Assembly: GCA_951804945.1 (NCBI GenBank) | Contig: OX638149.1 | Coordinates: 83,328,001 to 83,392,000, forward strand | Direction of reading: 5' to 3' | From: Podarcis cretensis | Taxonomy: Eukaryota | DNA: 64,000 nt | In this document: positions 1-64,000 of the stretch, one piece after another | Numbering within the stretch: position 1 is the stretch's first letter | Layout of the letters: every line of letters starts with the position of its first letter | Translations under genes and position numbers: made by a program | The notes under the pieces: generated by a model | Databases searched by the model: none | What the model was told of the DNA's origin: nothing | The model's input: the letters and a program-made list of their open reading frames with translations, nothing else

Positions 1-799
1 AGATGAATTTTAACAGGGAGAAATGTAAAGTATTGCGCTTGGGCAAAAAAAATGAGAGGCACAAATACAAGATGGGTGACACCTGGCTTGAGAGCAGTAC
101 GTGTGAAAAGGATCTAGGAGTCTTGGTTGACCACAAACTTGACATGAGCCAACAGTGTGACGCAGCAGCTAAAAAAGCCAATGCAATTCTGGGCTGCATC
201 AATAGGAGTATAGCATCTAGATCAAGGGAAGTAATAGTGCCACTGTATTCTGCTCTGGTCAGACCTCACCTGGAGTACTGTGTCCAGTTCTGGGCACCAC
301 AGTTCAAGAAGGACACTGACAAACTGGAACGTGTCCAGAGGAGGGCAACCAAAATGGTCAAAGGCCTGGAAACGATGCCTTATGAGGAACGGCTAAGGGA
401 GCTGGGCATGTTTAGCCTGGAGAAGAGGAGGTTAAGGGGTGATATGATAGCCATGTTCCAATATATAAAAGGATGTCACATAGAGGAGGGAGAAAGGTTG
501 TTTTCTGCTGCTCCAGAGAAGTGGACACAGAGCAATGGATGCAAACTACAAGAAAGAAGATTCCACCTAAACATTAGGAAGAACTTCCTGACAGTAAGAG
601 CTGTTTGACAGTGGAATTTGCTGCCAAGGAGTGTGGTGGAGTCTCCTTCTTTGGAGATCTTTAAGCAGAGGCTTGACAACCATATGTCAGGAGTGCTCTG
701 ATGGTGTTTCCTGCTTGGCAGGGGGTTGGACTCGATGGCCCTTGTGGTCTCTTCCAACCCTATGATTCTATGATTCTATTCTATGATTCTATGATTCAT
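1..799 (+). mobile_element. CR1 LINE 3' end (ORF2 C-terminus, 3' UTR, (TATGATTC)n tail)
   Basis: ORF 3-608 contains CR1 ORF2 motifs ([44 protein letters not shown]). The element ends in TATGATTC repeats at ~761-799. Confidence 0.95.
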
Positions 800-1244
800 A
801 TTGCCAGCCAGCCATGCTCTTTGCCAGGAAACACTATTCCATTCCATCTCAATAGGTTTCTGTAAAGTGGCTTTTGTTTTTTTGTGCTTATGCAAACCTC
901 AGAGTCTCCCTGAACTTGCTAATGCCTCCCTTTTATGAGTGGGTTGTGCCATTTTGGTTAACTAAAGATAGGCAGTCAGAGAAGGCATTTAGGATGCCTT
1001 TGTTTGCTCTGGTAATGCTGGCTCACATACCTCTACTAGTCCTTATAAACAAAAATGGAATATCCTTACTCAGAGGCAGTAGACCTCACATCCCTACCTG
1101 CAGGGAAGAAACAAAGAGGTATGGCTATCCCCAAAATGGCCTACTTCCGAGTTTCCTTGGGGCAAGAGATTGGCTACTGCTGGAACCAGAGTACTACTAG
1201 CCACAACTGCTGTGCTTCACCTCCACTGCCAGAGGCGGTGTGCT

Positions 1245-1372
1245 TCTGAATACCCATTGCTGGAAACTGCAGGAGGGAAGAGTGCTATTGGACTCAGGAT
1301 GCTGCTTGTGGGTTTTTCCTATGTATCTGGTTGGCCACAGTGAGAACAGAATGCTGGACTAGGCAGGCCATA
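1245..1372 (+). mobile_element. Degraded squamate retroposon 3' fragment; related copies in opposite orientation at ~5805-5990 and ~32632-32730
   Basis: The string tctggttggccacagtgagaacagaatgctggactag and approximate reverse complements recur in the window. Confidence 0.5.
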
Positions 1373-3633
1373 AGGGCTAATGTTTTTATATAGTATGCAG
1401 CCCCAAATGTAGTTCGCTTTGTAGAATTGTGTTGGTTACCTCAGGGGATGCTCTAGCACAAATGCACATCAAATCACAGTGCAGAAGAACTTGGCTAGCC
1501 AATTTAAACCCAGTGGTTAAGAAGGCAACCTGTTCTGTTGTTTAAAAATATATATATAATTGCAAAGAAATGCAGTAAGAATAAGACAGACTTAAGGAGG
1601 ACACATAATAAGCAAATATAATGTAAAATAGAGACAGATAGGGAAACAAATCGGTCTCTAATATTAGATGTGAATCAAGCAAATGTTTATTTACTTGGGT
1701 ATATGCCAGACCAAGAAGATGAAAAGCCAGGAGTGGGGTAGGAGACTTGCATTAAAAGGAGAATTTCCACCAGTTGCAGTTTCACCTAGTGTTCACACTG
1801 CCACAGTTACCAAAGCAGTGCCGTGTTATCCTGTTAGTGTTGCACGAAAACATGTAAGAGAACAGAATGTTGGTACTGTTAGATTTCTGTTGGGGAGAAC
1901 ACCGAATTGAGCCTTTTATATTTTCCAACTTCCTATAACCTCTTTTATAGGATGGGGTTGAGCAGAAGTGGGTTTCATTCTCAAAAGAAAGGCATCCTGA
2001 TTCAATACATGCTCAGGGACCCTGTGCCCTCAAATCCTGTTTTGGAAAATATAAACCTTTGTTGTCAAGACAACAACACTCAAAAGCTGATTCTCTGTGA
2101 CACACACGCTATGCAAGATGCCAGGTTTAAAAAAACACATCAAAAGTTAGAAACCTGGAGTGAGATGGAAGACTGTATGAACCAAAAGCCACAGAGGAGC
2201 TTTTAATGGATTTCAGCATTTAGAGAGTTGAAGAGGGTATTTCCTTTGTTGAAGAGCAGCAGAGGGGTCGTGTTGCAGCTTGTCATGAACACTGAGGTTC
2301 CCTAACACTTCCCTGTGGTATTATCATCACCTCTGGGCTTTCATACCCAAGTGACAAGTTCCAGCTCGCCTGCCCCCAAGAAAATGAGTGAATGTATTTC
2401 TGGGCCCAGCAAGAAGAATTACCAGCACAATTACATTGCTCTTAGAAAGTGCCCCATCCTTTCAGCCTAGAGAAAGGCACTGACTGATATATTTTGGTGG
2501 TGGTGGGGCCCTCCCCACCCTCTTTCACGTCCTGCATTCAAAACAGAAATCCAGATTGCAGAAATGACATCATGGCTGCCATTTTGTGGCTGTTACTGCT
2601 GCTCTGGTGTACACCACTACCAGCACTGGGTGTTGAGGACTGAGGGAAGTGAGAAGTTCACAGTGCAAGATAACTTTAAATCCCAGTTCACACAATGCAG
2701 GCCGAGTGCGAATGGCACCTGCATTCCGGCGACATGCGTCAAACACGCTATGTTAAATGTGGGGTTCCCTTTAACGTGCCTGTATTTTGAAAGGAAGGAA
2801 GAAGAAAGTTGCTGAAGGGGGGGGGCAGATCAGGATCCGATTGCAGGAGTTTCATTCCTGAAGCAAATACGCCAAATCCTTGAAAATGTGCAATTATTTT
2901 TGAGCCCACAATTTCTAGGCAGGCTTCTGTTCAAATTTCTAGACTGGTAAATGAATTCCAACCTCTTATGTGGCAAATAAATGTTTTCTATTTTGCAATA
3001 AGCTGTCATTTGCATATCAAGTCGCGCAGAGAGGTGGCAGCGTGCAGCTGTTGCTTGTTGGAACTCGCCTGTCTGATCACCGGCTACCGCACTGCAAGTT
3101 ATTCACTCATTTAATGAACACGGTTGCTGTATCGCGGCCTCACAAATCCAGGCAGCCTCATTTACATAGGATGTGATTTATTCATGATGAATAGCAACCT
3201 TATGGATGTGCACAGTGCACATGCTAAATTAGCATACTTTACTCATGCTATTTCCAGCAGATGGTTTCTCTCTGTACCAGCTGCAAACAAGGAGGAGTGA
3301 AGGCACATTCAGTGGAAGGACTTATCTGACCATTTCTCAGTGTCAGGGGAGATAAAAAGCCCTGAGAGGAAGCACAGAAATACCTGTCCACAGGATTACC
3401 TCTTTTACCCGCTCTGTCATTACGCCTCCGTCTGTTAAAACACTGGCAACCTTATTCTCACAGTTAAAATGCAGAAGATCCCCATTATAGATAGAGGTTC
3501 AGTGCTGATTTAGCATGCTTCAGCTCATTGACTTTACAAGGTTGAATTGACACCATTACATAGTGTACAAACTGGAATATACAAGTAGAGCCTGCAACAA
3601 AATGTTACAGCACGGATGCTTCTGTTCCAGATA

Positions 3634-4047
3634 CAGTAGTACCTTGGGATACAGATGCTTCAGGTTACAGACTCCGCTAACCCAGAAATAGTACCTCAGG
3701 TTAAGAACTTTGCTTCAGGATGAGAACAGAAATCATGCAGCGGTGGCGCAGGAGGCCCCATTAGCTAAAGTGCTTCAGGTTAAGAACTGTTTCAGGTTAA
3801 GAACGGACCTCCAGAATGAATTAAGTTTTACCTTGGTTTACGAACTTAATCCGTTCTGGAAGTCCGTTCTTAAACCAAAACTGTTCTTAAACCGAGGCGC
3901 ACTTTCCCTAATGAGGCCTCCCACCGCTGGTGCCCTTCCACCGTTCGACTTCCATTCTTAGACCGAGGTAAAGTTCTCAAACCAAGACACTATTTCCAGT
4001 TTTGTGGAGTTTGTAAACCAAATCGTTCTTAAACCAAGGTACCAATG
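3634..4047. mobile_element. Composite Tc1/mariner-type MITE: two related MITE parts fused in opposite orientation
   Basis: TA-CAGTAGTACCTTGG ... CCAAGGTACCAATG-TA. The first part is homologous to the MITEs at 15633 and 50690. Confidence 0.75.
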
Positions 4048-4710
4048 TATTTTATTCCATCGCCCATCTGTTTTCTGCCCCACCACCCAACAGTTAGCAT
4101 TCTGTTTCCACTGAGGAGCCTACGCAGCCTTCGGTATTTTTTGTGTGTACATCTATAAATTTTATTTCCTATTTGAGGTTTTGGAATAACCGTACAAATC
4201 AGCAACAGATTAGCACACTTATTCGAAGACAGGAGGCAAGATATCTGTATACAGTATATGCAGCTGCTCTTGTTTTGTTTCTTGGTGAGCTTCTCCATCA
4301 ATGCAATTTGCCATGGTTTGATGTATCAACAGTCCAAATCTGCCCCTTTCAAGTCTTTCTAGTAATGTGCCATTGTCACTCTTGCTGCTAATAGCTTATG
4401 ACTGATTAAAGTTTTAGAATGTAACATTCTCATGTTCTTGAGGAAGGAGGGTGTGGTTTTTTTGTTTTGTTTTTACAATATGGGTACCAATTATTTTGTT
4501 CATTTCCAGAAAAAAATAATATCCCAAAATTTTGCTACCTCACCACAGGTTCTCCAGCACCATGCTGAAAGTGTGGGATTGAAGTATTGCATTTTCACAA
4601 GGGTTTCCCTGAGTCAGCGACATACAGACCAGCCGTGGAATATCTGCGATTGCTATTAGCTTATAAGATAATACTGTGTGGCCCTCCATATATCACTGGC
4701 CTACACCTTG

Positions 4711-4958
4711 GAAAGCCAGTGTGGTGTAGTGGTTAAGAGTGGTAGTCTCGTAATCTGGTGAATCGGGTTCGATTCCCCGCTCCTCCACATGCAGCTGCTG
4801 GGTGACCTTGGGCCAGTCACACTTCTTTGAAGTCTCTCAGCCCCACTCACCTCACAGAGTGTTTGTTGTGGGGGGGGGGGAGGGAAAGGAGAATGTTAGC
4901 CGCTTTGAGACTCCTTAGGGTAGTGATAAAGCGGGATATCAAATCCAAACTCTTCTTC
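4711..4958 (+). mobile_element. tRNA-derived SINE (Squam3-like)
   Basis: Pol III A box TGGTGTAGTGG and B box GGTTCGATTCC, MIR-like core GGGTGACCTTGGGCCAGTCAC, and a (CTT)n tail. Confidence 0.8.
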
Positions 4959-7900
4959 CCAGCATCCCCAACTATTGGTCATGCTGGCTGCAGCTGATGG
5001 GCTGCAGGTTCCCCATCTCTTCTGTACTGTATGTGTCAAAAGTGGAAACAAAGAAAGGGAAAGAAAGAGGGAGGTAATGCAAGCAAATGAAGACTGAGAG
5101 CACAATCTGTTTTCTGTTCTGTGGCCTCAAATGCAAGGAATTGTGGGAAAGTTAAATTCTTGGATACTGTGCATAGCTCAAACAGTTGCAGCATCATAGC
5201 CAGAGAAACATTTCCCCTTAACGGCTCAGAAGGATTGTCAGTTTGCAGTCCAGAGGTCATTTTCCTCATCTTTAGCTGACCCTGCACTGCAAAAGAGACA
5301 TCTTTGCTTGCTCAAGTACTTTCAAGTTGTCCAAAGCAGGTTCAGAGGCAGCCCAAGACATTTTGCTGCCTGAGGCAGTGCAGCAATTTCCTCCTCTGGA
5401 GGTCATAGTGCATCAGTAGCAAAGACAGGTCAAGTTATTTTGACGCCTGAGGCAAAGAAGACAAAACAAAAGCTCATAAGCATCTCTCCCGCCTCTTCTT
5501 GTAGGTGAAAAGACAACGAGAATTGTATTTTGCAGCCCTTTCCATAAGCATCTGTTTGGGCACTGTGAGGAAGCTGGCTCACTAGTTAATGCTAAATTAA
5601 CTTAATTAAGTTAATTAATTAATTTAATTGCTAAATGGGGTATGTTGCCTTTGGAACACAGAAAGTGACCTGCAATTTTTGACATTTTATTATTGTCCGG
5701 TTTTGCAACTTTTTATTGGGCATCAAAACTCTGCCAAATCCGTTTGACATGAGACTTACTCTGTGCCAAAAGCAGAGCACTGACCCCATGGGCTCTGAGA
5801 CACTCATAAGAACATAACAGATATGCGGGATCAGGCCAAGTCCAGCACCTTGTTCTCAAAGTGACCAACCAGATGCCTATGGAAAGCCTGCAAATGGGAC
5901 CTGAGTCGCTACAGGTCTGATTCCCCAGCAACTGGAATATTCAGAGGCACACTGGTAGAACATTGAGAGAGAACATAGATGTCATGGTTAGTAGCCCCTC
6001 TTCCCTATGGTACATCACCTGTTTCACAGCTGAGCCCTGACATTCAAAACAGGTCAGCTTGCTAGATGCTTTGAGGGGTGACTGTAAAGTGGGCTGTACT
6101 GTACAGTCTTCCTGTCTAATAAGGCACCAGACAGCTATGTGTTTTTGAAATGGTACTATCAGCTTTGCACTTGATATTTAACAGTCTCAGTGCAGCAAGA
6201 TGAGATAAGGAGCCGGAGGTGGGGGAGGCAAGGAGACACTCTAGAACTTGCAAGCAAACTGAACACAAGAGGACAGTGGCTGTGCAGGGAAGCAATTAGA
6301 GACGGATCCGGAAAAGAGAGCAAGACTGAACACAGAGAGGATTAGAACATAAGCATCTTTTAAGATCAGAACATCCCAACCGCTGTCTTCCCAGAGCCTG
6401 TCCCTAGGGGATGGGCCATATGAGTGGCAGCAGGATATAGAGGATAGAAAGCTTTTTATCTGTGGGATGCTAGTTTAAACCCAACAAAGGCTAAATCAAT
6501 ATTTGAAGCCATTTGTATATTCAGCACATTTTGCTTGTTTGTTCCTGCCTCCGTTGCATTTAGAATCCATTTGAAAATGAAATTCACAAGGAGATTGTGA
6601 CATTTGGCCTCAGCCAGATGTTTCCCAATAGTTATTATTTTGAGTCTTATTAATTTGCTATTTTCGTATTATGGGATTGTCTCTTCGCCATCAGAATTCA
6701 CAAGGCAACCATTTATTTGATGGATGAGTGAATAAATAAGAAGTGTGGGGTGACACGAGACTCTAATGAGCTGAGCTTAAATATTTAACTAATCAAAGGA
6801 TTGGTTTTGATTTATTCATTTATACGTTAATTAATTCATTTATTAAAAACAGACAAACAAACATCCGATTTGTTAAAGGTCCGCAGAGCATGCAAGATCA
6901 GTTAACATATTGTTAGCTGATTAACAACTGGAAGCTTAAAAATCCAATCTACGAATGAGAAGACGCTGTAAACCCCAGGTTGCTAAGTGAACAAAATCAG
7001 TTTCTATCTTGCAAACGACCTCCCGCGGCCTCATTATTAAAAGCTGAATTGTTGATACAGCAGCGCCTTCATAGGATTAGGTCAGGGAGTTCCAGCACTG
7101 GCATGAGGGCAAAACTGGTGCTGGGAGCCAAGATCTGAGCTCAGTTCCACCTCTCCACTCCAAGCACATGGCTGTGGTGCCTTATAGGTACAATTCATAC
7201 AATATGGCAGGGGTCCCATGTAATGACCTCCAAAGGACACCAACTCCCATCATCCCTGCCCATTGGTCATGCTAGCTGGGGCTGATGGGAGTTGGAGCCC
7301 AACAACATCTGGAGGGCCTCACATTGACTGCTCCTGCAGCAGGCGATCTGGTGTGCCAGTTGGGGGTGGGAAGTCTGGGTCTTCTGGCACCTCATTTAAA
7401 AATAAAAAAGACTGTGTTATTATTTAAAAAATAACCGCAAACTTGCCAGACTTTAATTTGAAACCCCCACTCTCCAGCCTGGTAACCTGAAATGTCCTCC
7501 TTATGCAGGATATAAAAAAAAGGCTACTGGATGTGGAGGCAGATTCAGTCCTATTAGGGTTAGCAGAACAGGGCAAAGCTAAGATCAGGAAATGGGTGGA
7601 GGCTGAAGAGCTTCCTAAACTGCTAATAAGCTATAGAGTCACAGATAAAAGTGGTTCAAGGTCTCACTTGGTAGGCCATTCCCTATGCTCCTAGTATCTG
7701 CTGAGGTTATTCCTGTTCGAACTTGTGGGATTGATTAGGCTTTAAAGGAGCAGCTCACCCCAAGAGCTATTTGCCGGTGCAGATGTGCAAGCAGTTGGGT
7801 TGCTGTATGAATGGGGGGGGGGGGGGGAGAAAAGCTCTGGACTGCTTTTTAATAAGCCCAGGGATGCTGCCCAGAGGTGCCACTGTGCAAATTGCTGTTT

Positions 7901-10900
7901 GTGGCGTGACAGCTAAAGAGAGGCTTCTGCAGCAGGCTGTGAGCCAAATTCGTATTTATAAAAGGCAAAAAGGCAGGGATGAGAAAATCATTACATAACA
8001 ATGAGAGGGGCAGGCACGAGAAACGAAACCGTTGAAAACTCTTTGCGTCTTCAGCTTACCCAGGAAGAGCAGAGAATTGCCAGAACTAATCTCTCATTAG
8101 GTCCTTAGAATACACAGCATCACCCAGAGGAAAGAGCTCGGTTTCTGGGCCAGGAGATTTACCGGCTGGCTGGTGTTACTGACTATATTCATTTTTGCAA
8201 TCTGTGGATGTGAAGCAGGTTGCCTCTGCTGAATATTACCTCTTAGCTCCCAGAGAATGGCAAAATATGCTTCCCTTCTGTGAAACTCCATCCCCTGCCC
8301 ACCTGCACGCACACACCCCTCTAATCCAGGCAAGCACACAAAAGGCTCCTGTGCAGGATTATAAAAGACACAGCACCTCTGCCTTTGACTTTGTTTGGAT
8401 CCCACATGCAGGGACTCTATAGATTTGGATGGCAAGAAATTGGGCATCCATATATTTACAGTACATTTCTACCTCACAGAGGAGGCATCTGGAGAAGGCT
8501 TAAGTTGGCAGAGTGGGATATGCATTTCAGTTGTCTAATGCGTGCCCTGCACAGCTCCACATTCAGATCCTGGGAATACCGGAGTGTTATCCACTTTTTA
8601 AGTCCCATTGAACCAACTGCATGCTGTCTGTCCAGATTCATATTCTGGCTTCACACCTGTATGCAGTAGTTTCAGGTATTTGAGGATTCTTGAGCAAAGG
8701 AATGCAGTCCCTCCCCTCCACCACCACTGTCCATTCAAGGGTCCTCTTCCCTTGCGCCTAAGCTGTACAGCCACCTGGGGAAAACTCATAAAGTGAGCAG
8801 CAACAGGAGGGGGACCTAGAGATTGGCACAAGGCTCCAGCAAATGCCCACTCCTGGTACTAGGCCTGTCTCTATGGTTCATGTACCACACCCTTTTTACT
8901 GCAGTGTAGTGGGAGTATAGATAGCACAGCTATCCTGCTGCAGAGGCAATGTAGGGTTCCCATAGGAATTTATCTACTGCTAGCCACTGCCGCTCTAAGT
9001 GCAGATTTTCAATAAGCAGATACCCTGATCCTAAGCCAATTACTCATAAATAAAAGAGCAGGGTTCAGATCCCCACTCAGTCATAAAGCACCGAGCAGAC
9101 CATATTTCCTTGAATGGATTACTTCACTTGTGCCATGTGATTTATTGCTGACCTGCTCCTGATACCCACTCCCAACAAAGTCTCAAGGTATCAGCGTCTG
9201 CCAACATTTAGTGCATCAAAGCCTGGAGAGGAGTCATCCAGGAGAATCCTGGTAAAAATGGACTCGGGGACATGCTGAAATAGTTATTAGACACATTCAC
9301 CAAAGCAGCCCCAATATTTTCAGCTACATTGCAGTTTGGTATGAACTGTGAAAATGCACACCTCTGTGTTAGAATAAGGTTGCAATACTATGCAAACTTA
9401 GAAGCAAGGGCCATTGAATATGCATCAGAACATGGGGTTTGATCACTGAACATGATCAGATCACAAGATAGCCCTGAAAACATACACATAGGTGCACCTA
9501 TTTTTAAAATATTGCCTAGTGACTGGGTCAAACCAAGAACAGTTCCAGCTCATACTTTAGACATTGCTGCTAAGAGAGGCTTATAGTGGTCTAGCTCAGG
9601 GATTGACAGATTAGCAGCTTTGAGGTCTTCCGCAGCAAACATGAAGTCTCTGAGCCCTGCTTCCCTAGTCACTGCCCCTCTTAGTCATGCGGCAGTAGGG
9701 GCGGTTAACATTTTATTTCTTGAAGAGTAAGCCAAATGAAGGAGGCAGCTGACATCCCATGTCCTCTTTTAGCTTTATATGCATTTCAAGGCTAAGTTTA
9801 ATTCTACTGGATCCAACTTTTACTCAGACCCCTTGGCAAAGTGGTGGGGTGTGCTTCTCTTACAATTTCTCTGGGCGCGGGGCAATCTGGGGGAGAGAAG
9901 CAGCCAGAAGATGCTATTCAGAGAACATGCTAAACAAAAAATCCCAAATGTGCCAATGGCCCTAAAAGGTTGCCAACTCCTGGCCTAACAAGTCACAAAC
10001 ACCTCATAGCAGATTCTGCATCACCTCTGCTTAAAAAATGAAAGGATGACTGGAAACACAGACAATAAAAGCAAAGAGAAAATGATTAAATACGCTTTTA
10101 TTTAGAAGAGTGTAAAAATACCCCATTTGTTTAAAAACTGGCAGTTTAAAAATATATGTTGGCAATAGGTATGTGGCTTACACCATTGAGTGAGTTATGC
10201 CTCCAATACAAAACAAGCAGAAAAAGTACTTGAGTCTGGGCTTGTGATTCCATTTGGTAGAGGTACAAATTCTGTCTGGAGGGAAGAGCTACAAACATTC
10301 ACTTTTGTCTATGGCTTATTTCTGCCCAGAACAAAGCAGCTGAATGCTACTTGCCATTGGTTCTACATGAGTATCTTTGGCTTATAAGGAGCTGGAAATG
10401 AAACACGCTTTTCCAGCATGTGCATGCACACACACAAAAACACAACATTGTGGTTTGTTCTGTTGCCATCACAATCATGACAACCAGCTTTAGCTTTCAA
10501 AAAGGCACTGGCCTTTACTGTCCGATATACATACTGGCATGCTGGTGAAACATACGAGACCGAGATTCTCAGAGCAATCTCTTCAACACCCCATTCTTCT
10601 ATCCCGATATGTAGCACTATAGAAAAACTGATATTAAAAAGTAATAATTGAGTGAACAGCACCCTCACTTCACCAGCAAGCTCATCATGCAAGAGGAAGA
10701 TGAAAGGTAGAGGTCTAGAAGGAGGAGCCAAAACAAAACACTAGACAGGGAAGTCAAGAGATGGAGAGAGCTTTTAACAGGTCACTGGAGTGACAATTGG
10801 TAAGATAGTATCCCAGAATCATTCATCTCCTGTACAGAAGTTCCATTATGTATTTGCATGTTCTTGCTTAGCTATGAGTGAAAGACTCACAAGAGAGCAT

Positions 10901-10996
10901 CAACAGTCTAGGAGGGAATCAGGGAGTAAGTGAAGACAGGCAGAAAACAGTTGCCTCTTATTGAAGATACATGGAGATTATAAGCTTCCCCGAACT

Positions 10997-13910
10997 TCAT
11001 TCTTCATCCAGGTGCTTGGCAGAACGCCTCTGCCTGCGCTGCAGCTCTGCCACTTGACACTTCAAGCTGCGCACTTCGGCTTCTAGTCGGGCCCCTGAGT
11101 GGTTTGACCCACTCAGCCAACCAAGCAGGACATACAGCGTAAGTAAACCTGACAGAAGCATAGTTTGCACAGAGCGATCAGGCACTGAGGTGACAATAAA
11201 CATAAAGCAGGCTCCAAAGAGGACAAACTTGAGGCCCCACATGATGCGGCTCAAGATGGCGACCAACACACTCAACAGCAGCGACAACACCCAATAACCA
11301 AGCAGAGCAGCCAGGCCCCAGAGCAGCGCTGTCTGCACCTGTTCAGGGTTTAGCTTCAGGAACTGAGTTGCACGCTCCCCTGGAACACAAAGGAGAAAGG
11401 GAAAGGTTTTATAAAAACATTCAACCCAGTGTGGCACTACACCATTTCATGACTATGGCATCACTACATTCCAGAAGGAAGCATCCCTCCCACAACGCAT
11501 CAGTAAAGGCTCCGCCACTAGTCCTAAGATGCTGCTGCTACTGATGATAATAATGATAATGATAATAATATTAATAGTTTGCTTGTTTTTGTTTGCTTGT
11601 TTGCTTGCCGCCCATCTGACTGGGCTACCCTAGCTACTCTGGGCGCTTCCAACAAATTAAAACACAGAAAGACATCAAACATTAATTTTTTTTAATATGA
11701 GAGTCCACATTTTTGTCTCAATGACAACAGCTGAAGTGTCAGAATCAAAGGGAGAAATTCCTCTACCCAAGCAACCCAGTTCATTCTGGGCATAGCACTG
11801 CTCAACTCAACTGTGCAGACAGAGACACAGGGCTGGCTCATACAACAAATCTGTATTTACCATTGCACATATGTGTGACAGCATGTAATACACCTATTTG
11901 TCAATAGGATACTGACAGACTTCTCCTAAAATATATGATGTGGGAAATAGACTTGAGGCTGCAATTTGAGCACACTTGTAAATATTCTCCTTTGAACTCA
12001 GTGAAGCCTACCTCAAGAGTTCTGAAGCACAAAGTGGGCGCGGGGGGGGGGGGGGTCAAAACACACTTTTGTTGGAAGGATGAAATACACCAAGATATAA
12101 ATTTATAAGCACATTAGTTCTCAGAAAAAAATTGAACTGGGAAACTAGCTAATACCAGATCAAACTATTTAAAAGAAACTATGTGGCCCAAAATACGTTA
12201 AAATTAGATAATAAACGGCTTTTGAACAATATTTTCTGAATACTTTTTACAAAATCCATTTCACTTTTGGTGTTGTTGTCACCTTTGTCATTTTAAAAAG
12301 ATCAGATTCAATTTGAAAGCTTTAACCCACTGACCCTGAAAATCAATTTTATACACACAGACGAAACACGGGGTTGGAATCTAATTAACCACTTCTGGAT
12401 GCTTAAAGACTTGGATATGCCTAGAGGGATTTAAATCTGTACAACATTATCTGCCACAATCAAAAACACCATTTGGAAAGTCAAGCAGGAAGTGTATGTC
12501 TGAGAAATGCAAACACCTCTTGGACAAACATGACTCATGCTGCATCTCTGAGCCAAAATAACAATAACAACAATAATAAATTAGGAACCAGTATGGGTTC
12601 AATCGTATTCCTATATGCCAATCCCAGCCCTGCTCCATCCCATCACCACCACTGACATAAGTTTAACATCACAAACCAATGCTTTATTTGCTTGGAAGAC
12701 AGTCCCACGGAGTTGAGTAGGGCTGCAGCCTAGGTTGCTCATGCTTTAAAGACAAATAAGTAAGAAAGGGGGACTGAATATGCGACATCTTTTGGACTCC
12801 TGGGGTGGTATTCAGCTAAGTTTGTCACAGAGTAAACCCACTGAAATGAACAAACATGGCTAAGTTATATTAATTAATTTCCATGGGTCTGCTCTAAGTA
12901 AAATTTAGTTGAACACCACTACCCTGTCTTTCCATCCAACCAATCTCCTGGTCACTTACCAGCTATTCCAAAGGAAGTAAGGAGCTGCCCTGTAATTTGA
13001 GCCACAACAAATAATGCTGAAGAGATCCCAGAGGACACCATCCAGACCAGAGAAGAAATATTCTGCAAGAAGAGAAGATGCACACATGGGTGTTTCCTAT
13101 TCACTCCATTACCAGCTGTCAGAATTCAAAAGGGCTGTCCCTTTTGTCAGAACCCATCTGCTTGGATACCGAAATGTAGCGATGGAGAGCTCCCTTAGCT
13201 GATGAAATGAGTGGGAATTAAATAAAGAGCAACAAGATGACATAAAACTGGTCAAAATCAGTTTTGTCATAGATTTAATTTAGTCATCTAGAAAAAGAAG
13301 GTGGTACAACTCTCCTTGGACTCATACCAACTCTGAACAAAGCTAAAGGAATTTATACGGGAAATGTTCCCTCTTGTTCAAAACCCCAACACAAAGTAAA
13401 CTAGCATGTCAAGGCAAAACTCTGACTGGTTTCCCCACCACCACCACATAGCAAAGTGTTCAATTATGTAATCCCCAACTGCATTCTAAGGTGGTTCAAT
13501 CCAGAAAGACCTGTTCACTGTGCTTTCCCCCCTAAACATTTAGCTTATTTGTCCACCAGTTAGCGACGTGCCTCAGATACATGAAAATATCATCATCACC
13601 ATCATCATATTGAATTTATATACCACCCTATACTCCCAGGTATAGGGGCAGTTCACATGAACTTCTTTGTTACCTCATTCAATATTCTAAAGTTCTCTCG
13701 TCCAATCAAATCCTCCATTGTCTCGCTCATGGCACGACCCACTTGGGATAGAAAGTCCGGTTCGGCATACTTTGCTCGCTTTGGCTCACTCCGGTACTGC
13801 TGGGCACTGGTTATTCCTATGTGAGTGAGCACAAGCACTGCTACTATAGCCAAGATTGGTTTTGGCGGGGACTGGAAGCAGCTCCGTAAGGCGAGGCCCC
13901 ATTGAGTCAT
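10997..13910 (-). CDS. TMEM109: Transmembrane protein 109 (mitsugumin-23), 240 aa; coding exons 13910-13674, 13062-12960, 11379-10997
   Basis: GT-AG exons of 237+103+383 = 723 nt join in frame. The protein has an N-terminal hydrophobic segment, hydrophobic helices (LLWGLAALLGYWVLSLLL) and the C-terminal GARLEAEVRSLKCQVAELQRRQRR typical of TMEM109. It is adjacent to PRPF19 as in mammals. Confidence 0.92.
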
Positions 13911-14901
13911 CACTCCAGCTATTGTCTTTGCAACCAACTTCTCTGCAAAATAGGAGAGATCCCTAAAGTCATGTTTATCTAGTACTGCAAGCAATCTAAG
14001 GAGTGACAAGGATGACATTTTAGCCATGCAAATGTATGCCACCTCTTCTCACTACAATACCCACCACATAAAGAGAAATTAAGTAGAAAGGTGAGCAGAG
14101 CAGACTACTAAACTAGATGAAACCATTAGTTCCATTGCCCCATGCCAGAGTCAAATGCAAGCAAAATGGATTCTGCATACAGTACAAAAAAAAGTCGAAC
14201 TTCATGCAAGAGGATGACCTGTACTAAGTACATTTTGCATGCAACAAGACAAACTGTGTTGAACAATAGCTGTAACTGGATGAGGCACACACCCTCTGTA
14301 CAAATACTAAGCCAGGGGTTGGGAACCTATGGCTCTCTGGATTAAGTTGAGCTCCAGCTCCCATATTAGGCAGATCGAGCAGCTCTCTAATGAACGCTGG
14401 AGACCATCGTACTCCTGTCTGCTCTGCAGTATTTTTCTAGCAACCTATACGCTGAGGGAAGCAGGAGGTCTACAAAGAGGAAGGTGAGAATCTCTCTTGC
14501 AAGTGCAGGACTGACTTGATCTCAAGTCATTGGGTGAAAAGTCTAAATAAAGGGCCACGACCCCACATCCCTCTCCCGTTTCTCTTACAGAGATACAACC
14601 TCACTCCGCCCCCCAAACACTATTCCCCCTCCCCTGTTTTTCTCCCCACTTTCTGAAGCCCCCCCTTAGCCTGACTTATTCTCTCCCCCTGCACCTGTTT
14701 ACAGAAGCGCAGGGAATGGCCTGCTCCCGCCTTGAAGTCGTTAATGGCACGAGGGAGCTCTTGCTCCTAGCTGCTCCCGAGAGATTCGCGCTAAGATTCC
14801 CACCAGCAGCGCCGACCTGAGCAGGAGCGCGCACGCGCCGAACGGGAGCTGCTGATTGGCCGCCGCCTTCGAGGAGATAAAGCAGAGCCGGGGCTGCTTA
14901 C

Positions 14902-16501
14902 CTGGGTACTTGGCCTAGAGGGGAAGTCCGAAGCGAGCAGCTTTATCGCGCCCCCCCCTCCATTCAAATATAGCTCCAAGCCCCGTTGCACTCTGGGAAA
15001 TGCAGTCCAAAAGGAAGGAGAAGGCGCGCCGCGCTCGATCCAGGAGCATGCCGGGAATTGGAGTTCTTCTTTACAGGGACGTTCACACGAGTTAAAGCAA
15101 CCACACGGTTCCAATTATAGCGACAGATACTTTACTGTCAGCTTCCCACGAGTCCTTCCCGCCGCAAATAGTGCGTCGGATCCAATCACAATTAGGCTCG
15201 AGGGTCGTTACTGGGATTTTACATTGTCATTCGGTGGGTGGTGCCGCCTTCAGGCTCGTAATTATGGAAGATATCTAGGTTCTTATCTCGATATGAAACT
15301 TCAGGGCTCCTTAAGGCATTTCTGCTGCCGCTTCTCTTCCCTGGGATGGAAGGGGAGATCTTTTTACGAGGTCAGGAGGGAACCTGTATTGCAGCGCATG
15401 TAGCTTTAATTAACAAGAAGAAAGAGCAAAGACAGCGGCTTCCCTCTAACTTGGGGAGTTTATATCACGCGAAACCTGTGATCTGGTTTTTGAGCGTTTT
15501 CTGCACGCTTAAAAAAATGGGATTTACGACGCTCCTGCGGTGTATTAACATCACAGGGCAGAGGTGAAGTTGAGACTGGACTGGATTTTCAGCAAAACAT
15601 TCTCCTTACCAAACGCATATCGGGTAGCACTACAGTGGTGCCTCAGGTTACATACGCTTCAGGTTACAGACTCTGCTAACCCAGAAATATTACCTCGGGA
15701 TAAGAATTTTGCTTCAGGGTGAGAACAGAAATCGTGCTCCAGCGGCGCGGCAGCAGCAGGAGGCTCCATTAGCTAAAGTGGTGCTTCAGGTTAAGAACAG
15801 TTTCAGGTTAAGAACGGACCTCCGGAACGAATTAAGTACTTAACCTGAGGTACCACTGTAGTTACCTCGTTAAACTGCAGAGGACACCAAAAACCACTTC
15901 TGCTCTCCTGTACAGCGTTCAGGCAGGTGTCTTTGTGCCCCGTTGCCTTGGCGTGCGAACACGCCGCACTTCCCAATACTTTAAAAACAAAATACCCACG
16001 AATTAAGAGCTAGAAGGAGCAGCAGCTGCTGCTCCATCTGCTACTGCAACCGGATGGGTGCATTCCAATTCCTTAGCTCTCCATTGTTCTCTTGAATTTT
16101 GCCGCGAGAAAGAGGGGCGCGGAGCAGGAGTTGAAAGGCTTCCAAATACGGATTAGCACGCGCGCAGCCGAACGCGGCTACTCCTCGGTCCCAATGCATG
16201 CCGGGAGTTGTAGTTGTTGATGGGCACGGCTGGAGCCCTCCGGATCCGGAAGGTGGTTGCCTTTCCTGGTCCGTTTGGCCTCGCAGCGATGCCTTTGCTT
16301 TCCTTCCTTCCGGAAGTGCGGGGGCGGGAGGAAGAAGAGGAAGATTCCGCTTCCGGCCGACTGCTGGAGTCTCCCGCGCGCTGGCGTCTGGCGCGCGGTA
16401 CAGTTTAAAGAAGCTGGCCACGGCCACCGGAAGTAGAATCCTCCTCCTCGATCTCGTGGCCCGGAAGCGGCCGTGAGGCAGAGACCGAAGAGGCGCTCGC
16501 C
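14902..16501. promoter_or_regulatory. Head-to-head TMEM109/PRPF19 CpG-rich promoter region, including a probable TMEM109 non-coding exon 1 (minus-strand donor CAG|GTAAG at 14902)
   Basis: CpG-rich flanks. ZNF143/THAP11-type ACTACAnnTCCC(A/G)GCATGC-like motifs on the minus strand at 14988-15008, 15046-15066 and 16196-16215. ETS CCGGAAG(T/C) at 16310, 16427 and 16461; CCAAT boxes. Confidence 0.8.
15633..15858. mobile_element. Tc1/mariner-type MITE inserted between the two promoters
   Basis: TIR CAGTGGTGCCTCAGGTTA / TAACCTGAGGTACCACTG with TA duplication. Near-identical to 50690-50898. Confidence 0.88.
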
Positions 16502-19500
16502 ATGTCCCTCATCTGCTCCAGTGAGTGACTCGCCTTCGCCTTTTCTCGTGCCCCTTCCGGCCTTCCGGCTCCTCACAGCATTCTAGGGGGGGGGGCAGGG
16601 GGGAAGGGGAGGGAGCAGCCAGTGGTCTACAGTTGGTGGGGAAAGGGAAAGCGGGGGAGGGGGGAGTTGAGGGTTCCAAGCACAATAATGCTGGTCATGA
16701 GGATGTGTTAAATACATTGCTGTGGGCGGTTGCATGGCCCTCTCCTGTGTCCACAGAGCTCCACATGCCCAATTTACTTGCCCCAGGCCTTTAAAATAAC
16801 CCAGCAGTACAATTCAGCAACAGTGCTTTTCTGGCCCCCGGTGGAGATGCTGAGGCTGAGAGTGTGTGGTTTCCCCAAGACTGCCTGGCGAGTTCCTAGA
16901 AGAGATGAGGTTCCAACAAGGGGGGCTTCCTGATTTGCAGCTCTGTCTTGCGCCACTACGGATGGTGTTTGTGACATTTCCCAGTTTGGTTTTATGCATG
17001 TTCACTCAGGAGTAAGTCTCAGCATACCTGAAGTAGCTAAATCTTTAGTAAGTATGTTGAGTTTTGCAGCCTCAACTATTGAGCCTCAATCTTGAAGCAC
17101 AAAACTCTTGCTTGGATCTTTTAAGGTTAATCTTAATTGTCTTTCTGAGGGTCCAAAGATGTTGGAATGGCGGGTAAATAACATTCTTATGACCTTGCAT
17201 TTCATTTCTGGTAACAAAAACAATGGGTTACCCTGATCTGTCAGCTCAGAGATGAGAATGGACCCATTAGGTCATATAGACTGATCTTTGCCAGAAGACA
17301 AGATAGCATTTGCTTTTATGCTGTATACTGCTTTGCAACATTTTATATGAAAATGCAGTCTGTAATCATGTAAATAAATAAAAAGATAGCAAAATTTGGG
17401 GCACCGTTGTTATCATGGACAGGTACTTAAAAGATTCGCTTGGCAATGGGCACTGTTGTTAAATGGTATTTATTATCCATTTAGTTTTCTTATGATTGTA
17501 ATACTTTGTAATTAATTAAAGTTATTAATTTATGTCATATTAAGGTGATGGAGTGCTTTACAGAATTTGGTAATGATATCAGAGCAGCTCTGCAGCTGTT
17601 CCTATTTTTTAGATGAGCAACTGGGAGTAAGTGGGGTGCACAAAGCTGCTGAGTTATAGTGTGAAACTTGGTTATTATACATTCAATAAGCAAAATAGTC
17701 TATGATCGTATAGGCATTTCTTTGAACAGGCACCAGCCTCTGACTAACCTTCTTAATCAAACCAGAATGTAAATTCTAGTTTACCATTGTTGCATAGTCT
17801 GTAATGAGAGAACCTTATTTGAGTTATTTTTAGTGCAGGAAATACATTATTATAAAGAGGTGTTTGCACACTTCTGGTTAGCACTTTAAAAATACTCTTG
17901 GTGGTGTGCTATGCCCCCCCCCCCAGGTTATGCTACAGATGGAATATATCTTTAACAAACTTGTATAGTTCTGCAGAATTAGCAGGTACAACAGAGCAGC
18001 ACAGACGTTTTGTATATATGTATATCACCTCCTGCTCAATGTATCTAGAAAACAGACTTGTTGAGTGAAGTGGATTTAAGATTTTTCTTTTAATTACTCT
18101 TTAGGCTGTTTTAATGCACCTGTAATTGTGCATTCAGTTATGTGGGTGTAATTGGAATTCTGCATATCAAGGCATTGAAAAAAGCCTGTGGGTGTGATTT
18201 GAATGCACGACTTCTCTCTCTCTAGGACTTCAGGCTTTCTCAATCATATTCTATCAGATTTAGAAGCTCTAACTAATTCTCTTTAGAGACTATGACAATC
18301 CTAACTGAATGTTAACTAATTTTAACTTTGTGCTTCACAGGTACCACATGCCAAATACTTGCCTCGCAAGACAAAAAGAATCCGTTACGCGATTCTCTTC
18401 GTCTAGTGGTTTTTTCGTCTTGCGAAGCAAGCCCAATGATGGCTTAGCGGATTAGTGCTTTTAGCGGCTTAGCGGATAAGCGGCTTAGAAAAAGGGGGGG
18501 AGGGGAAAAACCCCGCAGGAACTTGCAAGACATTTTCGTCTTGCGAAGCAAGCCCATAGGAAATTCGTTTTGCGAAGCACCTCCAAAATGGAAAACTCTT
18601 TCGTCTAGCGAGTTTGCCGTCTTGCGAGGCATTCGTCTTGCAGGGCACCACTGTATTAAAGAGCATTATTTTTATGATTGTTAAGATTATGGAATGGACT
18701 CTACCCTCAGCTCTTTAGGTTTAGTTATTTTTATATATCTGGATTCTTTATACTTTAGGCCAAAATTATTTAGGCTTGACTTGGCTAAGATGGACAGGTT
18801 TTCCGACTGTCAATGGGAAAATCTAAATGATAACCTAAACAGTACTAGATGGGAAGGAGCAGACAGTAATTTTTTTGGCAAAGGAGTAATACTCTCACAA
18901 GGTCTGCATTAATGGGTGGTCCACACTTACAGTTCTTACACACTTGCAATTTATTGTACGTGTAGGTGATTTCCACCTTTTTTATCGATACAGCTATCAG
19001 CTGCTGATTCCTTCTCCAGTCACTAACCTAGTTTGGCACGGCAGTCTGTTGCCCGAAGCACAGGGAGCCCTCCGGAGGGTTCCCCGTGCTTCGGGCGAGT
19101 GCCTGCAAGCCTTGAGCGCCCGGCAGGAGCTCCCGCCGAGCGCGCAAGGCTTGGGGCGGCAGTCTGTTGCCCGAAGCACAGGGAGCCCTCCGGAGGGCTC
19201 CCCGTGCTTCGGGCGAGTGCCTGCAAGCCTTGAGCGCCCGGCAGGAGCTCCCGCCGAGCGTGCAAGGCTTGGGGCGGCAGTCTGTTGCCCGAAGCACAGG
19301 GAGCCCTCCGGAGGGCTCCCCGTGCTTCGGGCGAGTGCCTGCAAGCCTTGCGCGCTTGGCAGGAGCTCCCGCCGAGCGCGCAAGGCTTGGGGCGGCAGCC
19401 TGCAGCCCGAAGCACGTGGAGCCCTCCGGAGGGTGCCCTGTGCTTTGGGCAGGCCTGTGCAAGGCTTGGGGCGGCAGCCGCGGCTGGGGGGGAAATAATT

Positions 19501-20325
19501 TTTTTTTATTCATTCCCCCCCCCCCCAAAAAAAACCGATGTGCGTCCTATGGGCCGGTGCGCCCTATAGGACGAAAAATACGGTATTTTTCAAATGATGG
19601 ACTGATTGATTCTCAGTTAAACATCTGTCATTGAGCTTGAGCTAGTTTAAGAGATTTGAGAACTTAAAGAAGAAAAGTCACTTGATCCAGGGACTGCACA
19701 TATATATTGGCCTATCCCAACCTCTCTTTTTTTAATGATGACTGCTCCTTCTCAGGCTGCTCAGAAAAAGCAATTGAGTTCCAGAAATTCATTCCGATTG
19801 TGCAGATGAAATATAACTGATAGACTTCTACAGGATGGGGTATTCGGGTGCGGAAACAGCCCAGATCCAGTGATCCCTAGATGATGGAGATGTCAGGCGC
19901 CATCCTAGCCCCCAAGCATCTTCACTTGGTCACAAGTGGTCAAAAGCCAACTGCAAGATGCACCTGGCTAATTTTGAACACCGCATAAACAATAAACACA
20001 ACATCAAAAAGAACACGACCAAATCGAACAATTTCCACATAAATCATAAGACACAAAATAAAGCTACAAAAAATTAACAGCAACAACCCCCTCTAAACAA
20101 TACCCCAGCTCAGGATTCTGTTCTGCATCCTCAGCTTTTGTAACTGGAGTCATTCAGGGCCCTGCCCTCCCAGATCAGGTAGAAAAAGGCTTCCAAGGCA
20201 GGGAGCAGGTCTCTGACGGGTTCACATTATGGTCAGTTTATGAAAAACATTCCTGTATTGAGTTCTCACCGGTAATGTCCAGGAATTGCTATCCATGTTG
20301 TAACATTTTCCTGCTCCTGCTCCTA

Positions 20326-20359
<34 letters not shown>

Positions 20360-23300
20360 ACATAATTGGCTGCTGCTTGTGGGGTGGGGAAATGGGCAGT
20401 GCAGTGATGTCACGAGGCAGGAACAAATAGATCTGTGACATCCAATGTAACCTTTCAGCATTAGGCTGCTAGTTGGCAGGATTTTCTAATATATGCGCTT
20501 CCATGACTGAAATTTAACAAGTGGAAGGGCTAAAATTCAGCTTTGACCATTATGCATTGATGTCTAGCAATTGTGTATTAGACATTGGGTTGGATCCATA
20601 CCAAGTTAGCTCAGCTTGGGTCTTGCTGAAATCAGTGGGACTTGGGTTCAGCTAACTTGATCCTGACGCAACCCATAGTATGTGACATACTGTGCATCTT
20701 TGGTTGGTAGGCTTTGTGAAGTCTTAGACTCATTTAATTGTAGAGTTGAAAAGGGACCCTGAGGTCTTTTGATTCTGTGGTTTTGCTTTTGGTGTCAATT
20801 TACAAATATGACATGAAGGAATGCAAATATTAAAACAGTTGCATTTTATTTTATTTTTTATCACTATTGGGACAGAAGAAGAATCAGAAGAAGAAACTTA
20901 AATGTCTTCCCTTTTAAACTTAAATAATTAGTAGGAACACAAACTTCTTCAAAGCTTATACATGCTGCAATTTAAAGAGCACATGAATGTGTTTTTTTCT
21001 GTGGCAGGATCTCGGCACAGCCCAAATTGTTTGAAAGATTGTGTAGTTTAGTGCATTGTGTTATAGCTCAGGTCAGCTTAGGGAAGGAAGAATAAGTTGC
21101 ACATGAATACATACTGGAAGTTGTGCCTGTCAGGACTTCAGTAGTGGCTGATGCCCATTGAGTTTGGTAGGGCAGAGCAAGAAGTCAGAGGCCAAGGGTA
21201 GGTGGAGCCAGAGGCAATGACTAGCAGACTCAAACAGTTAGAGTTTTGTCCCCATTCTCCCTGCTGAGTTCTACAGTGGTGCCTCGCAAGACGAAATTAA
21301 TCCATTCCGAGAGTCTCTTCATCTAGCGGTTTTTTCGTCTTGCGAAGCAAGCCCATTGACGGCTTAGCGGGTTAGCGCTATTAGCGGCTTTTAGCGGATT
21401 AGTGGATAAGCAGATAAGCGGCTTATCGGCCTAGAAAAAGGGGGGGGGGGAGCTCGCAAGACATTTTCATCTTGTGAAGCAAGCCCATAGGATATTCGTT
21501 TTGCGAAGCACCTCCAAAACGGAAAACCCTTTCGTCTAGCGGGTTTTCCGTCTTGCGAGGCATTCGTCTTGCGGGGGCACCACTGTACAAGGGCAACACA
21601 AGAGACTAAAGTGGAGGATGCAGGCAACAAGGGCCACCACCTTGGACCGGATGTAAGAAAGAAGGCATATGTGGTGGGGGAAACACTGGTTGAGGGCAAG
21701 CATAGGCTGCCGGTGCAGTGCTCCAATCTCCCTGCAAACCTGCCTCCATTGTCAGGGCTGGTTCTTCACACAATGCCTAAACTAGTAATTCTGGAGCTTG
21801 ATTAATTTTGTAGTTCATGCTCTTGTTATGCTCTTGTTTTACAAAAGTATAGATAATCAAAAAGAAGCACAATGTGCTACAACATTTTTACTGTAGATTC
21901 CATTGGGCTGGGATGCTTCATTTCCCCTATTACTTCTGTATCTCTACTTCGTAAAGTGCTGTGAAACATGGATGGTTGAATGACTTTTGCCAATTCTTTC
22001 TATTGTCCCTTTTCTTATAGTTTCAAATGAGGTGCCTGAGCATCCCTGTGTGTCTCCTGTCTCAAACCATGTCTATGAGAGAAGGCTGATTGAAAAGTAT
22101 ATTGCAGAGAATGGGACTGATCCAGTGAACAACCAGCCACTGTCTGAAGAGCAACTCATAGATATCAAAGGTGAGGAAGGACAGAAGAGTCAGAGGCGCT
22201 TGAGTCTCCCTTGTGTTTGATAATAGTTGAGTGTGGAGTTGCCAATCTTAGTCTTCACCTTTTAAGACCTTGGGTGGCAGGAAATTCTTGAAACCTGATC
22301 GCTGACTGATAAAGGGTGCTGTGCTTGAACAAATGGTCAGAGTTGATAGAGTCTGACAATACCTGAAGAGCACGACATTAGTTACCTTTGTTCCAGGGTA
22401 TGCTGAAACCAGGATGCTATGAGGTACTGGTCTAGCATATTGCACAACAGGAAAAGCTAAATCAAATATTGATAAGGATAGTCTCTCTGCTTTGCTATTT
22501 TGTTGTCTAATATGACTGTTCCAAACGCATCAGGGCCCGGTGAGGTTATAAATGGGTCTAGATAAAGGAAGGGTTGCTAACAAAAGTATTCGGTGCTTTA
22601 AACCAGGGGTAGGGAGCTTGTGACCCTCCAAATGCTGTTGGACTACTTCTCTTACCATCACTGGCCATGCTGGTTGAGACTGATGGAGTTGGAGTGTAGG
22701 GCCATCTAGAGGGCCACAGCTTACCCACTTTTGCTTTTAACTCAAGAGCAGTCTGCCTACTCGCCTCAGTAACGTCAGCATCTATGTCCTCCCACTTGCC
22801 TTCCCACGTCAGCAAAACTCCCTCTACCCCCAGCTCTTTCTTCTCCTTAGCTTGCTTGTGGTTCCTTCCATCTGTCCCACAATCCCTGTGGCCTTCTGCT
22901 CCCCCCCACAGTTCACTTTTTTGACTTCTCAATGCATGGATGTCATGAGCAATGGATAAAGGCAAATAGGTGGTTGTTGAATTGCAGCAGTTAAAAAAGC
23001 TTGCAAAAGGCATGTGCCTTTTGAACCATTCTTCCAAGCAGCCTTTATTTTAAAGGTGTGTAAGGCAGGTTTGTAAGGATAATAATCGACGGCTCTTTCT
23101 GGAGGTAATGCTTTCTTGTTCCTTTGTAATCCCCAGTTGCCCACCCAATTCGGCCAAAGCCACCATCTGCTACTAGCATTCCAGCCATTCTAAAGGCACT
23201 TCAAGATGAATGGGTAAGTATCTTTAATATATATATATGGGGGGGGGGCTCCTCCTCTGCTTGCTGAGATGATGGAACTGGAAATGTTCTCCTCTGTGTC

Positions 23301-26300
23301 TTAAGGCGTTCCTCCCTGCTTTCAGCCATGCTTAAGAGTGGCAGGAAGCAAGAACGTTCAGGATTGGAAAGTTTTTGGAGGAAGGAGACTTCTAAGCCAG
23401 GAGTAGTTTGCTCCTCAGAAAAAATCAATACAGCATAATGTTTTGGCCAGATATTCAAGAAACTACTCCGGTGTTTAATGCAATATGGCCTAGCTGTTGC
23501 TATGCCAAAGATCAGTTACTATGCTGATGTGCTTCCTTAGGATGCTGTCATGCTGCACAGTTTCACGCTACGCCAGCAGCTGCAAACTACACGTCAGGAA
23601 TTGTCCCATGCACTATACCAGCATGATGCTGCCTGCCGTGTCATTGCCCGTCTCACCAAAGAGGTCACTGCTGCGAGAGAAGGTAAAGACGCAGAAGATT
23701 ATATGTTATTTGGGTGGTGTTCAGGGAAACAGTCCACAGTGCCAGCTTTAACCTGCCAAACCACCTTTTCTCTATCTCTCCCCAGCTTTGGCAACTCTGA
23801 AACCCCAGGCTGGCCTCATCGTTCCCCAGGCTGTACCTTCTTCACAACCCAACGCTGTGGTAAGTCACACACATGTATCGGTCAATAATTCTCTTTGTGC
23901 TCTTTCTTCTCTGGGCTAATCATGCTCTTCATTGTCTTCCTACAGGGTGCTGGTGAACCAATGGACTTAGGAGAGCTGGCTGGAATGACCCCAGAGATTA
24001 TCCAGAAGGTAAGAAATATCCCTGGCTTGCTATTTGCCATCCAGATCATGCTATAGCTTATACAGTTACGATCTCCCAATCTGAGCTCTATAGCTGGCTT
24101 TGTCAGAACATGCCACTTCCACACTGTTGTGCCTTCCCTTTCTACATTACGGCTGCAGTGTCTAACAGGTCAATCAGTTGCAGCTTCATCTGTTCTCCAG
24201 CTTTTCAGGAATCACTGATACACCCTGGCTGTCAGAGGAAGCAGAAAAGAGTGGGCAGACAGATGGAATAGCCTCTTCTCTGTCATGGTGCCATTCCCCA
24301 GCAGCAACAGGCAAAAAGTAGCGTGGGTCAGCAGCATTGTCCCCTGCTTACCCTGCTAGCATACCATGCTTGAAGCTGGCTTCTCCTAATGCTGTTCTCT
24401 TTTTGCAGCTTCAAGACAAAGCCACAGTGCTGACCACGGAGCGTAAAAAGGTGAGTGCCCCTATCTCAATATTTGCTCTACAGGCGGGGAAGCACTTGAG
24501 TTATCTAGGGGTGCTTGCAGTATATTTGTTCTCATGATTGCTGCAAAGGTGCAACTCCCTGTGCTAGGATGCTCCTGTTACAAGGAGTTTAGTTCTATGT
24601 TGTCTTTTTGGCAGAGAGGGAAGACCGTGCCGGAGGAACTGGTGAAGCCGGAAGAACTCAGCAGATACCGGCAGGTGGCTTCACATGTGGTGAGTATGGT
24701 GATCATAATTGATTGGGAAGGCTACCATGAAGGAATCCTCTCATCTAAGCCGAACACTTCCTAGGTTTTACCAAAAATAAAGTTTAGCATTCTCTATCTG
24801 AACAACTCTGCACTAGCTATCCATTGATCTAAGCCAGGGGTAGAGAACCATGACAGGCTACTTTGACAGATGGGCAGGATTCCACTCACCTGTCAATCAC
24901 CTGATGTCAGGTGACAAGCAAGACTTGAAATCACCACTGACCGGTGCTGACTTGAAATCTGCTTTCTGTAGGGGTCACCCAATGCTGGAGGGCATGCTGT
25001 CACCACCTACCATCTGATTTAGGATGACAGCAACCCTTCTTTGCCAATGAACAATTAGGAGTACACTTTAAGGCTCTCTATTGTGAATTGGAAGCTGCAT
25101 CTCTGCCTGCCTCACACCTGATCTCTTATATGCCAGGCTTGGACTGGAGGTCTTCCTTGTCTGCTGGAAGCTTAACCATATTTTGCAACATGCTGGCCTG
25201 GAGTGTGAAGGCTCTGAGCTCTTAGACCTCTGTTGCCTCCTCCAGCCTTTCCAAATTAACAATACTTTGCTGCTTTTACGGCCGAAACCAAACTGGTGTT
25301 GCTCTTTGCTAGTAGCTTCTCTCTTGATTCTGGAACAGCTTCAAGCTCATTTACCATTTGATTGCACAAGGAAAGTACCGTATTTTTCGCTCTATAACAC
25401 GCACCTGACCATAACACGCACATCGTTTTTAGAGGAGGAAAACAAGGGAAAAAACATTCTGAATGAAACAGTGGATGTATCATTTTTGGGCTTCATGCTG
25501 TGGCCACAGACATGTGATCTGATGGTGAATTTGGGGTGACCCAATGCAAAGATCCTGAGTATCCCTGTGGATCCATGCTTTGTAACCACGTTTTTGCACC
25601 ATTGCAGCCCCAGGCAACAGTGGGTGCGTGATTTTTTTGGTGCAGGCTGTAGCCATGGACATGCTATGTGATCTGATGGTGAATTTGGGGTGACCCAATG
25701 CAAAGATCCTGAGAATCCCTGTGGATCCATGCTTTGTAACCACATTTTTGCACCATTGCAGCCCCAGGCAACAGTGGGTGCGTGATTTTTTTGGTGCAGG
25801 CTGTAGCCATGGACATGCTATGTGATCTGATGGTGAATTTGGGGTGACCCAATGCAAAGATCCTGAGAATCCCTGTGGATCCATGCTTTGTAACCACATT
25901 TTTGCACCATTGCAGCCCCAGGCAACAGTGGGTGCGTGATTTTTTTGGTGCAGGCTGTAGCCATGGACATGCTATGTGATCTGATGGTGAATTTGGGGTG
26001 ACCCAATGCAAAGATCCTGAGAATCCCTGTGGATCCATGCTTTGTAACCACATTTTTGCACCATTGCAGCCCCAGGCAACAGTGGGTGCGTGATTTTTTT
26101 GGTGCAGGCTGTAGCCATGGACATGCTATGCGATCTGATGGTGAATTTGGGGTGACCCAATGCAAAGATCATGAGAATCCCTGTGGATCCATGCTTTGTA
26201 ACCACATTTTTGCACCATTGCAGCCCCAGGCAACAGTGGGTGCGTGATTTTTTTTGGTGCAGGTTGTACCCATGGACATGCTATGTGATCTGATGGTGAA

Positions 26301-29300
26301 TTTGGGGTGACCCAATGCAAAGATCCTGAGGATCCATGTGGATCCATGCTTTTTAACCACGTTTTTGCACCATTGCAGCCCCAGGCAACAGTGGGTGCGT
26401 GATTTTGGGGGGGCAGGCTGTAGCCATGGACATGCTATGTGATCTGGTGGTGAATTTGGGGTGACCCAATGCAAAAATCCTGAGGATCCATGTGGACCTA
26501 TGCTTTGTAACCACATTTTAAGTGGGGAGCGAAGGAAAAACAAATAAGGGACATGAGAGGGGTGTGCAGAGAAGCAGCTGGCTAAGAATGCAGGAGAGGG
26601 ATTTAACGGGAGGGAGGAAAGAAAGGCAAAAGTTTCCCCCNNNNNNNNNNNNNNNNNNNNNNNNNNNNNNNNNNNNNNNNNNNNNNNNNNNNNNNNNNNN
26701 NNNNNNNNNNNNNNNNNNNNNNNNNNNNNNNNNNNNNNNNNNNNNNNNNNNNNNNNNNNNNNNNNNNNNNNNNNNNNNNNNNNNNNNNNNNNNNNNNNNN
26801 NNNNNNNNNNNNNNNNNNGCACAGAAGCACAGAGAGGAATTCCCCTCTGCTTGCCTGGAGGGAAGGGGCTTTCCCTGCTCTTTGTTCCGTTTCAGCAAAC
26901 ACAGCAACGAAACGGAGGTGGGTGGGCAGTAAGACCCTGCGGCAGAATGCAGGAAAGCATCCACTTCCTCTTTTCAGTTTTCCCTTCTCCGTGAAGGGCC
27001 GCGATTTGATTTTTGCCTGATTTTTCGGCTCCAGGGACCACACATTCGCTCTATAACACGCACAGACATTTCCCCTTCCTTTTTAGGAGAAAAAATCTGC
27101 GTGTTATAGAGGGAAAAATACGGTAATCGATTTTGTTATTAATACCAGGATCACCACCGTTCTTTCATTACTGTTGCTGTGGGCTTGGAGCCGAGTCTGC
27201 ATATTCCAGTCAAATCATGAGGAAAGATTGCTTGTTCTATCAGGGATACAAACTGGGAAAAGTTTGGGGTCAAGCCAAGTGTTTGCAGACACTCCTCTTG
27301 TATAAGATGAGTCGTTTTGCCTGACTCTTGTTGAGATGAAGCAGTAGGCCCTCTCTCATCCTTTGCACTGAAACGTTAATGTCAACAATGTTGCTTTTGC
27401 ACAGGGACTGCACAGTGCCAGTATTCCTGGCATCCTTGCTCTTGACTTGTGTCCTTCTGACACCAACAAGATCCTCACAGGTATGTTAAGACTTCTGTTT
27501 CAGTTCCTTTCCTGAGTAAAATGTTAGGACAGTTTGAGCCATGGGGTCCTTTGCTCTCTTCAAAAGCCACCTCTTCTCCTTTGGTTCCATGCTTAGGTAT
27601 GGGCAGATCAACCTATTTTCATTCCGGGTTACTTTTGCTTGTGGTTGATCTTGGGTCTACCCTGTCTGGGGTTTTGTAGATTAAAATGAAACTACAAAAA
27701 CATTTCAGATATTATATACATTTGTCCTGCAAAATACTCATTTCTGTATGCTTTCCAATGCATTTCTCCCTAAAAATACTCATTTTTCTGTGAATTTTGT
27801 TTTTGCAATGCATGAGCCCCAAGACAATATGTGCTGAAGGAGTGTAGGGTGCTCTCCTTCACTGGGCCTTTGTGGTCTCTTTGTTTTCCAGGTGGAGCTG
27901 ATAAGAATGTTGTTGTCTTTGACAAGACCTCAGAGCAGATCCTGGCGACACTGAAAGGTCACACCAAGAAGGTCACCAGTGTAGTCTTCCATCCTTCCCA
28001 GGTAAAGACTGTTGTTTGTTGCCTGCCCCATTCCCTCCACCCCACGCCCCTTATATTTATTAAAATATTTAATATAACTTTAGTGTGTTGATGAATTTCC
28101 TCTGCAGTTGCCTGAAACAATTGTATGATCTCCCTTGAGGTCCCCTTATAGATAGAGAATGCACTCCATAGGTCCTCTTGAGCTGATGATTAAGGACACA
28201 ACTGTTCTGAATTCAGTAAACAAAGCTCTTGTTTCAGCCTAACTCTTCGAGCTTTATTTGCTCTCCCCTGCAGGAACTGGTGTTCTCGGCTTCGCCAGAT
28301 GCTACTATCCGGATCTGGTCAGTCCCCAGTGTTTCATGTGTGCAGGTTGTGCGTGCCCATGAGAGTGCCGTGACAGGGCTGAGTCTCCATGCCACAGGCG
28401 ATTACCTACTGAGCTCCTCTGATGACCAGGTGAGATCGAAACCAGAGGTGGTCAGGCCCAGATTGTGTTAACTGCAAAGCTCTTTATGTTACATGACATC
28501 TGCAAAATGTGAAGCTGCACTTGTATATTTGCTTATTAGCTTTATTTTAAACATTTCTAACTCATTTTTTAACATAACAATTCTTCCAAAGTGGTTCACA
28601 CTTTAGAGATAACAATTAATAAAACAATCTAGTTCACAATGAAAAGATACAAACATTGACATTTTTTAAAAAATCCAAAACATAAAACAGTAAGGATTAG
28701 TTAAAGAAAGTTTTCCAGAAGAAACATTTTGCCATATACAAACCCTCCACCTTTCCTCTCTTTCAGTATTGGGCTTTCTCTGACATCCAGACAGGTCGTG
28801 TTCTCACCAAGGTCACAGATGAAACTTCTGGCTGTGGTAGGGGCTCTGCATTTGGTATTTTGGTGAAACTTGCTTGGGAGAGGGGAGAGTCTGCATGTTT
28901 AGTGTGGTCTGGTTTGGCCATAATGTTAAACCGTAGTTTAGTGTTCTGAGAACAAGCATAGCTTTCCTCCAGCCTTGTTCACGCCCCCTCCAGTACAGCC
29001 TCAAGGAGGAATCCAAAAATTGCTGCTTCTAGTTTTTGTGTAACCACAGCTTGCAGTGTTGGCTGAACCTGGACAAACTGAGTTGTCACGACTGTGGTTA
29101 ATGGAAACAAGTTAATATCAAGTAATAGTTTATTTGCTTATTTCAGCTGAGCTTATTTAAGATTAATCACAGTTTAGCATGTTGCACAAACTCTAAACTG
29201 TGGTTAATCTAAACCAGAAGTAGCAGCTTCTAGTCTCCTTATGATTGCACTGGGGAAGAAGGGAGATGAGCCTTGTGCGGAGGGCTAGGCTCATTCTCAT

Positions 29301-31434
29301 AAAGCTGAAACATAGATTAGCATCATTCCTAAGCACAGCTCATGTTTTGATACATGGGTGGGAGAAGGCTGGGTAGGGACTTCATTTTCCCATAGGAATG
29401 GCTTTCTCTCAGCTTTGTGATGATTCACTATCTCCTTTCTCTGCAGCTCTGACCTGTGCCCAGTTTCATCCTGATGGGCTTATTTTTGGGACAGGAACAA
29501 TGGACTCTCAGATTAAGATCTGGGACTTGAAGGTGAGAAAAGGCTTGGAATATTGAGCTTCATGATATCTACTTTAAGGATAGCTGATGATGTTATGTGA
29601 CACACATAGAATATTCCAAAGTGCTTTATAAATGCCGACTCCTTGTCCATGTTACTGAATGATAAATTGCATAAAAGCTAGGCTTGCACAGTCATTTGAG
29701 ATCTCAAAAGCCTGCTCAGCAATAACTTGTAACAGGGCTTTTGGTGTGACTGTCCCAGTTCTGTGGAAGAGCATTCCTGTTGATATATGACAGCCATACG
29801 CTACCTGCACTTTTTGGGAAAAATAGAAGACATTTGTGTTCCAACAGGCTTTCCTAGGTGGATAAATGGGTATTTGCCAGGAGTGTCTACTTGTTAGGGT
29901 TTTAATCTTGTTTTAAATGCACTTGTTGTTTTAACTGCTTTTGAATATATTGTGTATAAATTGCCTTGAGACGGTGGTTTCAAAAGTAATTGATAGACAT
30001 TGATTATAATGGTACTAATATGAGCAAGAAATACTCAAGAGGTGCTACTACTGCCCATTCTAGAGCTCGAACTAGATTTAGAATAGCCAAAGATTCTACT
30101 AGTATCTTCTAGATATCTCCCATAGTTTTTGTTATGTGAATGGTGCCACAGACCGCCTGAGTGGGTTACGCAAACCCTCTGGGGTCCACAGACCACCAGT
30201 TGGGAACCACTGAGACATCTCACACAGATGTCATGTGAAAGTGGTGCTTATTAACATGCTTAAATTTTCTGTACAATTTCAGCAAGAGTCTTCTAGGGCC
30301 CCCTACTGCAAGTTCTCCCACATCAAAAGATTCATTTTAGTTTTGCCACTGAATACTCTTTGGAAGCACTTCATCTTTTCTTTCAGCAACTCTTAGCCTG
30401 TATTGGGGCCCACTATTGAAAGACCAGTTTTAATTCTACCTGAAAGTTGCTATCACTTCCCAAGAGGAGCCAGACTCAAAATGCCATGCAGAAAGTATGC
30501 CACAGGGAGGAAAAACTCACTCTTTTATTCACTGTGCAGGCAGGGAAGGTGTAGAAGCTTTGTATCCTTTGGGAAGACAAGATCAGGCCTAACCTGTCTC
30601 TAACACATACCGACTTGTTTTTCTCAGGAACGGACCAACGTTGCAAACTTCCCAGGACACTCTGGCCCTATTACTAGCATTGCCTTCTCTGAGAATGGGT
30701 ACTACTTGGCCACTGCTGCTGATGACTCCTCTGTCAAACTCTGGGATCTGCGCAAACTGAAGAACTTTAAGACCCTGCAGCTGGACAACAACTTTGAGGT
30801 TTGTGTGACCCTCTCTTGCTCTAGTAGGCCTGTATTCCTTCCCTTTCTTTTCTTGACAGCACTTGGAGTTTTCTCAGGTTCCTCCCCATCATTTTAAAGC
30901 CCAGTGCAACCATTTTCTCTACACTTTTGGCAGCTCTCTGAACCTTGCATAGCTGTTTCCTCTAGTTTGACACACCTCCTTTAAATGGACAGAGGTTGCT
31001 ACTGCCCCAGCCTGAGAGGACTGGGCCCAACTACTTCTGAAGTGGATGTGTTCATCTCAAATACCATTTTTCTCTTTAGGTGAAGTCCCTCATATTTGAC
31101 CAGAGTGGCACCTATTTGGCCCTAGGTGGCACTGATGTCCAAGTCTACATCTGTAAGCAATGGACGGAGGTTCTCCACTTCACAGGTAAGGGGGGTTCTG
31201 GGTCCTGTGTGCCATTCTTGAGGGGCTTTATATTCAGACATTTGTACTGTTGGCCAGTATCACTGTTTGTGGTGTGTGAGGTGACAAAACAATGAAATAA
31301 TTTCTCACTCAACTGTCTTTGTTTCTTTTCCTACAGAGCATAGCGGCCTGACCACAGGAGTGGCCTTTGGGCATCATGCTAAGTTCCTTGCTTCGACAGG
31401 CATGGACAGAAGCCTGAAATTCTACAGTGTGTAG
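16502..31434 (+). CDS. PRPF19: Pre-mRNA-processing factor 19 (U-box/coiled-coil/WD40), 504 aa; exons 16502-16520, 22021-22170, 23137-23213, 23541-23682, 23786-23859, 23946-24008, 24409-24450, 24615-24689, 27405-27480, 27892-28001, 28274-28429, 28767-28836, 29447-29532, 30628-30798, 31080-31185, 31337-31434
   Basis: 16 GT-AG exons sum to 1515 nt in frame. The translation [41 protein letters not shown]...[12 protein letters not shown] is recognisably vertebrate PRP19. Confidence 0.98.
18361..18653. mobile_element. Tc1/mariner-type MITE (family 2), left end clipped
   Basis: Homologous to 21274-21585; ends GGCACCACTG-TA. Confidence 0.8.
19040..19583. repeat. GC-rich 118-bp tandem repeat (~3.7 copies, each with two inverted repeats) ending in a DNA-transposon TIR
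   Basis: Units start at 19040, 19158, 19276 and 19394. The terminus CCCTATAGGACGAAAAATACGG-TA matches the TIR of the 25378-27123 element. Confidence 0.85.
20309..20358. repeat. (CCTGCT)n microsatellite
   Basis: Read directly from the sequence. Confidence 0.9.
21274..21585. mobile_element. Tc1/mariner-type MITE (family 2), full length
   Basis: TA-CAGTGGTGCCTCGCAAGACGAA ... TTCGTCTTGCGGGGGCACCACTG-TA. Confidence 0.88.
25512..26517. repeat. 154-bp tandem repeat, ~6.5 copies
   Basis: ATGTGATCTG(A/G)TGGTGAATT-like unit starts at 25512, 25666, 25820, 25974, 26128, 26283 and 26437. Confidence 0.95.
26641..26818. other. Assembly gap (N run)
   Basis: Run of Ns inside the satellite-bearing element. 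Confidence 1.
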
Positions 31435-33116
31435 TTTCTCCTACCAGGATGCGTTGAGAGCAGAGCCTATTCTTCACTGTAGTGTTAAGATAATCGGGGC
31501 AACCATGGGGCACATGGGTGGGGGGTGGGAGGGAGATGGGGGAAATAGGGTGCATCATAGCTTTTTATCTTGGTTCAGGCTACCTGTAGAATGGAAAGTT
31601 GAGCCCAGTACTAAATGGATTTGTTTTCCTCTGTTCCTTCAGCTTTGTCTGTGCTGTGATTGTAACAATATTGAGCCAAACCCATCCAGTGTTGACCATC
31701 AAATGAGGGTTGGTGGCAGGAATTAAGGCTGAAGAAAGGGATGGGGAGATGTGCAGGTTTTTTGTATGCAACTCTCTAGTTTCATTAAAAAAGAATATTA
31801 AACTATTACCATTTAAGTGTCTAAATAAGCAAATGCACAGGGAAGTTGTAGCTCTCTCACACACTCAAGCATAAAAACATTTCAGCCTCACTGACTTAGG
31901 TGAGGGTTGGTTTTTTTTTTTTTAAGTACTTTCATATCACTAGAAACTTACGTTAACATACTTATCTACCTGTATCAGCAAATGTGGAGGGCAATACACT
32001 TTTAGAGAGTGTGGTGTACAGCTAGGAAACTCCCCACCCCCAGCTGGAAAGCTAAGATTTGCTTCACACGTAATCAGGTGTACAGGTTCAAAAAGTTGAA
32101 AATAAATTCCTTGATAGTTGAGACAAAGTATGTTACAGCCAACACTAGCTCTATGAAGTAAAGACACAATGGAATGAAATATCAGGCTATCACTTTCCCC
32201 TTTATGCACAAGAAAGTAAACGTAAAAGGGATGAGAATGTATAGTGACAGACCAAAATCTGAAAGTGGGACAGACATTCCCCTTGCCATGCTAATGAGCT
32301 CCCGGTTTGGATGGGAACTTCTAGCTTGTTGTAGCCCCCGATGTTTAACTAACTGGAGAGTAATGGCAAGAATTGTAAGACACTGGAGGGTTGGCCCTGC
32401 TTTTATTGCAAGCAGTACTGTGGACCAGTTGTGTTCTATCTTTGGTTGTCACCTATAAGCTTTTCTCTATGTAAGTAATCCATGCAGTGGAGAATAACTC
32501 TCAGGGCTACAATACAATTCAACTTCTTGGGAGTAAGCCCTTTGAAACAAGTGGGACTTCTATGTATCTTCAGTATACACTGATCAACATGCATGGAATG
32601 CACCATTACCCTCAATTGTTGATATTAGTCTACATAAGGAGAGGCCTGCCAGATTAGACCAATGTCGCATCTAGTCCGGTGTCCTGTTCTCACAGTGGCC
32701 AACCAGGTACTTGTATGAGAAACCCTCAAGTTTCTGTGTGGAAATGGTTCTCTTCTTTCATGTTCTGGATTTGTTCTAGATATTTACTCATGCTTTTATT
32801 CAAATCCATTCTGTGGAGAGGCATATTTGTTTCCTCTTGCAGCAGAATGGAGGAACTGGGAATAACAGTTCTACAGATCAAGTATCTACCATGATAGGCA
32901 CCATTAAGAACACAAAATATTGTATTTCCAGGCTTATAAGCACAAGAAGGGGTCATATGAAGCACTGTCACCAGGGATGGTTCCACTAAAATTATGTAGG
33001 TGATGGGGAGGAAAGTGGACATGCCTTTAACTTTTCAGCAAAGAGATTGCATACCTGGTCATTTAAGCAGCTGGTATGTCAGAAGAATTACTGGAAGCAA
33101 TGAAAGTTTATAACTC

Positions 33117-33122
33117 TTTAAT
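33117..33122 (-). terminator. Probable ZP1 polyadenylation signal ATTAAA
   Basis: Lies ~23 nt after the ZP1 stop codon; ZP transcripts typically have short 3' UTRs. Confidence 0.5.
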
Positions 33123-33144
33123 TCTATGCATTTTCCCATCAGTA

Positions 33145-36100
33145 CTAGAGTTTTGTCACTCTGCTTCTCTTTTTCCAGAGTACGATCACAACAACAAACA
33201 AGATTACACCCACTAAAGGCAGTGCCACCAAGCATATCAGGGCCAGATCTCCACTGGAGCTCATGTCTGTGGAAAAGAAAAGAGGCTTGCACTTATTTGG
33301 CAAGATTTATGTACAACTTAATAAAAAAAGGAATCTTAAGTGGTTTCCATAAAGTGGTATAGATAATTTAAAAATCGCAATTAAAACTCTAAAAACAGTA
33401 ACCATAATAAAAGCAGTAGATTTTTAAAACATACATGATAAAATTACAAGTTCTGAGTAAGCTTGCTCAAACAAAAACATTTTTAGCAGACATCATAAGC
33501 AGTACAATGAAGGGTCTGCCCAATATCAATAGGCAATAAGCACTAGAGAACAGAACATAGGAAGCTGCCATACATAAAGACCGACCATTGGTCCATCCAA
33601 CTCCGTATTGTCTACATTGACTGGCTGCAGTTCTCCAGGGATGCTCTCCCAACCCTACCTGGAGATGCTAGGGTTTGAACCCAGAACCTTCTGCATGCAA
33701 ACAAGCTCTGCTACTGAGCTAGGTCCTTCCCCGGCAAGTACTGCTACATGAAAAAATGTCATGCCAAGAGCAGAATGAACACTATGTGGCACTTGTAAGG
33801 GTGATAGTTACAGATCAAAGCTGGCACATTTGGGGTATGGCAGTCCTTTGCACCTCCTGAAACATTTGTGCCATCCATGACTTCCCTAGCCAAGGACCCA
33901 TGGTATGTTCTATTGGGACAAAGCTAGTAGAGTATACTCTGAATAAAACCACATCTGTGAGACATAGTTTATTATGTGCATGTTCTCAAGAGCTGCCGTG
34001 CTCACGGTAGGGTGCTCACCTGAGCTGCTGTTGCTGCAGCTTGTCAGGAGAAAGCAGCATGGTGACAGCAAATGGTGTGAGTGCACTTTGCTCTTGCCCC
34101 ATGCCCCACTGATAAGCCATGGTGACACTAGTGATGGGAGGGCAGATAAATGCCACGTGCCCTGCCGAGCAGTACTACTCACGAGCTAAAAAGTTGTGAT
34201 ATTGTTAGGAGGACATTGGTAGTCATGTTTATGACTTGTGACGCCCCCCCTCCCCCAAGTTTTAGTTGGCTGCTTCAGGCATAAATCCATACAGAGTTTG
34301 TATCTTACAAAGGACTATATATAAGATGACTGAAATTTAGTGTTGATGGTGAAACTATGTTAATACCTGTTCAAAAATATACAGCATTTTCATCATTTCA
34401 ACTCACTCATTGGTCCCAACCACTGGTGCCAACCACCAATTACCTTTCTTCCATTTGGCTTGTTTATCATGAGTCTGGCTGCTTTCTTGAAAGATCACAC
34501 CTCCATAAGTGCTTACTAGGTCCAAGGATTCTGTCCCATTGCCTGTCTTCAAAAACCGACGACTTCCTAAAAAGGGAGTTGGAGAAAGAAACCAGGTATA
34601 AAGAAACCAGTAGGCCACCTTGTGCCATATACAATTTTGAAGGTAAGAAGGAAAAGGAGCACAGCATTGATCATATTGTTAGAGCTGGAAGCTTGTAGGA
34701 GGGCTATGCCCTAGAAACCCATTTATACACCCAATGACTAGAGACAGATACAACCCTTTATGGAAAAAAAAGTATTTGCATTCTGAATGCTTTACCCCAG
34801 TAAAGAACCATAGCCAGACCCCTACACATCAGGACTGACGTTTTATTGGGGGGGGGGGGTTGCTGAGCCCCAGCATCACATATCAGCAGGCCAGCACTGC
34901 TAAGTGGGAAGAGATGGATCTTCATTTGAGGTTAGGAGTCAGAGCACCTGGTTGTTCGAGTGTCCTTGTATATGGGCTGTTAGAATTGGTGGTATGTGCC
35001 AGCAGCCTAGTTTCAAGGTTTGTGAAGAGAGGCAATGTGCTGTTAAAAATAGCACATAAGAGCCACTTGAACAGGGAGTGTGTTTATCAGGTACCTATTC
35101 ATTCATACTTTGTCTCTAGTTGCAGCTCATCAGCTCTTAGTGCTCTGCATTTATGCCCCCAATTCCAAGTTCAGTACCAAGATCTATTTTTGTTTACTAG
35201 TCATGGGCAGTAAGTGCCATTTGTGCATGCTGGAAATACTGGTGGCAGCCTATCTGGATTCAAATAAGCCTTTTACGGTATGACAGCAAAGCCATTTGGA
35301 CTTACTTGCAGCCACTGGCATTTGACACGTGTTCCTGCAGGGCTGCAGGTGAGAGGGGTGGCAAACAGACAGACTGCAGAAGAGGTACACCTAGGAAAGA
35401 CATTGCATTAGATAAGCTTGCTAGCAGAGGAGTCAACCCAAGTCGTCCAAGATATTTTAACAAAATCCTCATGGTCATTGACGTAAACATTTACAAAGTA
35501 CATTATCTCCTTACAGTTAAAGCATAATTCTAAATGTGCATTAATGGGAGTGGGAGGGGAACCTCTGGCCCACGGACCTAATCCTCCTAAGCTTGCCAAG
35601 CCTCCTAGTTTTGCCCCACTGCCATGCCCACCTGCCGCTCACCTGACAAGTGAGGGACATGTAAAACATGCTGCAAAGGAACATTAAGAGTGTTCTCCTG
35701 ACAGTTCCTTTGCCAGCATGGCTTGCATTCAAGTAGAATTAAATTCAGCACCATTTCAATTTGGCACCTAATGCAAGCCATGCTGCCTAGGGTCAGATCC
35801 ACTCAGGGACTCTTGACTGCAGCTTACAGGGGGATCAGATATCTACCCAGAGCAAGATAGCTTGCATTTTGAGATAAATTTAAACAGCTGAATTCAGCAT
35901 TCATCCTACTTCTGCTCATGTGCCACAGAGCACCTGACTGAAGCTCATGGACCACTTAAGGTCTGCAGACCACAATTTCGGAGCCCTTACTCGAGCTCAG
36001 CTGCAGTAGGAATTCTGTCTCTTACCAATCCATCCAGCACCATGTAATTGGCAGAATCCACAAATGTAAATGTAGCAATGGTGAAACGCTGGTAATGGTC

Positions 36101-39100
36101 TGGAAACTGCAGCTGAGACGTGGCAGGCCCCATAGGAACCATCTGGGTTCTGTAGTTATCGCCTTCAAATGGGCATCTAGGGAAAAGAGGCATTGCCATT
36201 TGAGCAGAGAACAGTAGGTGGCAATCCATAGAGAGAAACCAGCAGAATTCCTCCTTCCTACTTAACTCACCCATCTGTCAGAATTGGCCACTGCAGCTTC
36301 TCAAGGGGGTTAGGGGTCGGAGTAGCCCAGCATTCATGCAGAACCAGAACCAAGGACGGGTCCATTCTCTGCAGGACGCGAACCTCCACATACACAGGGT
36401 CTCTCAGTATCTTCACCACAGGATAGTCTGCATCCGCGTAGTAGGAGCTGTAACTGTAGTCTGGGTACAAGAGGCAAAGCAAAAGTTAGCACCTATAAGG
36501 GACTTCAGATGGAGCACCGTTGGAACCAGAAGCTTTGGAAGCACACCTACCTGTAGCAATACGCAGTTCAAACCGGAGAGGCCCCATCTGGATAACCGGA
36601 GCAGGTGTGGGAGGAAAGAAGACTTCAACCTGAACTGGCAAGAAGTCAGTAGCATTGTAGATGCAGCGAGTATTGAGGCTGCATATGGAAGACAGGACAG
36701 CGGAATGATGCATAGTCTTGCCATGTTCAGTAGCTTTGTCACATACCTGAAGTTCTCAAAAGATTCTTACATTTTCCTCGCCAGTTAGGCAGTACATCTT
36801 TTTTGATGTATATATCCCTGTTAACACCCCTTTCAAACAATACTGGATGTGACTTAAATTACTGTCTTCCAAAAGCACTGTTGATTGAAACCACACTTAA
36901 AAAACCACAATTTTCCTCCACATGTCTCATTTTTGAAGCAAGATTACTCACTTGAGCACCTGGAATGATTCTGCTTATGCACCTGAAAAGTAGTTTGCAA
37001 CTAACAGCTGTTACCCTACGGGAAAATCCAAATTACAGTCGTACCTTGGAACCCAAACGTCCGACGCAGCTTCCGATTGGCTACAGGAGCTTCCTGCAGC
37101 CAACTGGAAACCGCGCCTTGGTTTCCAAACATTTTGGAAGTCGAACGGACTTCAAGAACAGATACCACTGTACTTCAGAAGACTGCTATTCAAGCTTAGC
37201 AGTACTGGGAACAGTAGGCCTGCCCTGATTAGGACCAGCATGATGCCTCTTAGACATAGTATAGAGAGCAACCACCACCTCAGTAATGCGTGGGAAAGAT
37301 CAACTTACATGAAGGTGCTGTCCCGGGTAATAAAACCATCTGGCCCCCTTAAGATTTCAACGCCCGAAACCAACTGGTTTTCATATATCAGTCTGCCACC
37401 AGTCATCTAGAAAGGAACAGCAGCACATGTATAATTCTTTTTATCAAGCTTCAAGGTCCAGATGAAGGGACACTCACCTAAGATGCATCCTCACCTGAAT
37501 CGTCGTACCACAGTGTGTGAGAGGGAAGTGGAAGACCAAGAAAGACTCCGTTTTCCTGACAGGGTCACATCTTCCTTGGGCATAGGACAGTTTGACACTG
37601 TCAAGGACGATGGGGTAGTCCAACATATCCCTGGAGACAACCAGAATGAAGTGGCCATCTCGAAGGCATTGGACAGTGACTGCAAAGCACAAACATAACA
37701 CAAGAGTCACAAGCTGGAATTTGCCATCTTTTGCAGAACCTGAAACTCTTGTGTTTCAAAAGAAATATGAGCTTTCTGTCTTCTCCTTGCATAAATCTGG
37801 GGCAGGCTCTATTCGGATTGAGGGGAGGACTTCATTTTTCAGCTGCCCTAAAATGTCAGGAGTCAAGTTCTCTATTTGCTACTAAGTCACACAATTCCTA
37901 TTAGGAAATGATCACAGGCCTTGGTTTCTCCATATGAATCAATATACAATTGACACTGCCAGTAGAGGAAGAATGGGTTTCCTGGGACAGAGAGAGCCCT
38001 AACCGTGACAGCTCTAGATACTGTGAACCTGCAGCATGAGCCCAGGTTCACAGGTTGCACTATAGTCATATTAAGCTGTCCACTGAATTGCAACATCACA
38101 TTTCCCCAGACGATGGACATGCAATGGTACACAATTTGTTTTCAGAATTTTATACCTTCAGACATCGCTTTATACACCAGCTTGTTAAAGTTATACACAC
38201 AGCAGTGTTACAATTGCACCACTGCCCACTGAAAACTTTTAAAAAAATGGTCCTTCAAGGAAAAAAACAAAACCAGCAGGTACAGGAGACAAGAAAGGGG
38301 AAAGAACAATAAAAATATTCTTCAAATCCCTTCCCTCAGGATATGGTTTCCACATCCTGCCATGCCTATGTGTGGAAGGTACTGTTTTATGTTTTTCTGA
38401 GATGGACGATGGCTTTCTATGTTTGGGAAACAAGAGGAGGGGTAGAATCTGGAATTTGGAGGCAACTCTCCCTCTGTCTATCCGGCTGTTTTTGGCCCTG
38501 GTGAGATACTTCTCAGAGGGTTGGTGGTTCTCTGGTGGGGTAACCACACACAATTTTTGAAAATGTGGTTTTGGCAAAATGGGTAAAAAACCCCACATGC
38601 TGTTCAATTAAAAAAAAACAAAAAAAAACCCCCACACGTTTTGGCCACTGTGAAACATGCTTAAATGTTTGTTTGGTAGAGGTCTGTTGTTGCACAATTT
38701 CACAGACAAAATATTTCTTTATAAAATATCTGCATGCATGCCCCAAATGACCTGAGATTTCTAGAGCTTCCAGAGAATGAATGAATCTTTATCTGCATCA
38801 GCCACCAGCCATAGCAATAAAACACACAATATGATATACAAAGAGAGCAGGAAGTAGAAACAGAGGGAACCCCACCCCACAGCACAAATGAATCCCTTCA
38901 AGCAGAGTTTAGAACCCTGAAGAGCCTGGGACGGGAAGGTAACTCAAAGTAACCCCAGCTAGCATGGTATAGAAGCTGTTTCTACCCCACTTAATAAGGA
39001 CTAATTTAGATGTTCTTATTGTGCAGTCACAATGATTTACACTCATGATGCTACCGGAGCAGTCACATGCAGCCCAGCTTTCAATACTATTTGTGCCAAA

Positions 39101-42100
39101 CAAAAATGTTTGGGGGGGGGTCATACTGCTTCATTTGCAATCATTGCATGCCCTGTAAATTCCTGTTGAAATCCCGGGTCTCTCTTCATACCATAAATGT
39201 TATGAGTTTTGTTGTTGCTTCATAGGCCCCTCCAGACAGCAATAATGTGGTAACGTCAGGGAAGCACCACAAAGCAACATGAAACCATCACTAGTGCACT
39301 ATTGTGTCAAGAACATGGTACAAAATACACCCGTAATAAAACACTAGCCTGGAGGAGCCTTTGAGCAGTACTATACAGTGGTACCTCTGGATGCGAATGG
39401 GATCCGTTCCGGAGCCCCATTCGCATCCAGAAGCGAGCGCAACCCGCGTCCGCAGGTGCACGGGTCGCTGCTTCCGCGCATGTGCGTGACGTCATTTTGA
39501 CCGCATGCGCGAGCGGCGAAGCCTGGAAGTAACACACTCCATTACTTTTGGGTCACTGCAGCACACAACCCGAAAATACTTATCCCGAAGCTACTTCAAC
39601 CCGAGGTATGACTGTATAGTATCCTGGTTCGTGCTGCTTTGAACTGTGCTGGATACATATTCATCCTGCTAGCCTCTGGATTCTCAGCAGTAGCCAGCAC
39701 AGGACAGAATCCCAGTGTGGCTTTTAGTGTCAGGTGTATTGAAGTCAGCATGGCTGGGAGTTCATCTGTAGGAGTTTTTAAACCATGATACTGGGGGGGA
39801 GTAGTTAGAGCGCTTTGCTCCTCCCCCCAGCCAACCTGCTGTGCTACCTGGAGCTACGCCATGATTTCGCTTAGCATGACATCTAAATGCAGGCTCATGG
39901 TTTCTCTTGATCTAGAGAAGACACAAGCTGTAGCCAAGGTTTGTTCCTGGCTTGCTGCCTGTGGGTTGGGGCAAACCATGAGCTCTGGTTCAGTTGCAGT
40001 GCTAAGCCAAAAGCCATGATTTAGTAGCAGCAGAACAACTGGGGAAGGAGTGAATTGGCTGCATTTTTTTTTTTTTTTACTGTGAACAACTGCTTATACA
40101 TCCATGCTTAGCCATTGTTTGGTTTAGCATTATGTGCAAACCGGGCTATTATTTCCTTAGTACAAGCAATAAGTCCTCTTGGTAAATGAATCATTACCAT
40201 GGTTCCCAGCCTAATTTACCACCAGCACGCCAGACAATTAGCAGGAAACTAAAAGAAACAAAGTATTTTGCCCTTTACCTGTGTTGCCATAGTAACATGG
40301 AGTAGTTTGATCCCTCTCATCATAACAGCATCCAGTCTGGTAACATTCAGCTTGTCCTAGTGAACCTGCACAGGGAATCTTTCCAGATGAAACCTGGCAC
40401 TGCTCCTGGGTTAGAGGAGAACCTGGGAGGGCAAGAAAAGAGCTACAGCGTTATCTGGAGCATGATAAAGTATGCCCTATTAGGACATGTTAAGCCATGT
40501 TAAGCCAGATTTTAAAATAAGCAATAGCTTGATGTGAATGAGTAGTGGGTCAGTCCCCGCAATGAACAAGTGGGAAGCCAAGAACAATTTTTTGTGTGTC
40601 CAATGAATCATTAAAGGAAGTAGAATGCTCTTTTTAAAGGAACTAAAGGTCTCTCCTAGAATCTTATCAGATATTCAGAGGCAGAAATAGATCACATTCT
40701 TCATATACTTGAATCCATGCTTCATCCGTGCCATGTGGTATAAATATAATACAGTTTCCCTGACACTCCATATGCGGAATTAGTATGCAACACTAAATCA
40801 AGAAAGTCGATGATAAATCAATAGTCTGAACTTTATGCAGAACAACTATTACTGTATTCACACAATACCCATCAGTATTATTTACTTAGTTCAGAATGCT
40901 TCTGTTTTACTTAACAGCACAGATCACAGAGTTGTACTTAATGATAACATCGAAAAATGATCACATACCTATACTGTAGAGGCCAGAAGGGTGCATTAGG
41001 CCAGGATAGAGAGGAGGCACTGGTTGCACAAGGCCAGGCTGAGGCTGAGGCAGCGGGTGCAATTGGCCGGGCTGAGGCTGAGGCTGAGGCTGAGGCAGTG
41101 GGCGCACTTGGCCGGGCTGAGGCTGAGGCTGAGGCTGAGGCAGCGGGTGCACTAGGCTGGGCTGAGGCTGAGGCTGAGGCAGCGGGTGCACTTGGCCGGG
41201 CTGAGGCTGAGGCAGCGGGTGCACTAGGCCGGGCTGAGGCTGAGGCAGCGGGCGCACTTGGCCGGGCTGAGGCTGAGGCTGAGGCAGCGGGTGCACTTGG
41301 CCGGGCTGAGGCTGAGGCAGCGGGCGCACTAGGCCAGGCTGAGGCTGAGGCAGCGGGAGCACTAGGCCGGGCTGAGGCTGAGGTTGAGGCTGAGGCAGCG
41401 GGCGCACTAGGCCGGGCTGAGGCTGAGGCTGAGGCAGCGGGCGCACTAGGCCGGGCTGAGGTTGAGGCTGAGGGCGCACTAGGCCGGGCTGAGGCTGAGG
41501 CAGCGGGCGCACTTGGCCGGGCTGAGGCTGAGGCTGAGGCAGCGGGTGCACTTGGCCGGGCTGAGGCTGAGGCAGCGGGCGCACTAGGCCAGGCTGAGGC
41601 TGAGGCAGCGGGAGCACTAGGCCGGGCTGAGGCTGAGGTTGAGGCTGAGGCAGCGGGCGCACTAGGCCGGGCTGAGGCTGAGGCTGAGGCAGCGGGCGCA
41701 CTAGGCCGGGCTGAGGCTGAGGCTGAGGGCGCACTAGGCCGGGCTGAGGCTGAGGTTGAGGCAGGGGGCGCACTTGGCCAGGTGGAGGCAGCGGGCGCAC
41801 TAGGCCGGGCTGAGGTAGTGGGTGCACTTGGCCAGGCTGAGGCTGAGGCAGCGGGTGCACTTGGCCGGGCTGAGGCTGAGGCAGCGGGTGCACTAGGCCG
41901 GGCTGAGGCTGAGGCAGGGGGCGCACTTGGCCGGGCTGAGGCTGAGGCAGGGGGCGCACTTGGCCGGGCTGAGGCTGAGGCTGAGGCAGCGGGTGCACTA
42001 GGCCGGGCTGAGGCTGAGGTTGAGGTAGTGGGTGCACTTGGCCGGGCTGAGGCAGCGGGTGCACTAGGCCGGGCTGAGGCTGAGGCTGAGGTAGTGGGTG

Positions 42101-45100
42101 CACTTGGCCGGGCTGAGGCCGAGGCTGAGGCAGTGGGTGCCCTTGGCCGGGCTGAGGCTGGGGGCGCACTAGGCCGGGCTGAGGCTGAGGCAGGGGGCGC
42201 ACTTGGCTGGGCTGAGGCTGAGGCAGCGGGTGCACTAGGCCGGGCTGAGGCTGAGGTAGTGGGTGCACTTGGCCGGGCTGAGGCTGAGGCAGCGGGTGCA
42301 CTTGGCCGGGCTGAGGCTGAGGCAGGGGGCGCACTAGGCCGGGCTGAGGCTGAGGCTGAGGTAGTGGGTGCACTTGGCCGGGCTGAGGCTGAGGCTGAGG
42401 CTGAGGCAGCGGGTGCACTTGGCCGGGCTGAGGCTGAGGCAGGGGGCGCACTTGGCCGGGCTGGGGCTGGGGCTGGGGCTGGGGCTGGGGCTGTGGCCAT
42501 GGGTGCACTTGGCCAGGCAGCGGGCGCACTTGGCCGGGCTGAGGCTGAGGCAGCGGGCGCACTAGGCCGGGCTGAGGCTGAGGCAGTGGGCGCACTTGGC
42601 CGGGCTGAGGCTGAGGCAGCGGGTGCACTTGGCCGGGCTGAGGCTGAGGTAGTGGGTGCACTTGGCCGGGCTGAGGCTGAGGCAGCGGGTGCACTTGGCC
42701 GGGCTGAGGCTGAGGCAGGGGGCGCACTAGGCCGGGCTGAGGCTGAGGCTGAGGTAGTGGGTGCACTTGGCCGGGCTGAGGCTGAGGCTGAGGCTGAGGC
42801 AGCGGGTGCACTTGGCCGGGCTGAGGCTGAGGCAGGGGGCGCACTTGGCCGGGCTGAGGCAGCGGGCGCACTGGGACGGGCTGAGGCTGAGGCTGAGGCA
42901 GCGGGTGCACTTGGCCGGGCTGGGGCTGGGGCTGGGGCTGGGGCTGGGGCTGTGGCCATGGGTGCACTTGGCCAGGCAGCGGGCGCACTTGGCCGGGCTG
43001 AGGCTGAGGCAGCGGGCGCACTAGGCCGGGCTGAGGCTGAGGCAGTGGGCGCACTTGGCCGGGCTGAGGCAACGGGCGCACTTCACCAGGCTGAGGCTGT
43101 GGCCATGGGTGCACTAGACCAGGCTGAGGCTGTACTTTGCTGGGCTGAGGCTGAGGCTGAGGCTGAGGCTGAGGCAGCGGGCGCACTAGGCTGGGCTGAG
43201 GCTGAGGCAGCGGGCGCACTAGGCCGGGCTGAGGCTGAGGCAGCGGGCGCACTAGGCCGGACTGAGGCTGAGGCAGCGGGCGCACTAGGCCGGGCTGAGG
43301 CTGAGGCAGCGGGTGCACTTGGCCGGGCTGAGGCTGAGGCTGAGGCTGAGGCAGCGGGTGCACTTGGCCAGGATGAGGCTGAGGCAGCGGGTGCACTTGG
43401 CTGGGCTGAGGCTGAGGCTGAGGCTGAGGCAGCGGGTGCACTTGGCCGGGCTGAGGCTGAGGCAGCGGGCGCACTAGGCCGGGCTGAGGCTGAGGCAGTG
43501 GGTGCACTAGGCCGGGCTGAGGCTGAGGCAGTGGGCGCACTTGGCCAGGCTGAGGTTGAGGGAGCGGGCGCACTTGGCCAGGCTGAGGCTGAGGCAGCGG
43601 GTGCACTAGGCCGGGCTGAGGCTGAGGCAGCGGGCGCACTAGGCCGGGCTGAGGCTGAGGCAGGGGGCGCACTAGGCCGGGCTGAGGCTGAGGCAGGGGG
43701 CGCACTTGGCCAGGCTGAGGTTGAGGCAGGGGGCGCACTAGGCCGGGCTGAGGCTGAGGCTGAGGCAGCGGGTGCACTTGGCCAGGATGAGGCTGAGGCA
43801 GCGGGTGCACTTGGCCGGGCTGAGGCTGAGGCAGCGGGCGCACTAGGCCGGGCTGAGGCTGAGGCAGGGGGCGCACTTGGCCAGGCTGAGGTTGAGGCAG
43901 GGGGCGCACTAGGCCGGGCTGAGGCTGAGGCTGAGGCAGCGGGTGCACTTGGCCGGGCTGAGGCTGAGGCAGCGGGTGCACTTGGCCGGGCTGAGGCTGA
44001 GGCTGAGGCAGCGGGTGCACTTGGCCGGGCTGAGGCTGAGGCTGAGGCTGAGGCAGTGGGTGCACTTGGCCGGGCTGAGGCTGAGGCAGCGGGAGCACTA
44101 GGCCGGGCTGAGGCTGAGGCAGTGGGTGCACTTGGCCGGGCTGAGGCAGCGGGCGCACTAGGCCGGGCTGAGGCTGAGGTAGTGGGTGCACTTGGCCGGG
44201 CTGAGGCTGAAGCAGCGGGCGCACTAGGCCGGGCTGAGGCTGAGGCTGAGGCAGTGGGTGCACTTGGCCAGGCTGAGGCTGAGGCAGCGGGCGCACTAAG
44301 CCGGGCTGAGGCTGAGGCAGTGGGCGCACTTCACCAGGCTGAGGCTGTGGCCATGGGTGCACTTGGCCAGGCTGAGGCAGCGGGCGCACTTGGCCGGGCT
44401 GAGGCTGAGGCAGGGGGCGCACTTGGCCAGGCTGAGGCAGCGGGTGCACTAGACCAGGCTGAGGCTGTGGGCGCACTTGGCCGGGCTGAGGCCATGGGTG
44501 CACTATGCCAGGCTGGGGCTGTGGTCGTACTATGCCAGGCTGGGGCTCTGGGTGTATCAGGCCAGGCACTGGATGCTCTAAACCAGGCTGGGGCTTAGGC
44601 TGGGGCTGCGGGCGCAACTGGCCAGGCTGAGGCTGTGGGCGCACTATGCCAGGCTGGGGCTCTGGGCGTATTAGGCCAGGCACTGGACGCTCTCGGTCAG
44701 GCTGGGGCTGAGGTTGTGGGTGCACCTGGCTGGGCCTAGGCTGAGGCAGCGGGAACTCTAGGCCAGGCTGGGAATGAGGCAGAGGGCGCACCACACCAGG
44801 CTGGGGCTGAGGCACATGACGCATGTTGTCCTCTGGTGCTGGGACATATTCTTGTGGCTTGGGGCATATTATGTTGACATCATGGGAGACAACAACTCTT
44901 CTGTTGCTTGTTAGTTCTTCTATCCGGACTTTCAAGTTATTGCTGTTATCCTGCAAGATACATTGAAACAGAATGTTATAGAGTAGTTGCAAGTTTCTGT
45001 CACATTGATGAGTCAGGATGGATATAGAATACTGAGGTTTTAGAGTCAAATACCAATGTACCTGTTACAAGGCATTATCATAGTCTTGCTATGACATATG

Positions 45101-48100
45101 AATCTTGTTTTGATAATAAATATAATAAATACCGACCAAGCTAGTGGACTGGATTGCTAGGTACCAGGTGAGAAGCATCCTCCCAAAACATCTAAAAGCT
45201 CATCTTAAATGTCTATACAACAGAGCTAATTTTCCTGACAGAGGATTTCTGCTGCAGTAGTTGGCCAAGATCGTGGGCAGGATACAACTAAGCGGTGTGC
45301 ATGGCATGAGGTCCAATTACTCAACAGGACTTTCCCTGCTCTCCTTCCCCTCGTGGACCTTGTTTCCCTTGGGCTTCACTGAGTTCTACACCCTGGTTTT
45401 AGGCTGTTCAGTTCTCTACTGCACATGTTGCTATACTTTGGAAGACAATTCTACCCTTTCTTATACTTGGACTTTCTGCATAGCCAGCTATTTGCAAAAT
45501 CACTAAAGCAAAAATCAGAAGTGACTAGGAAACCTGGTGAACCTGTGCCTCTCAAATGTTGCTAGGTTCCAGAGGTAGCTATAAATGTAAAAACTAAACC
45601 CAGCCAGCATGTCTGATGGAAATTGGCAGTCGGGTAACAGGCTCCCTACCCCCAAGTTAGGCCTATTACCTGCCTTACAGCAAGGTTTCCTGAAATTACG
45701 TAATTAGAAGAGTGGGCGACTCAAATCCTTGCACAGTCAAGAAGTTCATGGGCTGACCCTGGGCCAATCACTCCCTCTCAACCTAAAGTACCTTACAGGA
45801 CTGTTGGAAGAACAGAAGGAGCTGGGAAGATCAGCAGCCCCTTTCACATGTGCATCACATGTGAAGGGGACTCATACAGAACAGGGCTACTTCTCTGCCT
45901 TTGGAGTCCATCTGCCCAAGCCGAACATCTGCAAGCAAAAGCTTACATTGCTCTTTTCCCGAGTCCTAGAACCCTAAAGAACCTTTTAACGAGGGTGAAA
46001 GAGAGCGCAAAATATGGTCTGAAGCTCAACATCAAAAAAAACGAAGATCATGGCCACTGGTCCCATCACCTCCTGGCGAATAGAAGGGGAAGAAATGGAG
46101 GCAGTGAGAGATTTTACTTTCCTGGGCTCCATGATCACGGCAGATGGTGACAGCAGTCACGAAATTAAAAGACGCCTGCTCCTTGGGAGAAAGGCAATGG
46201 CAAACCTAGACAGTGTCTTAAAAAGCAGAGACATCACCCTGCCAACAAAGGTCCATATTGTTAAAGCCATGGTTTTCCCAGTAGTGATGTATGGAAGTGA
46301 GAGCTGTACCATCAAGAAGGCTGATCGCCAAATAATTGATGCTTTTGAACTATGGTGCTGGAGGAGACTCTTGAGAGTCCCATGGACTGCAAGAAGATCA
46401 AACCTCTCCATTCTTAAGGAAATCAGCCCTGAGTGCTCACTGGAAGGACAGATCGTGAAGCTGAGACTCCAATACTTTGGCCACCTCATGAGAAGAGAAG
46501 ACTCCCTGGAAAAGACCCTGATGTTGGGAAAGATGGAGGGCACAAGGAGAAGGGGACAACAGAGGACGAGATGGTTGGACAGTGTTCTCGAAGCTACAAA
46601 CATGAGTCTGACCAAATTGCGGGAGGCAGTGGAAGACAGGAGTGCCTGGCGTGCTCTGGTCCATGGGGTCACGAAGAGTTGGACACAACTAAATGACTAA
46701 ACAACAACAGAACCCTAAACATGCTCTCAGAAGGGCTGCTTATACAATTCCCCTGAGGTCTTAAGGGCACAATCCAGATGTCCATATAAAATTATATTGC
46801 GTTATTCAGGATGACAATGTTGGCCATGCAGTATAGGGTTTCCAGGGAAGCCTGCAACACAAAATCCAGAAGAGCCTCACCTTATTTAGTACGTGGCAGC
46901 CACCGTAGCCAGCAGAGAAAGCAATAGCCCCATTAGATGTGATCCAGTGGCGGCAGATTGAGCAATTTGAAACTTCAAAGGCTATCCCAAACTCATCTGT
47001 TGATGAGAGGTTAATGCGTTAGCCACGGAGAGATGCAACAAGAAAACTTATTTGCATTGGTTGAGACTTCTAAAGTTCTTCAGATGTGTGTCCCTTATTA
47101 TCAGTTAGTGCCTGAACCACATAGAAAGAGTGTGAACTTTTCACTTGCTTTGAAATCCAATAATAAGGCCAATTCAAGAGCTATGCCTCCAACAACAGGT
47201 GCTAGACCAGGCACCCCCAAACTCAGCCCTCCAGCTTTTTTGGGACTGCAACTCCCATCATCCCTAGCTAACAGAACCAGTGGTCAGGGATGATGGGAAC
47301 TGTAGTTCCCAAACATTTGGATGGCAGGTTCGGGGATGCCTGTGCTAGACCAACATGCTCATTACTGCTGCAATTATTTCAGTGATTATTCCCCATAGGA
47401 CCAAGGAAAAACATTTTGCAATAGTCAGTTAATATGCCTGTTAACTTGAGAGGGGGCTCTGCTGGAATCCATATGTGCCAACAATTGTAGGCTTAATCAG
47501 ATGCCAGACTAAGGCCACATTCACACCATACATTTAAAGCAGAATCATACTGCTTCCCATCCTCCAAAGACGACTAGGAACTGTAATTAAGTGTGCTGAG
47601 AGTTGTTTGGAGACCCTTCCAGACCTACAGTTCACAGAGTAGTTGATCAATCCCTCTTCACAGAGAACTCTGGAAATTTTAACTCTGGGGGGACTAGGGG
47701 GTACCTTAACAACTCTACATGCCCTTAAACTACAGCTCCCAGGATTCTTTGGGGGAAGAAGCCATGGCTGTTTAAAGTGGCATGCTGCTTCTTTAAATGG
47801 GGAGTGCAGATAGAGCCTAAATTATACTGTGAAGTCTCCTAATTTTTTTAACAAGTAGCACAATTGTCTTAAAACAAGCTCTTTAATAAAGCCTAGTTTG
47901 GGGAGAATGTTTGCAGTTCTTTGAGTTTCTATTCTCGCCACCACACCCTCCAAGCCTTGGCTCTAACCACACGTACAGGAACTGCAACTCTCCCTGTGGC
48001 CTCTCCAGTTTCACAGCTTTGAGCATTTTCTTCAACTAAACTAAGCCTTCTCATTCGAGATATGGATATCCAAAACCATGCAAGAGAAAAGCTGCCATTG

Positions 48101-49123
48101 CCACAAAGCTGTCGCAGCCTACCACAAAGGAGGTGGCTGGCAAGGAGCATCACTCCCAACACAAGGAGTGCGGGGTATTCTGAAGTGCTCCACTGAAGCA
48201 ACACAGATTTAACTACAGCCGAGCAAGGCAGCTGCTGCAGCATTAAAAGAAAAGAAAAAAAAGAGTACTGTGGGATTTAATGGGAGCTAAAGGCCTGCAG
48301 CTTCTATAGCTTGCCAGAAATCTTTTTTCTTGGTCATTTAGACGACCAGAATAAGAGGACAACTACATACCTCTGATTCCCTGTGACCTCTCCTTTGAGA
48401 GGTTACTGAATCCCCTCTCCCTGGCCAGTACTAACAAAGAACATACAGAGACCTGCTGTTTGGCATCCACCTTCCAATGAACCATTCTGCCATAGGTAAG
48501 CATAAAGCAGGGGTCCTACCACTCCAACCTTTTAAGACCCAGAGACACATTTGAGAAGCCAAGGAACTGTTGTGGGCACCACAAAAAAATGCCCATTTCA
48601 CAGAGAAAAGACTGGCAACGCTGGAGAAACTCTCCCCAAAGTGGAAGACACCTACACACACCTCAAAACAAATCAAACAAAAAGGCAGGCAACCATTCCA
48701 CCAGTTAGCCCTTCCAAACCCTCACAATTAAAACATACAAAAATAAATTGAGAGGGGCAGGAGACTTGGCAGACACCAAGGGAGGCACAGTGGGATCCCA
48801 CTGAGGAGCCCAGATAACGTTTCAAGGAGTTCCCTTATATTTCATGCCCCAACAAACACACACACCTGACCCACCCCCCTTCTTTCTAACAGACCAGACT
48901 TATTATTTCTTCAAGAGGAAAGAGAGCCTGCCTTACCCACAACTTTAAAGCGGACATCTCGGCCTGGGCTAGGAAACACAAGCAGCTGCATGCTGTACTC
49001 GCCACAGTTGTAATGATATGGGGAGGGTAAGGAGCCCACCCTCCAAACGTCACCTTGCCCTTGGCACAGCCCCAGAATCAACAAGACTGCTAACCCCCCC
49101 AAATCTCTGAAGCCCCAGTCCAT
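33145..49123 (-). CDS. ZP1: Zona pellucida glycoprotein 1, ~1836 aa; exons 49123-48937, 46996-46881, 44950-40969, 40422-40279, 37679-37495, 37406-37309, 36678-36551, 36460-36271, 36176-36026, 35390-35306, 34566-34444, 33266-33145
   Basis: 12 GT-AG exons total 5511 nt in frame. Domains in order: signal peptide; ZP-N1 ([18 protein letters not shown]...AGYGGCHV); P/Q repeat; trefoil ([10 protein letters not shown]...[18 protein letters not shown]); ZP module ([37 protein letters not shown]); furin site RSRR; TM helix [27 protein letters not shown]. Adjacent to PRPF19 as in mammals. Confidence 0.95.
37036..37170. mobile_element. Short Tc1/mariner-type MITE in ZP1 intron 6
   Basis: TA-CAGTCGTACC ... 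GATACCACTG-TA. Confidence 0.65.
39376..39614. mobile_element. Tc1/mariner-type MITE in ZP1 intron 4
   Basis: TA-CAGTGGTACCTC ... GAGGTATGACTG-TA with a CpG-rich interior. Confidence 0.75.
41030..44815 (-). repeat. Coding minisatellite in ZP1 exon 3: ~33-nt unit with a variable (CAGCCT)n tract, encoding PG(Q/L)V(H/R)PLP(QP)n
   Basis: Read directly. The frame stays open across the array, and the unit-length variation I checked comes in multiples of 3. Confidence 0.97.
45979..46708 (+). mobile_element. RTE-BovB LINE, 5'-truncated, in ZP1 intron 2
   Basis: ORF 46050-46700 with BovB-type C-terminus ([41 protein letters not shown]). (CAA)n tail; TSD AGAACCCTAAA at 45968-45978 and 46709-46719. Confidence 0.95.
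47208..47342. mobile_element. hAT MITE (palindromic)
   Basis: CAGGCACCCCCAAAC ... GTTCGGGGATGCCTG with 8-bp TSD TGCTAGAC. Confidence 0.85.
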
Positions 49124-49204
49124 GGCTGCAGCAACCAAAGAAAAACAGAAGCAGAGCCTTGGCAGCCCCTCCCCATAGGAGGAAAGCTGGTGAGGACGCT
49201 GGCA

Positions 49205-49271
49205 TTATATAGGGTCAGTGGAGGTGGGCTGGCTGAAGCAAGAACTCATCAGGGAGCAGAGCCTGCACCTG
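49205..49271 (-). promoter_or_regulatory. ZP1 core promoter: TATATAA box (49211-49205) and E-box CAGGTG (49271-49266)
   Basis: The TATA box is ~82 nt upstream of an ATG in Kozak context GCAGCCATGG. E-boxes are established regulators (FIGLA) of mammalian ZP promoters. Confidence 0.6.
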
Positions 49272-50689
49272 GGGAGCCACCCGCAGGGAATTAATAGGGG
49301 ACCGGGTCAAAAGTGCAAAACCCGGCCAAAAGAGAAAACGCCTCTGCTCTCCCAATAGTAATCTCTCTTCCACTTGCTATGAATAGACACGAGGCAGCAG
49401 AAATCGAGAAAGACTTGTTTTTCCCCTTTTTTGGAGTCACATTTGTACCCCCCTCTTCATCCAAAAAAGCTCCCAGATCAGCCTTCATACAATCAAAACA
49501 AGACAGTCCCTATACGCCAGCTTGCAAGCCCCACCCCCTCCAAAAAAAACTCCCCAAAAGAAAACACGACATGCAAAGAGAAGGAGACAAGGATGGTTCA
49601 AGTCCTGTGAGCACTTATGTACTTGGGACTCAATCGATCTCACTGAATTTAATGGGTCCTATATCAAGAGTTCCCAGGTGATAGCTGCCCTTTCCTAATT
49701 TTCCATCCACCTGATTGCCCTTCTGTTTTTATCTTTTGCCCCTTGTTCTTCCTTCACCTCTTTCCTTATGCTTCACTCTTCTTTTTGAGATTTCATCCTT
49801 GCCCTTCCTGGCAGGACTCTTGTGTCTTTAAGGGATGTGGGAATGGGGAAGCAGGAGCTTTACCTATACCCCCCCAACCCCCCCCCCCCACATTGGTTAA
49901 AGCTTCTTCTGCTGCACCCCTTACTGTTACACAGCAGATAAAGACAATGGAACCCTGATGGGAAAATAGGTTTGCCAAACCAATTTCATTCTGAGATTCC
50001 CCACCATTTTACACTTCTCCACAGAATGTGGTTTATAATAGGTTTTCAAGTGAAGCTTGGTTCTTTCCCTTGAACACGCACTGCTTGAATCCAAAAGGAA
50101 GTACTGTCATCAAATGTGCTGAGTCTGCTGTGTTTTCTGATTGTTTGAGATGTCCTCCTTTCATTCATTCCTGTTGTAGTTCTATTAACCGATAGTCCTT
50201 GTTTTGCCTTTGGGAACATTCCTGGAACCAGTGATGTGCCTCTGCTATGGAAATGGCACTGCAGAAGGCAGGGATGTTGTCTGGTCCTTAAAACACTTAG
50301 GACAGAGTCTCACAACACAAATCTGAACAATATTGGCATATACTAATTTATATGTACAGATGCAGATTTAGACTGGTTTTCAGAGCCTCTCTATAACCAA
50401 CATAATTTTTTTAAGTTTTAATAAAAATGTGTGTGTTTGTGTGAGAAATGTGAAGCCCCCTGAACCGCTCCCTAACAATACCCTGGCATTAATTAAACTC
50501 TTTTAATTATTCACATTTTCATAGAATTGTAGAGTTGGAAGGGACCCTGAGGGTCATCTAGCCCAACCCCCTGCAGTGCAGGAATCTCGGCTAAAGCATC
50601 CATGGCAGATGGCCTCCAACTTCTGCTTTAAAACCTCTCTACCAGTCTTGTCCTTTAAAAGCAATGCCAATGCATACTTAGACAAAATA

Positions 50690-50898
50690 CAGTGGTACCT
50701 CGGGTTACATACGCTTCAGGTTACAGACTCTGCTAACCCAGAAATAATACCTCAGGTTAAGAACTTTGCTTCAGGATGAGAACAGAAATTGTGTTCCAGC
50801 GGCACGGCGGCAGTAGGAGGCCCCATTAGCTAAAGTGGTGCATCAGGTTAAGAACGGACCTCCGGAACGAATTAAGTACTTAACCCGAGGTACCACTG
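50690..50898. mobile_element. Tc1/mariner-type MITE
   Basis: TA-CAGTGGTACCTCGGGTTA ... TAACCCGAGGTACCACTG-TA. Confidence 0.9.
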
Positions 50899-51828
50899 TA
50901 CTGATCACCATTAAAATGTGTTTGTGTCTATCATCATCAATAAATAAAACATTGTGCTTGGGAAAAAGTTGCATATCTACTAACGACACCAAGATAAAAC
51001 ATACTGGGGTCAGGCTGTGAGACTTTGAGGTGAGTAGTAACAGTTAGAAATTCTCTTGGAAGAAGGTGCTGCAGAAATAAAATCCTTTTTGATATGTATC
51101 ATCTTATTAGGAGCACATTTTCAGTTCACCTTTTTTCTCCCTTTTCATTTCAGTGACAGGAGTAGCAGCGGACATTCTGTGATGATATGCAATTGCTAGT
51201 CACACAATTTCACATTAAAAAGAGCAACCTCTCCATATTTCTGCAAAGCTATCAAAGGATCTGGGTGGGAAATATACTGTTCTGGTCCTCTAGGGTTATG
51301 CTTGTTTTGCACAAAGACACTTCCCAAAGTCAATTAAAGGGTCAGCGAATGATAGTGTGTGCTTAACCCCATTCACAGGGAATTCAGGGCAGTTTGGTGG
51401 AACATTTATGGAAGCTCACATTGTCCAGAGTCAAGGGGTACTTCCCAAATGTGGCTTTTAGGGCTCCCTCACACATTATTACTCTTCCTCTGTAAGCGAC
51501 ATGAGAATCTGCAATTGACACTTTGTGGGGGAGATTATAGTGCTTTCTGTGTGCATGTACATCAGGTTGTGCTGTAGCTGTGATATAGGATGCAAGCAGG
51601 GCTTTTTTTCCAGCTGGAACTCACCAGAACTCAGTTCCAGCACCTCTCAGACATGCCCCATTGCCATTCTAAGAGAACAAGGGAGGTGTTGTGAGTTCCA
51701 GCACCTCTTTTTCTAGAAAAATAGCACTGGGTGCCATCATTATTTTAGTGATTATTTATTTGATAAAGACCACAGTTTTACAAAACAAAACTGTCATAAT
51801 GTCTTTTATTTGAAAAACAAATTTGGAA

Positions 51829-52180
51829 GGGAGCAGGTGGCGCTGTGCTCTAAACCACTAAGCCTCTTGGGCTTGCCGATCGGAAGGTGGTTCAAATTAC
51901 TGCAATGCAGTGAGCTCCCGTTGCTCTGTCCCAGCTCCTGCCAACCTAGCAGTTTGAAAGCACACCAGTGCAAGTAGATAAATAGTTACTGCTGCAGCAG
52001 GAAGGTAAATGGTGTTTTTGTGCGTTCTGTTGCACCAGAAGCAGTTTAGTCATGCTGGCCACATGACACAGGCAGCCGTCTGTGGACAAATGCTGGCTCC
52101 CTCGGCCTGAAAGTGAGATGAGCACCATACACCATAGTTGCCTTTAATTGACTTAACCATCCAGGGGTCCTTTACCTTTT
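51829..52180 (+). mobile_element. Sauria SINE, older copy
   Basis: Homologous to 61512-61875; ACCTTT tail. Confidence 0.8.
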
Positions 52181-52533
52181 TCAAATATGTCAGCACCAAG
52201 ACGTTTTGTCCTTTTGATCATAAGAAAAGCTAGCAAACAGCATTGCTGCTGCAAAAATCAGCTCCCTGGGGGCATCTAGTGGACAAAAAGGAAAATGCTA
52301 ACACTCAGTTAAATGCCTGATACTTCTGATATGACTGGGGATGAAAACTCTTTAAAGTACAAATTAAAGCAGTAGTTGCTAGGCAACAACTATTAATAGT
52401 ACAATCCTATGGGTGAAAGTCCCACTAAATTCAATGGGACTGTGGTTCTGGTAAACAGGATTAGGACTAAAACCTGGGTGTCATAGAATCAAAGAACTGA
52501 AGATTTAGAAGGGACCCTGAGGGTCATCTAGTC

Positions 52534-52669
52534 CAGTGTTTCCCAACCTTGGGCCTCCAGCTGTTTTTGGACTACAACTCCCATCATCCCTAGCTAGCAA
52601 GACCAATGGTTAGGGATGATGGGAATTGTAGTTCAAAAACAGCTGGAGGGCCAAGGTTGGGAAACGCTG
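52534..52669. mobile_element. hAT MITE nested in a CR1-tail fragment
   Basis: CAGTGTTTCCCAACCTTGG ... CCAAGGTTGGGAAACGCTG with 8-bp TSD ATCTAGTC. It interrupts gggtcatctagtccaacccc, which is seen uninterrupted near 50552. Confidence 0.9.
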
Positions 52670-54020
52670 ATCTAGTCCAACCCCCGCAATGCAGGAATCA
52701 CAGCTCTTAGCTTTCTTTGAAACAATGAAAACTGTATAAATGCAAAACAGCATCCATATAATGGTACCAAAATGACAGCCCTGCTGCCCCATTTAATCTG
52801 CAGAAAAGATAAGGTGGAGGCTGGGGAGAAAACCTGTTGCCAATGACTTGCTTGCATTTTAAACAGAAGATGTCATCATTATGGGTGCTTTTAGTGTGGG
52901 ACTTAATCTTGCATATTCTCACTCTTTGATTTGTTTTCTCTTTATCCACCATACAGTATCGTCTTTCCTATATCCCATAATTCACTGACACTCTTCAGCA
53001 ACACTGCTCTGCATTCCATCTTTACTTTTTCCAGTTGCTAATGCTTGCCTAAGATTCTAGTCATCCCTAGGGGAAGCCATTTGTTTGTATGTCTTTGAAA
53101 AGACTGTGTGATCTCTGCAAACTGAATTAAATCTGAAAATGGTATGCCTTCGGAGGAGGAACCCTGCATCTTATTAAGACTGAAGCATAATTCATCACTG
53201 TTCCATCAGAATCAAATTCCCTTGCAAGCTTGTTCATCACTGGCATGCTAATCACCCACACTGGGAATATTTTGTAGCTGCACATGGCAAAATTGGCACA
53301 TATACAGTCAAAGCATTTGACTGTGCATACAAAATGTATACGCTTGTGACTTCGGACTTAGAGAGGCTGCATGTTGTTATGAATATGAATAGGATCACCA
53401 AAGGTGGAATGTTAAAAAATGGGGTGTTGCTCTTTGCCACTCACTAGAGGAGGAGGGTTTCATGGGGTTTGTTTATCCTTGTTCTTCCTTTATCTACTAT
53501 AGTTAAGGCTCCAGGTAATTAACAGTCTAGTCTTGGTAGCCTGCAGCAGATATTTGCACATAGATAGAGGCAGTTCATTGTACAGTGCCAACACATGCGG
53601 ACAGTAGCTACTCTTTGCCAAGTCCTTTTCGATACTGCCTTGGCCGTTTGTCCCTCCTCCTTGTGTGCAACAGGTAGCCACAGATTTTTTCTGGCTTTTG
53701 AAAATTATCAGGCTTTTCTGGTATTGCTAAGCTCCTAAAAATGGTCATAAATGGTTCTATTGAGCAAGGCTGAGCTGGAAATCGTTTTTGGGTGGGTTGA
53801 CTGAAACAAGTAGTGCTTAATTGGGAAGAGAATGTGCCAGAGCCTTGTTAGATATTTTTTTTTTTTATTCAGCAGAGGTGACCCATCTTTCTGAACCAGT
53901 AGGCACAACTGGAATTTAGAGAAAGTGCTATGGGCACCAGTTACAAAAATGCAAGCAAACCTCCACTTCCCATCAGTGGCGAGGAGAGTGGAAAGGTACC
54001 TACATCAGCCACTACCGTGC

Positions 54021-54024
<4 letters not shown>

Positions 54025-54070
<46 letters not shown>
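54025..54070. repeat. (AG)n microsatellite
   Basis: Read directly from the sequence. Confidence 0.95.
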
Positions 54071-54074
<4 letters not shown>

Positions 54075-55515
54075 AAGCTCTTTGAACCTGACCTCTGTTC
54101 TGAACATCCCAGCATCCAATGAAATGTGCACATTTAAGGGGAAGATGAGTCAGTGCAAACAATCTCTTGCGCCCTGTCGATTTTTGAGGGGATTACTGAG
54201 GCATTATGTAATTTTGATTTTTTTTTTCATTAAAGATTTTCTTTATTTACAAAAGTGTTTGCAATGTCTCTCTCTCGTATTTTTTCCCCCATGTAACATT
54301 TTTACAAATCATTTTCATTTGTTGAGACATTAGGAAGAAAAGGGGGAAAGAGGTGGAGGGGGGAAGAGATGGATAAGAGTGGGGTCAGGTGGTGATGTTT
54401 CTATTTTACTTACCGTATTTTTCGCTCTATAGGATGCAAGTATGTATGCAAATGTAGAGACACACTTCAGACAGAAAGAGAAACCTCAGCTTTGCTGGTT
54501 TCTTTGTATACAGCACAATTTTGAGGAGGCTGCCACAATGGGAGCATGACAAATGGTTTTTCTGTCACCAACACTTTAGTTGTAGCTAAAGGAACCTGTC
54601 AGTTATGCTAGTGTGCCCACATACAGGCCTAGGGACCAATCCAAACCCATGATGTACTTAGCTGTCCAATTCAGCCAGCTTCTTATAGTTAGGATTGCTT
54701 TGCATGGCTCCATATATTCTCCATGGACCATCTTTGGTGTTACGAGCAGCAGAGGGGGCCCTTTTGGTAGTTTCACTACCCTCAGAAGTTTGGGGAGTGG
54801 CAGCCCACTCTTGTAGGCTACTTGGACAGATTGCCCACCTGCCAATCACATGACAAAACTTCAAACGAAATAGTCTGGAGTGCGCTCCCAGTTCTTCCTT
54901 CCTTTCTTTGCAGTGGTAGCTTAGCTTGAAACTACCCTTGCAGAAGAAAAATTATTCCCTCCACCCTTTGTAGCCCAGCTGGAATTCAAGACAGAGATGC
55001 GAAGGAAGATTTGGGAGCACACTGTTAAGTGCTGTGCCCATTGTTCCTTTGTAGTCAAAAGTAAGTGCTTTTTTGAATCTGGTGCCTTTTCCTGTCACCT
55101 TGATCTTGTCAATCACCTTTTGTGTTTTGTAGTTCTGGTTTATTTTATTCTAATGGGCTAGCTTTGCAGAGTTTGAAATGTCCCCTTCACCCAAGTGCTT
55201 AAGATCAGACCGAACGGGGGGGGGGGGGGGAATTATTGTCCCCATTTGACAGATGAGCAAGTGTAGCAAAGGGGCCTCAATCACCCCCCCCCCAAGAAGC
55301 ATGAGACAGGCAAAAGGACTGGATGCAGTTTGCAGAGGCCTCTAACACTGTCACAGGCTTTTGGCCACGCAATTGTCTTTCTGATGAGTGCTCTCGAAAT
55401 ACCATGTCACAGGGATATTCTCACTCCGGCGATCTTCCGTGCGTGGGCTGATTCATTGGATCAAGTCTGGAGAACGAGAATACGTCACCTGAGCTGGCTT
55501 TCCTTCCTTCCGCTA

Positions 55516-58500
55516 TTAGAAATTGCTCTTTCCAACCGGGCCAAGATGAAGCTCGAGGAATTTCTGGATCTCCTTCCAGGAGTGCTCTTGGGCTTTGGCG
55601 TGCAGTTCCACTTCACCTCCCCATTGGTTAGGCAAGGGAATACTCCGGAAAGAAGAGCAGTAGCAAAGCGGGGAACCGGGGGGTTCTAGGAGGTGCCCAG
55701 CCCCCGGATACGACAGCAAAGCACAGTTCCTTTTCCCATGCTGCTTTGCTCTGGCTATGGCCGCCTCAGCAAATAACTTGCTGTTTAGGCTTTGGTCGCT
55801 TTCTGACACCACAAAGAGCACGGGCCCTTGGGCCTTCTCTAGAGGGATGGCAGAGGAGTGATGTCTTTCATCCAAAGGATCTTCCATGACGTGGTAAGAG
55901 TTCGTTGTCCCCATTTCAGTGATGAGAACCTTCTCAACAGCATAAGGGATGGCAGGGATATAGACGTCACGAAAGCGAAGTGATGCGCCTCTCATACCTG
56001 TGGCACCATTGATGCACACAGCAGCCACAATCTGGTCTAAGAAGGTAATCATAGCCAGTGCGATTTCCGATCCTTTGGACAGCCCAATGACTCCAAGGCC
56101 CGGGCCTCTGACCTGGCGGGGGAGGAGGGAGGGAACCACACATAGCTATTTCATCAACGGCATAAAAGGCAGATGCAAGTAGAGTTTTGTAAGAAGGAAG
56201 GCTCTAAACGGGTTTGTTCAGAAGGAAGAGTGATTCTACACATGGTGCAGGGTGAGTCAGTAGACTGAGATGGCCGAATGCTGGATCGTACATCAGACTG
56301 CATGTAACCCTTTCTAACTGGCTCCTTCTGCACTAGGGCCCTTTCACACAGCATTGAATATAGTGGAATATTATCTAGTGGTGGCCTTCCTTACAGCCAA
56401 GCTCTTTCTAAATGGTTTATATACAACTGAGTCCTGCTCAGCAGAGATCTCCTGCCAGGCTAATGAGCAGCTTCCTCTCTGCAGTTCCTTCCCCTTGTAT
56501 GTACTGGTTCCTCTTCAGCAGGGCTGGGGAATTAGCAAGGAATTACCCCTTCAATCTAACATGAGCTCCACCTCACGTCCTACCTGATCACTGGCTGATG
56601 GGAGACTGAGTCTGGTAACAAGCTGGAGGACCACAGATATCCCACCTCTGCCATACACAGTCAGCTTCTGCTCCCCACAAAATGTGTGTGTGTGTCTTAG
56701 GCGTGTCCGTTTTTAGCCAGATCAATTCCACACAAAGACAAAATGAAGCTTGGGAGATCCTACTGTACTGTACAAAACCTGGGAACTCCCTAGCGATGCC
56801 TGTGTTAGTCTAGCTTTGTCTGATCAAGTGCATATCACTATATATTCCAGAATCCTGTTTGGTGCCACTTTGACAGTGCATTCTTTGTGGGGACCCAAGC
56901 TTCTCCTGCACCCTGGTGGGTCAGTTTTGACAGGTGGGTGGGACCACACACCTACAAGTCACTTAACATCATTATGATGTCAGATGATTGAGAGGTGGCT
57001 CGCCCATCAAAGTTGGCCTGCCAGGCCAAAAACGTTCCTCACTCCTAATCTATTTTAATCTCTATTGTCCCACTACAGAGTACCCTTGTAACAAGATAGA
57101 AGAAAATATACCCTCTCAGACACACCTTGGGATGTTTTAAGAGTAGTATGGATGCTTCCTCAAAATATTCCAGGTCCACTTCTTCTAGGGTCTGTGAGAG
57201 GTCATCATAGCCAAAGAAAGCCAGAGCTAGAACAGCAAAGCCTTTATTGGCCAGTAGGACGGCTCGAAACTCAATGAGACCTCCAGACCCACCGAATAGG
57301 TCAATCACCCCTGGAAACGGCCCAGGCCCTGCAGAGAGTCCAAGAAAGGGAGAGCAACTATGAGTGAAGGTATTTGTAATTGTCTGGAATAAGAACCTCC
57401 CTGCCTGCCTGCCTTTGGAGGTCTCTGAGACCATGCAGGGTGGGGTGGAGGAAGGGGGTGACCTTGGAGAGGACAATAAAAGCAACCTGGGGTGCGTGAC
57501 TGGTTACATTATTTTCAAGTAAGAGAGGCCTATTATTTGGATAGGAAAAACGGTTTCCAGGTGGAAAAATCAAAGTTGGAAACAGAATTGTTAGAACCCA
57601 ATGCTAAGATATTGTCGAGAATGTATAATCTGCTGTTGAAATGGAACACTAAGGACGAAACGGTAAAATCTGCTATGATAAAATGGGCTCAAGATGTTGG
57701 TCATAACATCATGTTTGCTGACTGGGAACAGTTATGGACCACCGGTATGAAATTTACGGCATGTAATGCCTTAAGAGAGAATATTATGAAAATGATATAT
57801 AGGTGGTACATGACCCCAGTCAAGCTTGCAAAAATTTATCACCTGCCCGATAATAAATGTTGGAAATGTAAAGAAACTGAAGGGACATTCTTTCACCTTT
57901 GGTGGACGTGCCCAAGGATTAAGGCTTTCTGGGAGATGATATATAATGAACTGAAAAAGGTATTTAAGTATACCTTCTTGAAGAAACCAGAGGCCTTTCT
58001 CCTGGGTATGGTCAGCCAATTGGTGTCAAAGAAGGACAGAACCTTTTTTATGTATGCTACAGCAGCAGCAAGAATACTCATTGCAAAGCATTGGAAGACG
58101 CAAGATCTACCCACCTTGGAAGAATGGCAGATGCAAGTAATAGACTATATGGAACTGGCTGAAATGACCGGCAGAATTCGAGATCAAGGAGAAGAGCGGG
58201 TGGAAGAGGACTGGAAGAAGTTTAAAGCCTATCTACAAAAACATTGTAAAACTTTTGAATGTTGAGGACATTGAAAAGGAAAAGAAGGGGTTTTAGTGAC
58301 TAAGTTAAATAAGAGTGCAAAGGGAGGGATAAAGGATGAAAATGAATAACGAATGATCTTGCTGAATTAATTTTTAAGTGGAATACAAGAAAGGAGGCGG
58401 GTGGAAGTAAGGGAAATAAGGTTTTGAAGGTTACAAATCTGAAAGAGAGTTTTTTATGCTAAATTTGTTTTTTATGTGTTTTTCTTTTTCTTTTGTTTTT

Positions 58501-59717
58501 TCTTTGTAATATTTGTGGATTTTTATGTTGGATTGTTAAATTTTCTTCTGTTTTTCTTTGTAAAATTCAATAAAATATTATTAAAAAAAAACAATAAAAG
58601 CAACCTGGGCATGTGAGCAATGTGTGTCCCACAATGAGGGAAGAGAAGGACTGCACGATTGTAGGGAAGGTTCAGAAACAAATGGGAAAGTTGCATACAG
58701 ACGTGTGGGAAGAAGGAGAATGCAGTGAAGAGGTAAAGGAGAGGGGGGACTTCTCTTTATTCTTATAACTCAGGAAGTATTATAGGACTCTCTCATCCAG
58801 GTACTGATGAAGCCCCAGCCCACATAGGTTCATCTATGCATTAAGTACTCGCAGACCATCTACTGAGCCCACTAGTCCAGAGCAGGCCCACTGATGGGGT
58901 GGTGTGAAGCATCTGCCTCACCCTGCCTGCCCCACTGCTGGTGGAATGCCCCCCTGTGGCTTGTGAGAGGGAGGCATTATGGCATGTGGTGTTGCCATTC
59001 ATCTTCTCTGCCCCTGAGGCAGGAAAGACGTGGGGCAATGCCTTGAGGAATGTGCCGGCTCTCGCAGGGTTTGGCAGGTGGTGGTGGGGATGTTCTGACA
59101 ACAGTGGAAGTGGGGTGGGATGCAGCAGCGAGGGCAGCCCATTCCCATTTCACTACAAGTTGTGAAACAGGGGTGGGCTGGCACTGCGCTAGGCCATTCC
59201 TCATTGTAGTTAATCACCCGGGAGGGGAGAGAAAGCACAAATCAGTTTTCTTACCTGGTGGCAAGAAAAGGGCGCCCCGAACTTTGCCTTCTTTGATCTG
59301 GACACGTTCCACTCCATGGGCTGCGTACCATCTCTCCACAGTGCAAGTGGCCAGTGGTACATCGTTGGGTGAAGGAACTAATACCAAAGAGCCAAAGAGG
59401 CTGACCTGGACGCGGAAAGGGCTGCCTGTCACATTGCGTTTCATCAGCCTGTGGAACCTTTTCTCTGGCTTCAGGGAGGAGAAGAGGCCCATGGGCCAAA
59501 CACCTACATAGTCCCCGCCTAGAGCAGCCGCCTGCTTCACGTCCACCTCCCCAGACAGATTTGCCCGGAAGTGGGCTCTGGATTGAAACTTCTCTCCCTT
59601 GTCATCTGTAAGCAATGCATGCAGGGTTACCAGCTGGGAAGGGTCCAGGCCAGAGGCGCGAATCCACACGGGTGAGTCGGCTAGTGAGCTTTTTGGGGTG
59701 ACAGTGAGGCAGGCCAT
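55516..59717 (-). CDS. Type-I acyl-CoA thioesterase / BAAT-ACNAT family alpha/beta hydrolase, 420 aa; exons 59717-59255, 57328-57126, 56112-55516
   Basis: Exons of 463+203+597 = 1263 nt join in frame. Motifs [18 protein letters not shown], nucleophile GLSKG, Asp in SESDQ and His in [11 protein letters not shown]. The three-coding-exon layout is typical of ACOT1-6/BAAT. Confidence 0.9.
57492..58590 (+). mobile_element. L1-clade LINE, 5'-truncated, in an intron of the ACOT-like gene
   Basis: Uninterrupted 257-aa ORF2 C-terminus with zinc knuckle CWKC-X8-H-X4-C. AATAAA and A-tail; 19-bp TSD ACAATAAAAGCAACCTGGG at 57473-57491 and 58591-58609. Confidence 0.92.
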
Positions 59718-60399
59718 GGCAGCAACCTGAGGAAAGTGAATCAGTGACATTTCCAGTAAGTTTGGGAACTGTAAGAACGAATGAAGGAGGTGCTCAGCTT
59801 CCCTACTTCCCCTAGGGCAATTCTTGCCCTTAACCTCTGATTGAAGCTCTCTCCTTTATATCCTGCCTTTCCTCTTTTACACACACACTTTTATCCTCTG
59901 AGCTCTGTGAGGTAGATTGGGATGAGCGTTAGCAACTGGCTGAAGATAATTCGGTGAGCTTTATGGCTGAGGAGAAAATTAAAACTCCACTTTGTCCTAG
60001 TTCAAGGTTGGTAGTCGACCAAGTTTTACACCAGAGCTTTCCAAACGGTGTGTTGCAACACATGAGTGCATTGTCAGCTACAGTGTGCGGGTGTGTCGTT
60101 TTAACGCTCCCCACACTCCTCCTGGGGCTGGTAAAGGGTGCAGGCAGCCCACTGGATTGCTAGTAAAACTGAATTACCGTGCTGCAAAATGATGCATATC
60201 TAAAAAGTGTATCGCCAACATGAAAAGTTTGGAAAGCTCTGTTTTAGACTGAGCAGGCCCACTTAAATTAATGGACATGACTAAGTTAGCTTGATTAATT
60301 TCAGTACATCTACTTTGAGTAAAACTCAGCTGACACAGGCTTTTAACTAAGTCCTTTTCCTCCTTGGAGGTGAAACTCCTCCATGCACTGAACGGTTTG

Positions 60400-60980
60400 C
60401 TCACTTGCGCGCTGCAATCGAAGCTGCACTTGGCAGCGGGGCCTTCGCTTCCCGCTGCCGCTGTGGCCGTGCTGGCTGCGGCTGATGGGAGCTGCACAGC
60501 AACCCCGGCTGGAGGGTCGCCGCTTCCCGCTCCGCCCGCCAAAGGTTTGGGGGAGCGCGGCGAGCGGATCTTCCTTCCCCTCCAGGCGTCTGCAAATCCT
60601 CCCCGCGCGCCCGGGCGACGCTGGGTTCTGCACTCACCGCGACTTGAATGGCTCAGGACCCGGAGGAGTTGCAGCCGCCGGCTCCTCTCTCTCGGTGCTC
60701 CGCAGGTGCCCAATACCTTGTCGGGTCCTCGCCAGGGTAGTGCCTCCCCGGGCAGGGCACGATCCCGTGGACGGGCGCCAAGCGGGGAGTTGCTCTGTCC
60801 TGCGCCACGTGACTTGGCGCGGCTCCCTCTGGAGCAAAAGGAGGACAGATAAGGTGAGGCGAGTCGGTGCGAGAAGTGAAACCTCATCCCACACCCGCGC
60901 TGCCTGGTGTTACTCAAGGAGAGGATTCAGGGCATTGCGGGTGGGTGGCGAGGTAGCTGCCCCTCCTCACCGCCAGATGA
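60400..60980. promoter_or_regulatory. CpG island; probable promoter and non-coding exon 1 of the ACOT-like gene
   Basis: High CpG density. A minus-strand donor GCG|GTGAGT at 60638 could join the acceptor at 59726. CACGTG E-box (GTCACGTGGC) at 60804-60813. Confidence 0.7.
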
Positions 60981-61215
60981 GCCGTCCTCCCCACATTTCC
61001 AGCTTTCACGGCCTTTGGCTCAAAAATGTGTAGTTATTTCCTTTAGTTTTCCAGATTGTTGTTTCTGTCATGGTATGCTTTAGATGACATCCCTGCATTG
61101 CAGGGGGTTGGAGTAGATGATCCTGGAGGTCCCTTCCTACTCTGCAGTGATTCTGCATCTCATCCGATTGTTTCCGTCCCTCCCCTGGCCTTTGAGAGAA
61201 CTCTAAACAAATGTA

Positions 61216-61295
61216 CAGGGTGAGTCCTTTGAAAGAGGCCCGGTGGATACAGAGTACACATGTTCCACGGGCCCTCTTTTAAAAGACTCACCCTG
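61216..61295. mobile_element. 80-bp palindromic mini-MITE (TA target)
   Basis: TA-CAGGGTGAGTCCTTTGAAAGAGGCCCGGTGGA ... TCCACGGGCCCTCTTTTAAAAGACTCACCCTG-TA. Confidence 0.8.
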
Positions 61296-61511
61296 TACAT
61301 GCCAGTGTGAGAAATGATTCTGTGTGAACTGCTGGTGCTTTTTAAATGAGTGGCTTCACTTTGTCATGTTTGTCGTATTTATCAGTTAACAAGATGGCAT
61401 TTTAAAGTATTTAACCCCCATTCTATAAGCTGCCTTGAAAGGTCAACTAGCTCAGGGAGACATAATTGAAATTGATTAAATAAATAAAATACAGCTAACA
61501 CCAGTAGGTGT

Positions 61512-61875
61512 GGGACGCAGGTGGCGCTGTGGGTTAAAGCCTCAGCGCCTAGGACTTGCCGATCGAAAGGTCGGCGGTTCGAATCCCTGCGGCAGGGTGC
61601 GCTCCCGCTGCTCGGTCCCAGCGCCTGCCAACCTAGCAGTTCGAAAGCACCTCCGGGTGCAAGTAGATAAATAGGGACCGCTTACCAGCGGGAAGGTAAA
61701 CGGCGTTTCCGTGTGCGGCTCTGGCTCGCCAGAGCAGCGATGTCACGCTGGCCATGTGACCTGGAAGTGTCTCCGGACAGCGCTGGCCCCTGGCCTCTTA
61801 AGTGAGATGGGCGCACAACCCCAGAGTCTGTCAAGACTGGCCCGTACGGGCAGGGGTACCTTTACCTTTTACCTT
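61512..61875 (+). mobile_element. Sauria SINE, young full-length copy
   Basis: tRNA-like head (GGTGGCGCTGTGG, GGTTCGAATCC), (ACCTTT)n tail, TSD TAACACCAGTAGG at 61496-61508 and 61876-61888, CpGs intact. Confidence 0.9.
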
Positions 61876-64000
61876 TAACACCAGTAGGAAGGTGGTATGT
61901 GATTGTTCTAAACATTATTGACCCTGATTTAGAAAGCATACCTTGCTGGCTAAGAAATTGTGTATGCAGTTTAGATACAAATGTGCAATTTGATTTGCAA
62001 CCCCCAGTGTCACATGTGGTAAACGCACTCACCCAAGTCGTATAGAAAGAAGAGGCGGAGGTCCAATTCTAGAAGCAAAAGGTGGCCACTTCTACTCTGT
62101 GCATCCCATTTGCTGTTCAAGTCAGACCTCTAATTTTGTGAATGATAAGAGCTACAGGGGAGCTGTGAAGTAGGTAGCCAAGTTTGTTGAAGAGACCAGA
62201 TTTTTCAGGGTGTATAAAACAAAAAGGAATTGCAAATGAGCTACAAAGGAATTTATCCAAACTGGGTGACTGAATCCCATTTGCCATTTTATGGCCCAGT
62301 GTGAGCTTAGTTCAAAGTGATGCCCTTATACAGGGTCATTTTGGTGATCTATAAATGGCTTTTGATGAAATTGTTTTTCCAGAGAGTGAAGACCTTGTGT
62401 ATTCTCTACCGCAGAGCCTTCGCCCCCTGTAACTGTAGATAAATCTGTGTGAAAAATATATAGCTCACATGTAACATTAACCCTGCCCCTCTCCAATATT
62501 GTTCTTTGGTAAGATGGTTCATTCTGAATAGAAATAATATTCTAGCCAACTATACGATATATTGGATGAGGAAATCATTCCCTCTAATTGCAAACTCAAG
62601 GAGAGATGTTTGACACTGTCTGTAACTGTTTTAAAGCATCAAAGACTTTTCTCTTTTCACAGGTTTTTGGACCTTAGTTTGAAGTTCGACATCGTGGCCT
62701 TTTTGAGTGGGGATGGGATCTGTAAATCCTCATTTTTATTTGTATAGCTGTGTTTTTATATTTTTATCAGATGTTCTTAATTGGTTTTAATAATGTAAGT
62801 TGCTTTGGGTCGTCACTCTGTGAGAAAAGTGACTTTTTTATTACTATTATTCACAGCAGAGTGCTTTGTAGGGCTTCTGGGAAACAGAGAATTCCAAGGT
62901 TCACAGAAATTAAACATTTTTTTGTGGGGAATTATCTATGGGGGGAGGAACACCCCCCTCCAAAAAATGAAAACCAGGGAGGGGGGAGGGAATGAAGAAT
63001 CTTGGGAAGGGGCATGGCTGGCTGGAGCCTTCAAACAAGAGCACTCCATGCTACGTTTAGGTGTGCTTATATTGTGATATTTCACACTTGATGAAGATAA
63101 AGCTGTTTTCCTCTACAAAGGGCTCTAAATGATTTTTGCTCTAGTTTCTGCTCAGGAGCTGCTGCTTTGGACAACTCTGGGTCCGTTGCAGAAAGGTCCC
63201 GTCAGGAGGTAGGGGAAATTGGGCATTGCGGGACCTCTACTGTTTGTCCCTCAGAACCCAATATTGCCAGTAGTGGAGGGGGCTGCCCATTTCTGCCCTG
63301 CTCCACACAAATTCTCCATGAGACCTAACTCATGTCGATATTCAAAGCCCCAGATCAGAAAAAAATGAGACTTTGCTCTCTGCAATTAATTTGTAACTCT
63401 TCATGTTGGGCAACCCAGTACAGGGTAATCATTGACAGAGACATTGGTCCAGGTGAATGCACCTTAGCTTTTCATCAGGCAAGATCAGGATCATGTTATA
63501 CAATGTACAAAAACTGAACCACTCCCCTCCCTTATTTTCTGAAAACAGCAGAATCATACAACAAGCTCTTTCTGAAACTGGAGGCTTGTACAACAGCTCT
63601 TGTTCACATTCCTTTCTCTGCTCAAAAAGAATCTGCTAGATTGGAGGCTTAGCCTGGTTGAACGTATGCCAAAAAATATGCCGAAGCTTAAAAATGTTCC
63701 CAGCTAATCAGAACCTGTCCCCCCCCCCCCAAACAAAAGGATCACTACCTACTTCAGAAGCTTCCAGAAAAAGCTTCTGGATTTGAGCCAGTGTGGTGCA
63801 ATAGCTAGACAAGACCAGGAGACCGAGGTTATCCCTCACTCTGCTGAAACCCATTTAGCCATGAAACTCATTTGATGACAATGGGCCATCTTTCAGCCAT
63901 TCTGCCCAATATGGTTGTTGCGAGGAGAAAAGTTCCACATAAGCTGCCTTGATCTCCTTCAAGGAAAGTTTAAGATAGCAATGTAGTAAAATATATTTTT

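Follow-up and report, generated by a model that had tools for sequence, protein, structure and literature searches.

A single-copy lizard ZP1 gene with a long proline/glutamine repeat, a furin site and a transmembrane-coding last exon

The closest described counterparts of the ZP1 gene considered here are the ZP1 proteins of other reptiles, birds, mammals and teleosts. Squamate and turtle gene models (Podarcis lilfordi P0003, Varanus P0041, Liasis P0037, Anolis P0009 and Caretta P0076) show the same domain order with a proline/glutamine (P/Q) repeat, furin site, EHP and transmembrane (TM) segment, the P. lilfordi model being 98% identical over 255 columns. Avian ZP1 (chicken ZP1/ZPB1, quail P0176 and emu P0136) likewise combines a ZP-N1 domain, bearing a cross-linking cysteine and a sequon, with a long P/Q-rich repeat, a trefoil, a ZP module, a furin site and EHP. 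Unlike the lizard protein, the avian models carry no TM, and their linkers, mostly 314-482 aa, are less proline-rich; avian ZP1 is made in the liver (PMC6626044). Mammalian ZP1 (platypus P0184 and rodent and lagomorph models) again has ZP-N1, trefoil, ZP module, furin site, EHP, TM and 12 exons, but differs in its Pro-rich linker of 58-109 aa, which lacks tandem P/Q units. In teleosts the liver-made ZP1/ZPB proteins (choriogenin H, stickleback ZP1) also place a P/Q-rich region, described in fish as a transglutaminase cross-link site, before the trefoil and ZP module, whereas stickleback ZP1, liver-made, has lost both ZP-N1 and TM (PMC8362008). The layout of the present gene is thus already represented in public gene models and the reptilian P/Q repeat is already in print (PMC6626044). 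In the literature covered, which left out most subscription papers and book chapters, there was no study mapping repeat and TM across reptiles or locating the synthesis of lizard ZP1.

The gene occupies the minus strand of the window, the 64,000-nucleotide stretch of the Podarcis cretensis genome analysed here, whose coordinates are used throughout. Our model spans 49123-33145 in 12 exons with GT-AG borders at all 11 introns, and its 5511-nt frame encodes 1836 aa closed by one stop. The protein comprises, in order, ZP-N1, the P/Q repeat (1267 aa), trefoil, ZP module, RSRR, an EHP-like patch and a single C-terminal TM; Pfam matches on single exons follow the order ZP1/4 Ig-like, trefoil, ZP-N and ZP-C, while the signal peptide was called from hydropathy alone. 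The features are:

49211, near the ZP1 start: TATA-like TATATAA
48937..49123, minus strand: exon 1, with the ATG, a predicted signal peptide and the start of ZP-N1 (PF22821 below cut-off on this exon alone)
46881..46996, minus strand: exon 2, ZP-N1 core (PF22821, E 8.8e-11), with sequon N73-C-S and an extra cysteine, Cys77 (codon 46955-46953)
40969..44950, minus strand: exon 3, 3982 nt and open throughout, end of ZP-N1 followed by the P/Q repeat
40279..40422, minus strand: exon 4, trefoil (PF00088, E 7e-6)
37679-37495, 37406-37309 and 36678-36551, minus strand: exons 5-7, ZP-N and linker (PF23344 on exon 5)
36460-36271, 36176-36026 and 35390-35306, minus strand: exons 8-10, ZP-C (PF00100, E 8e-18 on exon 8)
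34444..34566, minus strand: exon 11, end of RSRR (to 34556), sequon N1765 and the EHP-like patch (34522-34490)
33145..33266, minus strand: coding part of exon 12, predicted TM helix (33246-33175), short basic tail and TAG
33122-33117 and 33103, minus strand: poly(A) signal ATTAAA and poly(A) site, the latter from a poly(A) loose end in read run X9

This gene is an ordinary single-copy lizard ortholog of ZP1. A tree built from the trefoil and ZP module, in which five ZP1 rows kept untrimmed C-termini, separates the ZP1 clade from eight ZP4 rows at 100/100 and places our protein within squamates (98/97) as the sister of P. lilfordi P0003. A second, caecilian-rooted tree of 23 fully trimmed rows agrees, the placement of platypus relative to sauropsids being unsettled in both. 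A search of the lizard's own genome returned one ZP1 locus, the next matches being two ZP4-like genes (C4:30.79-30.80 Mb and C18:1.655-1.668 Mb) and one ZPAX-like gene; ZP2 was not recognised in the inspected part of the 34 ZP-C matches. Since that search found the intron-bearing locus alone, a processed DNA copy is unlikely. The ZP-N1 motif N73-C-S-I-C77 corresponds to the N65/C66 region of chicken ZP1, in line with the sequon and cross-linking cysteine (chicken C66) described for chicken, human and mouse (PMC6626044). With Anolis ZP1 as the query, the ZP module matched PDB 8BQU, and Anolis ZP1 was aligned with PDB 6GF6 for comparison of ZP-N1.

The P/Q repeat covers aa 146-1412 (44818-41018), a stretch of 1267 aa with 36.7% Pro and 24.1% Gln (60.8% together), and lies between ZP-N1 and the trefoil as in avian-type ZP1. 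It is built of about 93 copies of a unit PG(Q/L)V(R/H)P(LPQ)(PQ)n and, set against the transglutaminase cross-linking described in fish, offers 305 Gln but 2 Lys; exact internal duplications of 241 nt and 226 nt are present within exon 3. The linker as a whole measures 1307 aa, against 703 aa in Varanus, the next longest among the retrieved and measured ZP1 models, a comparison drawn from homolog searches that took in proteins of up to 2000 and 1563 aa and from assemblies of which the short-read ones may collapse repeats. Among these retrieved orthologs its repeat, as predicted, is the longest. The strand opposite the repeat is open for 1216 codons (40948-44595), which is likely a by-product of the repeat.

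The 3' end carries the features of a membrane-anchored precursor. RSRR (aa 1756-1759) is the sole R-X-K/R-R in the 1836 residues, and the codon of its first Arg is split between the last A of exon 10 (35306) and the GA opening exon 11 (34566-34565); the EHP-like patch of 11 residues follows at aa 1771-1781. Exon 11 ends at 34444 in phase 1 with the donor gtaatt, and among eight candidate acceptors in intron 11 and downstream that of 33266-33145 is the strongest, with 14 of 15 positions pyrimidines. Read in frame, this last exon starts with DMSSSG and ends with RVTKL before the stop; its Kyte-Doolittle 19-mer maximum is 3.33, compared with 1.46 for the remaining protein. A six-frame scan of the window yielded four stop-free 19-mers at or above 2.8, the three besides exon 12 being low-complexity Leu/Ile runs, and a near-identical last exon closes the P. 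lilfordi model.

Transcript evidence came from four read runs, one from each of four studies, out of 23 listed (16 small-share runs were guessed to be RNA); all four behave as RNA, with GT-AG junctions and poly(A). Junctions of exons 5-7 occur in three to four of the four runs and those of exons 8-10 in every one, and among the pieces listed for run X1 a single 1478-nt contig contains exons 5, 8, 9, 11 and 12. The poly(A) end of X9 at 33103 lies 14 nt past the ATTAAA. A reading of the DNA alone, made earlier, had placed RSRR across the exon 10/11 junction, proposed a TM-coding last exon and held that this repeat-bearing ZP1 keeps both furin site and anchor. The contigs agree on each count: exons 10 and 11 are joined in 4/4 runs, as are 34444 and 33266 across a 1177-nt GT-AG intron, and the one strongly hydrophobic stretch falls in exon 12, so that furin site, EHP and TM are all present in the spliced mRNA. 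On the 5' side a loose end of X9 at 37682 continues into exon 4, and a contig of X2 extends 450 nt upstream of exon 5; since this exceeds the 144 nt of exon 4, the two observations together suggest that the repeat exon is joined. The junctions cover exons 5-12; the presence of repeat and TM in one mRNA is suggested by the gene model, the homolog models and these contig offsets.

How far this combination extends across tetrapods was assessed in 263 proteins from three homolog searches (the best 120 rows of each), among ZP1-labelled models, by asking for a Kyte-Doolittle 19-mer of at least 2.2 after a furin-like site and EHP. A TM was recovered in 12/13 squamate, 39/46 turtle and 2/2 caecilian models and in 0/50 of birds; these counts are of gene predictions, the turtle rows include many near-duplicates, and since kin share states the models are not independent. 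Excluded beforehand, as not reaching or not matching furin site plus EHP, were 7 of 20 squamate, 25 of 71 turtle and 13 of 63 bird models and all four from tuatara. Because the EHP pattern missed several mammalian tails, its TM counts for mammals were not used. Repeat and TM occur in a single protein in eight squamate models (Pogona, Paroedura, Anolis, Phrynosoma, Liasis, Varanus, Pseudonaja and Notechis) and in many turtle models. Bird proteins end 26-35 aa past the furin site, about 9 residues after EHP, against 77 aa in the lizard. Mammals including platypus have a TM with linkers of 58-109 aa, and caecilians a TM with short Thr/Ser/Pro linkers, in both cases without tandem P/Q units.

These models uphold the earlier proposal that presence of the repeat does not go hand in hand with loss of the TM. 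The sequence-only reading had also taken the gene as a blend of bird-like and mammal-like features; that part does not hold, as repeat plus TM is the common squamate and turtle state and birds are the derived exception. Given a TM in squamates, turtles, caecilians and mammals, its absence from bird models, and a repeat in sauropsids, it is likely, from this comparison of predicted proteins, that the TM is the ancestral condition of tetrapod ZP1, that sauropsids acquired the tandem P/Q repeat on their stem and that the lineage leading to birds subsequently dropped the TM. For the amniote egg coat this would place repeat gain (sauropsids) before TM loss (birds), making the two changes separable. 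Individual copies in lineages where ZP1 is tandemly duplicated probably lost the TM later as well.

Several such lineages were encountered. In Alligator mississippiensis, the model P0121 (1122 aa) fuses two tandem ZP1 copies: copy 1 ends with a furin-like site, EHP and TM, while copy 2 is bird-like (RARRS), is modelled without EHP or TM and clusters with birds (100/95 and 100/96). Bird ZP1 may thus descend from copy 2, although a duplication confined to crocodilians is not rejected (p-AU 0.107); no further crocodilian ZP1 model was present among the best 120 of 468 matches. Tandem ZP1/4 duplications in alligators are reported in PMC6262864, whose accessible text makes no mention of TM or liver. 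Several tandem ZP1 copies also appear in turtles (P0002, P0001, Emydura and Pelodiscus models) and perhaps in Eublepharis and tuatara, as against one here. In turtles (P0077 from Chelonoidis, P0094 from Chelonia, P0099 from Natator, and P0092), one ZP1 copy ends 36 aa past the furin site and is TM-less. Just past EHP, the tail can be read as the TM-bearing paralog in a shifted frame, with up to 12 of 13 residues compatible (500 shuffles: mean 4.5, maximum 8), and this copy may represent an independent TM loss or an assembly error.

Taken together, we favor, at a probability of roughly two in three, a single ZP1 gene whose furin, EHP-like and TM exons lie in the spliced transcript and whose product is an egg-coat precursor anchored in the membrane, ancestral in type for reptiles and synthesised by the ovarian follicle. 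Membrane-bound ZP precursors are reported to be cut at the CFCS, which frees the polymerisation-blocking EHP (bioRxiv 2023.06.21.544075); ZP1 and ZP3 co-assemble, with N-terminal disulphides and contacts between repeats binding the filaments into bundles (PMC4475693). By analogy, the precursor would be a type I membrane protein from which a furin-like cut at RSRR would release the EHP/TM propeptide, its ZP module would co-polymerise with ZP3, and Cys77 of ZP-N1, predicted from chicken C66, would cross-link filaments. The P/Q repeat would act as a long spacer bundling filaments through self-association, as reported for chicken, and the linker of about 1300 aa would make this spacer, which separates the cross-linking head from the filament core, unusually long.

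This explanation is weakest on where the protein is made, with the ovary being the probable source on comparative grounds; the sequence-only reading likewise proposed an ovarian precursor and, with it, a repeat that would be independent of hepatic synthesis. The liver-made ZP1s of chicken and stickleback are TM-less, which we count for the ovary in the lizard; in stickleback TM loss accompanies liver synthesis (PMC8362008), and in the hatchling ovary of the Chinese alligator ZP1 mRNA is up (log2FC 1.41 and 1.56, in two of the three ZP1 rows of Table S4, copy unspecified; PMC12918031). The promoter holds three E-boxes against 3.1 expected and no oocyte signature, and a scan for E-box, ERE, HNF, FOXA, CEBP and NOBOX sites stayed at chance level save for a weak excess of ERE-like sites with two mismatches. 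ZP1 was not found in the tables of one supplement each of PMC9203151 and PMC8382678, nor in the main text and 12 of 25 supplements (two in part) of PMC13717216; the accessible text of PMC8398935 held nothing on reptile ZP1, and that of PMC12860763 and PMC10535126 nothing informative. With single-copy squamate ZP1 one could cleanly test the rule by which the follicle supplies TM-anchored ZP proteins and the liver TM-less ones.

The strongest competitor, which we regard as unlikely though deserving of weight, is that ZP1 is made mainly in the estrogen-induced, vitellogenic liver as a TM-anchored, giant-repeat precursor shed to the blood, hepatic synthesis thus predating avian TM loss and the anchor being dropped repeatedly later. 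If so, hepatic egg-coat synthesis would be ancestral to sauropsids, with the anchor lost in birds, one alligator copy and the frameshifted turtle copies. The liver-made ZP1s of birds and stickleback do carry a long P/Q repeat, and the contig depth of X9 over the TM-bearing exons, 680-1720 times that of the three remaining runs, would suit a bulk secretory tissue no less than an ovary, depth being a poor measure of expression; in itself this excess hints at tissue- or stage-restricted expression. Further, eight ERE-like sites with two mismatches lie in 10.5 kb against 3.75 expected, a number reached in 2 of 100 mononucleotide shuffles, but the excess is weak and some sites resemble, by eye, repeat-element sequence. 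Against the liver also stand the lack of EREs at 0-1 mismatch close to the gene start and of HNF1, HNF4, FOXA and CEBP consensus sites in 1.1 kb, and the missing TM of liver-made ZP1s (PMC4475693, PMC8362008). A cut at RSRR would moreover free EHP, from which early polymerisation would be expected (going by bioRxiv 2023.06.21.544075).

Much less probable is a two-isoform arrangement, with the TM form in the ovary and a TM-less form, read through at the exon 11 donor, in the liver. Such read-through would add an open 13-aa tail and a stop, AATAAA is present at 33973 within intron 11, and bird ZP1 ends at roughly this point. Yet the intron-11 contig of X9 has a depth of about 6 against 24,437 at the spliced junction (0.02%), though contigs drop rare forms and vitellogenic liver may be unsampled, and no abundant TM-less form was seen, all four runs being spliced and no loose end at 34444 being among those listed. 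The reading of exon 33266-33145 as a chance hydrophobic frame of a ZP1 that ends TM-less like chicken, for which some homolog models stopping after exon 11 (e.g. Laticauda P0075) might speak, is refuted by the 34444/33266 junction, joined in 4/4 runs and with poly(A) behind it in X9, and by conservation of the tail in 12 squamate genera.

The neighborhood fits ZP1 synteny. Plus-strand exons at 21984-31292, which we take to be PRPF19-like, converge on the 3' end of ZP1, and a minus-strand gene of the BRI3BP/TMEM109 family at 11000-14048 (Pfam match on exon 11000-11446) is presumably TMEM109, the order ZP1-PRPF19-TMEM109 being also that of human. About 6 kb upstream of ZP1 a BAAT/acyl-CoA thioesterase-like gene (PF04775, PF08840) occupies 55519-59855 on the minus strand. 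Elsewhere in this genome, a GDF9-like gene and LEAP2 share one strand (C2:56.247-56.272 Mb), separated by 21 kb with LINE pieces, where a crude motif scan recognised no UQCRQ exon, and a stretch that we presume, from motifs, to be vitronectin/SEBOX-like was located. Back in the window, two tandem-repeat arrays (25395-26280 and 18890-19631) are visible as repeating open frames, the first of them adjoining a run of N at 26641-26818.

Follow-up and report, generated by a model that had tools for sequence, protein, structure and literature searches.

Among the closest known systems to the locus described here is the repeat domain of chicken ZP1, reportedly treated by Bausek et al. in 2000. This domain is flanked by ZP-N1 and the trefoil, has a high P, Q, and G content, contains neither Cys nor an N-glycosylation site, and extends over ∼375 aa in 24-aa units with the core PG(V/L)(L/V)RPG. 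The copy number of the 24-aa unit is polymorphic in chicken, and far-western blotting and immunostaining showed that the domain is exposed at the surface of the filament and interacts with ZP1 itself (Okumura et al. 2015, PMC4475693). That work provides the one direct experiment with a domain of this kind, and it points to a non-covalent self-association that bundles fibrils rather than to a passive spacer (PMC4475693). A conserved P/Q repeat region between ZP-N1 and the trefoil is on record for the ZP1 of birds, reptiles, and fish (PMC6626044).

In human and mouse ZP1, a disordered interdomain spacer likewise separates the disulfide-forming ZP-N1 from the trefoil and limits the distance between cross-linked filaments, but it measures ∼90 residues and has no tandem repeat (Nishimura 2019, PMC6626044; Nishio 2023, bioRxiv 10.1101/2023.06.21.544075). 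In teleost ZPB/choriogenin H proteins, the trefoil and ZP module are preceded on the N-terminal side by tandem repeats rich in P and Q. To our knowledge, fish ZPB proteins have no ZP-N1 before the repeat. The ZP1s of Varanus komodoensis (P0018), Hemicordylus capensis (P0001, first copy), and sea turtles (P0002-P0020) have nearly the same unit as the present gene, PGLVRP(V/L)PQPQ(PQ)n of 11 to 13 aa, at the same position and followed likewise by the trefoil and ZP module.

Here, we describe a ZP1 gene in a 64,000-nt stretch of the Podarcis cretensis genome (the window). Its repeat occupies the same position as that of chicken ZP1, but it is built from an 11-aa unit, extends over 1265 aa, and has a P+Q fraction near 0.6, compared with near 0.3 in chicken.

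Results

The minus-strand gene in the window is best read as an intact 12-exon squamate ZP1, the egg-coat cross-linker. Its exons total 5508 nt (1836 codons, ∼200 kDa), all 12 have AG/GT sites with mutually consistent phases, and the Pfam domains follow one another in the expected order of ZP-N1, trefoil, ZP-N, and ZP-C. Exon 1 (48937..49123; this and all other exons on the minus strand) encodes the start codon, the signal peptide, and the start of ZP-N1; it was located by tblastn with Varanus ZP1 and by positions 1-29 of the PF22821 profile, and it ends at the donor GTG G/gtaagg. Exon 2 (46881..46996) encodes the middle of ZP-N1 with an N-C-S-I-C motif, covers profile positions 25-64 (E=8.8e-11; 42.6 bits for this exon alone versus a 28-bit cut-off), and matches the chicken ZP1-N1 structure (PDB 6gf6, E=5e-12). 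Exon 3 (40969..44950, 3982 nt) opens with the last ∼30 aa of ZP-N1 (profile positions 66-94), including its fourth canonical Cys; a lead-in of ∼20 aa then gives way to the repeat array, and a short tail closes the exon.

The trefoil (P-type) domain is encoded by exon 4 (40279..40422), recognized by its splice sites and by a PF00088 match that exceeds the cut-off (E=7e-6). It immediately precedes the ZP module, with ZP-N in exon 5 (37495..37679; PF23344, E=1.2e-9; 87% identical to Varanus) and ZP-C in exon 8 (36271..36460; PF00100, E=1.2e-19) and exon 9 (36026..36176; PF00100). Exon 6 (37309..37406), exon 7 (36551..36678, interdomain linker region), and exon 10 (35306..35390, end of ZP-C) were placed by tblastn with Varanus ZP1 together with exon phases and splice sites. 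Outside the repeat, the exons are 60 to 87% identical to those of Varanus. The C-terminal propeptide was read from the sequence and from an alignment with Varanus and Pogona. A furin-type R-S-R-R, which aligns with RGRRF in both species, lies across the exon 10/11 junction and is followed in exon 11 (34444..34566) by a 12-residue segment resembling an external hydrophobic patch. A hydrophobic stretch of 24 residues comes next and is read as the transmembrane segment, which exon 12 (33145..33266) encodes together with a short tail and the stop codon TAG.

The S-N-C-S-I-C of this ZP1 aligns with A-N-C66-S-I-C69 of chicken, and the four canonical Cys are also kept. The N-C-S-I-C motif combines an N-glycosylation sequon with a Cys that corresponds to the chicken cross-link Cys66, a predicted disulfide former. 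In chicken ZP1, C66 is an extra, non-canonical ZP-N1 Cys that makes the intermolecular cross-link (PMC6626044). The cross-link Cys and the repeat domain are ZP1 traits, both of which are present in this gene, and its close matches all carry the name ZP1; judged by these traits and by match names, it is putatively an ortholog of ZP1 and not of ZP4.

Exon 3 comprises 1327 stop-free codons between the acceptor ...tatcttgcag/GATAAC at 44950 and the donor ...AGTATAG/gtatgt after 40969. It is entered in phase 0 from exon 2 and left in phase 1 toward exon 4, and it accounts for 144 kDa and 72% of the ZP1 codons (∼71% for the linker). An earlier note on this DNA had claimed a single exon at 40969-44950 with canonical splice sites, a stop-free frame, and a phase fit to both neighbors; translation and phases bear this out. 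The coordinates are right, and the coding strand is the minus strand, the plus strand reading as Ala/Glu/Gly. Its estimates that the spacer makes up about two thirds of the protein, and that the precursor is 190-200 kDa, also hold. The spacer does lie between ZP-N1 and the trefoil (PF22821 over exons 1-3, trefoil in exon 4), and the predicted ∼100 or more P/Q units with no Cys, almost no Lys, and few acidic residues agree with our counts.

The array proper (41003..44797, minus strand; aa 52-1316 of exon 3) consists of ∼109 units of the form G(Q/L)V(R/H)PLP(QP)n. Its 5′ end (44797-44470) is more degenerate, whereas the core (44467-41127) is homogeneous, with Tandem Repeats Finder reporting 98 copies of a 33-nt period or, alternatively, a 66-nt period (score 2996) over 41127-44467. 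At the protein level the array splits into 108 to 109 units with a modal length of 11 aa, and unit lengths (7, 9, 11, 13, 15 aa, and so on) step by one QP dipeptide. There are 46 distinct unit sequences, matches between units amount to 73 to 77%, the cores are GQVHP, GLVRP, GQVRP, and GLVHP, and the most frequent units are sequences of 22 and 13 residues. The composition of exon 3 is dominated by P (35.6%) and Q (23.1%), followed by L (11.2%), V (8.7%), G (8.0%), R (4.7%), and H (4.1%). The array contains 0 Cys, 2 Lys, 8 Asp+Glu, 0 Asn/Thr, and 1 Tyr; without Asn it has no N-glycosylation site, like the chicken domain. AF2 gave a pLDDT of ∼50 on the repeats and predicted no secondary structure, although this single-sequence run is weak evidence.

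The array looks coding. Its only stop-free frame is the ZP1 frame, which is also the frame dictated by both flanking exons; the other frames contain 2 to 220 stops. In a repeat with a 33-nt period, a stop-free frame by itself is not strong evidence: two of the other frames hold just 2 and 5 stops. Each of the 108 units has a length divisible by 3 nt, and in 106 of them the departure from 33 nt is a multiple of 6. Relative to the unit consensus, we counted 177 synonymous and 125 non-synonymous differences against an expected synonymous share of 0.28, and 174 versus 30 when the two dimorphic codons (Q/L and R/H) were excluded; p-values for these counts are inflated, since the units are related by duplication. 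Positions 1 and 2 of the array Pro codons are invariant, and position 3 is occupied by all four bases.

We weighed three other readings of the locus. The repeat could belong to a plus-strand gene for an Ala/Glu/Gly-rich protein (ORF 40957-44598), in which a frame stays open over 1213 codons. That frame mirrors the coding repeat, has 2 stops in the array core, and comes with no flanking exons and no homologues that we found, whereas the flanking ZP1 exons are all minus-strand exons whose phases fit the P/Q frame. We consider this candidate effectively ruled out. Alternatively, the array might be real DNA of which much is removed from the mRNA through cryptic in-frame donors spliced to exon 4, so that the secreted ZP1 has a far shorter repeat. 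Frame-preserving GT sites in phase 1 exist (CTG/GTGAAG at 44334 and 43086, CTG/GTGTGG at 44796), and in Varanus the Ensembl model (P0308) is identical to the NCBI model over 243 aa and then leaps from mid-repeat to the trefoil exon. However, the internal GT sites of exon 3 match at most 4 of 7 consensus positions and all lack GTRAG (true donors score 4 to 6), the natural donor TAG/GTATGT is good, and NCBI models for Varanus, Hemicordylus, and snakes retain long arrays. Moreover, the 3′ part of the array appears to be translated, because a strong synonymous bias and a perfect frame extend over the entire array, its 3′ two thirds included. Removal by splicing is improbable. The length could also be an assembly artefact, expanded or collapsed, with the 1250-aa figure of the earlier note not a real allele. 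The array is 3.8 kb long, is made of 33-nt units, and contains exact repeats of up to 241 nt, a gap of 178 N lies elsewhere in the window, and related arrays vary in length in kin species. On the other side, exon 3 contains no N and no discontinuity, its diverged units (46 distinct sequences) help correct assembly, and the frame is kept; we judge an artefact unlikely. Assembly errors in tandem arrays are more often collapses than expansions, so any bias would be toward an underestimated length.

The ZP1 linker encoded here is 1297 aa long, compared with a median of 393 aa and a maximum of 694 aa among 126 sauropsid ZP1s. The maximum belongs to Varanus; the linker is 571 aa in Hemicordylus, 200 to 500 aa in turtles, and 448 aa in chicken, and annotated squamate ZP1s with PGLVRP-core linkers span 530 to 694 aa. 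The present linker further differs from the squamate and turtle ones in a marked Q/L and R/H dimorphism and a His content of ∼4%. No longer ZP array was found among the 1.84 billion representative proteins searched. The best matches of exon 3 were all ZP1s with a repeat at the corresponding site. The PGLVRP core is common to Hemicordylus, Varanus, and turtles, with PGQVRP/PGLVRP in Liasis, PGVLRP/GLVRP in chicken, and the core also present in snakes. As read from these sequences, the array is about twice as long as the longest annotated version and constitutes an extreme case of a known feature, its architecture not being new. The earlier note was correct about the exceptional size of the spacer and about the shorter linkers of mammals (∼90 residues in human, 10.1101/2023.06.21.544075) and birds, and an array of this length is not routine among the 126 annotated sauropsid ZP1s; it overstated the novelty, as a P/Q repeat at this site was already known (PMC6626044). 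The status of longest known depends on imperfect annotation, and short squamate models (e.g., Anolis, 663 aa) may hide equal arrays. Annotated lengths are unreliable: for Varanus, one ZP1 model is 1227 aa long and another 614 aa, one pipeline having dropped ∼580 aa of homologous repeat, so that the models disagree on the extent of the exon.

Within the array, a recent internal duplication is marked by a 241-nt exact match at an offset of 255 (41221..41716, minus strand). Other duplicated blocks lie at 42238-42856 (226 nt, offset 393), 42448-43070 (164 nt, offset 459), and 43665-43954 (119 nt, offset 171). The lengths of sea-turtle ZP1 entries step by 11 aa, resembling a variable-number tandem repeat (VNTR), and the size of the repeat unit varies by lineage (11, 13, 18, and 24 aa). 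Unequal crossing-over or replication slippage, acting on 33-nt units and 6-nt QP steps, would have enlarged the array in the manner of a coding VNTR; the internal duplications, the turtle lengths, and the chicken unit polymorphism favor this.

Discussion

We think it probable that this gene is a squamate ZP1 whose exon 3 is a greatly expanded sauropsid repeat domain, with ∼109 units set between ZP-N1 on one side and the trefoil and ZP module on the other. In the protein, the repeat region would form a non-globular, proline-stiffened arm. By analogy with the ∼90-residue human linker as modeled, such an arm would set the maximum gap between two ZP1-cross-linked filaments. At 0.31 to 0.36 nm per residue, its contour length would be ∼0.40 to 0.47 μm, and a disulfide-linked pair could span up to ∼0.9 μm versus ∼0.07 μm for human ZP1. 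By analogy with the chicken repeat domain, the arm would also bundle ZP1-ZP3 fibrils through numerous weak homotypic contacts. Both roles are extrapolated from chicken and human ZP1, in which the unit and the length of the repeat or linker are not the same as here.

The composition also bears on cross-linking and elasticity, the earlier note having proposed an elastomer-like tether that could set the mesh size of the envelope or else serve as a source of Gln for transglutaminase. With Gln at 23% of exon 3 and just 2 Lys in the array, the array could act only as a Gln donor for transglutaminase. We know of no transglutaminase step in squamate egg coats. In fish, ZPB is cross-linked to ZPC by this enzyme during hardening (PMC9855834). 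Elastin- or resilin-like elastomers combine disordered repeats high in Pro+Gly with dedicated Lys or Tyr residues for cross-linking; here, P is 36% and G 8%, no secondary structure is predicted, and the array is nearly devoid of Lys (2) and Tyr (1).

What the extra length means can be read in two ways. The array may be translated and yet its length untuned, a tolerated and drifting coding VNTR that became long by chance in this lineage or individual, in a domain that works equally well at 300 or 1300 residues. This is a real possibility, though it falls somewhat short of probable: linkers differ widely in length among and within sauropsid species (200 to 694 aa overall), the array bears recent duplications, and the unit sequence changes from lineage to lineage. 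We found no direct argument against drift; a composition and PGxVxP core kept for >250 million years show that selection has acted on the domain itself, as distinct from how long it is. The other reading is that copy number serves as a tuning knob for the mesh size and mechanics of the sauropsid egg coat in a fast-evolving coding VNTR, which we offer as a speculative and rather unlikely proposal.

As part of that proposal, similar giant arrays are perhaps hidden in many squamate genomes, because pipelines often excise the repeat from gene models. If copy number does tune the egg coat, the ∼1265-aa array would mark a lineage in which selection stretched the cross-link arm to the micrometre scale, and the candidate pressures would include egg size, yolk load, oviductal retention, and sperm penetration.

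An intact ZP1 gene with a 3,982-nt repeat exon

With Varanus ZP1 as a guide and each junction read, we mapped 12 ZP1 exons on the minus strand from 49123 to 33145, with AG/GT boundaries throughout and consistent phases. The total of 5,508 nt (1,836 codons) is the sum of the exon lengths, and the searches were run exon by exon with no joined model. Pfam placed PF22821 (the ZP1/ZP4 Ig-like domain, equivalent to ZP-N1) across the first two exons and the beginning of exon 3; a trefoil domain on exon 4; ZP-N on exon 5; and ZP-C on exons 8 and 9. The ZP-N1 exons are 55 to 67% identical to those of Anolis carolinensis, and exon 2 matched the crystal structure of chicken ZP1-N1 (6gf6; E = 5e-12). In chicken, the cross-linking Cys66 sits in the motif A-N-C-S-I-C (PMC6626044); the ZP1 in the window carries S-N-C-S-I-C and the four canonical cysteines. 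Downstream, an R-S-R-R furin-type site is followed by a hydrophobic patch and a transmembrane segment.

Exon 3 occupies 40969 to 44950, exactly where the earlier note had placed it, with the gene itself on the minus strand. Read from 44950 to 40969, it comprises 1,327 codons with no stops, in which an opening stretch precedes the Pro/Gln-rich units. Its splice sites are canonical (acceptor tatcttgcag/GATAAC at 44950; donor AGTATAG/gtatgt after 40969), and it is in frame with its neighbors, since the phase is 0 at the end of exon 2 (AAT AAG/gtgagg) and 1 at the beginning of exon 4 (cccag/GT TCT). The GC content at exon 3 is 72% versus a background near 45%. The exon accounts for 144 kDa of the calculated mass and the other exons for ∼56 kDa; the linker from ZP-N1 to the trefoil spans 1,297 aa, or ∼71% of the precursor. 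Thus, the anatomy that had been proposed, a Pro/Gln array between the cross-linking ZP-N1 and the trefoil of an intact ZP1, was borne out.

On the plus strand, 40969 to 44950 translates to Ala/Glu/Gly repeats. A gene on that strand was rejected, as the antisense open reading frame at 40957 to 44598 (1,213 codons) is an Ala/Glu/Gly mirror of the coding repeat, and we found no evidence of a gene in this frame. Elsewhere in the window, the gene upstream of ZP1 (55519 to 59855, minus strand) belongs to the acyl-CoA thioesterase/BAAT family, with PF04775 at 59217 to 59855 (E = 1.5e-43) and PF08840 at 55519 to 56145 (E = 8e-56). A 154-bp tandem satellite at 25512 to 26519 (6.5 copies, 96% identity) has long minus-strand open frames with no Pfam match; it adjoins a run of N at 26641 to 26818, into which it may extend. 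A short, unremarkable dinucleotide microsatellite at ∼53950 to 54190 gives (SL)n when minus-strand open frames are translated.

Repeat units vary in a coding pattern

Tandem Repeats Finder described 41127 to 44467 as 98 copies of a 33-nt period or, alternatively, as a 66-nt period (score, 2996). The array proper runs from 44797 to 41003 on the minus strand (residues 52 to 1316 of exon 3; 1,265 aa). Cutting the protein at P|G(S) x V x P yielded 108 to 109 units, in line with the earlier estimate of roughly 100 or more. Fifty-seven of these are 11 aa long, and the remainder (7, 9, 13, 15, 17, and 19 aa) differ by QP-dipeptide steps. There are 46 distinct unit sequences, the four commonest occurring 14, 13, 12, and 10 times (11, 11, 13, and 11 aa, respectively). 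The array is 36% Pro and 23% Gln; it was described as Cys-free, Lys-poor, and low in acidic residues, and indeed contains 0 Cys, 2 Lys, and 8 acidic residues, with 0 Asn and 0 Thr. Units are more degenerate toward the 5' end of the array; in the core, recent block duplications show up as exact self-matches at offsets 255 (241 nt), 393 (226 nt), and 459 (164 nt). Exon 3 contains no N or break, and the 73 to 77% matches among units represent a divergence that long-read assembly should be able to resolve.

Is the array translated along its whole length? In the array core, only the ZP1 frame has no stops over 1,254 codons and two other frames have just 2 and 5, although an open frame in a 33-nt repeat is weak evidence of coding. 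All 108 of 108 unit lengths are divisible by 3 nt. Within the 57 canonical units, positions 1 and 2 of the Pro codons are invariant, and the third position of Pro5 is G in 30, C in 13, A in 11, and T in 3. Single-base departures from the unit consensus across all units were synonymous in 177 cases versus nonsynonymous in 125, where random change would give 28% synonymous. Two codons are dimorphic, CAA/CTA (Q/L) and CGC/CAC (R/H), the latter a CpG transition; without them, the counts were 174 versus 30. Units share ancestry, which inflates P values for this synonymous bias, but its direction is clear. Because the bias and the intact frame persist along the whole array, these data argue that the distal units are translated.

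Internal splicing would shorten the product. No GT site inside exon 3 reads GTRAG or has more than 4 matches to the 7 variable consensus positions; the true donors of the gene have 4 to 6. Splicing from the phase-1 GT sites at 44796, 44334, and 43086 to exon 4 could preserve the frame. What we propose below for the protein presupposes that exon 3 is translated in full.

The array is the longest ZP1 repeat domain in the collections searched

In a search with exon 3, every match was a ZP1 protein, from a bird, a turtle, or a squamate. Using anchor peptides derived from the window, we measured the linker in 126 ZP1 proteins among these matches and obtained a median of 393 aa (interquartile range, 320 to 434). 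The longest were those of Varanus (694 aa), Liasis (589 aa), and the first Hemicordylus copy (571 aa), compared to 1,297 aa in the window. A second search that scored just the trefoil and ZP module in proteins of 675 to 2,147 aa returned no squamate ZP1 longer than these. Likewise, an exhaustive phmmer search with the first 1,190 residues of exon 3 (1.84 billion representatives, no length filter) returned no ZP protein whose array is longer. The hits of 1,735 to 4,054 aa were rejected as unrelated low-complexity matches, none of which has the ZP-N1, trefoil, ZP-N, or ZP-C anchors of the window. Within these collections, therefore, no ZP1 repeat domain exceeds this array, which is ∼1.9 times as long as the runner-up and ∼3.3 times as long as the median.

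Squamate ZP1 models disagree or are incomplete at the repeat exon, and annotated lengths are for this reason lower bounds. For Varanus komodoensis, the NCBI model has 1,227 aa and the Ensembl model 614 aa; their first 243 residues are identical, but from there the Ensembl model passes directly from inside the repeat to the trefoil exon, splicing out ∼580 aa, most of the repeat. Pogona isoform X2 begins within its repeat. Among the remaining squamates, the models for Anolis (663 aa), Phrynosoma (660 aa), and Gekko (646 aa) are short, and several models lack the N terminus. Equally long arrays may thus be hidden in other genomes. In the 1,628-aa Hemicordylus capensis entry, two tandem ZP1 genes are fused by read-through, and each of them has its own ZP-N1, repeat (∼571 aa and ∼98 aa), trefoil, and ZP module; the entry records a tandem ZP1 duplication in a lizard with very unequal array lengths between the paralogues. 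A second ZP1 copy of this kind was sought within the window, and none was found.

An extreme member of a known, length-variable domain

The architecture is already known, and its novelty had been overstated: Okumura et al. treat the "repeat domain" as a named part of chicken ZP1 (PMC4475693), and the window holds an extreme-length member of this sauropsid domain. No paper specific to ZP1 repeats in lizards or other squamates turned up in our literature search. A common core links the array to the units of Hemicordylus and sea turtles, PGLVRPVPQPQ(PQ); of Varanus, PGLVRP(L/P/V)QPQPQ; of Liasis, the 18-aa PGQVRPGQPGLVRPGESQ; and of chicken, a 24-aa unit with PGVLRPG...GLVRPG. Sea-turtle ZP1 entries (Lepidochelys, Caretta, and Eretmochelys) form a ladder of 761, 816, 827, 838, 849, 860, 871, 882, 893 ... 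1,047 aa across different assemblies or copies, the step being one 11-aa unit, a signature of unit copy-number variation. Chicken ZP1 cDNAs differ by one 24-aa unit (PMC4475693). Together, the ladder and the chicken difference indicate that the repeat domain behaves as a coding variable-number tandem repeat (VNTR).

Possible function of the long arm

Filament spacing in the egg coat is limited by the linker length of ZP1, the subunit that cross-links the filaments. In human ZP1, a disordered linker of ∼90 residues determines the greatest distance between cross-linked filaments (10.1101/2023.06.21.544075). The chicken repeat domain lies exposed at the filament surface and, alone among the ZP1 domains, binds ZP1 itself, an observation suggesting noncovalent bundling of ZP1-ZP3 fibrils (PMC4475693). 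An AlphaFold2 model of exon 3 residues 1 to 300 placed strands only in the ZP-N1 remnant and left the repeats without secondary structure (pLDDT near 50); this prediction is weak evidence, although it agrees with the Pro content of 36%.

By analogy, the array would form a long, proline-stiffened, multivalent arm. At 0.31 to 0.36 nm per residue, the contour length per arm would be 0.40 to 0.47 μm, a disulfide-linked pair could bridge filaments up to ∼0.9 μm apart, and ∼109 units would give many weak homotypic contacts. The earlier suggestion of a disordered tether that could set the mesh size or extensibility of the envelope, or supply Gln for transglutaminase hardening, is a plausible hypothesis. 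Fish ZPB is cross-linked to ZPC by transglutaminase (PMC9855834). Here, with 23% Gln but 2 Lys, the array could act only as a donor. To our knowledge, no transglutaminase has been described for squamate egg coats. Neutral VNTR drift is an equally possible cause of the extra length.

Since the length given to this exon varies by hundreds of residues among squamate ZP1 models, comparative studies based on annotation misjudge the domain. If exon 3 is fully translated, the ZP1 arm of the lizard would be longer than any on record. A natural length series would then run from human (∼90 aa) through chicken (∼450 aa) and Varanus (∼690 aa) to this lizard (∼1,300 aa), and such a series would offer a test of how linker length and repeat valency affect the porosity and strength of the coat.
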